36,910 bases of DNA from Methanomassiliicoccaceae archaeon (lineage in GTDB: Archaea; Thermoplasmatota; Thermoplasmata; Methanomassiliicoccales; Methanomethylophilaceae): NCBI GenBank assembly GCA_031254685.1, contig JAIRTZ010000103.1, positions 1-36,910 on the forward strand. The letters run 5' to 3'. Made by a program: the position numbers and the translations under genes. The notes below the pieces were generated by a model. It was not told the DNA's origin, did no database searches, and was given only the letters and a program-made list of their open reading frames with translations. Numbering within the stretch: the first letter of the stretch is position 1; the number at the start of each line of letters is the position of its first letter. Of this stretch, positions 1 through 36,910 are shown one piece after another.

Positions 1-12
1 TACCGAAAGTGC

Positions 13-1335
13 TCACGGCGACAGTCTGCTCAGGTCCCTCGGGAAAAGGATCGCCTCGCGGACGTTCGGAAGGTCGAGCATCTTAACCAGCAGGCGTTCG
101 AGACCGATGCCCCATCCGCCGTGCGGGGGCATACCGTATTTGAACGCGTCGAGGTAGAAATCAAAGCTTTCCGGCACCAATCCTTTCTTCTTCATCCTTT
201 CAACGAGCTTATCATAACGGTGCTCGCGCTGGCCGCCGGATGAGATCTCCTGGCCCTTGTAGTCAAGGTCGAATGAGAATGAATACGGGGTCCCGTCCTT
301 TTCCATGATGTAGAACGGTTTCTCCGATTCCGGATATTCCGCGATCCAGTAGAGGTCGTTCCCTTTTTCGGACATTATCTCTCCGATGAGCTTTTCCCCC
401 TCGGTCCCCAGATCGTCGCCGTCCTTCAGCTCCATGCCTTTGCTCTTCAGCATCTTAAGGCATTCGGCGTACGTCAGGACCGGATAGGGAACGGACGGAA
501 CGTTGACCTCTTTTCCGAGGGTCTTCAGCTGTTTCTTCCCGCGTTCCCTCAATCCTTTCAAAATGTGGTCGACGATACGTTCGATCATCCTCATTACGTC
601 ATCCTGCGACGATATCCATGACATTTCGCCGTCAAACGATATGAACTCCGTGACGTGACGATTCGTATTCGAATGTTCGGCGCGGAATGCGGGACCGACC
701 TCGTAGATCCTGTCGAGCCCCGTGGACATCAGCATCTGTTTGTACAGCTGCGGCGACTGCGCTAAATAAGCGGGCCTTCCGAAATAGTCAATTTTGAAGA
801 GGCTGGAGCCGCCTTCGGCACCGGCCTCGACGATCTTCGGCGTGAACACCTGCGAGAAATCGTTCTTCGTCATCACTTCGTTCAGAAGCTCCAGCATCAG
901 CGATTTCAATTCGAATATCGCACGTATCTCCGGCTTACGGAGATCGATGAACCTGTTGTTCAGCCTCGTGTCCATCTCCGTGTTGACCTTATCCACGACG
1001 CCCATGGGCAACGGGACGGCGGCCGGCGAATGCAGTACGAACGACGTCGGGATCACCTCAAGCCCGAGTTCCGTCTGATCGCTCCTCTTCACGTCGCCGG
1101 TGACCGATATGACGGATTCTCTGGACAGCGTTGTCAGGGATTCGAACAGCTGCGGCTCTATCTTCTTTTTCGGAAGCGTGATCTGGACCGTTCCGCAACG
1201 GTCACGGAGTATGACGAATGAAATCCCGCCGAGATTGCGAATATCCTGTACCCATCCGCTGACAGTGACGACGGTGTCGTCCGCCGTTATTGTGCCCGAG
1301 TTCCTGTTGACGCTCATATTAACGTTCACTGTCAT
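13..1335 (-). CDS. aspS: Aspartate--tRNA ligase, archaeal/eukaryotic type (class IIb)
   Basis: 440-aa ORF. N-terminal OB anticodon-binding region (VSGWVQDIRNLGGISFVILRD). Class II catalytic motifs FRAEHSNTNRHVTEF, GGQREH and GMPPHGGWGIGLERL. TGA stop. Alternative start at Met7 (1317). Confidence 0.93.
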   Translation of the reverse strand: MTVNVNMSVNRNSGTITADDTVVTVSGWVQDIRNLGGISFVILRDRCGTVQITLPKKKIEPQLFESLTTLSRESVISVTGDVKRSDQTELGLEVIPTSFVLHSPAAVPLPMGVVDKVNTEMDTRLNNRFIDLRKPEIRAIFELKSLMLELLNEVMTKNDFSQVFTPKIVEAGAEGGSSLFKIDYFGRPAYLAQSPQLYKQMLMSTGLDRIYEVGPAFRAEHSNTNRHVTEFISFDGEMSWISSQDDVMRMIERIVDHILKGLRERGKKQLKTLGKEVNVPSVPYPVLTYAECLKMLKSKGMELKDGDDLGTEGEKLIGEIMSEKGNDLYWIAEYPESEKPFYIMEKDGTPYSFSFDLDYKGQEISSGGQREHRYDKLVERMKKKGLVPESFDFYLDAFKYGMPPHGGWGIGLERLLVKMLDLPNVREAILFPRDLSRLSP

Positions 1336-1381
1336 CGCGCTTTAAGATAAATACATGACGTGCGCGTCAAACACCCGTCAG

Positions 1382-1423
1382 AAAAAAATGAAAGCCCGCA
1401 GACCCTGCCGCGAGGGTCTGCGG
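1382..1423 (-). terminator. Hairpin plus oligo-T terminator downstream of the 1440..1967 gene
   Basis: On the minus strand, a perfect 11-bp GC-rich stem (1396-1406 / 1413-1423, 6-nt loop) begins 16 nt after the TAA stop. It is followed 7 nt later by a T7 run (A7 at 1382-1388 on the plus strand). Confidence 0.6.
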
Positions 1424-1439
1424 AATGTTTATTCAATGA

Positions 1440-1967
1440 TTATGATGATGGATGATTATGATCGTGGGACGAGTCGGCTTTGAACGACTTGCCGCTCATC
1501 AGTTTGTTGAATATGTCCACGATATCATCATCTATCTCGCCTTTGTCCAAATGGTTGGTGTGCAATACGAATACGCCCTTCGTGAGGGTCCCTTCTGTGG
1601 TGCTGTTGGCAAAGGTCTTGGCATACGCTTCTGCGGACTCGCCGTTCTTGAACTCATAGATGGTGACCTTCTGGTTGTGACCCACCTCTGTGAAGCTGAA
1701 CGAGAAACCGCTGACCGCATCCGCAGGGAGCGCGGATGTAGCTATGTCTGTGGTGTGGTAATGCGCATCGTTGAGGGAATTCTTCATCGAGTCCATCGAG
1801 ACCGGCGTCGGCTGGAGCATGAACCAGGCGACCAGGAGGATCGCCACTATGCCGGCGATCCCTATCCCCACGTGCAGCATCTTTTTCTTATTATTCACTA
1901 TTTTCGCTTCTTCCTGAGCGGCCCTTTCTTTTTGTCTTTTTGACTTGGGGCCCGTTGAACTGCTCAT
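1440..1967 (-). CDS. Hypothetical single-pass membrane protein: basic N-terminus, one TM helix, extracytoplasmic domain, His-rich C-terminus
   Basis: 175-aa ORF. Lys/Arg-rich N-terminus, then hydrophobic helix LHVGIGIAGIVAILLVAWFML. C-terminus SSHDHNHPSS. Terminator-like hairpin downstream. The opposite-strand ORF 1452..1943 looks like a shadow. I recognise no family. Confidence 0.55.
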   Translation of the reverse strand: MSSSTGPKSKRQKERAAQEEAKIVNNKKKMLHVGIGIAGIVAILLVAWFMLQPTPVSMDSMKNSLNDAHYHTTDIATSALPADAVSGFSFSFTEVGHNQKVTIYEFKNGESAEAYAKTFANSTTEGTLTKGVFVLHTNHLDKGEIDDDIVDIFNKLMSGKSFKADSSHDHNHPSS

Positions 1968-2137
1968 TGTCTTCTCCTCTCACTCAGCATATTCCGAAAG
2001 TTAATAACAGTTACGGGAAACAACATCGGCGGACGCATTGTTGTTAACGGCGAGTAATATTAAGTATCAGCAGCGTGTTAACAATTATCACGATTCGCGG
2101 CCGGATACCGAACGGCCGTTCAGGATCAGAATATCAT

Positions 2138-3700
2138 ATGGGGAGATATGTAAAAATGAGAACGATCACAAAATTGATCCCGGCGGCGGTCGCGGCGCTC
2201 ATGGTGATTTCCATGACGTCGGTATTCGCTTCCGCTGAAGGGGACGGGGAATGGGACGGCGAGATAATTTTCGAGAAGGACACCGGTGAGGATATCATGA
2301 ATACGTTAGCCGGCGTGACGGCGGTGCCCGGCGGCTATATCGCTGTCGGGTCCTCGATCGATCTGAACAATTGGACATCCACCGCGTTCATCGTGAAATT
2401 CAATAATGACGGGGAACTTGCTTGGGAATCGACCTTCGACGACGATGACTGCGAACTGACCGGAGTAACGGCCGTGTCGGGCGGTGCGGTCGCGGTCGGG
2501 AGGATGGCGGCGAACGCATGGATCATGAAATTAGCTACGAACGGCAGTATCGAATGGAAAAAGGAATACACCGGCGCTGAAGAACGCTATCTCTTCGCAG
2601 ACGTAGCCGCCGTCGGCGACGGCGTCGTCGCAGTCGGTTCGGCGGGGAACACCGCTGTCTGCGGTGCGATCGTCGTGAGATACGACGCGGCAGGAAATGT
2701 CGAGTGGGATAAGGACATCGGCGACGACAAGAACTACCGGCTTGACGCGGTCGGGGTCATATCCGACCGGATCTTCGCCGCGGGGACACACTGGGCGTTC
2801 GTCGGGCCCGATACAGGATCGTTCCTGGTGAAGCTCGATGACAATGATGACGGCAGGATAATATGGAAAAAGGAATCTGACAGGACGGGGCTGTTCTCAG
2901 GGATCGCAGAGGTATCCGGCGGCATCATCATCACCGCGGCCGACAAGTCCGAGGGATACGATAAAGCGGCACTCTTAAAATTCGATCACGACGGCATCCT
3001 TGTGTGGGAGGAAGGCCTCGGCGATGACAGGGAGTCCGTATTTTACGGAATGACGATCGTTTCGGACGGCATCATCGCTGTCGGCACGTACAAAACGGAC
3101 CGTTCCGATCCAATCATGTTCCCGGTGATCGTGAAATACAAAAATGACGGCACACTTGAGTGGGAAAATACATTCGACATCGGCATCGCGGGCGTGTTCC
3201 GCGGGATAGCGGTATCGCCCGCCGGTATCGTCGTTGTAGGGATGAGTGTCGACGAGTCCTTCTCCATATCCGCGGCCGCTATGCTCTTTCCCGGAGATGA
3301 CACCGGTACGACGGTCATTCCCGTATCGGGGATAACCGGGATACCGTCGACGGCGACCGTGGGAACGCTGACCCTGAACGGTACCGTGGCGCCGGCAGAT
3401 GCGACGAACAAGACGATAACGTGGGCGGTCAAGAGCGCAGGAACGACAGGCGCGTCCGTCGCGGGCAACGTATTGACGACGACCGCCGCCGGGACGGTAA
3501 CGGTAACGGCGACGGTGGCCGGCGGCACAGATGCCGGAACGGCGTACACGCAGGACTTCACCATCACGGTGAGCGGATCGCAGGGCCCGAAGACGGGCGA
3601 CGGTGACGGCGACAACGGTATCTCGGTCCTCATCGTGGCGCTGATAGCGGTGGCCGCCATAGCGGTGATCGCCGCCGTGCTGCTCGTCCGCCGCGGATAA
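2138..3700 (+). CDS. Exported surface protein: signal peptide, six beta-propeller-like repeats, Big_2-like Ig domain, C-terminal TM anchor
   Basis: Signal-like MRTITKLIPAAVAALMVISMTSVFASA. Six ~50-aa repeats each containing DG-x-hydrophobic-W-E/K (GELAWEST, GSIEWKKE, GNVEWDKD, GRIIWKKE, GILVWEEG, GTLEWENT). Big_2-like segment TLNGTVAPADATNKTITWAVKS...GTVTVTATVAGG. C-terminal GDGDGDNG plus hydrophobic helix plus RRG. The start could be ATG 2138 or 2156; the ORF-track start 2075 is unlikely. Confidence 0.7.
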   Translation: MGRYVKMRTITKLIPAAVAALMVISMTSVFASAEGDGEWDGEIIFEKDTGEDIMNTLAGVTAVPGGYIAVGSSIDLNNWTSTAFIVKFNNDGELAWESTFDDDDCELTGVTAVSGGAVAVGRMAANAWIMKLATNGSIEWKKEYTGAEERYLFADVAAVGDGVVAVGSAGNTAVCGAIVVRYDAAGNVEWDKDIGDDKNYRLDAVGVISDRIFAAGTHWAFVGPDTGSFLVKLDDNDDGRIIWKKESDRTGLFSGIAEVSGGIIITAADKSEGYDKAALLKFDHDGILVWEEGLGDDRESVFYGMTIVSDGIIAVGTYKTDRSDPIMFPVIVKYKNDGTLEWENTFDIGIAGVFRGIAVSPAGIVVVGMSVDESFSISAAAMLFPGDDTGTTVIPVSGITGIPSTATVGTLTLNGTVAPADATNKTITWAVKSAGTTGASVAGNVLTTTAAGTVTVTATVAGGTDAGTAYTQDFTITVSGSQGPKTGDGDGDNGISVLIVALIAVAAIAVIAAVLLVRRG

Positions 3701-3710
3701 ACACATTACC

Positions 3711-3740
3711 GGCGAGGGTCGCGCCTCGCCGTTAACTTTT
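3711..3740 (+). terminator. Short hairpin plus T4 after the surface-protein gene
   Basis: GGCGAGG-gtcgcg-CCTCGCC (3711-3730) lies 10 nt after the TAA stop and is followed by gttaacTTTT (3737-3740). It is a weak, short stem. Confidence 0.35.
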
Positions 3741-3833
3741 CATACGCTGCGTATACGAGCGCGGATATACGATGAAGCCAGCGGAAGATATTATTAAGAC
3801 CTGCGTGATAGTAGGGGCAGTAAAGGTGGGCAG

Positions 3834-4973
3834 ATGTCGGAGAAGATTACGGTTTCGGTCATCAAAGCGGATGTCGGTTCGGTGGTCGGCCATTCAAGGC
3901 CGCACCCGTCTATGTTGGACAAGTGCAGGGACGTCCTCGCGGAAGGCGCCAAGCAGGGAACGATAGAGGATTTCTATGTGACGAGGGTCGGCGATGACAT
4001 CAATCTGCTGATGACGCACCGCAAGGGCGAGAATCACAAGGATATTCACGGACTGGCGTGGAATGCGTTCATGGAGGCGACGAAGCTCGCCAAGAAAATG
4101 AAATTATACGCGGCCGGTCAGGACCTTCTGACGGATGCGTTCAGCGGAAATGTGAAGGGAGCGGGACCCGGTTCCGCGGAGATGCAGTTCACCGAGCGCG
4201 GCTCGGAACCGATGCTGTTCTTCATGGCCGATAAAACGGACCCTGCGGCATATTCGTTACCGCTGTCAAGGATATTCCTCGACCCGTTCACAACCACGGG
4301 ACTGGTCATAGACGCGAGGGCAAAGAAAGGGTTTGACGTTGAGATACACGACGTCCTCGATTCCAAGAAGGTCGTGATGTCGTCGCCCGAGGAGACGCTG
4401 AGCATGCTCAGCCTGCTCGGCGATACCACGAGATACGCGATCAAGAGGGTCACAAGCCGTTCGGGCGTCGGCCCCGCGGCCGTTGTCAGCACCGATAAAC
4501 TGAATCTCACCGCAGGCAAATACGTAGGAAAGGACGATCCGGTGTGCATATGCAGGTCGCAGAGCGGCCTTCCGGCCGTAGGCGAGTTCCTGCAGCCGTT
4601 CATGAAGCCGATGATAGTCGCCGGCTGGATGCGCGGCTCCCATCACGGCGCACTGTACCCGTGCGCCGTCGATGATTCCGATCCCACATACTTCGACGGT
4701 CCGCCCAGAGTGTGCTGCCTCGGATTCCAGCTGAACGAAGGAAAGTTCCAGGGCCTTGAGCCGATGGGCTCCAAGGCCGGAGCGCACCAGCCGATTGACT
4801 TCTTCAGCGGGAGCGAATGGAACGACGTCCGCATGGCATCCGTGAAGATCTGCAAGATGCTCAGGGAGCACGGTCCGTTCATGCCGGCGATCCTGTCGCC
4901 GGACGAGATGGAATATACGTCGAGGCCGGAAGTTCTGAAAGAACTGACAAAGAGGTTCGAAAAACTTGACTGA
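3834..4973 (+). CDS. fbp: Fructose-1,6-bisphosphate aldolase/phosphatase (class V FBPase, archaeal gluconeogenic enzyme)
   Basis: 379-aa ORF starting MSEKITVSVIKADVGSVVGHSRPHP, the characteristic N-terminus of this family. Length is typical. SD-like AGGTGG at 3824-3829. The stop overlaps the tpiA start. Confidence 0.93.
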   Translation: MSEKITVSVIKADVGSVVGHSRPHPSMLDKCRDVLAEGAKQGTIEDFYVTRVGDDINLLMTHRKGENHKDIHGLAWNAFMEATKLAKKMKLYAAGQDLLTDAFSGNVKGAGPGSAEMQFTERGSEPMLFFMADKTDPAAYSLPLSRIFLDPFTTTGLVIDARAKKGFDVEIHDVLDSKKVVMSSPEETLSMLSLLGDTTRYAIKRVTSRSGVGPAAVVSTDKLNLTAGKYVGKDDPVCICRSQSGLPAVGEFLQPFMKPMIVAGWMRGSHHGALYPCAVDDSDPTYFDGPPRVCCLGFQLNEGKFQGLEPMGSKAGAHQPIDFFSGSEWNDVRMASVKICKMLREHGPFMPAILSPDEMEYTSRPEVLKELTKRFEKLD

Positions 4974-5643
4974 GCCGTCACGCCCCGTGATCGTGGTGAA
5001 CTTCAAGGTCTACCGTGAGGTCGAGGGGACGAAGGCGCTGGATATCGCAAGGATCTGCGGATCGGTATCGAAAGGATCGGGCATATCGATCGCCGCGTGT
5101 CCTCCGATGACCGAATTGGGGAACATTGCGCGCAGCGTCGATATTCCCGTATTCTCGCAGAACGCCGACCCGTGCCTTCCGGGTTCGTCCACAGGATGGT
5201 CAACGCCGTCCATGATCAAGGCGGCCGGCGCCGCCGGGACGCTGATAAACCACGCCGAGCACAGACAGACGATAAGGAACATCTCGCAGGTCATAGAATT
5301 AAGCAGGGGATGCGGGCTTAAGACGATAGTCTGCGCCGACTCCGTCGGGGCGGCGGTGCGGATCGCGAGATTCGCCCCGGACATGATCGCCGTGGAACCT
5401 CCGGAGCTGATCGGCGGGGACGTCTCGGTCACGGACGCCGACCCGGCGATCGTGGAGAATACCGTCAGCGCGGTCAAAAAGGTCAATAAAGGGATATCCG
5501 TCCTTTGCGGCGCGGGCGTGAAAACAGGCAAGGATGTCAAAAAGGCCCTGGAGCTCGGGGCCGGCGGAGTACTGCTCGCATCCGGCGTGGTGAAAGCGAA
5601 GGACCCGCGCGAGGCCCTGCTGGACCTTGTCAGATACCTGTAG
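4966..5643 (+). CDS. tpiA: Triosephosphate isomerase, short archaeal type
   Basis: 225-aa ORF with VIVVNFKVY, LINHAEHR, AVEPPELIG and CGAGV motifs typical of archaeal TIM. The TTG start at 4966 overlaps the fbp stop; GTG at 4987 is an alternative. It ends in TAG (5641-5643) with an in-frame TAA at 5650-5652. Confidence 0.9.
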   Translation: MTEPSRPVIVVNFKVYREVEGTKALDIARICGSVSKGSGISIAACPPMTELGNIARSVDIPVFSQNADPCLPGSSTGWSTPSMIKAAGAAGTLINHAEHRQTIRNISQVIELSRGCGLKTIVCADSVGAAVRIARFAPDMIAVEPPELIGGDVSVTDADPAIVENTVSAVKKVNKGISVLCGAGVKTGKDVKKALELGAGGVLLASGVVKAKDPREALLDLVRYL

Positions 5644-5697
5644 TTAGACTAACTGTAATCGCCGTCCTTCAAGAACCATATGTGATATTTTCACGCA

Positions 5698-7689
5698 ATG
5701 AAAAGAATTGCCGCAATATTCGCGATCGTACTGATGTGCGCCGTACCGTTCCTCTCGGACGGGACGTCCGGCGCGAACAGCGAGAGCCTTTGGCTGTACG
5801 AGATAATGCCCGCGGGATCGTTCGAGGCCGTCACGCTATACAACGCCGGCGGCGTCACGCTGAATCTGAGGAACTATTATCTCGATGACGGCGAGGGCAC
5901 CGTCAAGTTCACCGCTGACATATTCATAATGCCCAAAGGTTTCGTCACCATCGCAAGCAAAACGCCCGAGGAATGGCTGACCGGCCGGAACGTATACGTT
6001 CACGGAACGTACGGGATAATCGCGAAGCAGTTCATACTGGCGGACGCCGGCGATGAGGTCATGCTGAGACGGGCATCCGATAAGCAGGTCATTGACGCGT
6101 TCGTCTACGGCAACGGGGACACGGAGACGCCGGGATGGAAAGGGGACGCGTTCCCCAAGATCTCGGCGGGGAAGATGGCGCTGCGGTGGTCCGCGTTCGA
6201 TACCGACACGGCGGCGGACTGGAAGATGTCCGTCGCCGGGCGCACAGAGGAGAAGATGGCGTCGTCCGGAATGTTCGACGCGTACGTTACTCCGTTCGCG
6301 TTCCCGGATTCCAAAGGCGATCCCGTGTTCACCGCGCTGGAGGGCGCATCGCGGGAGGTCCTGATATCCATGTATCTGCTTGACCACAAGGATATCGTAT
6401 CGTTACTGATGCTGCTTCTCGATAAAGGCGTTTCAGTGACGATACTCCTTGAGGGATCTCCTGTAGGGGGCGTCCCGGACACCGAGATACGTTATATGTC
6501 GGCGCTCCGCGAGAAGGGGGCGGAAGTGAACATGATCAAATCGAACGGCGTCTACAAACGTTATGATCTCGTGCACAACAAGTACGCGGTGGTCGATTCC
6601 GCGGTCGTGATCGTCACGTCGGAGAACTGGAGGGAATCGTCCTTCAACGGCAACAGGGGATGGGGCGCGGTGATGGAGTCGGATCGGCTTGCGGAATACA
6701 TGAGATATATTTTCTTTGCCGATAACGACACTTCAAGAATAGATATACACGATTTCAAGGACATTTATCCGAAGGCGGCCTCGATATCGCTCCCGTCCTA
6801 CAAGCACAGGCCGGAGTCCGGATATGAGACGTTCACGGCATCGGTGAAGCCGGTGTTCAGTCCGGACCTTTCGTTCGATTATCTGAAGCGCGAGATGTTG
6901 AGCGCTGCCGAAAGGATATACTCGGAACAGATGAGCATACAGTACGCGTGGACCGACGCCACCGTCGAATCGCCGCTGTCGTGGTCGCTCACGGCATCCG
7001 ACAGCGGCGTCGACGTGAAGATACTCGCGGATGTCACGTTCGCGGACGCCGACTCCGGCGCCAGGGACAACTATACGGCGGTGTCGCTGATCAACGATAT
7101 GGGGATCGAGGCGAGAACGATCGGCGGCGGCGAGAACTTCGGGCTGACGCACAACAAGGGCGTGATAATTGACGATACGGTATGGATATCGTCCGTGAAC
7201 TGGACCAACGCGGCTTTCATGAACAACAGGGAGTTCGCGGCGGTGATATATTCAAAGGATGTGGCAGACTTTTTCGCGGAATATTTCATATCGGACTGGG
7301 GGCCGGACATTGTCGTGGACATTGTCGTTGACGTGCGCGGAGGCACAGCGGGAGAGGCCATCGTCATCGACGCATCGTCGTCGGTATATCCCAAAGGGAC
7401 AGTATTCGAATGGGACATCGGCGACGGAACGGTGAGGAAGGGTGTGAAGATCGCGGCGCTGTTCCCGGCGGGGGCCACGGAATGTGTTCTCACCGTCACG
7501 ATACCGTCAGGGTCGGTGTACGAGCACGAATTCACCGTGACCGTACTCCCCCGTGACGGATCAAAGGAGGAGGCGTTCCTTGCACCATACGTTAAATATG
7601 CGCCCATCTTTGCGATATTGCTCATAATATTCGCCGCGGCTGTCGCCAGGGGGATCAGGGGAAAGAGAGATGATCGTAAGGGAATATGA
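5698..7689 (+). CDS. Exported phospholipase D-superfamily protein: signal peptide, lamin-tail (LTD)-like domain, two HKD domains, PKD-like domain, C-terminal TM anchor
   Basis: Signal-like MKRIAAIFAIVLMCAVPFLS. LTD-like LWLYEIMPAGSFEAVTLYNAGGVTLNLRNYYLDDGEG...DAGDEVML. Two HKD motifs, HNKYAVVDSAVVIVTSENW and HNKGVIIDDTVWISSVNWT. PKD-like VIDASSSVYPKGTVFEWDIGDGT. Hydrophobic C-terminal helix APIFAILLIIFAAAVA. Confidence 0.8.
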   Translation: MKRIAAIFAIVLMCAVPFLSDGTSGANSESLWLYEIMPAGSFEAVTLYNAGGVTLNLRNYYLDDGEGTVKFTADIFIMPKGFVTIASKTPEEWLTGRNVYVHGTYGIIAKQFILADAGDEVMLRRASDKQVIDAFVYGNGDTETPGWKGDAFPKISAGKMALRWSAFDTDTAADWKMSVAGRTEEKMASSGMFDAYVTPFAFPDSKGDPVFTALEGASREVLISMYLLDHKDIVSLLMLLLDKGVSVTILLEGSPVGGVPDTEIRYMSALREKGAEVNMIKSNGVYKRYDLVHNKYAVVDSAVVIVTSENWRESSFNGNRGWGAVMESDRLAEYMRYIFFADNDTSRIDIHDFKDIYPKAASISLPSYKHRPESGYETFTASVKPVFSPDLSFDYLKREMLSAAERIYSEQMSIQYAWTDATVESPLSWSLTASDSGVDVKILADVTFADADSGARDNYTAVSLINDMGIEARTIGGGENFGLTHNKGVIIDDTVWISSVNWTNAAFMNNREFAAVIYSKDVADFFAEYFISDWGPDIVVDIVVDVRGGTAGEAIVIDASSSVYPKGTVFEWDIGDGTVRKGVKIAALFPAGATECVLTVTIPSGSVYEHEFTVTVLPRDGSKEEAFLAPYVKYAPIFAILLIIFAAAVARGIRGKRDDRKGI

Positions 7690-8119
7690 TTTGCAGGATA
7701 CCGACCGTTTATACGAGATACTGTGTTCGTCGCTGGACCAATCGTTCGGGAGGGAGATGTTCTCGTACTTCCATCTGCAGTGGCCGGCAGGACAGCTCGT
7801 CGCGTGCGACTTCTCGGGGAGGCCGATAGGTTTTCTGTCGGCGTCCAAAATAGATATGTCGCATGCGAGGATAATGATGTTCGCGGTCGACCGCGATCAT
7901 CGTTCGTTCGGCGTCGGTTCCAAGCTGCTGATGCATCTGAAACGTGTGGCGATGATGAACGGGATCAAACACATATCGCTGGAGGTCCGTCCCACGAACA
8001 TGCGCGCGATCAATTTCTATCAGCGCCACGGTTTCACCGCCACCGAGGTCCTCCGTACGTATTACACCGACGGCGGCGACGCCGTCAGGATGGACCATAT
8101 CGCTCAGTTGAACATCTGA
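7670..8119 (+). CDS. GNAT family N-acetyltransferase (RimI-like)
   Basis: 149-aa ORF. Acetyl-CoA binding motif A region VDRDHRSFGVGSKLLMHL, followed by ISLEVRPTNMRAINFYQRHGF. It overlaps the preceding gene by 20 nt. Confidence 0.8.
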   Translation: MIVREYDLQDTDRLYEILCSSLDQSFGREMFSYFHLQWPAGQLVACDFSGRPIGFLSASKIDMSHARIMMFAVDRDHRSFGVGSKLLMHLKRVAMMNGIKHISLEVRPTNMRAINFYQRHGFTATEVLRTYYTDGGDAVRMDHIAQLNI

Positions 8120-9621
8120 TCGCCGATGTGCTCGTCGTGCATGTAGTACGGCGACTTCTCTTTCTGAGATTCGGATACGTCCTTCGAGAGCCCTTTCATG
8201 TACGACCCGTACTTGTCCTTGATCTGCTCCTCTGCGGGCCTCGAACGCTTTATGGCGCGTTTGATGTGATCAACGTCTATCAATTCGGCGCCCTCCATGT
8301 TCGCGATGTCCCCCGCGGCGCGTATCAGTCCGCCCAGCTCCCTGAGGCGAAGCGTCAGCCCGGCAGGCTGGTTGTCCGCCTTCGCGCGTGTCTTTCCCTC
8401 GTCGATTATCATTTCCACGGCGGCGATCGTCGCATGCGGTATCCGTCCGTCCATGTGTATCTCCTGGGCGACGAACTGCGCGTATTTGGCGCGGTTCCTC
8501 GGTGTGTCGGGCATCGCGGTATCGATCAATACCTCGTAACCGCCGCCGATTATCCTGGACCTCACAGGCGAGAGGATATTCTCAAGGTCCTGTATGTTGC
8601 ACGCCGCGACGAGAATGAAATCGCAAGGTACGTTATCAACCTTGACGCTCGCGCCCGCGCTCTGCGGGTTGCGCCCGGCGATCGGGAACTTCTTGTCCTG
8701 CATCGCCGTAAGAATGAATCTCTGCAGATTGCCGAGATGCGAAATCTCGTCAACGAAGAGAACGCCCTCATGCGCCTCGTGTATCGATCCCGCGACAACG
8801 CGTTCGTATGCCGGCGTCCCGAGGTTGGTGTGCCCTCCGTACGGGTCGTGGCGGACGTCGCCCAAGAGCTCCGTCTCGGACGCGCCGGTGGCGAGGACAA
8901 AGGGATTGCGGTCGAGCTTCACCAGTATCTTCTGGTTTGACGTCTTGTCAAGCTCGCGGCGCTTCTCCAATGTCTTCTGATCGAGCATCCGTATCTTCTC
9001 GCCCGCCCGTTCGAAGACGATCATCTCTTCCGTGCCGTCGGTGTTGCGCCTTGACGTTGTCACTTTGTCCTTACCGAGCGAGACGTTGGGCATCGCCGAT
9101 TCAAGCATGCTCCCGAGTATGTCCCCGAACGGATTCGTATTGCCGCCGATGTCGCTCTTCGATTTGGAGCAATGAGGGCAAGTCCTCTCGCTGTACAGCG
9201 AATATTTGTGGCAGTTCTTGCACAGGTACCCCAAGCGCTCCGAGACGGCGTTCGGCGCCTTGTCCGGAGAGATCAGTTCTCCGGTCGCGCCCGCTTTCGA
9301 TATGTTCTCCTCAAGTATGTACGATTCTTCGACCACCTCGAGTATAGGCCTCTCCGGATTCTCCGGGTTGTTTACCACGCGGATCTCATTCTTCGGTTTC
9401 GGGAGGTGCAGCGATATCGCCTGCGCGATCATTGACTTACCGGTACCGGGAGGGCCGACGAGCAGCAGATGCCTGCGCTGTTTCGCGGCTATCTTTGCCA
9501 GCTCGATCGCTTCCTCCTGACCGAGGACCCTGTCCAGGGGATCCGCGGGGATCGCGATCTCCGCGGTGCTCCTCAGGCCCTTCAGGTCATTCCATTCCGT
9601 TATCGCTTTTTTCGCTGTCAT
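8104..9621 (-). CDS. LonB-family AAA+ ATPase lacking the Lon protease domain and TM insert, with a zinc-ribbon insertion
   Basis: N-terminus GQEEAIELAKIAAKQRRHLLLVGPPGTGKSMIAQ is typical of archaeal LonB. Walker B is VLFVDEISHL. A CKNCHKYSLYSERTCPHCSK Cys4 insertion lies between Walker A and B. No hydrophobic insert and no Ser-Lys protease domain are present (505 aa). The start lies 1 nt downstream of the dnaG stop. Confidence 0.72.
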   Translation of the reverse strand: MTAKKAITEWNDLKGLRSTAEIAIPADPLDRVLGQEEAIELAKIAAKQRRHLLLVGPPGTGKSMIAQAISLHLPKPKNEIRVVNNPENPERPILEVVEESYILEENISKAGATGELISPDKAPNAVSERLGYLCKNCHKYSLYSERTCPHCSKSKSDIGGNTNPFGDILGSMLESAMPNVSLGKDKVTTSRRNTDGTEEMIVFERAGEKIRMLDQKTLEKRRELDKTSNQKILVKLDRNPFVLATGASETELLGDVRHDPYGGHTNLGTPAYERVVAGSIHEAHEGVLFVDEISHLGNLQRFILTAMQDKKFPIAGRNPQSAGASVKVDNVPCDFILVAACNIQDLENILSPVRSRIIGGGYEVLIDTAMPDTPRNRAKYAQFVAQEIHMDGRIPHATIAAVEMIIDEGKTRAKADNQPAGLTLRLRELGGLIRAAGDIANMEGAELIDVDHIKRAIKRSRPAEEQIKDKYGSYMKGLSKDVSESQKEKSPYYMHDEHIGDQMFN

Positions 9622-9622
9622 C

Positions 9623-11179
9623 TCAATACAGGTCTTCCTTCGTCCATATGGTTATGCCGGCGGGCATCTTCGCGATGTTGCCCTTGCGCGTGCCGACGAC
9701 GGTGTTCACGCCCTTCTCGGCGGATACGTCCAATATTCTCTGCGATATGACCCCGTCGAAGACTATCTTTGATATTCCGTCGGAATCTTTCTTCAGTGTG
9801 TCCACGAGCTCTTTCACGGCAACCTCTTTTATTGTCTCGTTCTCAGAGTCCAATATCTTCGCGTTGTGCGTTGACGACATCTCAAGCAGCATGTCGCGGA
9901 GCTTCTCCTGCTCCGGCGAAAGGACCTTCGATTGTTTCACGGCCTCTTTCTTTCCGCGGCCCCCGGTGCCTCTCGTCTTCTTTTCCTCACGGTCTCCGCG
10001 CGGCGCCCTCTCCTGCGGCTCTTCCGTCACGTTATCTTCGGATGATTCCTCCGATTCTTCCTCGGCCGGCTTCTTCTTGTATTTCTCGGCGGCCTCGGAA
10101 TTGAACTTCGGTCTCTTGTCGCGAAGCTCTCTCTTTCCTCTCTCTTCGCGGTCATCGCGCCTCTCGCGTCTCTCGTGACGGTCCTCGCGGTCCTCGCGCT
10201 TCTCATTGCGTTCCTCACGCTTCTCGCCGCGGTCATCGCGCCTCTCGCGTTTCTCATGGCGTTCCTCGCGTTCCTCACGCTTCTCGCCGCGTTCCTCGCG
10301 CCTCTCGCGGCGCGGTCTGTCATCGTGTTTATCGTCATCGTCCACGAGGCCGTTCATCTCCATGTACTGGTCTCCCGGGACCTTGTTGCGCAGGCATTTG
10401 ACGATCTGCTTCGCAGACAGTTCCTCGACCTCGTGAGCGCGCGGGGCGCGTGCGACGAAATCAACCTCTGCGACCTGGAACAGTTCCCTGAGTATCAGTT
10501 CTCCGCCCCTGTCGCCGTCCACGAATGCCGTGACGACTTTCTCGCGGGAAAGGTCCTGCACCGTCTGCGGGATGTTCGTTCCCTCGACGGCTATTGCGTT
10601 CTTTATTCCCGCTTTCAGAAGGTTCAGGACATCGGACCTGCCCTCGACGATTATGATCGCCTCCGATGATTTGACATTGGGCCCGGCCGGGCACTTGTCC
10701 TTTCCGAATGATGTGATCTCCTCGACCTGTATGCTCTGCCTTATGTTATCGGTAAGGTCGGAGCTCGTTCCCTTCGACTGCTTTATCAGGTCGTTGAGAA
10801 GTTCCTTCGCACGGTCGATGACCTTCTCGCGCTTCGTTATGCGCACGTCCTCGATGCCGAGCACCTTGATGGCCGCTTTGCAGGGTCCGACGCGGTCTAT
10901 CGTTTCCAATGCGGAAGCGAGCACCACGGTCTCGACCTGGTCGAGGCTTGACGATATGTAGACCAGCCCGTCGGATTTCCCGGACTTGGAAGTGACCTCC
11001 ACCTCGATCCTGCCTATCCTTCCGGACTTCTGCAGGTCGCGGAGATCGAGCTCCTCACCCAGCAATCCCTCGGTCTGGCCGAATATCGCGCCGACGACGT
11101 CGGGTTTCTCCACTATGCCGTCGGCTGTGAGCCTGGCCTTGATCATATATTTCGTTGTGTTTGGATCTATGTTGTTCAT
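9623..11179 (-). CDS. dnaG: Archaeal DnaG primase (TOPRIM; exosome-associated) with an expanded charged linker
   Basis: N-terminal KARLTADGIVEKPDVVGAIFGQTEGLLG. TOPRIM glutamate IIVEGRSDVLNLL and DxD motif AFVDGDRGGELI. Conserved C-terminal FDGVISQRILDVSAEKGV. A ~130-aa Arg/Glu/Lys/Asp-rich insertion lies between the TOPRIM and C-terminal domains. Confidence 0.88.
   Translation of the reverse strand: MNNIDPNTTKYMIKARLTADGIVEKPDVVGAIFGQTEGLLGEELDLRDLQKSGRIGRIEVEVTSKSGKSDGLVYISSSLDQVETVVLASALETIDRVGPCKAAIKVLGIEDVRITKREKVIDRAKELLNDLIKQSKGTSSDLTDNIRQSIQVEEITSFGKDKCPAGPNVKSSEAIIIVEGRSDVLNLLKAGIKNAIAVEGTNIPQTVQDLSREKVVTAFVDGDRGGELILRELFQVAEVDFVARAPRAHEVEELSAKQIVKCLRNKVPGDQYMEMNGLVDDDDKHDDRPRRERREERGEKREEREERHEKRERRDDRGEKREERNEKREDREDRHERRERRDDREERGKRELRDKRPKFNSEAAEKYKKKPAEEESEESSEDNVTEEPQERAPRGDREEKKTRGTGGRGKKEAVKQSKVLSPEQEKLRDMLLEMSSTHNAKILDSENETIKEVAVKELVDTLKKDSDGISKIVFDGVISQRILDVSAEKGVNTVVGTRKGNIAKMPAGITIWTKEDLY
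10120..10325 (-). repeat. Imperfect coding tandem repeat (81-nt and 60-nt units with 9-nt sub-periodicity) encoding the Arg/Glu-rich tract of DnaG
   Basis: The 23-mer CGCGGTCATCGCGCCTCTCGCGT occurs at 10147 and 10228, with a related copy at 10288. The protein reads RRERRDDRGEKREER.EKRE.RE.RHE twice. Confidence 0.7.
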
Positions 11180-11487
11180 TTGTAAACTCTCCGGTTCTTC
11201 TTTGGGAAAAGCCTCTATCTTCCGGCGTTCGCACGCTTGTCGCGTACACGGATCCTCTCCGTATCAGTCCGTTAACCACGGCCTCGTATCATTTTGTCAC
11301 GGCCCCTTCCTGGGGACCGCCGACCGATTCTTGACTTTTATACCGCCTTCCTGGGCGGGTATGTGATTGTGATAGTGAATAGGAAGCTTCTGAGTGCTTT
11401 CCCTTAGACCGTAATTATATAAGTTGTTTATAAAGCTTTGTCAAAGTTCGGTCTTAAATTATCTAAAAACGGAACGAGGCCGGGGAA

Positions 11488-12600
11488 TTACCAAGAGCCG
11501 TACCTTCCGAAGTCCTCGGCCGCCTTCACAAGCGTACGGATGTTCGCGGGATACGAATTCGGAGGGACCTCGCAGCACGTTCCGAGTATACACCCCATCT
11601 TGCTGTCGCGCCCCTCGGTCAATTGTTTCCCCGCCTGTTCATAGATCTTATTTTGGTCGGGAAGGATGAACAATTTTGTATCCACGGAGGGCATTATCGT
11701 AGCGCGCGTTCCGAACTTTTCCTTCATGATCCTTGCCGGGAACGGTTCCCTGTCGAAATACCCCATCTGCATTATCGTGAACGGCGTGATCACGAGTTCG
11801 TTCACATACAGTTCGTAATCCAATGAACAGTTGCCGCAGAAATGATAGAACACCTGCGGTCCGGCGCCCTTCATCAGACATCCTTTGACCAATTTCTCCA
11901 GTGCCGGCGGCGAGATGTCCTTTATTGTCTCCGGCGGCATCGTATCGCTGTTCTCAAGCACGGAGCCGGTGCTTATCAGCGCGCTCCCGTATGCGTTCGC
12001 CAGCGCCTCCGCGCCCGTGATCGCCGTTTCCACGTACACGTCGATCAATTTCTTCACGAGGTCGCGTTCCGTCTCGGTCCACATCAGGAACTCTTCCACC
12101 CCGCACAGTTCCGCGGCGGAACCCACCGGTTCCGGACAGTACGCGAGCGGGACGAACATCTCCGGAAGCTTCTCCTTTATGTAACGGGACGCGCCGGTGA
12201 GCCTCCCGTAAGTGAATCCCCTTTCGATCTCCCTGAGGTCCGGTATATGCAGCTTTTCAACATCCTCCGGCGAGTTCACGACGGTGTTCACGGGAACGGG
12301 CGCGGTCTTGTCCATGAACTTCAGGTTCACGCCGAGCTCCGGCAGCCAGGGATGCGCGAAATAATATTTCGTCACCGGAAGCAGATCGTACATCTCCTGC
12401 GCGTACGCAAGGCAGTGCGCGCCTAATTCCGGCCTCTCGTAAAAATCACGTATCGTGTATCCGCATGCGACCGTCGCATGGGAGAGCATCATCGGGTCAA
12501 CGGGTATCCGGTCGAACTCGCCGCCCATGAACGACGCGGCGTATCTTCTTCTCGCCCGTTTCAGCCAATCTCCGTTGATCGGAGGGAACGATGTCATCAT
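11488..12600 (-). CDS. URO-D family methyltransferase, MtaA/MtbA-like (methylcobamide:CoM methyltransferase family)
   Basis: ~370-aa protein with uroporphyrinogen-decarboxylase-family layout. Zinc-ligand positions are conserved relative to MtaA (HFCGNC and GTCCEVPP). Likely start is ATG 12600 or 12597 (MMTSFPP); the ORF-track TTG at 12630 is unlikely. Substrate specificity is not determinable from the sequence. Confidence 0.72.
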   Translation of the reverse strand: MMTSFPPINGDWLKRARRRYAASFMGGEFDRIPVDPMMLSHATVACGYTIRDFYERPELGAHCLAYAQEMYDLLPVTKYYFAHPWLPELGVNLKFMDKTAPVPVNTVVNSPEDVEKLHIPDLREIERGFTYGRLTGASRYIKEKLPEMFVPLAYCPEPVGSAAELCGVEEFLMWTETERDLVKKLIDVYVETAITGAEALANAYGSALISTGSVLENSDTMPPETIKDISPPALEKLVKGCLMKGAGPQVFYHFCGNCSLDYELYVNELVITPFTIMQMGYFDREPFPARIMKEKFGTRATIMPSVDTKLFILPDQNKIYEQAGKQLTEGRDSKMGCILGTCCEVPPNSYPANIRTLVKAAEDFGRYGSW

Positions 12601-12762
12601 ACAGGTGACGGAAAAGAGATACAATAACAAAAGCGTTGTGCCGTTCCGTACCTTATTCGGGAGAGTTATACTAACTTGAACGGAGTGTTTTCATCAAACA
12701 ATTAAAAAACTAATTTCCGAGCATCCTTTTCAAGGGTCCGTACAATCAAATCTATATGAGAG

Positions 12763-14580
12763 ATGGATGATACATCCACCGCCATGGATTGTTTGAAGAA
12801 GGTCAAAGAGGAGATCGACAGGGGATGGACCGGTCCGAACCCCGAGTGCGAGTACGGACCGTGCCATTACGCCGGGCAGGACTGCACGTATTGCTTCTGC
12901 CCGTTCCATCCCTGCGGGGATACGGAATTGGGGGAGGAGATAACAACTTCCAAGGGAAAGTACTGGAGCTGTCTGTATTGCCACCTCATGCACAGGACGC
13001 CGGTCTGCAGGTACATCGCGTCAAGGATCGAAGAGCTCAGGATAGAGGATCCCGCGGACAGCAGATTGCGCGGGCTGCTTGATGAGGCGAAGGAAAGGTT
13101 CATGGTCCCCGGGAAGGCGATCATGGTCGTCGGTGCGACGTCCGACGCCGGGAAATCAATAACAGCGGCGGCGATATGCCGCATAATATCACGAAAAGGT
13201 TTTTCGGTGGCGCCGATGAAGACTCAGAATATGAGTCTCAACTCGATGATAACTTCGGACGGCTCCGAAGTTGCGTCCATACAGATCATGCAGGCGAAGG
13301 CCGCCCGGATGAGGCATCCGGACCACAACATCAACCCGATACTCCTGAAGCCGATGAAGGGACGCAACACGCAGGCGATCGTCAACGGGAAGCATTTCAA
13401 AGATTTCGATGTCAATTCGTATTATGAGAAATTCGTCCCGACAGCGGGCACCGACGCCGTAAGGAACGCGGTGCGCACGCAGAAGATGAGGTACGAGTAC
13501 GTCGTGATGGAAGGCGCGGGGTCACCGGCGGAGATAAACATTTATGATAAGGACATAGCGAACATGCGCGCCGCAGAGATAGCGGACGCGGATTGCATAC
13601 TTGTGGTCAATATGCAGTGGGGCGGCGGATTCGCGTATGCCCTCGGCACCGTCGAACTGTTATCCCCCGAGGACAGAAAGAGGATGAAAGGGATAATCCT
13701 GAACAACATGCACGGCGACCCATCCTCGCTGAACGCCGGGATAAGGGAATTGGAATCGATACTCGGCATACCCGTCCTCGGGGTGATACCGAACATCAAG
13801 ATGCCGATGCCCAAAGAGGATTCGATGACCATGCAGAACACCGCGGCGCCCGGTGTGAGGATAATCGTGATCAAACTTCCGAGGATGGCCAATTTCACGG
13901 ACATAGATCCGCTGTACCACGAGAACGTTTCCGTAAGGTACACCGCGGACCCGAACGATCTGAAGGATGCGGACATAATAATCATCCCGGGCACAAAGGA
14001 TACGATGGATGCGCTGAGATGGATGCGTTCCTGCGGGATGGATAAAGCGATAACCGAAAGAAAAGGGACGGTGCCGATAGTCGGCCTGTGCGGCGGCTAT
14101 CAGTTAATGTGCGCGGCCCTCCGCGACCCCGACGGCATAGAAAGCGACGGTGTGCCGGAGGCCGAGGGATTGAAACTGTTCGACGCGGTCACCGAATGGA
14201 AGGCTGGCGGCGGAAAAAGGAAAAAGGTCAAAGGCGCATTGGCGGCGAACGGAGGGGACATCCAAGGTTACGAACTTCACGCCGGCACAACGGTGACGCA
14301 CGAGGAACCTCTGTTCATTCTCAGGGAAGGCGACGTTACGGTGAACGAGGGTTCCGCAAGGATCGCTGACAAACTGTTCGGAACGTACGTGCACGGACTG
14401 TTCGACGAGCCGGCGTTCAGAGTTCATTTGCTTAAGATGACCGGAAAATTCTTACCTTCGAAATATTCGGACGTCCCGTACGACAGGATACTTGACGGGA
14501 CGCTCGACGAGCTTGCGGATGTGTTCGAGAGGTCTCTGAACATGAAAGAATTCGACAGGACACTGGGGGTTTCGAAATGA
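12763..14580 (+). CDS. cobQ: Cobyric acid synthase (CobQ/CbiP) with an N-terminal ~115-aa Cys-rich metal-binding-like domain
   Basis: P-loop MVVGATSDAGKSITAAAICR and EGAGSPAEINIYD. GATase-3 nucleophile GLCGGYQLM and catalytic YVHGLFD. N-terminal CEYGPCHYAGQDCTYCFCPFHPCGD...YWSCLYCHLMH resembles the Cys-rich small domain family (Pfam zf-like, PF04071) seen on other archaeal cobamide enzymes. Confidence 0.9.
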   Translation: MDDTSTAMDCLKKVKEEIDRGWTGPNPECEYGPCHYAGQDCTYCFCPFHPCGDTELGEEITTSKGKYWSCLYCHLMHRTPVCRYIASRIEELRIEDPADSRLRGLLDEAKERFMVPGKAIMVVGATSDAGKSITAAAICRIISRKGFSVAPMKTQNMSLNSMITSDGSEVASIQIMQAKAARMRHPDHNINPILLKPMKGRNTQAIVNGKHFKDFDVNSYYEKFVPTAGTDAVRNAVRTQKMRYEYVVMEGAGSPAEINIYDKDIANMRAAEIADADCILVVNMQWGGGFAYALGTVELLSPEDRKRMKGIILNNMHGDPSSLNAGIRELESILGIPVLGVIPNIKMPMPKEDSMTMQNTAAPGVRIIVIKLPRMANFTDIDPLYHENVSVRYTADPNDLKDADIIIIPGTKDTMDALRWMRSCGMDKAITERKGTVPIVGLCGGYQLMCAALRDPDGIESDGVPEAEGLKLFDAVTEWKAGGGKRKKVKGALAANGGDIQGYELHAGTTVTHEEPLFILREGDVTVNEGSARIADKLFGTYVHGLFDEPAFRVHLLKMTGKFLPSKYSDVPYDRILDGTLDELADVFERSLNMKEFDRTLGVSK

Positions 14581-15383
14581 GAGTGATGTTCGTGGGAACG
14601 TCGTCAAGCGCCGGGAAGACGCTCATATCCGCGCTGTTCTGCAGATATCTCCGTTCCAAGATGGTGATGGTCACGCCGTTCAAGGCATTGAATCTCTCGT
14701 CGCGCTCATTCGTCACCGACGACGGTGCCGAGATAGGCATAGGTCAGGCGTTACAGGCATGGGCCTCCGACCTCAAACCGAACGGAAGGATGAACCCGAT
14801 ACTCATCAAACCGTCCGGCGGTAAGCTGCGGACGATCGCGAACGGCGCCGACGGCGACAAAATGGACAGGAAGGCAAAGTTCGCGCACGCGCTGAAGGTC
14901 TATGACGAGCTATGCGACAAGTTCGACGCGGTGGTCGTCGAAGGTTCCGGGTCCCCGGCGGAGATAAACCTTCGCGAGAATGACATAGCCAATATTAATT
15001 TCGCAGTCGCAAGGGACATACCGATGATATTGATCGGCGACATCGAAAAGGGAGGCGTATTCGCCGGAATTTACGGAACGTGGAGGCTTATCGGCGACGA
15101 GGGCCGCCGTTTGATGAAGGGTTTCATCATCAACAAGTACTACGGCGACAAGGACATCCTGAAAAGCGGGATCGACCGCATAGAATCGCTTACGGGGATG
15201 AGATGCATGGGGGTGCTCCCGCACATCTCCGTTTCGTTGCCGGAGGAGGATGATTCGCCATGCGGGATACGGCACGAGCACAGGGACGATAAGATCGGGT
15301 CGTACGTCGAGGCATTGGACATGATGCTCGAGGATATCGCGGAGCACATCGACATGGAAGGCATAATCAAACTTACGGAATGA
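14577..15383 (+). CDS. CobQ-like ATPase-domain paralog lacking the glutamine amidotransferase domain
   Basis: 268 aa. MFVGTSSSAGKTLISALFCR P-loop, NPILIKPSGG and EGSGSPAEINLREND parallel the N-terminal half of the upstream CobQ. No GATase Cys or His region is present. ATGA overlap with cobQ. Confidence 0.7.
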   Translation: MRVMFVGTSSSAGKTLISALFCRYLRSKMVMVTPFKALNLSSRSFVTDDGAEIGIGQALQAWASDLKPNGRMNPILIKPSGGKLRTIANGADGDKMDRKAKFAHALKVYDELCDKFDAVVVEGSGSPAEINLRENDIANINFAVARDIPMILIGDIEKGGVFAGIYGTWRLIGDEGRRLMKGFIINKYYGDKDILKSGIDRIESLTGMRCMGVLPHISVSLPEEDDSPCGIRHEHRDDKIGSYVEALDMMLEDIAEHIDMEGIIKLTE

Positions 15384-15578
15384 TCATCCGCCGGATGCGA
15401 CACGCACCGTTTCGATGACGTCGCCGTCTTTGAGGACGGCGGTCATCGGCACCGGCCTGCCGTTCGAAAAGAAGATGAAGGCATCCGGGAATCTGCCCGC
15501 GGAGATCATCGCGGCCTCTATCGTAACGCCGCTTTCCGCAAGTAATTTTTCAGCTCCGAAAATTATGCTGGCCGTCAT
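15384..15578 (-). CDS. ThiS/MoaD-family beta-grasp sulfur carrier or small archaeal modifier protein (SAMP) candidate
   Basis: 64-aa ORF ending ...DGDVIETVRVASGG, with a C-terminal Gly-Gly immediately before the stop. Size and hydrophobic pattern are typical of ThiS/MoaD/SAMP. Confidence 0.62.
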   Translation of the reverse strand: MTASIIFGAEKLLAESGVTIEAAMISAGRFPDAFIFFSNGRPVPMTAVLKDGDVIETVRVASGG

Positions 15579-15676
15579 ATTTTCCCGATGGTCGTCAAGA
15601 TATAATACAGTTAATCATTACATGTAGTAAAACGTATTTTATAGTAAATATCATAATTATACTACAAGGGGAGTTA

Positions 15677-18217
15677 ATGAAGATCCATACAGTGCTTATC
15701 ATACTGCTGGTGGCCGCTTTGCCGCTGGCCGCCGCTGTCATCGGGGAGAGCGCGTCAGGCGCCGGAAAGATACCCGGGCTCGCGGGGAACGGGACGGGCG
15801 CAGACCCGTATCTGATATCCTCGGCGGCCGACCTGCGGACCATGTCCGCGTCGTACCAGAACCACAGCGGCGCGACCTACAGACAGACCGCCGACATTGT
15901 TTTCAGCGACACGGCCTTCCCGGGGGACAAGGCATACGTGCTGACATCCGTCTCCGGCGGAAAGGTGAAGGGCACCATAACCGTGAATGCCAAAACGGTG
16001 AGCACGGCCACGTCTGTGAAACTGTATCTGAACGGAAATCCGGTGGCCGTGAAGATTCAGGGCAAACTTGTAGAATTCGAAGTTGATACTGGAACGCTGA
16101 AGGACTCCAACTCTCTCGCCGCGACCGGGACCATCGAAGGGAACAGCTTCGGGATCGCCGTGAACTTTTCAAAGGCCGCCGCTGCCGATATGTCCGTATC
16201 CGCCCCGATAAGGGGGAACTTCACGCCGATAGGTACGAATGACGTACCGTTCGTCGGCACCTATGACGGCAACGGACGTTCCATTACCGGTATAAAGGTC
16301 GTCTCAACGGGTCCCGACGACGCCTGCACCGGTCTTTTCGGCAAGACCGGGAGCGGAACGATATACGATGTCACGATATTATCGAAAAATGACAACGCAT
16401 CATATTTTCTCACGAACGCCGTCAGCAAGAATTCTTACCAGTACGTGACCTCGCCGCCCCAGACGCTCGCATCCTACACCGGCAGCATCGTCGGCTGCGC
16501 GGCTCCCGGCACATCGGTGATCGCATGCCGGAACGAGGCCACGGTGCTCTCGGAAACGGAATTAGCTAAATATTACCTCTTCACCGGCATGTCCGGATTC
16601 CTGAACATCACCCGTAATTTTAATTTTGAAGCGGCATCGTACACCGGCGGGATAGCCGGATACGGGACCGGATACATGTACAGATGCGAAAATACCGGCA
16701 ATGTGATATCCTCGCTGAATTCGTCGTTCACATACAACGTTTCCAACGATCCGTTCGACGCGTCCAACAAATACAAATGCACATTCAATATCTCCGCGTG
16801 CAACTATGCCGGAGGGCTCCTCGGATACACGGAGACCGCGGACGTCTCCTCCTCCGGGAATACCGGCCTTGTGTCCGCGCTCAGCAGCTATTTCGTAAAG
16901 ATCGATCACACCCAATATCTGGACAACATCACCGCAACCCTGAACGAAACGTTCGTCACCTCCTCCGGCGGCATCGTCGGCTCGGCGCAGAAGGGCATTA
17001 TCTCAGATGTGTACAACTACGGGGCGGTTGCCGCCGATTGCGACTTTACGCACAGGACGCTGAAGACGATAGCGGAGAAGGATGTTCAGTCATTCACGTT
17101 CGACCTGTCCGCCGGGGGAATAGCGGGCAGGCTCGGGAACATCGAGATAAAGAGGGCGTACAACAGGGCCTCCGTCACCGCGGGCGGGACGGTCACTGCG
17201 ACACTCAACAGCATACAGAATGCCGGCGGGGTGCGTTATGCAGGCCAGATCGTCGGAATGGCGAAGAGCGACCCCGTAACCCTGACCGCCTGTTATTACA
17301 CCGACATCTCGGCAGGCCTTCCGGTGACCGGGAATCGAAGCCACACGGCGACGAAGATACCGGCGTCCGAAAAATTGTCATCAGCAACATTCCCCGCATG
17401 GGATTTCAGCAAGACGTGGGCGATATCGGATAACGGGACGGTCACGGTATCCGTGCGCAACCCGCTGACGATCATAGACAGATCGGGGACGAATGAGGGT
17501 ACTGTGAGATATTCCATAGACAGTCAGCACACGTTCGACGCCGGCGGCACCCTTTCCGGCTACGTTGACAGGAAAGGCTTCGCGGTAACGCTGAAGGAGG
17601 ACTACAAAAGTTCCGTCATATCGTTGTACATCACGTCAGGGAATGACAAGATATTCCTGACGAAGGACGGCAGCGGCAGATATCAGGTGCCTCAGAGTTA
17701 CCTTGTGTTCGGCGGCCCCGTGACGGTGAACATCGACGGTCTTGTCGCCGACCCGGTACGTAACATGAAGATCGAGGACAGATCGAACACGAACGACAGC
17801 GCAATAAAATATTCGATAGACAGGACGCATACCTTCGCCTCAGGCATTCTCTCGTCGCAGATCGACAAGAGGGGCTTCGCACTTACGCTGAAGAAGGATT
17901 ACGAGGGATCGGACATACAGCTGTACGTGATGGATGCCGGGAAAAGGACGGTGCTTGCGAAGGAGGGCGGCAGATATATCGTTCCGCTGCAGCACATCAT
18001 CGCCGCGACGACCGTGACGGTGTATATCGAAGGCCTCGTCGCCGATCCGGTACGCGAGATGAAGATAATCGACACATCGGAATTTTACGACCCCGCAGGA
18101 AAATATCTGATCGAAAGGCAGCACTCGTTCGATGGCGAGGGCACTCTGACGGCGCAGGTCGACAAGTGGGGCTTCCTTGTCGCATTGAAGAAGGATTACC
18201 TGTCATCGGAGATATAG
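15677..18217 (+). CDS. GLUG-motif adhesin-like surface protein, N-terminal segment: signal peptide, beta-helix/GLUG region, repeats 1-3, up to an in-frame TAG
   Basis: SD-like AGGGGAG before the ATG. Signal peptide MKIHTVLIILLVAALPLAAAVIG. GNGTGADPYLISSAADLRTM start typical of GLUG/beta-helix adhesins. Recurring GLUG-like motifs (TGLFGKTG, YTGGIAGYG, YAGGLLGYT, SSGGIVGSA, SAGGIAGRL). The ORF ends at TAG 18215-18217 in the middle of a repeat. Confidence 0.8.
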   Translation: MKIHTVLIILLVAALPLAAAVIGESASGAGKIPGLAGNGTGADPYLISSAADLRTMSASYQNHSGATYRQTADIVFSDTAFPGDKAYVLTSVSGGKVKGTITVNAKTVSTATSVKLYLNGNPVAVKIQGKLVEFEVDTGTLKDSNSLAATGTIEGNSFGIAVNFSKAAAADMSVSAPIRGNFTPIGTNDVPFVGTYDGNGRSITGIKVVSTGPDDACTGLFGKTGSGTIYDVTILSKNDNASYFLTNAVSKNSYQYVTSPPQTLASYTGSIVGCAAPGTSVIACRNEATVLSETELAKYYLFTGMSGFLNITRNFNFEAASYTGGIAGYGTGYMYRCENTGNVISSLNSSFTYNVSNDPFDASNKYKCTFNISACNYAGGLLGYTETADVSSSGNTGLVSALSSYFVKIDHTQYLDNITATLNETFVTSSGGIVGSAQKGIISDVYNYGAVAADCDFTHRTLKTIAEKDVQSFTFDLSAGGIAGRLGNIEIKRAYNRASVTAGGTVTATLNSIQNAGGVRYAGQIVGMAKSDPVTLTACYYTDISAGLPVTGNRSHTATKIPASEKLSSATFPAWDFSKTWAISDNGTVTVSVRNPLTIIDRSGTNEGTVRYSIDSQHTFDAGGTLSGYVDRKGFAVTLKEDYKSSVISLYITSGNDKIFLTKDGSGRYQVPQSYLVFGGPVTVNIDGLVADPVRNMKIEDRSNTNDSAIKYSIDRTHTFASGILSSQIDKRGFALTLKKDYEGSDIQLYVMDAGKRTVLAKEGGRYIVPLQHIIAATTVTVYIEGLVADPVREMKIIDTSEFYDPAGKYLIERQHSFDGEGTLTAQVDKWGFLVALKKDYLSSEI

Positions 18218-19840
18218 CTGTACGTGATCGACGGCGGCAAGAAGACGGCCCTTACGAAGGAGGTCGGCAGATATATCATTCCGGTGCAGCACCTTCTGAA
18301 CTCATCGACCGTGACGGTGTACATGGACGGCCTCGTCGCCGATCCGGTCAGGGATATGGTCATCGTCGACACATCGGACACATTCGACGGTACGATCAGG
18401 TATACGATAGACAGGGCGCACATCTTCTGCGCCGGCACACTCTACGCGGATATCGACAAGACGGGATTCGTGCTTACGCTGCTCGGAGATTACGTCAGGT
18501 CCGACATTGAGATCTATGTCGCACTCGGTGACGAAAGGATATACCTCACGAAGGACGGCAGCGGAAAATACATCGTTCCGGTGGAGATCATCCTCGGCGC
18601 GGACATCGTGACGCTGAGCATCGACGGCCTCGTCGCCGACCCGCTACGCGGGATGACGATCATCGACGCATCCGGAACATACTACGGGAACGCCAAGTAT
18701 TCGATAGACAGGGAGCACTCGTTCGACGGCAGCACACTCTACGCGGATATCGACAAGACGGGATTCGCGATCACGCTGATGAGAGATTACATTAACTCGG
18801 ACATCGCGATCTATTTGCTCATCGGTGACGAAAGGACGCTCCTCGAGACCGACGGCGACGGCAGATATGTCATTCCGCTCCGGACGCTCATCGACGCGGA
18901 TAAGATCGCATTATGCATCGAAGGCCTCGTCGCCGACCCGATACGTGAGATGACAATCGCCGACCCATCGGGAATGCACTGCGGGAACGCCAAGTATTCG
19001 ATTGACAGGGAGCACTCGTTCGATACGAACGGCGTTCTGTACGCGGATATCGACAGCAAAGGATTTGCGATCGCCCTCTCGGAGGATTACAAGGGATCGG
19101 ACATCAGGATATACATGATCCTCGCTGACGGAAGGACGCTTCTCGAAACGGACGGGGACGGCAGATATATGATCCCGCTGATGACACTTCTCGACGCGGA
19201 TATCATCGCATTATGCATCGAAGGCCTCGTTGCCGACCCGGTACGGGAGATGACCATCGCCGACAGATCGGGATATTATTACGGGATTGCCAAGTATTCG
19301 ATAGACGGGCCGCACTCATTCGACAAGGACGGCCGTCTGTCCGGCATCATCGATAAGACGGGGTTCGCGATCACGCTGATGACGGATTATTCGTCATCGG
19401 ACATAGAGGTGTACATGACGGTCGGCGGCATCGCGACGGCGGTCGGGAAGGACGGCAGCGGAAAATACATCGTTCCGCTGGAGACGCTTCTCGCGTCGCC
19501 ATCGGTGACCTTATTCATCGAAGGTCTCGTTGCGGACCCGGTACGCGATCTGGTGATGATCGACGTATCCGAGGGATCCGACGGTACGGTAAGATATGCG
19601 ACAGATCTGGAACACTCATTCGATCCGGACGGGATCCTTTTCGGAAAGATCGGCAGGACGGGTTTCGCTGTCACGCCGGAGGAGGGATACAATGTCTCCG
19701 GGATCTCGATATACATGACCCTCGGGGACGGGAGGCTCTACATTGAAAAAGACGCGGAAGGCAGATATATCGTCCCTCTGGAATATATTCTCGTCGCGGA
19801 AACGGTGACATTATACATTGACGGCATCATGAAAAACATT
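17456..19840 (+). repeat. Eight tandem coding repeats of 294-303 nt (98-101 aa) in the adhesin gene
   Basis: Repeat units start at 17456, 17759, 18053, 18350, 18647, 18944, 19244 and 19544. Each begins R-x-M/L-x-I-x-D and ends (I/V)(D/E)GLVADP(V/I/L). Units 5-7 are the most similar to one another (GNAKYSIDREHSFD, LLETDGDGRY.IPL, ALCIEGLVADP.REMTIAD). Confidence 0.9.
18215..18217 (+). other. In-frame amber (TAG) codon inside repeat 3 of the adhesin gene: nonsense mutation, or read-through/pyrrolysine candidate
   Basis: Same reading frame on both sides (15677 and 18224 are both congruent to 2 mod 3). Repeat 3 reads ATA TAG CTG TAC GTG, whereas repeat 2 reads ATA CAG CTG TAC GTG at 17917-17931. 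Confidence 0.85.
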
Positions 19841-20080
19841 CCCGCCGCAGATGATAATGATGACGATAAAGATGACGATGACAAGATCGATCATAAAAAT
19901 GACGGCGGAGCGATCATCGCCGCGGACCCCGGAGGGCCCGGGATGCTGGCATTTATATGCGTATTCGTCTTTATCGCACTCGGCGCGGGGTTGACCGCGG
20001 TCAACACATTGCGCACAAGGTCGATACTGAGGCTCTGCGGCAAGGGGGATACGGATGATAAAGAGAATGAGCAAACTTGA
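18218..20080 (+). CDS. GLUG-motif adhesin-like surface protein, C-terminal continuation: rest of repeat 3, repeats 4-8, Asp-rich linker, TM anchor
   Basis: Repeat homology continues without break across the TAG. No SD or ATG lies at the ORF-track GTG start (18224). The C-terminus has AADDNDDDKDDDDK and the hydrophobic helix GMLAFICVFVFIALGAGLTAV. TGA stop. Confidence 0.75.
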   Translation: MYVIDGGKKTALTKEVGRYIIPVQHLLNSSTVTVYMDGLVADPVRDMVIVDTSDTFDGTIRYTIDRAHIFCAGTLYADIDKTGFVLTLLGDYVRSDIEIYVALGDERIYLTKDGSGKYIVPVEIILGADIVTLSIDGLVADPLRGMTIIDASGTYYGNAKYSIDREHSFDGSTLYADIDKTGFAITLMRDYINSDIAIYLLIGDERTLLETDGDGRYVIPLRTLIDADKIALCIEGLVADPIREMTIADPSGMHCGNAKYSIDREHSFDTNGVLYADIDSKGFAIALSEDYKGSDIRIYMILADGRTLLETDGDGRYMIPLMTLLDADIIALCIEGLVADPVREMTIADRSGYYYGIAKYSIDGPHSFDKDGRLSGIIDKTGFAITLMTDYSSSDIEVYMTVGGIATAVGKDGSGKYIVPLETLLASPSVTLFIEGLVADPVRDLVMIDVSEGSDGTVRYATDLEHSFDPDGILFGKIGRTGFAVTPEEGYNVSGISIYMTLGDGRLYIEKDAEGRYIVPLEYILVAETVTLYIDGIMKNIPAADDNDDDKDDDDKIDHKNDGGAIIAADPGGPGMLAFICVFVFIALGAGLTAVNTLRTRSILRLCGKGDTDDKENEQT

Positions 20081-20660
20081 CGAGTTCTGCATGCCGGAGG
20101 TCTTTGTCATCGATACCGAGACCACCGGCCTCGACGGCGCGCCCAAGGATAAGGTCGTGGATATCGCGATATGCAGGGTCACCTTGGGCGGGGACAGCGT
20201 CGACACGGTATATTCATCGATCGTCGGCCACGATACCTCGAAGTGGAACAATGAGCTCAGGCACGCGTGGATATTCGAGAACACCGACCTCACCGCGGAA
20301 ATGGTCCGCAATGCGCCGCCTGAAGCGGACGTGGTGCGCGATGTCTCGCGGATACTCAGCGGAAAGAATGTCACAAGCTTCAATTATTCCTTTGATTTCG
20401 ACAAGTTCCTGTACAGACAGCCGTGGTCCCTGCGCGATATCATCGTTCCGTTCAAATGCGTCATGATAGCGTCCAAGGACGTCTGCAGACTGCCGGGGAT
20501 GTACGAGGATTACAAATATCCGAGGCTCGACCAGGCGTACTCCATGATCGTCAAAGGAGACCCGGCGGGGATCGCCGGAAAGCAGGCGCACAGGGCGCTG
20601 TCGGATGCCGTGATGGCGTCATACATCTTACTGGAACTTTACAGAACGGGGCACTACTGA
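20067..20660 (+). CDS. DEDDh 3'-5' exonuclease (DnaQ/RNase T superfamily)
   Basis: ExoI VFVIDTETTGLDG, ExoII VTSFNYSFDFDKFL and ExoIII HRALSDAVMASYILLEL. The start is ATG 20067 (MSKLDEF) or 20055, overlapping the adhesin gene end. The 3' end overlaps the convergent ATPase gene by 7 nt. Confidence 0.8.
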   Translation: MSKLDEFCMPEVFVIDTETTGLDGAPKDKVVDIAICRVTLGGDSVDTVYSSIVGHDTSKWNNELRHAWIFENTDLTAEMVRNAPPEADVVRDVSRILSGKNVTSFNYSFDFDKFLYRQPWSLRDIIVPFKCVMIASKDVCRLPGMYEDYKYPRLDQAYSMIVKGDPAGIAGKQAHRALSDAVMASYILLELYRTGHY

Positions 20661-23245
20661 TCCTTCTTCTTGCGGATGCTCTTGAGGCGCAGCGAATACA
20701 GCCATTCGGTGAAGTTGGTGGCCTTCTCGAGTATCCCGTTCCTTAATACCCATCGCGTGACGAAGAACCATGCGACCGCCACCCCGATCGTGACCGCATA
20801 GATCGGCCAAGGCAGCGGCGGTATATCGACGAACTCAGAGAACACGGGATAGTTGAACACCCCCCAGTACGCCAGCGCAAGCAGGCCGAAGAGAAGGAAT
20901 GCGAGTATGGTCGGTTTGATGTCCTTTGCGATCCTTCCGTCAACGGAGAAGAATCTGAACCGCGGGACGACGACCGTCATCTGCGCTATCGCCACGACGA
21001 CAAGGAACAGCAGCAGCGAGTTGCGTGCGACGATCTCCGGGATGGCGTCCTCTGTGGCGTTGTTGAAACCGAACAGCGCGAGATCGCCTGATGTGAGGTC
21101 GACCCTGAATATCCCGTCGAACAGATGATGGCTCATACCGATATGGAAGAACGAGTACAGCAGCATCCCGAATATCGTTATCAGGATCGCCGTCGGTATC
21201 GCGAACCTGAGCACCTCCGGTAAGATCGAGCCCTCGACCTTCGACGGCTTCGCCCATACCACCATGAAGAACGACCCGATCGAAAGACCGATGATGGCAT
21301 AGAACGTCGCCGTTATCGGAACGAGCGGGGGCGCGTGGAACAGGATTATCGTAAGGAAGACGAGCAGGCATATCACGAAGTTCCTGGAAAGATACATCTT
21401 CAGTATGTCGCGCATCCCCGACACGGTGCGGTTGCCCTCGATCATGGCCTTCGGCAATGCCGAGAAATCATCCGACATAAGTACCATGTCGGCCACCCCG
21501 CGCGCGGCGCCGCTCCCGCTCTGCAGCGCCACACCGACGTTGGCCTCTTTCAGCGACCTCACATCGTTCACGCCGTCGCCGACCATTGCGACGTATCTCC
21601 CGCTGTCCTTCAGTGTTTTTATCACCATCTGCTTCTGATCGGGCTTCATGCGTCCGAAGATGTTCGTCTCAAGTATCCTTTCCTTCCTCGCGGGATCGCT
21701 CAGCTTATCAAGCTCATCGCCGGAAAGTATCTTCCTTTCGCCGGGGAGCCCGGCGATCATGAACAGCGAGTTCACGGCCTCGGGGTCGTCGCCCGATAAT
21801 ATCCTGATCTCCATGCCGTTGTCGATGAACTTGTTCATCGTATCCCTGCAGTCCGGTCTTACCTCATCCTCGATCGCTATAACCGCGACAGGTTCGAGAT
21901 CGGGAAGTATCGGAACGTCTCCGTCATAGAATCCGCCGCCCGCACCGGTCGCGAGGACAACGGCCCTCAGCCCGCGCGAGGAATATTCTTTCACGGCATT
22001 CTCGATGCCCTTGGTATCGGTCATATTCCTGGAGAGGACATTGAACGCCCCCATTATCAGCATCACTTCGTCATCGCCTTCGATAACGCGTACGCCGGAA
22101 TATTTGCGCTCGGGAGAGAACATTATCTCGTCAACGAGTTCCGTCTCGGTCTTTCCGTATCTGTTCGCTATCGCGTCTATCGTCTTGTTCCTGCTGCCGG
22201 TGGCGGATGCGAACACCGTCGCGTAATGTTCCGCCAGGGCCAGATCGGTCACGGGGGTGATGCTGTTGAATACCAGACGGTTCGTGGTTATCGTTCCCGT
22301 CTTGTCCATACAGACGGTGTCCACGTGGCTTATCGATTCTGTTGCGTTCGCCCTCTGCAGGAGGACGCCAGAGTCGGACATGCGCACAGCGGCGATCATA
22401 TACGCGATCACAAGCATCGGAAAGAGCCCGATGGGCACCATGTCGAGAATGACCTCGGCCATCTTGGCGCTCTCTGCGCTGTTGATGTCGACGATGCTGT
22501 GCGTCGTGAGGACGTTCCAAAGGATCATCACCGCGAGATAGACCAATGCGATGGCCATCATGAACTTGGTCACCGCGCCGGTCTCCATTTGCAAAAGGCT
22601 GAGTTTGTTGTCAAATTTCTTCGCGCTCGCAAGCATCTTCGCCGCGAACGTCCTGTCTCCGAAGACGGTCACCTGATAATATCCTTCGCCGGTGACGCAG
22701 TGAGAGCCCGAGTATATCATGTCGTCGGCCTTTTTTCTCACTGTCCGGGATTCTCCGGTCAGCAGGGATTCATCCATCTCTATGGAACGGACCTTAAGGA
22801 GGACGCCGTCGACCAGCGCCTGGTCGCCGCTCCGGAGATGGATCACGTCGTCCTTCACGATCATCGATTGATCTATCTCCTCCTCGATGCCGTTCCTGAT
22901 GACGGCCACCTTCGGCCTCATGAGCAGCGCGATCTTATCCAATCGGCGCTTCGCCCGGATCTCCTGTATCGTCGCGATCACGATGTTTATCGTTATCATC
23001 CCGACCGCCGCCAATGCGCTCGGGATCTCGTGGAAATAAAGGAGAACGGCGCCCAGCGAGAACAGTATGAGGTTGAATATCGTCAGAACATTTCTGGTGA
23101 CGATATCAAAATAGGTCCTGCTGACGACAGGCTCCACGGAATTGATCTCTTTGTTGGAGATCCTTTCGGCAACCTGGCTGTCCGTCAGTCCCTCGAATTC
23201 CATATACGTAAATCGCACACGCTTATAAAAAACGTGTGAGGTCAT
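20654..23245 (-). CDS. P-type cation-transporting ATPase (type II/III-like) with non-canonical TM4 motif PIGL
   Basis: LTGES actuator motif, phosphorylation site CMDKTGTITTN, hinge MVGDGVNDVRSLKEANVGVAL and about 10 hydrophobic helices. TM4 reads MVPIGLFP where Ca/Na,K pumps have PEGL. The start is ATG 23245 (ATGA overlap with the upstream stop) or ATG 23203 (MEFEGLTDSQV). It ends in TAG with an in-frame TAA five codons later. Confidence 0.9.
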   Translation of the reverse strand: MTSHVFYKRVRFTYMEFEGLTDSQVAERISNKEINSVEPVVSRTYFDIVTRNVLTIFNLILFSLGAVLLYFHEIPSALAAVGMITINIVIATIQEIRAKRRLDKIALLMRPKVAVIRNGIEEEIDQSMIVKDDVIHLRSGDQALVDGVLLKVRSIEMDESLLTGESRTVRKKADDMIYSGSHCVTGEGYYQVTVFGDRTFAAKMLASAKKFDNKLSLLQMETGAVTKFMMAIALVYLAVMILWNVLTTHSIVDINSAESAKMAEVILDMVPIGLFPMLVIAYMIAAVRMSDSGVLLQRANATESISHVDTVCMDKTGTITTNRLVFNSITPVTDLALAEHYATVFASATGSRNKTIDAIANRYGKTETELVDEIMFSPERKYSGVRVIEGDDEVMLIMGAFNVLSRNMTDTKGIENAVKEYSSRGLRAVVLATGAGGGFYDGDVPILPDLEPVAVIAIEDEVRPDCRDTMNKFIDNGMEIRILSGDDPEAVNSLFMIAGLPGERKILSGDELDKLSDPARKERILETNIFGRMKPDQKQMVIKTLKDSGRYVAMVGDGVNDVRSLKEANVGVALQSGSGAARGVADMVLMSDDFSALPKAMIEGNRTVSGMRDILKMYLSRNFVICLLVFLTIILFHAPPLVPITATFYAIIGLSIGSFFMVVWAKPSKVEGSILPEVLRFAIPTAILITIFGMLLYSFFHIGMSHHLFDGIFRVDLTSGDLALFGFNNATEDAIPEIVARNSLLLFLVVVAIAQMTVVVPRFRFFSVDGRIAKDIKPTILAFLLFGLLALAYWGVFNYPVFSEFVDIPPLPWPIYAVTIGVAVAWFFVTRWVLRNGILEKATNFTEWLYSLRLKSIRKKKDQ

Positions 23246-26070
23246 CCGCCCGCGAAGGAGGCGATACGCTGATAAATCTCGTCGATGCCGATCGGTTCCA
23301 CGGTAACGGAGATGCCTTGCGACACATAGTCGATCACGCATACCACGGGCTTCCCGAGCGACGACGCGGCGTGCGCGTAAACGCTCATCTGAATACGGTA
23401 ACGCGGCTCGTTGTCACGATTCATGTCGGTCTTGAAATCATGGACCTCCACGCGGTCCTTGAATATCGCCAGCATGTCGATGCGCCCGGCGATGACCGTG
23501 TCCTTCATCGGAAGGGAACAATCCGTTTCCGTCAGTATCTCCGCGCCCTTCAGGGAATCGTATATCTTTCTGATGTATCTTGTCTCATCATCGCTGACGC
23601 TCGGGATCATCCCGGACATTATCCTCTGCGCATCCTTGTGGACGCGTATCCCGTGATCGGCGCCCTTTCCTCCGCCGCTCTCCTCGTATGCGCCCATGAT
23701 GTCGTGCAGGGATATCCGGTTCATACGGGGCTCATATCCCGGGACGGACGGTCTTTCGTTCACCGCCGCCGTCACGGTCCGCTCCCGCTTCTCAAGTATC
23801 GGGTCCGTATCGGTCATTTCGCCGTCGCAGACGTCCCTGATGAAATATGACGGCTTGGTGCCGAAGCAGGTCATCGTTATGTACTGCCTGGCGCGCGACA
23901 GCGCCACGAAGAACAATCTCCGTTCCTCGTCGCGGTCCGGCGGAAGACTGTCGATGATGTTCCATTTCCAGCATTTGAACACCTTGTGATGTTTGCCCGT
24001 CACAACGTAATCGTTCTTCAGGCGCACGCCGTACAGCGGGTCGAACGCGATCACCGAATCATCATGCTTGTCGAGCGGCATCTTGCTCATCGTCAGCCCC
24101 CCGACGATGACGATCGGATATTCGAGCCCCTTCGATTTGTGCATCGTCTGTATCATAACGGAGCGGCCGTCAAGCGGCGCGTCGACGTTGTATCTCGATC
24201 CCCTTTTCATATCCGTTTCGATGAGCCCGATCATCTCCGATATCGTCAGCATGCTGCCGCTGTGCGTTGACGATATCGTTGAGATTATGGACTGCGTGAT
24301 ATCGTTGTTCAATCCGTGGTATGCGAATATCGACGTCAGCAGGTCGTTTATCCTCCGTCTCTTCGTCCTCAGCGTCTCGCGATGCCTCTCCATCCCGTCG
24401 GGTATGCACGGGACGCCGTGCCTGGGGAACATCGCGCGCAGCTCCGCGAGCGTGTATCCCGAGTCGGCGAGTATCGTCACGGGGCCGCGGAGGTCGGTGC
24501 GGTTGTTGATGTATCTCAGCCAGGCGAGCACAAGCTTTCCCTCGCGGGTGTCCATGATGCTGACATCGCCCTGGAGATGCGCCGGTATCCCGTAACGGTC
24601 GGCTTCGTTCTTTATGTCGATGCACATCTTGTTCGCCCTGCACAATACCGCGATGTCGCCGTATTCCGGCTGTCTGTCGCGGATGATATTTCCGTCGGCA
24701 TCGTAAACGGGGATGCGGTACCGCGGGTCCGTTACGTATTCGGTGATCCTCTGCAATATCGCAAGCTTTTCCTTGTCGTATGTTTCCGCATGCAGTCTTT
24801 CCGCGTGCGTATATCCGCCGTGGTCCCTGAACGCCGTCAGCTGCGTCACGTTCGCGTCAAGGTATGCGGTGTCGATCGTCTCATCCTTCCTTGCCCTGCA
24901 CCGGAGCGTCCTGAACGCGGCGTCGATGACCGTCTGCGAACTTCTGTAGTTCTCGGTCAGCGGCAGCGAAACAGGTTCGCCGTCGAACGGAACGACACGT
25001 TTCTCCCCTTTGTTCAGGAATCTCGTCATTTCCGCGAGGCGCTCTCTGAAATGTATCATGTTGTCGACGCTCGCGTACCTGAATCCGTAGATTCCCTGCT
25101 TCCAGTCGCCGACGGCGCAGAGGTTCGGTTCACGGAGGATCAGGAGCGATATCATGAACTGCAGTTCGTTCGTATCCTGGAACTCGTCCACCATTACGTA
25201 ACGGAAGGACATCATCTTCCTGACCCGCTTGCTCGAGTAAAGGATGATGAACGCGAACAGCGCGTTCAGGCCGAACGTCAGCCTGTTGTCGGATATCGAC
25301 GATCGTATGTATTCGTAATAGACGCCGTTGATGAACCGCAGGAGAAGCGCCCTCGGGTCGTTCGCGGCCTCCTTTATCATTTCCCCGGTCACCTCATCCA
25401 GTCTTCTGTCCGGCGGCAGGTCGTTGGCCGCCGCGGAGTACCGCACGTTCGCTCTCTCGGTATTCTTTGATAACTTTTCGATAAGCTTTTCGGTGTCCCC
25501 GAACAGCGAGTCCCTGCTGCGCCCGAACCATCCCTCGTCGTGCGTCGGCGCGATGCCGATGGCCATCAGCCGTTGGATGACGTCGTACACATCCGACGCG
25601 GACGTTCCGACGATCGCCGGTATATTTCCGTATATGTGCCCGTATCTTCTGATGAACCGGGTGTACACGTTCCTGAAATATTCTTGGTCAATGGTCTCAT
25701 TCTGCACAAGCCTGGCGTTCCTCGTAAGTGTTTCCTTCGTCTTGAAGAACTCTTTCACCGTTTCCGGCGATTCCATCACCACCCGCAGACAGAATGCATC
25801 GAACGTCGACGAGCGGACGGCGGACGCATCGGCGTCCGCAGACGAACAAAGCATCTCGCTCTTCACGCGCCCCTCCATCTCCAGGGCGGCGTTGTTGGTG
25901 AACGTCAGCAGAAGGATGTCGGACGGGGCAACCTCCTTTCTGAGGATGTTAAGGTATCTCTGCACGATGGTGTGCGTCTTCCCGGTGCCCGGCCCGGCAT
26001 CCACGGCGACGATGCCGTCCGTCGTCTCCGCGATCTTCTGCTGGCGCTCATTCAGATTCGTCATCGTCAC
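23242..26070 (-). CDS. UvrD/Rep-family SF1 helicase fused to a C-terminal PD-(D/E)XK (RecB-type) nuclease; AddA-like
   Basis: Walker A VDAGPGTGKTHT, motif II MVDEFQDTNELQF, motif V/VI TMHKSKGLEYPIVIV and FFVALSRARQYITM. C-terminal nuclease motifs GIRVHK, GRIDML, EVHDFKT and YRIQMSVYA. It overlaps the upstream gene by 17-23 nt. Confidence 0.85.
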   Translation of the reverse strand: MTMTNLNERQQKIAETTDGIVAVDAGPGTGKTHTIVQRYLNILRKEVAPSDILLLTFTNNAALEMEGRVKSEMLCSSADADASAVRSSTFDAFCLRVVMESPETVKEFFKTKETLTRNARLVQNETIDQEYFRNVYTRFIRRYGHIYGNIPAIVGTSASDVYDVIQRLMAIGIAPTHDEGWFGRSRDSLFGDTEKLIEKLSKNTERANVRYSAAANDLPPDRRLDEVTGEMIKEAANDPRALLLRFINGVYYEYIRSSISDNRLTFGLNALFAFIILYSSKRVRKMMSFRYVMVDEFQDTNELQFMISLLILREPNLCAVGDWKQGIYGFRYASVDNMIHFRERLAEMTRFLNKGEKRVVPFDGEPVSLPLTENYRSSQTVIDAAFRTLRCRARKDETIDTAYLDANVTQLTAFRDHGGYTHAERLHAETYDKEKLAILQRITEYVTDPRYRIPVYDADGNIIRDRQPEYGDIAVLCRANKMCIDIKNEADRYGIPAHLQGDVSIMDTREGKLVLAWLRYINNRTDLRGPVTILADSGYTLAELRAMFPRHGVPCIPDGMERHRETLRTKRRRINDLLTSIFAYHGLNNDITQSIISTISSTHSGSMLTISEMIGLIETDMKRGSRYNVDAPLDGRSVMIQTMHKSKGLEYPIVIVGGLTMSKMPLDKHDDSVIAFDPLYGVRLKNDYVVTGKHHKVFKCWKWNIIDSLPPDRDEERRLFFVALSRARQYITMTCFGTKPSYFIRDVCDGEMTDTDPILEKRERTVTAAVNERPSVPGYEPRMNRISLHDIMGAYEESGGGKGADHGIRVHKDAQRIMSGMIPSVSDDETRYIRKIYDSLKGAEILTETDCSLPMKDTVIAGRIDMLAIFKDRVEVHDFKTDMNRDNEPRYRIQMSVYAHAASSLGKPVVCVIDYVSQGISVTVEPIGIDEIYQRIASFAGG

Positions 26071-28729
26071 CGCCCCTTGTGCATATCTGCCGGAAATAGC
26101 ATCTGTCGCATCCCTTCCTCGGCGTGTACGGGAAACCGCTGTGCTGCTGCTCGTTCGCCCTCTTGTGTATCTTACGCGCGTATTCCTTGAATCTCCCGAT
26201 CGATTCTCCCGGGATGATTATTCTGTTCTCGTCATCGATCACGATGAAGCATCTCATCAGCAGCTTGGCGGAATCCCGGATAACTTTTTCAGTTTCCTCG
26301 CGTGCCGCTTTGGTCCGCTTCCCGTGCATCGCCATGATCCTTTCAAAAAGTTCCGTATCCCCGGCCCACCTCTCCGGGTTCCCGACGCCGGCGGCCAGCA
26401 GCGCGCTCCCGAATCTGCTGCCGAGTTCCGTAATGATGTCGCTGGTCTTCCTGGTGCACACCATTCTGAGCACCGTCCCGTTACGGACGATGTCCTCGCG
26501 GCTCAGCAGCGAGATGGTTCTTGCATTTTTCATGATGTTGAAGTCCGGGTCGTTGGCAGATTCGACATCATTGTCCGTCGTATAGAATTGAATGAACTCC
26601 TTCTTCCCGGTGCCTCCGAGCATGTCGTCGAGTATCGAGAGATAAACGAACGGCTGCAGCTCGTAATAATCGTTCTTTTTGGACGCATCCATCTTCTTCG
26701 CGATATCATCGACATTGTACGGCCTTCCCGATTTGTAATCAATTATGCGGTTGCCGTACAGCAGGTCGAACCTCCCCTCCAGCGGGGTCGCGTCGGAACG
26801 GCACGACCTTTCCATGATGTCCGTTCGTTGATCTTTTCCGAAGTGCTCGAAGAACGGGTTCCTTCTGCCTTTCGGTGCGTCGGTGAGCTGCACCGCGATG
26901 TTCAGGGAATCAATGAACCGTGACACATTGGTCATCGACACCCGTATCCTCGATCTGTCGAGCTCCCGTTTCTCGGGACACGATATCCCCGCCCACGCGT
27001 CGGCGAGTATGTCCGTGCATGTTTCGATATTCGTCCTTGCGATGTCGGGATAGCAGAGGCAGAATTCCGCGAACTCGTGGACCATGTTGCCGAAGACGAT
27101 GCCCTCGGTGTCCGGCGGCCCGACAAGTTCTCCGAACATGTACGCCATCGGGCATGTGACATAGAGGTTCATCGTCGACTTCGAGAATCTGCGTATGTCG
27201 CCGTCCGTGCCGCCGGCAGGATGCCTGTCATTCGCAGGCGGTGCGCCGGGGGAGCACCATGCGCCCCTGACGACCGTCGTGTTAACGAGGTCGCCGAACG
27301 ATGAGACCTTTCTCATCACGCCGTCCGCGTCGGTGTTCAGACGGTCGAAGAGCGTGCAAGGCCTCGCCTCCTTGCCGCCTTTCATCGTGTTGACGAGATG
27401 CATCCTCACGGAACCCTGCTGCAGGAGTATCTGAAACCTCTGTCTTTCCTTCTCATCCTCTTCGGCGCGGTCGATATAACTTTCACCGGCAGCGGACCCC
27501 GACCAGGCGCCGTCCATGTTCACGTATATGACGAACGGCCGATCGATGAACGCCGAATTGCGGCAGTCCGTCAGGAGAACGCCGCGTCTCTCATTGTCGG
27601 GGATCTGCGCGTTGTGCTTTATCCCGTCCATCGAGTTTATCAGGTACGATGCGTGGCCGGCCGTCCTTTCATTGATCAGTTCATCACCCAGGCCGAGCTC
27701 CCCGAATATCATGTTAACGGTCCCATTGGCGCCCTTGCCGACGATCGCGCCGCAAAGCTCGGAGAACGTGTGTTCTCTAATATTCTTCATTTTCTCCGAG
27801 AGCGCTTTAGCGCCGTCCTTCGATATCCTCGCGTGCCTGTCCAGTAAGTATTCGTCGAACCTGCTGTCCATCCATACCCCGTAGCATGCGAACAGTTCTC
27901 TTACGTCGCCAACCGTTAAAATCTCGTATGAGAGCGATCTCGTCACGAACTCCATGAAATCCCTGACGTCGATGAGGTCCCTTGCGCTCAGTGTGTTCTT
28001 GAATCCTATCCCTTTCCGATACAGCGCGGAACGCACCGCGTCGGATATCGCCCCCTGCGTGTCCATGACTATGGCGACGTCCTCGGTGCTGCGTCCGGCG
28101 ATCATATCGACCGCGTGCTCCGCGACCTGTCTGTCGTTGCCGACCGCGTACACGGTTCCGATATCGTAGCGGCCATTCTCTTTGAATAAGGAGATATCAT
28201 CAAAATCCATCGGGATGAAATGCTTATCGAGATCGTCAAAAAGCTCGATTCCGATCACCGCGACCTTTTTTCCGTCATAAGTATGATGTTCCGACGGGTC
28301 GAAGGACGCCATCACCAACTCGTATGTCGGCAGTTCCGTGTATATCCTGTATATCTCCCTCGAGGACCTTCCGGCCAGATATTTTTCGACATCCTTCCTG
28401 TATCTTCTGATAAGACGGATGTTCTCCACTTCCCCGTGAACGAAACGTATGTCGTGCTTCGTCGCCTTCGTTATGAGGTCCAAAATGCGGACGTCGTCCA
28501 TTATCCCGTATCTTCCGTCCCTTGTGCATCTGCCTTCAGACATCAGCTTTTCGAGGATCGCGTCCTCGCGGTCCTTGGCGATCATCCTCGGGGTTGACGC
28601 CAATCTGCCGATCCTCGGCGCATCGATGCGGTTGTTCAGCGCCGTCACTAGCGCGGCGTCATTGGAAATGACGATATCGTATCTTTTCGATTCGTCATAC
28701 AGCTCGTCAATGGTCTTGGCAACCTTCAC
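26048..28729 (-). CDS. AddB-like protein: degenerate helicase-like N-terminal region plus PD-(D/E)XK nuclease with a four-Cys iron-staple signature
   Basis: No Walker A motif in the N-terminal ~550 aa. The C-terminal domain has C-x...GNMVHEF, EGRFDLLYGNRIIDYKSG and YELQPFVY. One upstream Cys (YVTCPMAYMF) plus terminal CDRCYFRQIC (CxxCx5C) matches AddB/Cas4 Fe-S nucleases. The only start at the ORF head is GTG 28729. Confidence 0.72.
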   Translation of the reverse strand: MKVAKTIDELYDESKRYDIVISNDAALVTALNNRIDAPRIGRLASTPRMIAKDREDAILEKLMSEGRCTRDGRYGIMDDVRILDLITKATKHDIRFVHGEVENIRLIRRYRKDVEKYLAGRSSREIYRIYTELPTYELVMASFDPSEHHTYDGKKVAVIGIELFDDLDKHFIPMDFDDISLFKENGRYDIGTVYAVGNDRQVAEHAVDMIAGRSTEDVAIVMDTQGAISDAVRSALYRKGIGFKNTLSARDLIDVRDFMEFVTRSLSYEILTVGDVRELFACYGVWMDSRFDEYLLDRHARISKDGAKALSEKMKNIREHTFSELCGAIVGKGANGTVNMIFGELGLGDELINERTAGHASYLINSMDGIKHNAQIPDNERRGVLLTDCRNSAFIDRPFVIYVNMDGAWSGSAAGESYIDRAEEDEKERQRFQILLQQGSVRMHLVNTMKGGKEARPCTLFDRLNTDADGVMRKVSSFGDLVNTTVVRGAWCSPGAPPANDRHPAGGTDGDIRRFSKSTMNLYVTCPMAYMFGELVGPPDTEGIVFGNMVHEFAEFCLCYPDIARTNIETCTDILADAWAGISCPEKRELDRSRIRVSMTNVSRFIDSLNIAVQLTDAPKGRRNPFFEHFGKDQRTDIMERSCRSDATPLEGRFDLLYGNRIIDYKSGRPYNVDDIAKKMDASKKNDYYELQPFVYLSILDDMLGGTGKKEFIQFYTTDNDVESANDPDFNIMKNARTISLLSREDIVRNGTVLRMVCTRKTSDIITELGSRFGSALLAAGVGNPERWAGDTELFERIMAMHGKRTKAAREETEKVIRDSAKLLMRCFIVIDDENRIIIPGESIGRFKEYARKIHKRANEQQHSGFPYTPRKGCDRCYFRQICTRGGDDDESE

Positions 28730-28810
28730 ACCGTCACATTCTGTTACGGATATTAAAGGTTGACAGGGAGGTGGCCGAAAGTGGAGAAATGACGGAAAGT
28801 ACCGTCCCGA

Positions 28811-29245
28811 TCATTTTCTGTCCTTGATCTTGAATCCGATGAACGTCGCGGTGGCTATGTGCTTCTCATCGGAGTAGACCTTTACGTTATACGTTGACAC
28901 CGAGTTCGTCTCGCTGACCTTCGACGTCACCGCCACGAGCTTCTTCCCCGTTCCCGGCCTATGGTAGACGATGTTGCCCTGCAGCGCTATCTGCTTCTCA
29001 AAAAGGTTGGCGGCGAACGCGAACGCGTTATCGGCGACCGTATACGTTGCGCCGCCGTGCGCGAACATGAGGCTGTTGTACTTGTTGGTCATGGGCATGC
29101 TGCATCGCACTTCGTCCCTAGTTATGCTGTCGATCCGTATCTCATTGAAGATCGTGTACTGCGCGTGATATATGCTGCGCACGTTCTCAAAGACCTCGTC
29201 GCGTATCGATACGTCAATTGCGTCCCGTATCTCGTCGTCCCTCAT
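28811..29245 (-). CDS. PaaI/4HBT-family hotdog-fold thioesterase
   Basis: 144-aa ORF with NSLMFAHGGATYTVADNAFAFAA (the HGG...AD motif) and LVAVTSKV...YNVKVY typical of PaaI-type thioesterases. Confidence 0.78.
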   Translation of the reverse strand: MRDDEIRDAIDVSIRDEVFENVRSIYHAQYTIFNEIRIDSITRDEVRCSMPMTNKYNSLMFAHGGATYTVADNAFAFAANLFEKQIALQGNIVYHRPGTGKKLVAVTSKVSETNSVSTYNVKVYSDEKHIATATFIGFKIKDRK

Positions 29246-29319
29246 GAGTGCCCCAATATCAAGAGGGATATAACATCTTTCTGATAGGCTAAAATACGAA
29301 AGACGCAGTACTCAGGCCG
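29246..29319. promoter_or_regulatory. Divergent promoter region with two TATA-like boxes, each ~25-27 nt from a start codon (implies leaderless mRNAs)
   Basis: TTATAT on the minus strand (plus 29268-29273) lies ~25 nt upstream of ATG 29245. CTAAAATA (29289-29296) lies ~27 nt upstream of ATG 29320. No SD is visible for either gene. Confidence 0.35.
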
Positions 29320-30651
29320 ATGTCCGCGGTCATTTCAGTATCGGAGCTCAACGAACGGGCGAAAGCCGTCCTGGCGGCGGACCCGTCGCTCAATGACGTT
29401 TGGGTATCTGGTGAGATTTCAAATCTCACGAAGCACACGTCCGGGCATTATTATTTCACTCTGAAGGATACGAAGAGCGAAGTGCGCTGCACGCTGTTCA
29501 GAGGGGCGCGGAACACTCTGCCCTTCGAACCCGCGGAGAGCATGAAGGTTTTGGCCTTCGGTTCCGTCGACATGTACGTCGCCCGCGGTTCCTATCAATT
29601 CAACGTTTCGACGATGAGGAGGTCCGGCATAGGCGACATGTACCTCGCGCTCGAGGAACTGAAGAAAAAGCTGAAGGCGGAAGGTCTGTTCGACGACGCG
29701 AGGAAACGTCCGATACCGAAATACCCGGTCACCGTCGGCGTCGTCACGTCGCCGACCGGCGCGGCGATACAGGATATAATCAAAGTTTCGGCGAAGAGGT
29801 TCCCCGCGCACATACTTCTCGCCCCGGTGCTCGTTCAGGGCGAGGGCGCCGCGGCGTCCATCGCAAACGGGATTGAATTAATGAACACCCTGCCCGTTGA
29901 CGTTCTGATCGTGGGAAGGGGCGGCGGCTCCGCCGAGGACCTCTGGGCGTTCAATGAGGAGAAGGTGGCAAGGGCGATAGCCGCGTCACGGATACCCGTG
30001 ATATCGGCGGTCGGCCACGAGACCGATTTCACAGTGGCGGACCTGGTGGCCGATCTGCGCGCGCCGACGCCGTCGGCGGCGGCAGAGACAGCATTGCCCG
30101 ATATATCGTCAGAGATACGGAACATTGACAACATGATGATGCGCGCCTCGGGTTCGCTGATGCACTGCATCGGAACGATGCGCAATGACTTTAAGGTCCT
30201 GGATTCCAAGCTGTCGCCGAGGCGCGCTAAAGAGACCGTCGACGCGAATATGCGGAATATCAGCGAAATGACACGCAGATCGCTGTTCGCCGTCCGCTCG
30301 TTGCTGAACGGAAAGGCCGCGGCGTTCAGGACGCCGGACGCGAAACTGTCGCCGAGGCGCGCGAAAGACACCGTCGCCCAATATATCATGGCGATGGACG
30401 AGATCTCGGCGTCCGCGGACGCATCGCTGATACGGATCGTCTCCGATAAGAAGAGGGACGTATACGCCGCGGAACAAAGGATGAACGCGATCAATCCGAT
30501 GAAGGTCCTGGAAAGGGGATACAGTTTCGTTACCGGCGCCGACGGAAGGACACTGACGTCGGTGTCGCAGATATCATACGGTTCCGATGTGGAGATAAGG
30601 ATGAGGGACGGAAGCGCCAAAGCGAAGATAAATGAGGTGAGGAAGAAATGA
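29320..30651 (+). CDS. xseA: Exodeoxyribonuclease VII large subunit
   Basis: N-terminal OB fold VSELNERAKAVLAADPSLNDVWVSGEISNLTKHTSGHYYFTLKD. Catalytic core VGVVTSPTGAAIQD, GRGGGSAEDLWAFNEE and VGHETDFT. C-terminal coiled coil with two LSPRRAK segments. Confidence 0.9.
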   Translation: MSAVISVSELNERAKAVLAADPSLNDVWVSGEISNLTKHTSGHYYFTLKDTKSEVRCTLFRGARNTLPFEPAESMKVLAFGSVDMYVARGSYQFNVSTMRRSGIGDMYLALEELKKKLKAEGLFDDARKRPIPKYPVTVGVVTSPTGAAIQDIIKVSAKRFPAHILLAPVLVQGEGAAASIANGIELMNTLPVDVLIVGRGGGSAEDLWAFNEEKVARAIAASRIPVISAVGHETDFTVADLVADLRAPTPSAAAETALPDISSEIRNIDNMMMRASGSLMHCIGTMRNDFKVLDSKLSPRRAKETVDANMRNISEMTRRSLFAVRSLLNGKAAAFRTPDAKLSPRRAKDTVAQYIMAMDEISASADASLIRIVSDKKRDVYAAEQRMNAINPMKVLERGYSFVTGADGRTLTSVSQISYGSDVEIRMRDGSAKAKINEVRKK

Positions 30652-30869
30652 AGGAAGTAAGCGAAATGACGTTCGAGGAAAGTCTCAAGGCACTCGAAGA
30701 ACTGGTGGACATGCTTGAGAACGGAGGCCTCGATCTGGATAAAAGTCTGGACATATACGAGAAGGCCGTCAAGTTACGGGATCACTGCAGGACGATACTC
30801 GAGAACAGCGAGAGACGGGTGCAGAAGATCATGGAGACGGCGGAAGGCATACGGAAAGAGGACGTCTGA
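30648..30869 (+). CDS. xseB: Exodeoxyribonuclease VII small subunit
   Basis: 73 aa. FEESLKALEELVDMLENGGLDLDKSLDIYEKAVKL is the canonical XseB helix-turn-helix hairpin. ATGA overlap with xseA. Confidence 0.88.
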   Translation: MKEVSEMTFEESLKALEELVDMLENGGLDLDKSLDIYEKAVKLRDHCRTILENSERRVQKIMETAEGIRKEDV

Positions 30870-30870
30870 A

Positions 30871-31725
30871 TCACGGGGCCCACAGTCTGAATCTGTTCTC
30901 CGACGACCATTTCGACGTTTCGCGGAATAACGCGGTCGAATGGAACGTTTCCTTTTCGTACGCAAGGCGCAAAGCGCCTCCGAGCTCGCCGGATCTGATA
31001 TATTTGGAGTTGTAAGACCCGAAGATCTCGCGCAGTCCGAACGCAAGCACCGATATCATGTCATGGCCGCGGCAGACGTCCCACGGGCTGCGCTCATCCT
31101 TCAGCTCCCTGTTCAGCTGCGCCGCGAGGTCCTTCTTCGCGACATGCGAATGCTGCGAGTTCGATAATAATACGTCGATCATCGTCTCGATGTTCACCTT
31201 CAATCCCTTTCGGTCCACGAACAGCGAATGGTCGGGGTCCTTGAACGAAAGGTCATGCTCGTGCATATCGGACACGTACATCAGCATTCCCAGCGGATAG
31301 CACGCTGCGGTGAGGGCATCACGCACCTGACCGTACTTGTTCACGAACGTTTCCAATCTGTCCTCGTCCGCGTATTCCAGCAGGACGCTGTCCAGTGCGG
31401 AGCTTCTCATCATCACCGTGTCGGTATCGCGGCAGTCGGTGCCGAACACCGGGCGCGCATGCGTTATCCCTTTCAGCGTGTCGAGGTCATTGTCCACTAT
31501 CCCGAGCACCTTGCGGTCGTTCCTCCGCAGATACGATTCCCTGACCGAATTTCTTACGTTATCCTTGGACTGGGCGACGATCACGGTGCATGCGTCCTCG
31601 TCTGTGTACTTCCGGTAAAGCCTGCAGTCGGTGACCCCTTCGACAACAAGGAAGGACCCGTCGAAGAACGAGCGTTTCATCGATATCTCGTTCGCAATAT
31701 CGGACGCACGGATGAATTCACGCAC
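30871..31725 (-). CDS. DUF4435-like TOPRIM protein (AriB-like candidate nuclease effector)
   Basis: 284 aa. N-terminal FLVVEGVTDCRLYRKY supplies the TOPRIM glutamate in the DUF4435 context, and LGIVDNDLD supplies the DxD. The GTG start at 31725 overlaps the upstream ATPase gene by 8 nt; the alternative is ATG 31680. Confidence 0.68.
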   Translation of the reverse strand: MREFIRASDIANEISMKRSFFDGSFLVVEGVTDCRLYRKYTDEDACTVIVAQSKDNVRNSVRESYLRRNDRKVLGIVDNDLDTLKGITHARPVFGTDCRDTDTVMMRSSALDSVLLEYADEDRLETFVNKYGQVRDALTAACYPLGMLMYVSDMHEHDLSFKDPDHSLFVDRKGLKVNIETMIDVLLSNSQHSHVAKKDLAAQLNRELKDERSPWDVCRGHDMISVLAFGLREIFGSYNSKYIRSGELGGALRLAYEKETFHSTALFRETSKWSSENRFRLWAP

Positions 31726-32755
31726 TTCCAGCCCTCAGTTCGTTAGTAAGGTCCCAGTCGTCGTGGACGATCTGCGGGGAATGCGTCGCCGCAACGATCT
31801 GCAGGTCCCTGAGCCTCGCGACGTCCTTCAGAACGGGGCCGATCCTCTGCTGCCATGACACGTGCAGCGATATCTCGGGTTCGTCGATCATCACGAACGA
31901 GCCGGGCAGCGTCTGGAACAGCAGCCTGTACAGAATGATGAATATCTGCTTCTCGCCCGACGACATGTCCTTCACGGGTATCGTCATACCGTTGTCGAGC
32001 ACGAAAGTTATGTGCCCCTTCGCGTCTATCGTCATGTCCTTGTCGGAAAGGAAACTGTTCATGATGTCCCTGAACACTATGACCGATTCCGAGAAATGAT
32101 GGTTCTTGCTGACAAAATCGGAGATCCCGTGCACGAGGTCCAGATATTCCTTCCGCGACCCGGTGAGGTCGTACCTCGTCGGCGGGAACTTCAGTCCCGC
32201 GGGTATGTCGACGGTGAATCCGGCGTCGCGCATGAAGTTCAGCTTCGCGTTCAGGTCCTTCGCCCAGAATATGAGCTTATCGTCGCCCATGTCGTCCTTA
32301 TACTCGGGAACGGTCAGCGCACGGTTCTTGCGCGATTCCTTGATCTTGTTCGAAAGGTCGTTCGCATACGCTTCCGCGGCCGGTACTATGTGGCCGTCGC
32401 CTCTCTTCATGTACGTGCGCTCCGGACCGATGAACGTCGCCCCCGTGAGGGACGCCAGGTCGGCGGATGTCAATTCCGTTTCAAGCTCGTTCCTTTTCAT
32501 CTGCACGAGCAATTCATTCTCGGAACGCACAACGATCAGATTCTCACCCTTTTCGAAGAACAGGTCCAATCGTTGGAACGGGACGTTCGCCAGCTCTTTG
32601 ACGTTCCCGGTGAGCAGCAGCGATATCATCCGTATCAGCGTGCTCTTCCCGCATCCGTTCGGCGAGTGCACATAGGTGAGACCGCCGTCGAATATGTTCA
32701 CCGTATGGTCGTGGCGTCCGAAAAGCCCCTGAACTGAGATCCTTTTTATCTTCAT
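31718..32755 (-). CDS. ABC/SMC-type ATPase (AAA_21/AAA_15-like; AriA-like)
   Basis: MKIKRISVQGLFGRHDHTV start typical of RecF/SMC-like ATPases. Walker A SPNGCGKSTL, signature SSGEKQ, Walker B/D-loop FVMIDEPEISLH and H-loop VAATHSPQI. The preferred start is ATG 32755; the ORF-track GTG 32764 is less likely. Confidence 0.8.
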   Translation of the reverse strand: MKIKRISVQGLFGRHDHTVNIFDGGLTYVHSPNGCGKSTLIRMISLLLTGNVKELANVPFQRLDLFFEKGENLIVVRSENELLVQMKRNELETELTSADLASLTGATFIGPERTYMKRGDGHIVPAAEAYANDLSNKIKESRKNRALTVPEYKDDMGDDKLIFWAKDLNAKLNFMRDAGFTVDIPAGLKFPPTRYDLTGSRKEYLDLVHGISDFVSKNHHFSESVIVFRDIMNSFLSDKDMTIDAKGHITFVLDNGMTIPVKDMSSGEKQIFIILYRLLFQTLPGSFVMIDEPEISLHVSWQQRIGPVLKDVARLRDLQIVAATHSPQIVHDDWDLTNELRAGSA

Positions 32756-32778
32756 CGGTCTCACTTATCGGCTTTGGA

Positions 32779-32787
32779 ATATATAGA
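32779..32787 (-). promoter_or_regulatory. TATA-like box ~28 nt upstream of the ATPase ATG (leaderless transcript implied)
   Basis: CTATATATT on the minus strand (plus 32779-32787). There is no SD between it and ATG 32755. It could also serve the divergent TPR gene. Confidence 0.3.
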
Positions 32788-32839
32788 ACATACCGGAACC
32801 CGCAATAACTTTATTTCAAGCGAACACGTGCGGGTGCCG

Positions 32840-33691
32840 ATGGACACCGAAAAGGCATTCGATACGATCGGGAAACATATCGCGGCCGGCGAGTATGGGA
32901 AAGTAAGACCGGTGATCGACACGATCGCGTCATCGGTCGGCGACGTCCCGACGCTGCTGAAATGCGCCTCGCTGCTGAAAGTGGTGGACGACGAGGACGG
33001 ATGCCAGAACATTTTGGACCGCGTCATTGAAATGAGGCTCGATACCGCCGCCGAGAGACTGTCGGCGGCCTCTGCGCTCAGAGGCCTCGGAAGGGCCGAG
33101 GATGCATACGGGATGATCAGGGATGATGAGGACACGGTACCCGCCCTTCGGGAGAAATCAAGGATGCTCCTGATCATGGACGAAGGAGAGACCGCGCTGT
33201 CGAAGATCAGAAGGATAACGGATATGACGGCATCGGACAAAGTGCTCCTCACCGAGATATTATGCTCGATAGGCGAGTTCCGGGAAGCTCACGAGACCGC
33301 GTCGCGTCTTGTGAAGGACGAGGACGCGTCGTATGCATCACTGGTGAACCTATGCACAACGCTCATGCTCATGGGAAAGAACAAAGAGGCCGTTAAAACC
33401 GCGAGGCAGCACCTGAAGGAGGATAAGAAGGACGCGGACTCGCTGGCGCTTGCCGCCTATGTCATGAGGATCAACGGGAAGATGTCCGCCGCCACAGCGT
33501 TCGCCCACCGCGCGATAGCCGCAGATCATACGCATGCAGGCGCCCTGGAGACGATGGCGTTCTGCCTTATCGAAAAATCAAGGTTCATCGAGGCCAAGGT
33601 GATGGCCGGCGCTATAAACGACAAAAGCCCGGGACACCCGGCGGCGATACGGATACTTGATGCGTGCAGGATAGCCAAGGGCGGACGCTGA
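32840..33691 (+). CDS. TPR-like helical repeat protein
   Basis: ~283 aa, all-helical and Ala/Leu-rich with 34-aa-like periodicity (e.g. ASLVNLCTTLMLMGKNKEAVKTARQHLKEDKKDADSLALAAYVMRINGKMSAATAFAHRAIAAD). ATG 32840 is preferred over TTG 32774. Confidence 0.55.
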   Translation: MDTEKAFDTIGKHIAAGEYGKVRPVIDTIASSVGDVPTLLKCASLLKVVDDEDGCQNILDRVIEMRLDTAAERLSAASALRGLGRAEDAYGMIRDDEDTVPALREKSRMLLIMDEGETALSKIRRITDMTASDKVLLTEILCSIGEFREAHETASRLVKDEDASYASLVNLCTTLMLMGKNKEAVKTARQHLKEDKKDADSLALAAYVMRINGKMSAATAFAHRAIAADHTHAGALETMAFCLIEKSRFIEAKVMAGAINDKSPGHPAAIRILDACRIAKGGR

Positions 33692-33693
33692 CC

Positions 33694-34089
33694 TCAGTGT
33701 ATCACGCGCCTGGACATCTCCAGCTTGCGTATCTCTATCACCGCGACGGCGACGGACAGCGCCGCAACGATCAGACAGAGAATGAAGAAGATGTTCGGTA
33801 TGGTCCCTAACATCGTGTCCCGGTCCAGCGAACCGTAGGTGCTTGACGAGAACGCGGAAAGGAATGTCTCATTCATCAGAAATCCCGAAAAGCCGTCAAT
33901 GTGCAGCCACGTCGTATACGTAGCGGGGTCCACGATCGCGCTTCCCCAGCTCCCTACGAGGTCGGAGAAGGAGAAGTTCGGAGGATTGATCGAATTTCCC
34001 GGCCCGGCGCCCGATGCGAGAGGCATAACGAGAAATGATAAAGCTAAAGCGCAGAATATAACGGCACACGGTAACGTATACGCCTTCAT
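33694..34089 (-). CDS. Hypothetical small exported/membrane protein (signal peptide plus C-terminal TM helix)
   Basis: 131 aa. N-terminal CAVIFCALALSFLVMPLASGA and C-terminal IFFILCLIVAALSVAVAVI. I recognise no family. Overlapping alternative ORFs make this less certain. Confidence 0.45.
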   Translation of the reverse strand: MKAYTLPCAVIFCALALSFLVMPLASGAGPGNSINPPNFSFSDLVGSWGSAIVDPATYTTWLHIDGFSGFLMNETFLSAFSSSTYGSLDRDTMLGTIPNIFFILCLIVAALSVAVAVIEIRKLEMSRRVIH

Positions 34090-34180
34090 AGGATCCCCAT
34101 CCGAATCTATCAGCGATTATCACATTGATAAATGTTATCCCCTCCGCATGTTCGCAACGGGTACGCGCGAAGTGAGCACA

Positions 34181-34187
34181 TTTATAT
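34181..34187 (+). promoter_or_regulatory. TATA-like box ~27 nt upstream of the hisD ATG
   Basis: TTTATAT at 34181-34187 and ATG at 34211. No SD is evident, which is consistent with a leaderless or near-leaderless archaeal mRNA. Confidence 0.3.
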
Positions 34188-34210
34188 CGTAGGTAGATAA
34201 TCAAAGGCGC

Positions 34211-35464
34211 ATGTGGGAACAGCTCGAAGAGGGTTTCTGGAAAAAGAACCGCGTTTCAAAAACGGACTCGGCGGTCAAGGACGTCCTTAAGATCATAGAC
34301 CAGGTGAAGGCGCACGGCGACAAGGCGCTGATCGAACTGGCAAAGAAGTTCGATAACGAGGACATCGATTCGATAGCGGTCCCGAGGGACGAGATCGATG
34401 ATGCTTACGATGAACTCTCCGAAGACCTGATCGACGCGCTGGAGACGGCGGCCGCGAACATCCAGAGGTTCCACGAGATGCAATTGGACGGCGACCTCAA
34501 ACTGACCGAAGTGGAACCGGGAGTGTTCCTCGGTGTCAAGAGCACCCCGCTGGAGAGGATCGGCGTATACATCCCCGGAGGGCGCGCGCCGTACCCGAGC
34601 AGCGCCCTGATGGGCGTCATCCCGGCGAGGGTCGCCGGTGTTGACGAAGTCATATGCTGCTCCCCGCCGAAGATCGATCCCGTAACGTTGGTTGCGATGG
34701 ACATAGCGGGGGCGGACGAAATATATCAGGCAGGCGGCGCGCAGGCGATCGCCGCGATGGCGTTCGGGACGAGGACGATGGAACGCGTTCAGAAGATCGT
34801 CGGCCCGGGCAACATTTACGTCACGGCCGCGAAATCGATACTCCGCGGGACCGTGGAGATAGACTTTCCGGCGGGCCCCAGCGAGATCGGCATCGTTGCC
34901 GACGAGACCGCGAATGCGGCGTTCATAGCCGCGGACGTGCTCGCGCAGGCCGAGCACGACCCGTCGTCGGCATGCGTTCTTGTCACAACGGACGCATCAT
35001 TGCCGAAGAAGGTGTGGGCGCAGATCGAAAAGATGATGGCGGCCGCGCCGAGGCTGAAGATAATAAAAGAGGCATTGAACAATTCAGGATACATTGTGAA
35101 GGGATCTGCGGAGGAGTGCATAGAGGCGATGAACGAAATGGCGCCGGAGCACCTTTCGCTGCAGGTCGCGGACCCGCTGACCGCGCTCGGCCTCGTACGG
35201 AACGCCGGATCTGTGTTCATAGGTCCGTACACACCCGTTGCCGCGGGCGACTACGCATCCGGGACGAACCACATACTTCCGACCGCAGGCAACGCATCCG
35301 TAATGTCGGGACTGAACGTATCGCACTTCAGAAAGACATCCACGATACAGATGATATCCAGGGAAGGCCTGGAGGAAATGGCCGGCGTGATAGAATCGAT
35401 AGCGGAGGCCGAGGGACTTATCGCGCACAGGGATTCCGTTCGGATAAGGCTGAAGAAGAAGTAA
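34211..35464 (+). CDS. hisD: Histidinol dehydrogenase
   Basis: 417 aa. GVYIPGGRAPYPSSALMGVIPARVAGV, IYQAGGAQAIAAMAFGT, QAEHDPSS and GDYASGTNHILPT are characteristic HisD motifs. Confidence 0.93.
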   Translation: MWEQLEEGFWKKNRVSKTDSAVKDVLKIIDQVKAHGDKALIELAKKFDNEDIDSIAVPRDEIDDAYDELSEDLIDALETAAANIQRFHEMQLDGDLKLTEVEPGVFLGVKSTPLERIGVYIPGGRAPYPSSALMGVIPARVAGVDEVICCSPPKIDPVTLVAMDIAGADEIYQAGGAQAIAAMAFGTRTMERVQKIVGPGNIYVTAAKSILRGTVEIDFPAGPSEIGIVADETANAAFIAADVLAQAEHDPSSACVLVTTDASLPKKVWAQIEKMMAAAPRLKIIKEALNNSGYIVKGSAEECIEAMNEMAPEHLSLQVADPLTALGLVRNAGSVFIGPYTPVAAGDYASGTNHILPTAGNASVMSGLNVSHFRKTSTIQMISREGLEEMAGVIESIAEAEGLIAHRDSVRIRLKKK

Positions 35465-35478
35465 TCTCCGTTACCTCA

Positions 35479-35485
35479 TTTTTTT
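35479..35485 (+). terminator. Oligo-T (T7) tract after hisD
   Basis: TTTTTTT at 35479-35485, 15 nt after the TAA stop. Archaeal RNA polymerase terminates at oligo-T runs. Confidence 0.35.
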
Positions 35486-35593
35486 AATTATTGTTAAAAA
35501 GACACGTTAATATAGTGAAACCGTGATGCGGAACCGATACAGGAGACGACCCCTTGCAACGACTCCTCGGAGTCATCGTCTCTTGTTTCCCTG

Positions 35594-36361
35594 TTATTCG
35601 AGGTATCCTTTTGCGCTTATCTTTATATTCTGTACCCCTTTTTCAAGTAACGCCGATGATAATTCATGTTCGCGAAGCATCAGCAGCGGTATCTCGGAAG
35701 GCAATGCGAAAAGTTCCGCATGATCTTCGCGGATGCGCATCCTGATCTGCCGGACGCCGGAGATGTCACGTATCAGTTCCTCGCATTCGTCAATGTGCCT
35801 TATGTCGCTGTCACCGAACGGCACGCCCGTTCGGAATCTCGTTGCCATGCACGTCTCTTTCAGAACATCGGTGCTCAGACGGAGCCCGATGAACATCTTT
35901 CTCACGGCATCGCGGCTGAATCCGAGTTCTTTCAAAGGACTTACGATACCGAATTCCGCGGCCGCCCTGCGGCCGGGCCTCTCCTCCGGGATATCGGAAG
36001 CGTTCTCCCCGTCGGCGAGAACGCTGCACCCGCGATCGGACCCGATGCCCCTGACCGCCGAATATATCGCTTTTTTGCAGAGATAGCACCTCTCAGCGGT
36101 ATTGTCGCGGACACCGGGCATGCAGTCCCAGCATAAACGCGCGACCGCAATGTCCGCTCCGAGTTCCCCCGCAACATCAAGCGCCGTACGCCGCTGCCTT
36201 TCCGATAACGTCGGGATGTCGGCGAACACCGCGACGTGACCGTCGGGAAGCATCTTCACAGCGGCCGCCAGCACCACCGTGCTGTCCGTGCCGCCGGAGA
36301 ATGATACCGCGACGCTTTTCATGGATGCGATATGATCGCAGAGGAGCTGCCATTCGTACAC
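35594..36361 (-). CDS. larE: PP-loop ATP pyrophosphatase, LarE-like (nickel-pincer cofactor sulfur transferase family)
   Basis: 255 aa. PP-loop VAVSFSGGTDSTV. Cys-rich CWDCMPGVRDNTAERCYLCKK. Size and layout match the TIGR00268/LarE family. It is divergently adjacent to a LarB-like gene. Confidence 0.7.
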   Translation of the reverse strand: MYEWQLLCDHIASMKSVAVSFSGGTDSTVVLAAAVKMLPDGHVAVFADIPTLSERQRRTALDVAGELGADIAVARLCWDCMPGVRDNTAERCYLCKKAIYSAVRGIGSDRGCSVLADGENASDIPEERPGRRAAAEFGIVSPLKELGFSRDAVRKMFIGLRLSTDVLKETCMATRFRTGVPFGDSDIRHIDECEELIRDISGVRQIRMRIREDHAELFALPSEIPLLMLREHELSSALLEKGVQNIKISAKGYLE

Positions 36362-36457
36362 GTCACTGCATCGTATCGCAGTAATTTAATAATCCCGTCA
36401 GTTCTTCCGCGCCGCCGATACAGAAAGTTAAGATACGGTCACAGCATTGCCAACGGC

Positions 36458-36910
36458 ATGAATATCAGGGATATCCTGGAGTCATTGAAGAAAGGGGAGA
36501 TAACAACGGAGGATGCCGAGAAGGCCCTCAGGCTGGATTATATTGAAAAGGTGAACGATCACACGGTCTTCGATCACGGCCGCAGGATGAGGAAGGACAT
36601 TCCCGAGGTGGTCTACGCGCTTGCGAAAACGCCCAAGATGGTTGCGGAGACGGCATCGAAAGTTCCCAAGGGAGGATACCTTCTGATCTCACGCGCATCG
36701 ATCGAACATTACGATGCGGTGTTCGCCGCAGTGAAAGAGAATACGGTCACGTATCATGAGAACGCGTCCGTGATAACGGTGGGGCTTCTGCGCCAGACGA
36801 GGGAAGTGAAACGTCCTATCGGCATACTCACGGCCGGTTCGTCGGACAGACGCGTGGCGGAGGAGGCGAAACTGATGGCGGAGGCGATGGGATGCAGATG
36901 CATCACATCG
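36458..36910 (+). CDS. larB: LarB-like (PurE-related) nickel-pincer cofactor biosynthesis protein, 5' partial running off the window
   Basis: Not in the supplied ORF track. My own translation from ATG 36458 gives 151 codons open to the window end: MNIRDILESLKKGEITTEDAEKALRLDY...IGILTAGSSDRRVAEEAKLMAEAMGC. The N-terminal helical domain and the AG(T/S)SD..VAEEA PurE-like motif are typical of LarB. Confidence 0.72.
   Translation, partial: MNIRDILESLKKGEITTEDAEKALRLDYIEKVNDHTVFDHGRRMRKDIPEVVYALAKTPKMVAETASKVPKGGYLLISRASIEHYDAVFAAVKENTVTYHENASVITVGLLRQTREVKRPIGILTAGSSDRRVAEEAKLMAEAMGCRCITS

Follow-up and report, generated by a model that had tools for sequence, protein, structure and literature searches.

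An in-frame TAG splits a surface-protein gene in a Methanomethylophilaceae-like archaeon and may be read as pyrrolysine

In the methyltransferase genes mtmB, mtbB and mttB, an in-frame TAG is decoded by tRNA-Pyl as pyrrolysine (Pyl), which is catalytic and occupies a position conserved from archaea to bacteria, and some mtmB genes also carry a PYLIS stem-loop. The tRNA-His guanylyltransferase (Thg1) of M. acetivorans is said to have gained Pyl by neutral drift, a proposal cited by Kivenson et al. (their ref. 39) and attributed to Heinemann et al. 2009, and its read-through has reportedly been shown biochemically. Within the family Methanomethylophilaceae, many genes of Methanomethylophilus, Methanogranum and Methanoplasma contain an internal TAG; a catalogue of those in non-methyltransferase genes exists, with proteomic confirmation in M. 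alvi, where mass spectrometry detected Pyl in 12 of the 15 predicted Pyl proteins that were expressed and no PYLIS was needed, and the non-methyltransferase sites are nearly all singletons, fitting neutral mutation (Kivenson et al., 10.1101/2024.09.30.615893). One gene can also give two products, since the long (Pyl) and short (terminated) forms of the M. acetivorans regulator RdmS, both arising from its in-frame UAG, coexist, and it has been suggested that in this species the efficiency of read-through depends on the balance between Pyl supply and demand (Shalvarjian et al., PNAS 2025, PMC12626013). Methanomethylophilaceae includes both Pyl+ and Pyl- genomes (PMC12626013).

The locus described here lies in a window (the whole stretch of DNA analysed, a metagenome-assembled contig of 36.9 kb) and most resembles the 'Category 1' internal-TAG genes of Genetic Code 34 (10.1101/2024.09.30.615893): a single in-frame TAG in a non-methyltransferase gene, a host in the family of M. 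alvi, and a lineage-specific singleton site without PYLIS. It differs in that its clade falls outside the three Methanomethylophilaceae genera of that study, in that Pyl insertion is predicted here rather than measured, and in that the product would be extracellular and membrane-anchored, surface proteins being absent from the main text of that study. With RdmS it shares an in-frame UAG in a multi-domain, non-essential protein, but RdmS is an experimentally demonstrated case in a cytoplasmic regulator of another archaeal order, whereas the present gene is only predicted to give a secreted head when terminated and an anchored protein when read through. As in Thg1, the site is non-conserved and dispensable, relatives have ordinary residues there and a tolerated accident is the best reading, although read-through is predicted for the present gene. 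Compared with mtmB, mtbB and mttB, the TAG site is unique, non-catalytic and without structure.

One gene occupies positions 15677-20080 of the forward strand, with 1,467 codons plus TGA and a single in-frame TAG at 18215-18217. The upstream ORF (15677..18217) begins with an ATG that has a Shine-Dalgarno-like motif (GGGGAG) 5-10 nt 5' of it and encodes 846 aa up to the TAG, past which the frame stays open for 620 codons to the TGA at 20078-20080; the mechanically called ORF 18224..20080 begins with GTG two codons past the TAG, and public gene calls enter each half as a protein of its own (P0001, 846 aa; P0271, 618 aa). The original prediction that the two ORFs lie in one frame, split only by TAG and two codons, agrees with these coordinates, and its claim that they are one gene is borne out by syntenic orthologues that are uninterrupted and keep the anchor wherever the C-terminus is reached. 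It had also held that the downstream ORF has neither an ATG nor a Shine-Dalgarno motif at its head; the start is indeed GTG, but a GGAG formed by Ser-Glu codons is present at 18208-18211, 12 nt upstream of GTG 18224, so the second part is only approximately true. Internal re-initiation at this GTG was rejected because the GGAG spacing is poor and the product would be a repeat protein without signal peptide.

Seven syntenic orthologues were found; three are complete and uninterrupted (741 aa, L129; 794 aa, L128; 1,476 aa, P0002 on L001/L002), as is one of 1,622 aa (P0003 on L003), and partial orthologues are represented by L124, L126, L130 and P0272. They share a neighbourhood of CobQ, CbiA-like, 64-aa ORF, X, RNase T-like, P-type ATPase and UvrD, in which the full reading frame 15677..20080 is collinear with P0002 (the closest orthologue, which has an identical set of eight repeats) and P0003. 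Identity to P0002 is 50% on the 5' side of the TAG and 52% on the 3' side, and identity to P0003 is 33% and 38%; both flanks thus exceed the 30% identity, and the 620 aa added by read-through exceed the 15 aa, by which Category 1 is defined through homology. It is homology, not statistics, that places the split gene beyond chance, since both flanks match uninterrupted orthologues equally well. None of the seven other orthologues has an in-frame stop at the codon-847 site or elsewhere, which argues that the gene is normally under selection.

Judged from its predicted parts, the read-through product would be a membrane-anchored surface protein with a GLUG-like head and an eight-repeat stalk. By sequence reading, a signal peptide (residues 1-28, MKIHTVLIILLVAALPLAAAVIGESASG; 15677..15760), kept in all orthologues, precedes a beta-rich N-terminal domain with repeated GG[IL][IVAL]G motifs (to residue 594; 15764..17458), eight tandem repeats of 96-100 aa (288-300 nt; residues 595-1385; 17459..19831), an Asp-rich linker (residues 1386-1422; 19832..19942; acidic linkers also occur in P0272 and P0284) and a transmembrane anchor (residues 1423-1445; 19943-20011) which, with the cytoplasmic tail, extends over 19943..20077, all on the forward strand. 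The tail is basic/acidic with a conserved R..SILR motif, and one common membrane anchor closes every orthologue whose C-terminus is reached. In the 1,467-aa product the signal peptide thus lies 5' of the TAG, and five repeats, the linker and the sole transmembrane anchor 3' of it, as had been claimed. In the N-terminal domain Pfam Glug (PF07581) scored 18.3 bits, below the cut-off of 20.5, while PF07581 and PF05342 were found in distant homologues; a profile scan of genome contigs with the surface-protein alignment returned remote, mostly bacterial GLUG-domain matches and no orthologue. The AF2 model of this domain is all-beta and of low confidence (pLDDT 54), too poor to give a reliable fold match or for matches to be meaningful. 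The predicted arrangement of signal peptide, GG[IL]xG beta-rich head, tandem-repeat stalk and cell-surface anchor recalls GLUG-motif or adhesin-like proteins of gut microbes (PF07581; IgA1-protease-type heads), from which it differs in its sub-threshold Glug score and in a stalk repeat confined to about 24 representative proteins (24 at E<=1e-10 among 1.84 billion). An adhesion role is our assumption.

The TAG is residue 847 of the 1,467-aa product and, as the original prediction had it, falls within the third of eight repeats of ~99 aa at a column where all other copies have a sense codon (S, Q, E, A, R, E, S). The codons quoted there for repeat 2 (ATA CAG CTG TAC GTG, 17915-17929) and repeat 3 (ATA TAG CTG TAC GTG, 18212-18226) were exact, and the second halves of these two repeats are the most similar pair in that region (239 nt, 78% identity). 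The column tolerates varied, polar residues (E, S, Q, A, R, G and T across 23 repeats, Arg included), and in the AF2 model of repeat 4 (pLDDT 91) it is the first residue of a predicted beta-strand, at a probably solvent-facing position; that model had no PDB fold match at E<=0.001, and the ~99-aa repeat matched no Pfam family above cut-off. In L001, the nearest relative, the orthologous codon is CAG, and none of the other orthologues has TAG; the codon therefore arose by a single C-to-T change, the one-letter difference that had been pointed out between repeats 2 and 3.

Our preferred reading, at a rough probability of 0.55, is that TAG 18215-18217 is read through as Pyl. A CAG (Gln) codon in repeat 3 would have become TAG in this lineage, in a Methanomethylophilaceae-type methyl-reducing methanogen; since tRNA-Pyl(CUA) charged by PylRS decodes UAG in the family, Pyl would most likely be the residue inserted at codon 847, and in at least some translation events the ribosome would go on to make the full-length anchored protein. 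Because aRF1 would compete for the UAG, the other rounds of translation would end there and yield an unanchored fragment of 846 aa. Actual insertion, and with it the ratio of the two products, we infer; the proposed pair of isoforms has a published precedent in RdmS of M. acetivorans (PMC12626013) but consists here of two predicted products. The CAG-to-TAG substitution is itself most likely an accident of neutral or mildly deleterious effect, not an adaptation.

A competing reading, less probable than read-through but to be taken seriously, is that the TAG terminates, whether because Pyl machinery is missing or because the release factor wins, and is a very young nonsense mutation without productive read-through; the product would then be a secreted, unanchored fragment of 846 aa, short of the 1,476 aa of the nearest orthologue to a degree that would count as a premature stop, and the 3' 1.86 kb the remnant of a nascent pseudogene. 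One C-to-T transition from an orthologous CAG is the classic amber change, and it shortens a long ORF relative to its orthologues just as in an ordinary amber pseudogene. Gene decay often strikes large surface proteins that are rich in repeats. Moreover, TAG makes up 49-54% of the one-step nonsense mutations possible in this gene, and with about half of such changes giving TAG anyway, the fact that the stop is a TAG shifts the odds towards a Pyl reading only about twofold. Unlike an ordinary amber pseudogene, this gene shows no secondary lesions and sits in a host family that commonly suppresses UAG: the 620 codons past the TAG contain no additional stop and no frameshift and preserve conserved repeat positions to the same extent as the upstream part, so any decay would have to be extremely recent. 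At 27 columns conserved in reference repeats, deviations number 2-7 (mean 3.6) per downstream repeat and 4-6 per upstream repeat, and the seven orthologues without in-frame stops likewise speak against decay. A Tajima relative-rate test gave equal window-specific change upstream (70 vs 70) and an excess downstream only (74 vs 42; P=0.004), with ambiguous orthology of the repeats to those of the outgroup. This excess could reflect relaxed constraint, as a nonsense mutation would predict, but can also be explained by homogenisation of the repeats in P0002, of which repeats 5-7 show zero deviations from consensus.

Protein identities place the contig in Methanomethylophilaceae. The 90% cluster of its FBPase contains NCBI 'Methanomassiliicoccaceae archaeon' MAG proteins; its AspRS has its best named matches in Ca. 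Methanogranum gryphiswaldense (77% identity) and in 'Ca. Methanomethylophilaceae archaeon' MAGs (74-75%); and its CbiA-like protein is 58% identical to that of Methanogranum and only 49% to that of Ca. Methanoplasma termitum, which argues that the clade is not Methanoplasma and hence lies outside the genera validated in the 2024 study. On this basis the contig belongs to a Methanomethylophilaceae-like clade of the order Methanomassiliicoccales, and the original guess of a Methanomassiliicoccales-type host (here from the FBPase cluster and the best named AspRS matches) was right at order level.

Stop-codon usage bears on both readings. In this clade 5 of 121 called genes end in TAG (4.1%), compared with 22% in Pyl- archaea (P=4e-8); this share equals the median reported for Pyl+ Methanomethylophilaceae (4.1%) and is lower than the 10.5% that TAG contributes to the window's stop trinucleotides (P=0.01). 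Among the window's 25 other genes, two terminate with TAG, each with a TAA close behind: that of triosephosphate isomerase (5641..5643, forward strand; TAA two codons on) and that of a P-type ATPase (20654..20656, reverse strand; TAA four codons on), whose orthologues in L001 and L003 have TAA at the site of the TAG. The claim that TAG is avoided as a stop therefore holds only in part, since these two window genes end in it. Clade-wide depletion and immediate back-up stops fit a Pyl-adapted genome and weigh against a plain nonsense mutation. All five TAG stops occur in the window and on one relative's contig (5 of 46 genes, compared with 0 of 75 in other relatives; P=0.007). That relative's contig, which appears in both L051 and L128, has three TAG-ending genes in which read-through would be long: in the TIM gene a 50-codon read-through overlaps the PLD gene by 104 nt, a 216-codon read-through would fuse AspRS to Hjc, and that of the ATPase exceeds 19 codons. 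These lengths argue that TAG acts as a real stop somewhere in the clade, which favours termination at codon 847 too, and such a stop, resembling Category 4 (long out-of-frame read-through overlaps), makes 'Group B', in which TAG is ambiguous, a candidate class for the clade in place of full recoding.

The whole 36.9-kb contig carries no pyl gene, pylT or methylamine methyltransferase gene, and tRNA and Rfam scans of the window were empty. A complete ramA-pylT-pylS-pylB-pylC-pylD cluster is present on contig L088, which shares its metagenome series (contig prefix Ga0209628) with L002, a contig that bears an orthologue; mtmB genes split by TAG occur on related pylS contigs, and an mtmB with the typical ~205/258-codon split adjoins pylS on L075, in the metagenome series of the window's relatives. 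No nucleotide overlap or physical link was found between the pylS contigs and the clade. In tetranucleotide composition those longer than 5 kb have a similarity to the window of 0.78-0.88, above M. alvus-like and other compared pylS contigs (0.57-0.76) and just below verified fragments of the clade (0.89-0.93), a signature that is suggestive of a tie to the clade. GC content, ranging from 49% to 56% among close relatives, is for that reason useless for assignment, and the pylS sequences of the main contig group (75-100% identical to one another) are equally distant from M. alvus, so that sequence does not settle whose contigs these are. From the cluster in the metagenome series of L002, the low TAG share and the back-up stops we infer, indirectly, that the source genome carries the Pyl machinery; the Pyl- members of the family (PMC12626013) speak for a nonsense mutation.

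A highly unlikely explanation is that the population in truth carries CAG, the T at 18215 being either an error of the consensus or an uncommon strain variant picked up in assembly. The contig is metagenome-assembled, no second copy occurs in the collections searched (exact look-ups of the 846-aa product and of the window's DnaG gave no match), P0001 forms a singleton cluster, and the site lies within a repeat array. Against this, position 18215 lies outside any homopolymer, the contig's other genes are undisrupted, and substitution errors are rare in assembled consensus sequences. Copies with only 60-80% nucleotide identity, and no long exact repeats able to collapse, gave grounds to reject collapse or misassembly of the array.

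Even less probable is regulatory recoding under selection, by which the UAG would be kept because the ratio of anchored to released protein tracks Pyl-tRNA supply and hence methylamine availability; we give scarcely more credence to the UAG as a maintained switch, yielding anchored protein when Pyl-tRNA is plentiful and releasing the soluble head when methyltransferase demand exceeds supply. A stop at codon 847 would indeed part the head domain from the anchor, and the supply-and-demand proposal for M. acetivorans and the two forms of RdmS offer a model (PMC12626013), but the TAG is unique to this contig, orthologues have no stop at any position, and non-methyltransferase Pyl sites are nearly all neutral-looking singletons (10.1101/2024.09.30.615893). 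Nor is there an RNA signal: the 120 nt from the UAG form no stable structure (MFE -31.8 kcal/mol, against an average of -35.8 for shuffled sequences, z=+1.05; of 200 shuffles, 170 are as stable or more so), and no PYLIS-type stem-loop lies directly 3' of the TAG. Reading of the TAG as Gln by another suppressor, suggested by the Gln of the orthologue, was rejected as unnecessary given that CAG and TAG are one step apart, and no TAG-as-Gln code is known from archaea.

Either way the finding is incremental, as the phenomenon, its mechanism and its likely neutrality have already been described; the interrupted gene is probably another case of the 2024-2025 phenomenon and less novel than the original prediction assumed, a possible lesser novelty being the first pyrrolysine displayed on an extracellular archaeal protein. 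If the TAG is a fresh nonsense mutation, the locus is an ordinary snapshot of gene decay. If it were a switch, attachment to host or particle would be coupled through the genetic code to methylamine availability. Should the TAG indeed be read through, standard gene callers have made two hypothetical proteins (P0001 and P0271) out of one functional surface protein, the annotation error flagged by the 2024 Code 34 study, here in a clade unnamed there. An extracellular, membrane-anchored protein would then join the list of Pyl proteins, and because its short form would be secreted and its long form anchored, making the two physically separable, the gene would be a convenient natural reporter of UAG ambiguity.

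The in-frame TAG within the surface-protein gene is best explained, at a probability of roughly 55%, as a CAG-to-TAG accident in a methanogen that decodes pyrrolysine (Pyl) and still makes the full-length anchored protein. As first noticed, a single TAG splits the gene (15677-20080, forward strand): ORF 15677..18217 (846 aa) is closed by TAG 18215-18217, beyond which the same frame stays open for 620 codons before a TGA at 20078-20080. Read through, the gene encodes 1,467 aa comprising a signal peptide (residues 1-28), a beta-rich N-terminal domain (up to residue 594), eight tandem repeats of 96-100 aa each (residues 595-1385, window 17459-19831), an Asp-rich linker (residues 1386-1422) and one transmembrane helix (residues 1423-1445) followed by a short tail. 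The TAG, codon 847, lies inside repeat 3, whose second half forms with that of repeat 2 the closest match in this stretch of the array (239 nt, 78%); the codon strings first read there are exact, ATA CAG CTG TAC GTG in repeat 2 and ATA TAG CTG TAC GTG in repeat 3. Public gene calls hold the protein as two products, P0001 (846 aa) and P0271 (618 aa, from GTG 18224), an annotation that is wrong if the TAG is decoded. The head of the downstream ORF had been described as lacking a Shine-Dalgarno sequence, which is not strictly so, as GGAG stands 12 nt before GTG 18224, but this motif is a by-product of Ser-Glu codons and is poorly spaced; an internal start at this GTG was rejected on that spacing and because its product would be without the signal peptide. 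The surface-protein gene overlaps the start of the RNase T-like gene by 26 nt (20055-20080), against 41 nt in the related contig L001, and this conserved arrangement suggests that the two genes are co-transcribed.

A search with the read-through protein returned two full-length, uninterrupted homologues, P0002 (1,476 aa, 50% identity, 100% coverage) and P0003 (1,622 aa, 34% identity), and gene order is shared among the window and the metagenome contigs that encode them (L001/L002 and L003), running CobQ, CbiA-like, a 64-79-aa antisense ORF, the large protein, RNase T-like, P-type ATPase and UvrD-like helicase. With the CbiA-like neighbour as query, five further syntenic loci were recovered, of which L128 and L129 encode orthologues of 794 and 741 aa, each with the same head, one repeat, linker and anchor, while in L126, L124 and L130 the contig stops within the gene and leaves an N-terminal fragment. 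No orthologue examined has an in-frame stop, and a transmembrane anchor with an R..SILR-type tail closes every one that reaches its C-terminus; the window gene is thus a single unit of a surface-anchored family, bearing out the original view that it makes sense only as a whole. The repeat is carried by 24 representative proteins (E<=1e-10, exhaustive profile search of 1.84 billion sequences), most of them single-repeat proteins of ~700-790 aa and a few with several repeats (seven in P0272), and the stalk of this surface-anchored family varies from 1 to about 10 repeats. The short antisense ORF (64 aa; 15384-15578, reverse strand), between the CbiA-like and surface-protein genes, is present in all syntenic relatives at the same place and size (79 aa in L003), and one copy gives a weak ThiS match.

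Comparison of orthologues at the TAG codon, proposed as a check, gave sense codons: in a three-way alignment the column is Gln in P0002 and Thr in P0003, and the P0002 codon, on L001, is CAG, so that the simplest history would be one C-to-T transition. Among the 23 repeats aligned, the residue in this column is E, S, Q, A, R, G or T, between an invariant Ser at -3 and an invariant Tyr at +2. In a confident AlphaFold model of repeat 4, made from the 23-repeat alignment (pLDDT 91, pTM 0.81), the TAG-equivalent residue 58 begins a strand (58-63), and both the I-x-I-Y-V alternation and the polar, variable residues of the column suggest that the codon-847 side chain would face solvent. A long basic lysine derivative should be tolerable at this codon, and tolerance of Pyl is expected because Arg is already found in the column. 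The ~99-aa repeat had no Pfam match above a family cut-off, and the model of repeat 4 had no PDB fold match at E<=0.001. Folding of the 120 nt that follow the UAG is no stronger than in shuffled sequence (z=+1.05), so an element like PYLIS, the stem-loop 3' of UAG in some mtmB genes, is absent; Kivenson et al. (bioRxiv 10.1101/2024.09.30.615893), who predict 1,903 Pyl proteins, see no need for a PYLIS.

The foremost alternative is a nonsense mutation too recent for any other decay. Neither a second stop nor a frameshift occurs in the 620 codons 3' of the TAG, and identity to P0002 is 49.9% upstream of it and 51.8% downstream. At 27 columns conserved in >=85% of 16 reference repeats, the window repeats deviate 4 and 6 times upstream, and 4, 2, 3, 2 and 7 times downstream. 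Tajima relative-rate tests (outgroup P0003) gave 70 lineage-specific changes in the window versus 70 in P0002 upstream, and 74 versus 42 downstream (residues 848-1467, 18218-20077; P=0.004; interaction P=0.03), a comparison weakened by the different repeat number of the outgroup, which makes repeat orthology ambiguous. Repeats 5-7 of P0002 lie exactly on consensus, as gene conversion would predict; the downstream excess is unexplained, and we do not take it as evidence of decay. Neutral drift adding ~30 substitutions should also have yielded stops or indels. The TAG thus seems either translated or very young, and TAG is the outcome of roughly half of all single-step nonsense mutations open to the gene, so the identity of the stop favours one tolerated because it is decoded by only about twofold. 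We hold a very recent nonsense mutation to be a real possibility, at well below even odds.

As to the host, genes for archaeal FBP aldolase/phosphatase, a short TIM, DnaG, a LonB-like ATPase and an MtaA-like methyltransferase are found in the window, alongside cobamide genes. Its FBPase shares a 90% cluster with NCBI MAG proteins labelled 'Methanomassiliicoccaceae archaeon', and for its AspRS identity is 78-91% with a swarm of metagenome proteins, 77% with Ca. Methanogranum gryphiswaldense and 74-75% with 'Ca. Methanomethylophilaceae archaeon'; both proteins agree with the Methanomassiliicoccales-type lineage first guessed. The CbiA-like protein shows 61-86% identity within the swarm, but only 58% with Methanogranum and 49% with Ca. 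Methanoplasma termitum, and these values place the organism in a Methanomethylophilaceae-like clade other than Methanoplasma. Contigs of its relatives were found in JGI samples 3300002462, 3300027891, 3300027904, 3300042550 and 3300042598 and in ENA ERZ272573xx, which we take to be higher-termite gut metagenomes. Should that be so, a candidate genus for the clade would be Methanomicula, a termite-specific basal genus (PMC10684969).

Two further gene pairs lie on the reverse strand of the window. At 30871-32764, an AAA_21 ATPase (348 aa) adjoins a DUF4435 protein (284 aa), with PADLOC matches to AriA (1.5e-28) and AriB (1.2e-17), and the pair resembles an anti-phage system of the PARIS type, here in a methanogen. 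At 23242-28729 lies an AddAB-like pair kept in all relatives: a 942-aa UvrD-type helicase that bears a PD-(D/E)XK nuclease domain at its C-terminus and, after it, a second PD-(D/E)XK protein, of 893 aa.

Pyl+ and Pyl- genomes both occur in the Methanomethylophilaceae (Shalvarjian et al., PMC12626013). A metagenome collection was scanned for pylS with the M. alvus PylRS sequence (100% match to PDB 6JP2 and 6EZD), and pylS contigs were found that share sample prefixes with contigs of the relatives (L088 with L002, Ga0209628; L086 and L094 with L055 and L125, Ga0209737; L066 with L052, JGI24702J35022). L088 carries ramA, a pylT-like tRNA gene, pylS, pylB, pylC and pylD, and L075 carries two mtmB genes, each split by TAG at profile position 196. 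No sequence overlap was found between pylS contigs and clade contigs. Tetranucleotide correlation to the window was 0.78-0.88 for pylS contigs of this group >5 kb. Verified relatives, sampled as non-homologous fragments of 5-10 kb, scored 0.89-0.93, and the M. alvus-like and other pylS contigs compared scored 0.57-0.76; these values are compatible with ownership of this group's pylS contigs by the clade, though no proof of it. About 2 kb from pylTSBCD, L088 also encodes a 320-aa protein (7497-8459, reverse strand) that matches only the C-terminal domains of SelB/EF-1-alpha (7.6e-21).

Stop-codon usage bears on decoding in both directions. Excluding the adhesin, genes in the window end in TGA (18), TAA (5) or TAG (2), and the relatives' called genes in TGA (71), TAA (22) or TAG (3), so that TAG closes 5 of 121 genes (4.1%), far less than the 22% of Pyl- archaea (P=4e-8) and also less than the 10.5% that TAG makes up among the window's stop trinucleotides (P=0.01); the median in Pyl+ Methanomethylophilaceae is 4.1% (PMC12626013). 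Both TAG-ending genes of the window have a TAA back-up, 2 codons on in TIM (5641-5643) and 4 codons on in the P-type ATPase (20654-20656), as in Category 2 of the four TAG-gene categories of Kivenson et al.; nearby stops likewise follow the TGA or TAA ends of these genes in relatives, so back-up stops are weak evidence for Pyl. In the relatives, all three TAG stops come from a single contig (represented in L051 at 8073-8075 and 11321-11323, and in L128 at 14048-14050) and have long read-throughs: +50 codons for TIM, with a 104-nt overlap into a PLD gene, +216 codons for AspRS, with in-frame fusion to Hjc, and >19 codons for the ATPase. These read-throughs, together with uneven TAG use (5/46 genes in the window and that contig versus 0/75 elsewhere, P=0.007), indicate that TAG functions as a true stop in some of the clade at least. 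The window shares the TAG ends of TIM and the P-type ATPase with one fairly distant relative (CbiA-like identity 67%); other relatives have TGA or TAA at these positions.

Under the preferred reading, CAG would have become TAG by accident in a stalk repeat, Pyl would be inserted at this permissive position, the full-length anchored protein would still be produced, and release-factor competition would set the share of a terminated, unanchored 846-aa by-product. That the TAG reflects an assembly error or a minority allele is improbable. The UAG of M. acetivorans RdmS gives a long and a short protein (PMC12626013). A selected regulatory switch is the least probable account here; non-methyltransferase sites are nearly all lineage-specific singletons that fit neutral mutation (10.1101/2024.09.30.615893). 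The gene falls within Category 1 (internal TAG) of the same study, which reported many such genes in Methanomethylophilus, Methanogranum and Methanoplasma and, by mass spectrometry, Pyl in 12 of the 15 predicted Pyl proteins that M. alvi expressed. Under any account, the gene represents no new kind of biology but one more, unvalidated case of the phenomenon described in the 2024/2025 papers, and its added value is modest, extending to a clade outside those named in their main text, to an extracellular anchored protein and to an annotation split into two ORFs.

Follow-up and report, generated by a model that had tools for sequence, protein, structure and literature searches.

The helicase-nuclease AddAB of B. 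subtilis is encoded by two genes, of which addB precedes addA, and Bacillus AddB possesses a Walker A motif that is absent from the archaeal AddB-like protein described here. The two-subunit layout of the B. subtilis enzyme (PDB 3U44, 3U4Q, 4CEH-4CEJ) is common to the archaeal pair: in both, AddA combines an SF1A helicase with a RecB nuclease, and AddB joins a scaffold of helicase fold to a RecB nuclease that has 1 + 3 Cys residues on its flanks (C-x2-C-x5-C). In the iron staple described for AddB, the nuclease core is preceded by one Cys and followed by three (PMC3378879; PMC2887965). B. fragilis AddB falls short of the Bacillus protein by 209 aa; in it C674 and C946/C949/C955 flank the DYK nuclease motif, and the enzyme has a single motor (PMC2887965). 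In archaea, the 5' strand of DNA ends is resected ahead of RadA by Mre11-Rad50/HerA-NurA (PMC12977600), and RecBCD and AddAB are stated in current literature to be absent (bioRxiv 10.64898/2026.05.08.723854); a 2009 survey (Cromie, as cited in PMC2887965) had noted unexpected archaeal addAB genes.

An overlapping gene pair from a gut methanogen of the order Methanomassiliicoccales, located in the stretch of 36,910 nt analysed here (the window), looks like a complete and intact AddAB machine for processing DNA ends. To our knowledge, archaeal addAB genes have never been studied since the 2009 notice. The finding of an intact AddAB-type pair in a whole gut-methanogen clade bears on the claim that AddAB is absent from archaea.

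Gene pair and its two products

The addB-like gene occupies positions 26048..28729 of the minus strand (893 aa; GTG start, in agreement with the homologues) and encodes a dead helicase-like scaffold with a C-terminal nuclease bearing a four-Cys Fe-S-type pattern; the addA-like gene occupies 23242..26064 (ATG, 940 aa) or 23242..26070 (GTG, 942 aa) of the same strand and encodes an SF1A UvrD-type helicase with a RecB-type nuclease at the C-terminus. The ATG at 26064 is the start of the called gene in the protein collection (940 aa) and fits the starts of the homologues. Both reading frames were found where the sequence-only reading had placed them, and its overlap of about 20 nt was made precise: stop and start overlap at 26048..26064 (minus strand), i.e., by 17 nt with the ATG and by 23 nt with the GTG. 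Purine-rich GGGGCGGTGA lies immediately upstream of the addA-like ATG, and translational coupling of the two genes at the overlap appears likely from the sequence; in 56 related loci most of the junctions overlap as well, the commonest overlaps being −17, −4, −8 and −23 nt. TATA-box-like TTTAATAT was read directly at 28750..28757 (minus strand), its centre ca. 24 nt upstream of the addB-like GTG, and is a possible promoter candidate for a leaderless addB-like transcript. The contig neighbours of the pair are archaeal (class V FBPase, DnaG-type Toprim protein, MtaA-like URO-D), and the nearest relatives are all from Methanomassiliicoccales, the closest from termite-gut MAGs; the archaeal origin, as originally assumed, is thus confirmed.

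All seven SF1 helicase motifs and the RecB-type nuclease motifs GRIDML, HDFKT and QMSVY are present in the AddA-like protein and are invariant in an alignment of 26 homologues, in accord with its initial description as a UvrD-family helicase with a nuclease of its own. The helicase core (aa 6-735; 23866..26055, minus strand) was matched by Pfam UvrD-helicase (2.6e-45) and UvrD_C (4e-25); it contains the Walker A AGPGTGKT (aa 25-32; nt 25975-25998, minus strand) and the motifs DEFQD (295), GDWKQGIYGFR (321), YRS (375), HKSKGLE (644) and LSRARQ (724). The nuclease (aa ~785-942; 23245..23718, minus strand) has the motif residues H811, E848, G862/D865 (GRIDML, 862), D878-x-K880 (HDFKT, 877) and Q894..Y898 (QMSVY, 894); its match to Pfam PDDEXK_1 was marginal (E 1.7e-4), and a four-Cys cluster is absent from its sequence. 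The AlphaFold (AF2) model (pLDDT 85, pTM 0.72) has a confidently modelled alpha/beta nuclease core. In a Foldseek search of the PDB its best four matches were B. subtilis AddA chains (E 1.8e-37, TMq 0.60), followed by RecB, and the full-length alignment to AddA and RecB included the nuclease region. The NCBIfam matches to AddA were partial and fragmented: TIGR02785 addA_Gpos, 1.4e-40 and 139 bits, below the cut-off of 708; TIGR02784 addA_alphas, 96 bits, below the cut-off of 861. By motifs, Pfam and fold the 942-aa protein is an SF1A UvrD-like helicase fused to a RecB-family nuclease, as the AddA class is defined.

The N-terminal region of the AddB-like protein (aa 1 to ~490; 27260..28729, minus strand) has a degenerate SF1 helicase fold according to Foldseek and the invariant columns. 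At the P-loop position a conserved xDAxLxxALNxR replaces Walker A, and the motifs DDLDKH (165), GNDRQ (197) and LLQQG (435) are likewise family-invariant; neither [AG]x4GK[ST] nor motif II nor any recognisable helicase motif was found in the sequence and the alignment. The lack of Walker A, the C-terminal nuclease and its cysteines had all been read from this protein before; all were found, and the nuclease motifs and the Cys pattern are invariant in 29 homologues. The RecB-family nuclease (aa 514-893; 26051..27190, minus strand) was matched by Pfam PDDEXK_1 at 514-883 (E 8e-14); its motifs G547/H551..E555, D655, D664-x-K666 and Q692..Y696 are shared without change by 29 close and 13 distant homologues. 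Since the motifs of both proteins are invariant across 29 (AddB-like) and 26 (AddA-like) homologues, they are not due to chance.

Sequence searches detected no AddB. No NCBIfam match to the AddB-like protein was obtained at E ≤ 0.1, nor any to 12 distant relatives, and none of 13 diverse family members matched an NCBIfam AddB model at E ≤ 1 (addB_Gpos and addB_alphas, TIGR02773 and TIGR02786); cut-offs not being reached, the protein is outside the lineage-specific NCBIfam AddB families. PDB searches with the single sequence and with a 29-sequence profile returned no AddB, AdnA or RecC chain; Pfam gave only nuclease-domain families for the protein and its distant relatives, some of which weakly matched Cas4 or Dna2 models; and Pfam, NCBIfam, the PDB profile and profile-profile comparison gave no helicase-family match to the N-terminal region. 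Compared profile to profile, the AddB-like and AddA-like families showed no significant match; the only stretch that aligned is where helicase domain 2A classically begins. The homology to AddB is therefore at the level of fold only. The AF2 model (pLDDT 81, pTM 0.49) gave B. subtilis AddB chains as the best five Foldseek matches in the PDB (full-length alignment, E 8e-13, TM 0.44) and weaker matches to AdnA (1e-7) and RecC (3e-7); the matches to UvrD, Rep and PcrA span the N-terminal half. In the HMM and structure searches suggested at the outset, the folds matched AddA and AddB best, but HMMs did not link the 893-aa protein to AddB. With AddB as the best match of one model and AddA as that of the other, the proposed bacterial AddAB-like layout was upheld; at fold level the 893-aa protein is a motorless helicase-like fold with a RecB-family nuclease, as the AddB class is defined, and its assignment to AddB is based on a predicted fold with modest TM, the nuclease and Cys motifs, and synteny. 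In annotation this subunit is named just 'PD-(D/E)XK nuclease family protein', probably because the curated AddB models are blind to it.

The first putative Fe-S ligand, Cys526 (CPMAY; codon 27152..27154, minus strand), lies N-terminal to the nuclease core, and the three C-terminal ones form C874-x2-C877-x5-C883 (CDRCYFRQIC, aa 874-883; 26081..26110, minus strand), with the spacing of C946/C949/C955 in B. fragilis AddB (PMC2887965). All four are invariant in the alignment of the close family (29 homologues), and by this pattern the nuclease is probably stapled by a [4Fe-4S] cluster. An Fe-S nuclease fold had been expected from structure prediction; the full-length match to AddB bears this out as far as the nuclease is concerned, but the Cys triad falls in the C-terminal tail, which is modelled with low confidence (pLDDT below 60), so that support for an iron-staple geometry comes from the invariance of the Cys pattern and not from the model. 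The triad is missing in a halophile sub-branch of the family, and in the halophile-type members examined the Fe-S cysteines have apparently been lost.

Conservation, distribution and origin of the locus

An addA-like gene directly follows the addB-like gene on the same strand in 76/76 Methanomassiliicoccales loci (informative loci, i.e., those with room for a downstream gene), and the identities of the two proteins co-vary (Pearson r = 0.95, n = 69). The order of the block is conserved: AriA/AriB-like, XseB, XseA, thioesterase, AddB, AddA, P-type ATPase, DEDDh exonuclease; of the neighbours, XseAB and the DEDDh exonuclease are DNA-end nucleases too. The same neighbourhood is retained in strain ISO4-G1 at 35–43% identity, which indicates a core chromosomal gene pair; in Methanomassiliicoccales the pair has been passed on vertically as a core block. 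No recD-like gene adjoins the pair in the window or at the ISO4-G1 locus, and Rfam and ORF scans showed neither cas genes nor a CRISPR array in its vicinity.

The same pair was found in Methanococcus maripaludis, a Nanohaloarchaeon, an Auribacterota bacterium and 35 haloarchaeal megaplasmids (hosts including two Haloferax species), the two genes being paired on 35/35 of the latter; co-occurrence in related genomes, on which the first interpretation had been made to depend, was observed well beyond the order. Co-encoding of both subunits is established, and the two would presumably form a heterodimer. M. maripaludis and Haloferax belong to genetically tractable genera.

Horizontal acquisition had been suggested, but no bacterial donor was found: a word-indexed search with the Auribacterota member gave five proteins, none of them named AddB, and the labelled relatives are all about equally distant (24–26% identity), so that neither a donor nor a direction of transfer can be assigned. 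The pair being a vertically inherited core block in Methanomassiliicoccales, any transfer must be old.

Proposed function and alternatives

Together the two proteins form, with good probability, an AddAB-type helicase-nuclease with one motor and two nucleases that serves in the processing of double-strand DNA ends. The basis is the anatomy of the genes, their intact catalytic motifs, fold matches specific to each subunit, the strict pairing, the co-divergence of the two proteins, and their vertical inheritance in Methanomassiliicoccales. The AddA-like subunit would be the only ATPase, a 3'-5' SF1A motor with one RecB-type nuclease, and the AddB-like subunit a catalytically dead helicase-fold scaffold carrying the second. 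If it works like B. subtilis AddAB, the heterodimer would attach to a double-strand DNA end and open the duplex, the 3' strand being cut by AddA and the 5' strand by AddB, a strand polarity likewise taken from the bacterial enzyme. The 3' strand would run across the helicase domains of AddB, which are inactive; a Chi-like sequence read there could switch the enzyme, which would then make a 3' tail and presumably hand it over to the archaeal recombinase RadA. The role would most likely be double-strand-break and fork repair; breakdown of linear foreign DNA would be a probable by-function, cf. bacterial RecBCD and AddAB.

That the pair is instead mainly an anti-virus or anti-plasmid module, destroying linear or unprotected foreign DNA rather than serving housekeeping recombination, is considered improbable. 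Several of the surroundings speak for it: the M. maripaludis copy adjoins a Gabija-like OLD-ATPase/UvrD pair and McrBC; the haloarchaeal copies are on accessory replicons (megaplasmids), often close to integrases, IS elements, DNA methylases and a HamA fragment; in the window only 2 kb separate the genes from a PARIS-like AriA/AriB pair; and the UvrD part scores against the PADLOC GajB and DRT helicase models. These scores are generic UvrD-helicase matches, however, and the AddB-like subunit matches no defence model beyond a weak Cas4 tail. A chromosomal block fixed in Methanomassiliicoccales down to ~35% identity is the opposite of patchy, mobile defence islands, one haloarchaeal locus is surrounded by metabolic genes, and no phage record matching the AddB-like protein was found; moreover, bacterial AddAB and RecBCD do both jobs, which makes defence less a rival to an end-processing enzyme than a second role of it. 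Known defence systems of PADLOC v2 (Gabija, DRT and others) were rejected, the UvrD part giving only generic GajB/RTasHel matches and its partner matching neither GajA nor RT; a Gabija-like system was rejected for want of a GajA partner, and a Cas4 adaptation nuclease because Rfam and ORF scans showed no cas or CRISPR surroundings.

It is highly improbable that the proteins work independently of each other, the 942-aa one as a stand-alone UvrD-nuclease fusion and the 893-aa one as an unrelated PD-(D/E)XK/Cas4-like nuclease encoded upstream. Stand-alone UvrD-Cas4-like fusions are known in bacteria and mesophilic archaea (PMC5704561), a Poribacteria relative of the AddB-like protein has no UvrD gene beside it on its 9-kb contig, and sequence methods detect only the nuclease domain in the 893-aa protein; against this stand the pairing at every informative or plasmid locus (76/76 + 35/35), the fixed order, the stop/start overlap and the close co-variation (r = 0.95). 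In the 893-aa protein, residues 1-490 have the fold of an inactive SF1 helicase, a region useless to a solitary nuclease, and the whole protein is closest to AddB. There is next to no probability that the enzyme is an AdnAB-like one with two motors, or a RecBC-like one with a nuclease-dead partner: AdnA, AdnB, RecB and RecC are all among the significant fold matches, but AddA and AddB rank above the other systems in both fold searches, the AddB-like protein without Walker A or recognisable helicase motifs leaves one motor only, and its nuclease motifs are intact and invariant, unlike those of RecC, with no recD-like gene adjacent.

An AddAB-type enzyme for end processing is thus retained as the preferred reading. 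A bolder version of it, in which this enzyme is the main DNA-end resection machine of Methanomassiliicoccales, and perhaps of other mesophilic archaea, supplanting HerA-NurA and delivering a 3' tail to RadA under the control of an archaeal Chi-like sequence, is doubtful. If true, a bacterial-type resection front end would be coupled to a eukaryote-type recombinase. No mention of Mre11, Rad50, HerA or NurA in Methanomassiliicoccales was found in the literature. The pair raises the questions of how a bacterial-type end-processing enzyme works with RadA and RPA, whether archaea have Chi-like sites, whether CRISPR spacer acquisition is fed as in bacteria, and whether HerA-NurA is accompanied or replaced.

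Comparison with described helicase-nucleases

Among the described systems, archaeal Mre11-Rad50/HerA-NurA is presumed to have the same function as the pair; its proteins are unrelated, with HerA a hexameric translocase and NurA a dimer. The AddB-like nuclease domain belongs to the Cas4/Dna2 four-Cys RecB-nuclease group, as indicated by the weak model matches; Cas4, unlike the AddB-like protein, is a nuclease of ~200 aa without a helicase-fold scaffold. E. coli RecB, a significant fold match, has the helicase and RecB-nuclease layout of the AddA-like protein, and E. coli RecC, also a significant match, is a scaffold of inactive helicase fold and in this resembles the AddB-like N-terminus, but RecC has neither an active nuclease nor an Fe-S cluster, and RecBCD has a third subunit, the SF1B motor RecD, with no recD-like gene at the archaeal locus. 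Mycobacterial AdnAB is a heterodimer of two UvrD-like helicase-nuclease subunits, both of which gave significant fold matches to the archaeal pair; ATPase motifs are kept in both subunits of AdnAB and in only one of the archaeal pair.

B. subtilis AddAB is the closest structural match for each archaeal subunit separately, at an identity in the structural alignments of ~11% (AddB-like) and ~17% (AddA-like), and the host recombinase is RecA for the bacterial enzyme and would be RadA for the archaeal pair. The archaeal proteins are ~25% smaller (893 vs 1166 aa; 942 vs 1232 aa); the compactness pointed out in the sequence-only reading is therefore real but not unprecedented, B. fragilis AddB being similarly shortened (PMC2887965). 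The latter protein, of the Walker-A-less class, resembles the archaeal AddB-like protein in compaction and Cys spacing, a likeness drawn from its published description; the xDAxLxxALNxR at the P-loop position is the archaeal family's own motif in comparison with AddB of the B. fragilis type. The archaeal pair is a divergent member of the known AddAB kind.

Gene pair and AddA-like subunit

The AddB-like gene (26048–28729, minus strand, 893 aa) is followed on the same strand by the AddA-like gene (23242–26070, 942 aa from GTG; 940 aa from ATG at 26064). The two overlap by 23 nt with the GTG start and by 17 nt with ATG 26064; the latter is the start of the 940-aa gene called in the protein collection, agrees with the consensus start of the homologues and is preceded by purine-rich GGGGCGGTGA. 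Both reading frames, and every motif quoted for them in the sequence-only reading, were found again at sequence level. All close homologues of both proteins came from Methanomassiliicoccales, the nearest (54–69% identity) from termite-gut MAGs, e.g., Ca. Methanomicula labiotermitis. Archaeal markers in the window: class V fructose-1,6-bisphosphatase, DnaG-type Toprim protein and MtaA-like URO-D methyltransferase; no tRNA and no Rfam family was detected in it.

AddA-like protein, Pfam: UvrD-helicase (2.6e-45), UvrD_C and a marginal PDDEXK_1; AGPGTGKT at residue 25, GRIDML at 862, HDFKT at 877, QMSVY at 894. In the alignment of 26 homologues all SF1 motifs (Walker A, DEFQD, GDWKQGIYGFR, YRS, TxHKSKGLE, VALSRA) and the RecB-nuclease motifs (H811, E848, G862/D865, D878-x-K880, Q894..Y898) were invariant. 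The NCBIfam pcrA, addA and recB models gave fragmentary matches, far under cut-offs. The AlphaFold model was confident (pLDDT 85, pTM 0.72); its best four PDB matches were B. subtilis AddA chains (E 1.8e-37, TM 0.60 over query), followed by RecB, UvrD1/PcrA and AdnB, in support of the claim of an AddA-like subunit.

AddB-like subunit

By sequence methods only the C-terminal PD-(D/E)XK domain was recognized (Pfam, residues 514–883, E 8e-14); no match was obtained in NCBIfam, or in the PDB sequence search with the single sequence or a 29-sequence profile, and Walker A was absent by motif scan. In the family alignment the nuclease motifs are intact (G547, H551..E555, D655, D664-x-K666, Q692..Y696) and four Cys are invariant, one before the nuclease core (Cys 526) and three after it (C-x2-C-x5-C; CDRCYFRQIC at residues 874–883). 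The iron staple of AddB has been described with this 1 + 3 arrangement (PMC3378879), and the C-terminal spacing is the same in B. fragilis AddB (PMC2887965).

The first 490 residues are well conserved, without an ATPase motif. The dead helicase region (28729–27260, minus strand) carries the family-specific motifs xDAxLxxALNxR (aa 20–35; family-wide at the P-loop position, after the first strand), DDLDKH (aa 165–170), GNDRQ (aa 197–200) and LLQQG (aa 435–439), the strong conservation of which suggests a retained function, e.g., DNA or Chi binding, or an interface with AddA.

The AlphaFold model (pLDDT 81, pTM 0.49) gave B. subtilis AddB chains as the best five PDB matches, aligned over full length (E 8e-13, TM 0.44), then UvrD, Rep and PcrA (N-terminal half), AdnA (1e-7) and RecC (3e-7); each subunit therefore meets its own AddAB counterpart first. 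The Cys triad lies inside a low-confidence tail of the model (pLDDT < 60), so that the putative iron staple is backed by the conserved pattern, not by the model. The full-length match to AddB agrees with the nuclease fold proposed for the 893-aa protein, in which the four Cys probably hold an Fe-S cluster.

Conserved chromosomal block and neighbouring genes

The window proteins were compared with 84 related loci, 76 of them long enough and 8 being cut contigs. The AddA-like gene lay directly downstream of the AddB-like gene, on the same strand, in 76/76, so the co-occurrence in related genomes that had been set as a test was observed throughout. The junctions were mostly overlaps of 17, 4, 8 or 23 nt; identities of the subunits to the window copies co-varied across loci (Pearson 0.95, Spearman 0.71, n = 69). 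Conserved order: AriA-like, AriB-like, XseB, XseA, thioesterase, AddB-like, AddA-like, P-type ATPase, DEDDh exonuclease; P-type ATPase was downstream of the pair in 60 loci, XseA upstream in 40/84, and the complete genome of strain ISO4-G1 keeps the same order with subunits only 35–43% identical. In Methanomassiliicoccales the two genes are a stable part of the chromosomal core rather than a mobile island.

Bacterial-type exonuclease VII genes xseA (443 aa) and xseB (73 aa; 29320–30869, plus strand, 4-nt overlap) are divergent from the thioesterase-addB-addA genes; the DEDDh (RNase_T-type) exonuclease (20055–20660, plus strand) is downstream of the pair in ca. 60 loci. With these retained around the pair, several nucleases stand in one conserved block. 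The P-type ATPase ORF (20654–23341, minus strand) would overlap the addA-like stop by 100 nt if read from its first ATG; homologues (871 aa in ISO4-G1) suggest an internal Met near 23203 as the true start. Its position after addA on the same strand, with a short gap, in 60 loci makes co-transcription possible, though the function is unrelated.

Two genes at 30871–32764 (minus strand, 8-nt overlap) match components of the PARIS defence system: a 348-aa AAA_21 ATPase matches AriA (1.5e-28) and a 284-aa DUF4435 protein matches AriB (1.2e-17). In ISO4-G1 and in 36 related loci of Methanomassiliicoccales they occupy a fixed site beside xseAB, which is unusual for a defence system. Four plus-strand ORFs had no Pfam match above curated cut-offs: 2075–3700 (541 aa), 7723–8940 (405 aa), 15677–18217 (846 aa) and 18224–20080 (618 aa, the sole one with sub-threshold matches, two). 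The 846-aa and 618-aa ORFs, just outside the conserved block, were absent from the related loci searched, and PADLOC, run on these two, returned nothing. A 663-aa protein (5698–7689, plus strand) with a lamin-tail, two phospholipase-D-like (PLDc_2) and a PKD domain could act as a nuclease or phospholipase, either secreted or at the surface.

Distribution, proposed role and comparison with known systems

Searched with a profile, 1.84 billion representative proteins yielded 240 clusters below 1e-30. Labelled AddB-like members: Methanococcus maripaludis (WP_011976415.1), a Nanohaloarchaeon, an unclassified archaeon, and MAGs tagged Poribacteria and Auribacterota; the next gene was the AddA-like partner in three of these (M. 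maripaludis, Nanohaloarchaeon, Auribacterota), but not on the short Poribacteria contig. The M. maripaludis pair (JACDUL010000002.1, locus 29–13470, L081; 876 + 945 aa) has a Gabija-like OLD-family ATPase/UvrD pair and McrBC immediately before it and an XPD-like helicase after it; the genes on its left side resemble a defence island. Both genes were side by side on 35 haloarchaeal megaplasmids, incl. Haloferax lucentense and H. larsenii plasmids, e.g., NZ_CP104742.1 (149955–155401, locus L088), NC_021913.1 (142591–148048, locus L089) and NC_014735.1 (locus L090). This module (ca. 860 + 950 aa, few-nt overlap, many haloarchaeal genera) is annotated merely as 'PD-(D/E)XK nuclease family protein' and 'ATP-dependent DNA helicase', in contexts from nosZ/metabolic genes to integrases, methylases and defence fragments (HamA fragment). 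No AddB-like gene was found in bacterial plasmids by plasmid search. In alignment A3, which includes distant relatives, the examined haloarchaeal and nanohaloarchaeal members (L088, 6422–9010; L089, 6423–9008; related proteins P0335, P0364 and P0380, the last two unlabelled) have lost the C-terminal CxxCx5C, some also the first Cys, and retain every nuclease motif; this sub-branch apparently lacks the Fe-S cluster.

The pair combines a single intact SF1A motor with two RecB-type nucleases, also intact, and a scaffold with a dead helicase fold; it shows the four-Cys pattern, each subunit has its own specific fold match, and the two are strictly co-inherited. It is best read as a single-motor, dual-nuclease AddAB-type enzyme. 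By analogy with B. subtilis AddAB, the subunits would form a heterodimer; DNA ends would be bound Fe-S-dependently; AddA-like would cut the 3' strand and AddB-like the 5' strand; the dead helicase domains would scan the 3' strand for a Chi-like signal, and the 3' tail would be released, here to RadA. The core syntenic place beside ExoVII and the DEDDh exonuclease favours genome maintenance. Bacterial RecBCD and AddAB have a dual role, and in other archaea the pair occurs on plasmids and in defence-island surroundings; on these grounds the enzyme is likely to have a second function, the breakdown of foreign linear DNA. PADLOC matched the pair to no defence system.

Unexpected archaeal addAB genes were reported in a 2009 survey, as cited in PMC2887965; literature searches found no later characterisation of these genes, and a 2026 preprint (bioRxiv 10.64898/2026.05.08.723854) gives these nucleases as absent from archaea and H. 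volcanii as having no direct homologues. What is added here is that the pair belongs to the core of one archaeal order, that it is spread broadly among archaea, and that standard annotation misses the AddB-like subunit. The compactness claimed for the pair is real as to size, but has precedents: B. fragilis AddB falls 209 aa short of its Bacillus counterpart (PMC2887965), and NCBIfam includes RecB-like helicase models of 909–945 positions. An AdnAB-like reading was rejected because the pair has one motor, and a RecBC-like one because the nuclease motifs of the AddB-like partner are intact and no recD-like gene was found in the window or the ISO4-G1 locus. The pair shows the AddAB features testable by architecture and does not qualify under the curated lineage-specific NCBIfam AddA and AddB equivalog models; it is therefore filed as a divergent AddAB-type family outside them.

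Follow-up and report, generated by a model that had tools for sequence, protein, structure and literature searches.

A fixed, vertically inherited, strongly constrained and non-mobile chromosomal gene pair of gut methanogens encodes the two components of a PARIS-type machine: an AriA-type ABC ATPase of reduced length and an AriB-type DUF4435/TOPRIM nuclease. The current view of PARIS is that of a mobile abortive-infection system of bacteria. The fixed vertical inheritance of this chromosomal pair, together with the shortening of its ATPase, suggests that a defence-type machine was retained or repurposed for a core function of the cell, and not that the pair is a mobile defence island. The explanation towards which we lean is that the pair represents a TOPRIM nuclease, gated by ATP, that was domesticated for a cellular role: a minimal AriA-type plus AriB-type operon homologous to PARIS (class 4 OLD). 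Most likely, it was acquired once from bacteria, has descended vertically since, and is fixed in all of the intestinal Methanomassiliicoccales clade (the Methanomethylophilaceae with their relatives). The initial annotation of the window, by which we mean the whole stretch of DNA that was analysed (36,910 nucleotides), had read the pair as PARIS within mobile defence-island biology: the homology to PARIS stands, the mobile biology does not.

The pair comprises two co-oriented minus-strand ORFs, 31718..32764 and 30871..31725, which overlap by 8 nt as originally described (Table 1). The mechanical ORF of the ATPase starts at a GTG at 32764 and would encode 348 aa; the ATG at 32755 is, however, both conserved and chosen by gene callers, and yields the product of 345 aa that had been estimated at about this length. 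The overlap is a probable site of translational coupling, and measures 8 nt in 33 and 11 nt in 12 of the related loci. ATPase ORFs of 454-668 aa at some loci were considered as AriAB fusions and rejected: where the junction stop has been lost, the ORF runs on out of frame, and this frame generally has few stop codons when a genome is GC-rich. Upstream of the ATPase gene, the position of a TATA-like box implies a leaderless or near-leaderless two-gene operon transcript, in line with the leaderless promoter first proposed. Among relatives, 63 unique upstream regions retain a corresponding peak of AT richness between -35 and -26, with an AT fraction of 0.82 at -30 to -26 versus a background of ~0.45-0.5; no Shine-Dalgarno-like signal was found in these 63 regions.

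Table 1. Coordinates of the gene pair, its sequence motifs and its immediate neighbours in the window.
Feature	Position	Strand	Details
xseA, exonuclease VII	29320-30651	+	Exonuc_VII_L 4.8e-95
xseB, exonuclease VII	30648-30869	+	Exonuc_VII_S 2.4e-17
AriB-like DUF4435/TOPRIM gene	30871..31725	-	284 aa; GTG start at 31725
RGHD motif, family-invariant			Residues 219-222 of the DUF4435 protein
DxD motif GIVDNDLD	31480-31503	-	DUF4435 translation
TOPRIM Glu motif LVVEGVTDCRLY	31615-31650	-	E29 = 31639-31641
ATPase stop (TGA)/DUF4435 start (GTG) overlap GTGCGTGA	31718..31725	-	8 nt
AriA-like ABC/SMC-type ATPase gene	31718..32755	-	345 aa; conserved ATG at 32755
H-loop ATHSP	31775-31789	-	ATPase translation
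Walker B/D-loop FVMIDEPEISLH	31862-31897	-	ATPase translation
ABC signature SSGEKQ	31946-31963	-	ATPase translation
Walker A SPNGCGKST	32639-32665	-	ATPase translation
TPR-repeat protein gene	32774..33691	+	TPR_19 and ANAPC3 matches; divergent from the pair
TATA-like box CTATATATT	32778..32786	-	Centred ~27 nt upstream of ATG 32755

All the ATPase and nuclease motifs quoted in the initial annotation are present in the translations, and the residues K37, S265/G267/E268/Q270, D291/E292 and H325 of the ATPase are invariant across its homologs. The Pfam hmmscan proposed at that stage, judged against the curated (gathering) cut-offs, placed AAA_21, AAA_15 and DUF4435 all above them, with the ATPase matching AAA_21 at E=1.8e-22 (81 bits versus a cut-off of 27) and AAA_15 at 2.3e-17. 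Beyond being a generic ABC ATPase, the protein is specifically AriA-like: it matches the AriA model of PADLOC (1.5e-28); its top sequence match in the PDB is AriA (E=7e-21; Rad50 5e-8); a fold search returned AriA chains at all of ranks 1-16 (E ~1e-20 to 1e-14), with Rad50 and PtuA at ~1e-12; and hhalign matched the ATPase family to bacterial AriA with E=8.2e-56 over 339 columns and 100% probability. P2 Old, Gabija GajA and retron/Septu PtuA have the same ABC ATPase core but give weaker PADLOC, PDB and fold matches, their scores being many orders of magnitude below those of AriA; moreover, Old and GajA combine their ATPase and TOPRIM domains in a single fusion protein, and the partner of PtuA is an HNH nuclease. 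Rad50 and the SMC proteins likewise have an ABC head split by a helical or coiled-coil insertion, but their coiled coils are far longer, with a zinc hook or hinge, and their partners are Mre11 or kleisins instead of a TOPRIM protein.

The assignment of the 284-aa product to the DUF4435/TOPRIM proteins is borne out by a Pfam match of 2.1e-12 (47.7 bits versus a cut-off of 27), a match to the AriB model of PADLOC (1.2e-17), and an AF2 model (pLDDT 94) whose sole significant fold matches in the PDB are AriB chains (8ux9_A and 8v46_D; probability 1.00, TM 0.52-0.55). AriB was not recovered when the PDB was searched by sequence, either with the protein as a single query or with a profile of 20 sequences, and the sequence identity of the protein to E. 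coli AriB is ~11-12%; hhalign aligned the family with bacterial AriB over the full length (E=3.8e-53, 100% probability). E29, D33, D78, D80, D97, D100 and R219-D222 are invariant in 20 DUF4435 homologs, and position 102 is acidic (D/E) in both the window protein and the family consensus. Among these, E29, D33, D78, D80 and D/E102 align by hhalign with E26, D30, D88, E90 and E122, the acidic TOPRIM residues of E. coli AriB (PMC11464382). A nuclease N-terminal helix (residues 7-17) is predicted at high confidence and is also conserved.

Thus, the PARIS (AriA/AriB) architecture recognized in the initial annotation is upheld by the Pfam and PADLOC matches, the folds and the catalytic residues. In the PARIS of E. 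coli B185 (PDB 8ux9, 8v45-8v49) the genes are likewise overlapping and co-oriented, with an AAA_21/AAA_15 ATPase upstream of a DUF4435/TOPRIM protein, and the Walker A, signature, Walker B and H-loop motifs, the five acidic TOPRIM residues and the nuclease N-terminal helix are all conserved between the two. By sequence and predicted fold, the pair belongs to the OLD family in the broad sense, i.e. an ABC ATPase paired with a TOPRIM nuclease; in a survey of that family, class 4 OLD systems were found in bacteria only (PMC12796447). The hexameric AriA propeller of bacterial PARIS, which has central as well as radial pores, is made possible by two insertions: IS1 at residues 122-180, which serves trigger recognition, and IS2 at residues 242-289. 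The N-terminal helix of AriB docks at the head-head interface of AriA, and upon triggering by a viral anti-restriction protein the freed nuclease cleaves tRNA-Lys. The archaeal pair might work in the same way, as a canonical PARIS abortive-infection system that became fixed in its lineage: the ATPase would sense a protein of a Methanomassiliicoccales virus, and the TOPRIM nuclease, once freed, would stop translation by cleaving tRNA. In architecture, folds and catalytic residues alike, the pair is of the PARIS type, and the conserved N-terminal helix is the equivalent of that by which E. coli AriB docks on AriA. Rule-based tools would also call the pair PARIS: the PADLOC models match both proteins, and the PARIS models of DefenseFinder are the Pfam AAA_15 and AAA_21 profiles. 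Fixation of a defence system within a lineage is conceivable in principle; the occurrence of such systems in N. meningitidis, PARIS included, is strongly phylogeny-dependent (PMC9090908). We nevertheless regard a lineage-fixed antiviral PARIS as rather unlikely, given several features of the ATPase and of the inheritance and setting of the pair.

The first of these is the length of the ATPase, which had been suspected to be short relative to bacterial AriA. It measures 342-359 aa in 59 of the 66 loci with a usable start, and at 345 aa in the window is ~100-120 residues shorter than its bacterial counterparts, namely E. coli AriA (464 aa; PDB) and the ATPases of six bacterial pairs (414-460 aa). 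The largest gap in the hhalign alignment (~60 columns) falls at AriA residues ~88-139, with smaller gaps in the helical domain; this mapping depends on profile alignment across a helical region of low similarity, and its numbering follows E. coli by means of a Pseudoalteromonas AriA proxy (67% identical over a 133-aa query fragment; numbering offset about 2). The gap takes in the central-pore loop, which spans residues 113-124 in E. coli AriA (PMC11464382), and the start of IS1, i.e. the predicted trigger-recognition region. Hence, the segment with which a canonical PARIS would bind its trigger appears to be largely absent, and the AF2 monomer of the ATPase has just three helices between its lobes. 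A second feature is what remains of the helical domain: its tip (apex, residues 158-200) bears a motif which includes the elements FPPxRY and DAGF, is specific to and invariant in the archaeal clade, is as conserved as the catalytic C-lobe (0.68 for both), and is not evident in the consensus of the six bacterial AriA proteins. The pore loops of bacterial AriA are poorly conserved (PMC11464382); a tip that is highly conserved and not fast-evolving speaks against a lineage-fixed antiviral PARIS.

Relatives of the pair are present in at least 146 species-representative genomes, and the best 80 of the 146 matching loci are all from Methanomassiliicoccales, where the named loci securely span the Methanomethylophilaceae alone, including the basal Methanomicula (PMC10684969). 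The archaeal clade is monophyletic in a neighbor-joining tree, and its pairwise divergence tracks that of HisD (r=0.90 for the DUF4435 protein and r=0.93 for the ATPase), as expected of vertical descent. Both genes are under purifying selection, with median dN/dS values (0.10 for the ATPase and 0.09 for the DUF4435 protein) resembling that of the repair protein XseA (0.11; HisD 0.035). No relatives were detected among 2.9 M viral contigs, and the plasmid and phage relatives are limited to 3 plasmids and 1 phage (two accessions), all at no more than 28% identity, with the ATPases of the distant plasmid relatives being 414-464 aa in length; viral or plasmid carriage of the archaeal clade was thus not found in these searches. 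Bacterial PARIS, by contrast, resides in satellites, prophages, plasmids and variable islands. A uniform and syntenic distribution in place of a patchy one, an evolutionary rate like that of a repair gene, and the lack of such carriage all weigh against antiviral PARIS, whether mobile or fixed. The initial annotation had itself named conservation as a syntenic core pair as the observation that would speak against its proposal of a mobile, accessory abortive-infection module; the pair being of this kind, that proposal fails.

The closest outgroup of the nuclease comprises a Methanosarcina DUF4435 homolog and cyanobacterial AAA_15/21 + DUF4435 pairs (Microcoleus, Symploca and Oscillatoriales). 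These nucleases are 28-37% identical to the archaeal one and ~285-295 aa long, and the operon order is the same in the pairs examined, but the partner ATPase of the cyanobacterial pairs is 441-452 aa long. The context of the cyanobacterial pairs differs from genome to genome, with genes for PIN, ISL3 transposase, Uma2 and DNA polymerase B proteins: a patchy, island-like and mobile-looking distribution, typical of defence, which lends some weight to the lineage-fixed PARIS alternative.

The setting of the archaeal pair is of a different kind. Across the 82 loci examined, it is embedded in a conserved block of the TPR, ATPase and DUF4435 genes and convergent xseB-xseA, often joined by a thioesterase gene, AddAB-like genes and hisD. 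The xseAB genes are convergent with the pair: xseB ends 1 nt from the DUF4435 gene in the window, with a median gap of 19 bp across loci, and comes after it in 82/82 loci, with xseA present in 80; in the other two the contig ends just past xseB. The initial annotation correctly saw bacterial-type nucleic-acid enzymes (xseAB and AddAB-like) next to the pair but took them as a sign of an accessory or defence-island context; they are members of the same conserved block and do not have the status of island cargo. We consider xseAB a conserved syntenic context; any functional link to the pair would be hypothetical. The synteny is in itself no proof of function, as the functionally unrelated hisD is also syntenic, and part of it simply reflects low rearrangement in small genomes. 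A low-power test on metagenome contigs anchored on XseA gave two archaeal-type loci with enough flank, both of which have the pair; the generic back-translated patterns used for it recovered mostly bacterial xseA, from which it follows that adjacency to the pair is not a general property of xseAB. Insertions near the pair are rare and bring in ordinary genes: SBF-type transporters, a GT87 glycosyltransferase, a methyltransferase and one AAA_14/DUF4143 ATPase (a PDC-S01 candidate). The flanks were hence rejected as a defence hotspot. A mobile-element boundary was also considered and rejected: the local composition and GC around the pair are normal, neither direct repeats nor tRNA genes flank the pair, and no shift in composition was seen there. 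The lack of any defence genes found in its neighbourhood is a further point against a lineage-fixed PARIS.

The same body of evidence bears on two other explanations. One is that of a selfish element resembling a toxin-antitoxin addiction module: the toxin would be the TOPRIM protein and the ATPase its antitoxin or chaperone, and the module would persist, with no gain for the host, since cells that lose it die. E. coli AriA does act as antitoxin and chaperone for the toxic AriB (PMC10802264), and the tight overlap of the genes would suit stoichiometric co-expression. Nevertheless, an addiction module offers its toxin gene no protection against mutations that inactivate it, yet the catalytic residues of both TOPRIM and ATPase are invariant in the family; the dN/dS of ~0.1 in both genes and a chromosomal position that stays the same across at least 82 loci and shows no hint of mobility likewise make this explanation highly improbable. 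The other, which is a sub-case of a cellular function, is a dedicated RNA-maturation enzyme, in which an RNase M5-like TOPRIM nuclease would process, for example, rRNA or tRNA with the ATPase as its loader or regulator. It draws on the resemblance of the AriB active site to that of RNase M5 (PMC10802264), on the cleavage of tRNA-Lys by E. coli AriB (PMC11464382), and on one outgroup homolog that carries the JGI label RNase M5. The archaeal nuclease, though, gave no RNase M5 match by NCBIfam; the window has no rRNA genes, tRNA genes or matches to Rfam families; and the conserved neighbours are DNA-end-processing enzymes, although hisD is also conserved nearby. We accordingly hold so specific a role in RNA maturation to be improbable.

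Since the pair is core, constrained and non-mobile, and seems to lack the greater part of the AriA region for sensing viral triggers, we think a cellular function the likelier. In the domesticated nuclease that we propose, the ATPase would dimerise head to head around ATP and hold the nuclease via the conserved N-terminal helix of the latter; the binding or the hydrolysis of ATP, together with a ligand or partner recognized at the helical-tip motif, would then release or activate the nuclease, which would cut RNA or DNA with a two-metal TOPRIM site (E29, D33, D78, D80, D/E102). Its role would lie, for instance, in nucleic-acid repair, processing or quality control rather than in a horizontally traded abortive infection, and it may act with the co-inherited bacterial-type end-processing enzymes, i.e. 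the AddAB-like proteins and ExoVII. As to its origin, we tentatively suggest that an ancestor of the gut-associated Methanomassiliicoccales captured a bacterial PARIS-type module, which lost most of its virus-sensing insertion and became a core housekeeping nuclease, with the helical tip now reading a cellular partner or nucleic-acid structure.

There is a conceptual precedent for such domestication in archaea. Cran1, a class 5 OLD protein, is vertically inherited across Sulfolobales, with a role in the cell cycle and not in defence (PMC12796447). It too is an archaeal OLD-family combination of ATPase and TOPRIM that is order-wide, has a phylogeny that mirrors the species tree and is non-antiviral (PMC12796447), and by analogy to it we think that the methanogen pair has a cellular role. 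Cran1 is, however, a single fused polypeptide of the OLD clade U11 whose operon also encodes a membrane protein; the methanogen pair, judged by description, falls outside the Cran1-like class 5, with its separate genes, best matches to AriA/AriB, and TPR and xseAB neighbours. If our reading is right, it would be the second known domesticated defence-type enzyme of the OLD family in archaea after Cran1 and the first with the split PARIS architecture, making cellular roles of OLD-family enzymes a recurring theme in archaea. Through a monophyletic, fixed and syntenic archaeal clade under repair-gene-like constraint, the range of PARIS-type machines would come to include archaea, and the naturally minimal AriA of this clade could serve to separate the parts of the scaffold needed for nuclease control from those for trigger sensing. 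PADLOC/DefenseFinder-type tools will count one PARIS per genome of this family, and the defence-system counts of gut methanogens would be inflated if the pair is not antiviral.

The TPR-repeat gene is a conserved neighbour on the opposite side of the pair from xseAB and has a promoter region in common with the ATPase gene. A TPR match is found upstream of the pair in most loci, and in the 69 where both TPR and ATPase were found the median gap is 94 bp; in the window, the true start of the TPR gene may lie downstream of the listed TTG. The TPR protein may be a third component of the system.

The pair is encoded by two minus-strand ORFs at the coordinates first reported for them, overlapping by 8 nt (GTGCGTGA), and all the motifs quoted in the initial annotation are found in their translations. 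Homologs and gene callers start the ATPase at a conserved ATG at 32755, which gives a protein of 345 aa. In the DUF4435 protein residues 1-15 are conserved among full-length homologs, and hence the 284-aa form is the real one. The family assignments held when checked against Pfam, with AAA_21 (E=1.8e-22) and AAA_15 matching the ATPase and DUF4435 (E=2.1e-12) matching the second protein, all above gathering cut-offs; among the PADLOC models, AriA matches the ATPase at 1.5e-28 and AriB the DUF4435 protein at 1.2e-17. The suggested leaderless promoter is likewise supported: a TATA-like box precedes the ATG, and 63 unique upstream regions of related loci keep an AT-rich peak at -35 to -26 with no Shine-Dalgarno-like signal after it. 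Related loci typically have the stop and start overlapping by 8 or 11 nt, an arrangement that would fit translational coupling of the two genes.

Features of the window and of three related loci (L-prefixed)
Feature	Coordinates	Strand	Remarks
PLD-like protein with lamin-tail domain	5698-7689		
Mg-chelatase/MCM-like AAA ATPase	8104-9621	minus	505 aa
Toprim_4 protein	9623-11179	minus	518 aa; directly upstream of the AAA ATPase gene
RNase_T-type exonuclease	20055-20660		
AddA-like UvrD helicase-nuclease	23242-26070		
AddB-like PD-(D/E)XK protein	26048-28729		
DUF4435/TOPRIM ORF	30871-31725	minus	284 aa from GTG start
AriA-like ATPase ORF	31718-32764	minus	348 aa from GTG start
Divergent TPR protein	32774-33691	plus	shares promoter region with ATPase
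TATA-like box CTATATATT	32778-32786		centred ~27 nt upstream of ATG 32755
Third ORF between DUF4435 and xseB	L047:7816-8619	that of the pair	
Third ORF between DUF4435 and xseB	L052:7816-8625	that of the pair	
Third ORF between DUF4435 and xseB	L081:7854-8606	that of the pair	

Each protein of the pair is a genuine homolog of its PARIS counterpart. The best PDB sequence match of the ATPase is E. coli AriA (8ux9, 8v45; E about 7e-21), with which it aligns as two blocks (query 6-81 with AriA 6-80; query 201-334 with AriA 298-430). The top 16 fold matches of its AF2 model (pLDDT 90.8) are all AriA chains (E about 1e-20 to 1e-14, TM about 0.6), with Rad50 and PtuA next at ~1e-12. The DUF4435 protein has no sequence match in the PDB, even when used as a profile; its AF2 model (pLDDT 94) significantly matches just two folds, each an AriB chain from a PARIS complex (8ux9_A and 8v46_D; probability 1.00, TM 0.52-0.55, 11-12% identity). 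When aligned profile to profile with six bacterial pairs, one of them a Pseudoalteromonas system whose AriA homolog shares 67% identity with that of E. coli across the compared fragment, both proteins match over their full length at 100% probability (E 8.2e-56 for the ATPase, 3.8e-53 for the nuclease). The TOPRIM residues E26, D30, D88, E90 and E122 of E. coli AriB (PMC11464382) align with E29, D33, D78, D80 and D/E102 of the DUF4435 protein, the first four of which are invariant in 20 diverse homologs. Invariant in the ATPase are K37 of Walker A, S265/G267/E268/Q270 of the signature, D291/E292 of Walker B and H325 of the H-loop. The proposed AriA/AriB-type identity thus stands, the pair sharing the architecture, folds and catalytic residues of PARIS.

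As initially suspected, the ATPase is shorter than bacterial AriA: it has 345 aa (342-359 aa in 59/66 loci), versus 464 aa in E. coli and 414-460 aa in the six bacterial pairs. Among the latter are the nearest outgroup, the cyanobacterial pairs, which occupy variable, island-like contexts beside PIN, ISL3 transposase, Uma2 or DNA polymerase B. In the profile alignment, whose mapping is approximate, the deficit appears as one ~60-column gap just after archaeal residue 87, equivalent to AriA residues about 88-139, with smaller gaps across the helical domain. In E. coli AriA the stretch corresponding approximately to the large gap contains the central-pore loop (113-124) and the first part of IS1 (122-180), an insertion predicted to recognize the trigger; IS2 of the same protein (242-289) enables the hexameric propeller (PMC11464382). 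The archaeal helical tip (residues 158-200) bears the motif FW·KDL·AKL·F··DAGF···P·G··FPP·RY and, across 77 sequences, is as conserved as the catalytic C-lobe (0.68 vs 0.68) and more so than the N-lobe. This is the opposite of the AriA pore residues, whose poor conservation Burman et al. attributed to adaptation to differing viral triggers (PMC11464382), and suggests that the tip has a stable partner or ligand. These comparisons show a PARIS-homologous ATPase-TOPRIM operon with intact catalytic sites and a truncated ATPase.

About 210 close homologs of the nuclease were recovered, whose identity declines gradually from 80% to about 43%; all that are named belong to Methanomassiliicoccales, and ATPase homologs follow the same pattern. 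When each GTDB species was represented by a single genome, 146 genomes encoded a relative, and the best 80 of the 146 loci are all from Methanomassiliicoccales. We examined 82 loci: these 80 and two from a contig search (L001, the same site as L035, and L002, which shares its gene block with L009). Among named relatives, Methanomicula-like termite lineages are the closest to the window; they are basal in Methanomethylophilaceae (PMC10684969), and hence the loci span the whole family. In 82/82 loci the ATPase gene lies directly upstream of the DUF4435 gene, wherever the contig extends there, and a convergent xseB directly follows the latter; xseA comes next in all but two contigs ending just past xseB. 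Most loci have the divergent TPR gene ahead of the pair, and many are flanked by hisD on one side and by a thioesterase gene together with AddAB-like genes on the opposite side. The TPR-ATPase gap has a median of 94 bp and the DUF4435-xseB gap one of 19 bp, with larger gaps in 12/69 and 5/82 loci, respectively. The family-matching ORFs in these larger gaps are transporters, a glycosyltransferase, a methyltransferase and one AAA_14/DUF4143 ATPase, on which ground a defence hotspot at the flanks was rejected; the other ORFs there match no family.

Across loci, pairwise divergence of the two proteins tracks that of housekeeping HisD (r=0.90 and 0.93), and their mean evolutionary rate is similar to that of XseA and slower than that of the TPR neighbour. 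Median dN/dS (NG86, 19 non-overlapping close pairs) is 0.10 for the ATPase and 0.09 for DUF4435, beside 0.11 for XseA, 0.07 for XseB, 0.035 for HisD and 0.20 for AddB. In an NJ tree without support values all sampled archaeal sequences form one clade, nested in a wider radiation of ~285-aa DUF4435 proteins far from E. coli-type AriB. None of 2.9 million viral contigs has a relative, and the few relatives on plasmids (three) and phages (one) are all at <=28% identity. The pair shows no compositional anomaly, local GC content being normal, no elements bracket it, and the window is otherwise made up of ordinary chromosomal DNA. The pair is vertically inherited, strongly constrained and not mobile, and lacks the accessory character of PARIS. 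The initial reading as a mobile, accessory defence module therefore fails: the pair is syntenic in 82/82 loci, co-diverges with HisD and is without viral relatives, and, at least for the intestinal clade, it is the syntenic core pair that had been named beforehand as the finding that would refute that reading.

By analogy with PARIS, an ATP-bound ATPase dimer would hold the nuclease via the latter's N-terminal helix; ATP turnover, together with a signal that the conserved helical tip detects, would release or activate the nuclease, which would then cut RNA or DNA. We lean, by a little, towards a cellular, domesticated role. Its closest conceptual precedent is Cran1, an OLD-family enzyme of Sulfolobales, vertically inherited throughout that order, whose role lies in the cell cycle instead of defence; class 4 OLD (PARIS) was found only in bacteria in the same study (PMC12796447), and no paper linking Methanomassiliicoccales with PARIS was found in the literature searched. 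An antiviral role fixed in the lineage is possible and judged less likely than the cellular one. That the pair is a purely selfish addiction module is very improbable, because its catalytic residues are invariant and its dN/dS is about 0.1. The xseAB and AddAB-like genes next to the pair hint at nucleic-acid metabolism, but their adjacency carries no evidential weight, since the unrelated hisD is equally syntenic.

We classify the pair as an archaeal, core, minimal-AriA clade within the class 4 OLD/PARIS family, not new in kind. A PARIS homolog fixed at the level of an order is unexpected and testable, and it bears on the reading of automated defence-system censuses of gut methanogens, because PADLOC and DefenseFinder models would call it PARIS everywhere.

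Eight of the 80 loci from species-representative genomes, all 'cleanbin' isolates (L042, L049, L066, L067, L069, L070, L073, L077), carry bacterial labels: Ruminococcus sp. CAG:579, Bacteroides ovatus, Prevotella hominis, Lachnospiraceae, Bifidobacteriaceae, Firmicutes CAG:194 and Bacteroidaceae. All eight have the complete archaeal gene block, and hisD, reached by the contig in four, is 63-64% identical to that of the window; the labels appear to be wrong, from mislabelled bins.

In ~9% of related loci, all from GC-rich lineages (L042, at about 7001, L049, L054, L058, L062, L066 and L069), the ATPase lacks the overlapping TGA stop, codon 2 of DUF4435 being CGC or CGA instead of CGT-GA. Without this stop its frame runs on through the DUF4435 gene for 110-320 codons, and the resulting ORFs measure 454-668 aa; ATPase-homolog protein clusters of 375-443 aa match such run-on ORFs, and GC-rich genomes generally have few stops in this frame (r=-0.87 with GC). 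Three lineages have a third same-strand ORF (250-269 aa) that overlaps the DUF4435 end or comes directly after it; the one in L047 encodes a SAM-dependent methyltransferase that weakly matches MADS mad2.

The TPR protein and the ATPase have a common promoter region in the 69 loci where both are found. The TPR protein evolves faster than the pair (mean p-distance 0.60), yet under purifying selection (dN/dS 0.11), and could be a functional partner. A bacterial-type DNA-end-processing run (20055-30869; RNase_T-type, AddA-like, AddB-like and xseA/xseB genes) is conserved with the pair in the archaeal family. Archaeal XseA is 37-46% identical to most recovered metagenomic, probably bacterial, XseA sequences, an identity that suggests the gene was acquired from bacteria long ago. 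The xseA gene contains a direct repeat (41 nt, 85% identical, 135 nt apart; 30201-30241 and 30336-30376, plus strand) encoding a duplicated D(S/A)KLSPRRAK(E/D)TV peptide; the duplication is internal to XseA and lies in its helical part. Three large plus-strand ORFs (2075-3700, 15677-18217 and 18224-20080; 541, 846 and 618 aa) match no significant Pfam family. A second Toprim-ATPase adjacency, on the minus strand at 8104-11179, probably represents a primase of the archaeal DnaG type and its AAA partner.
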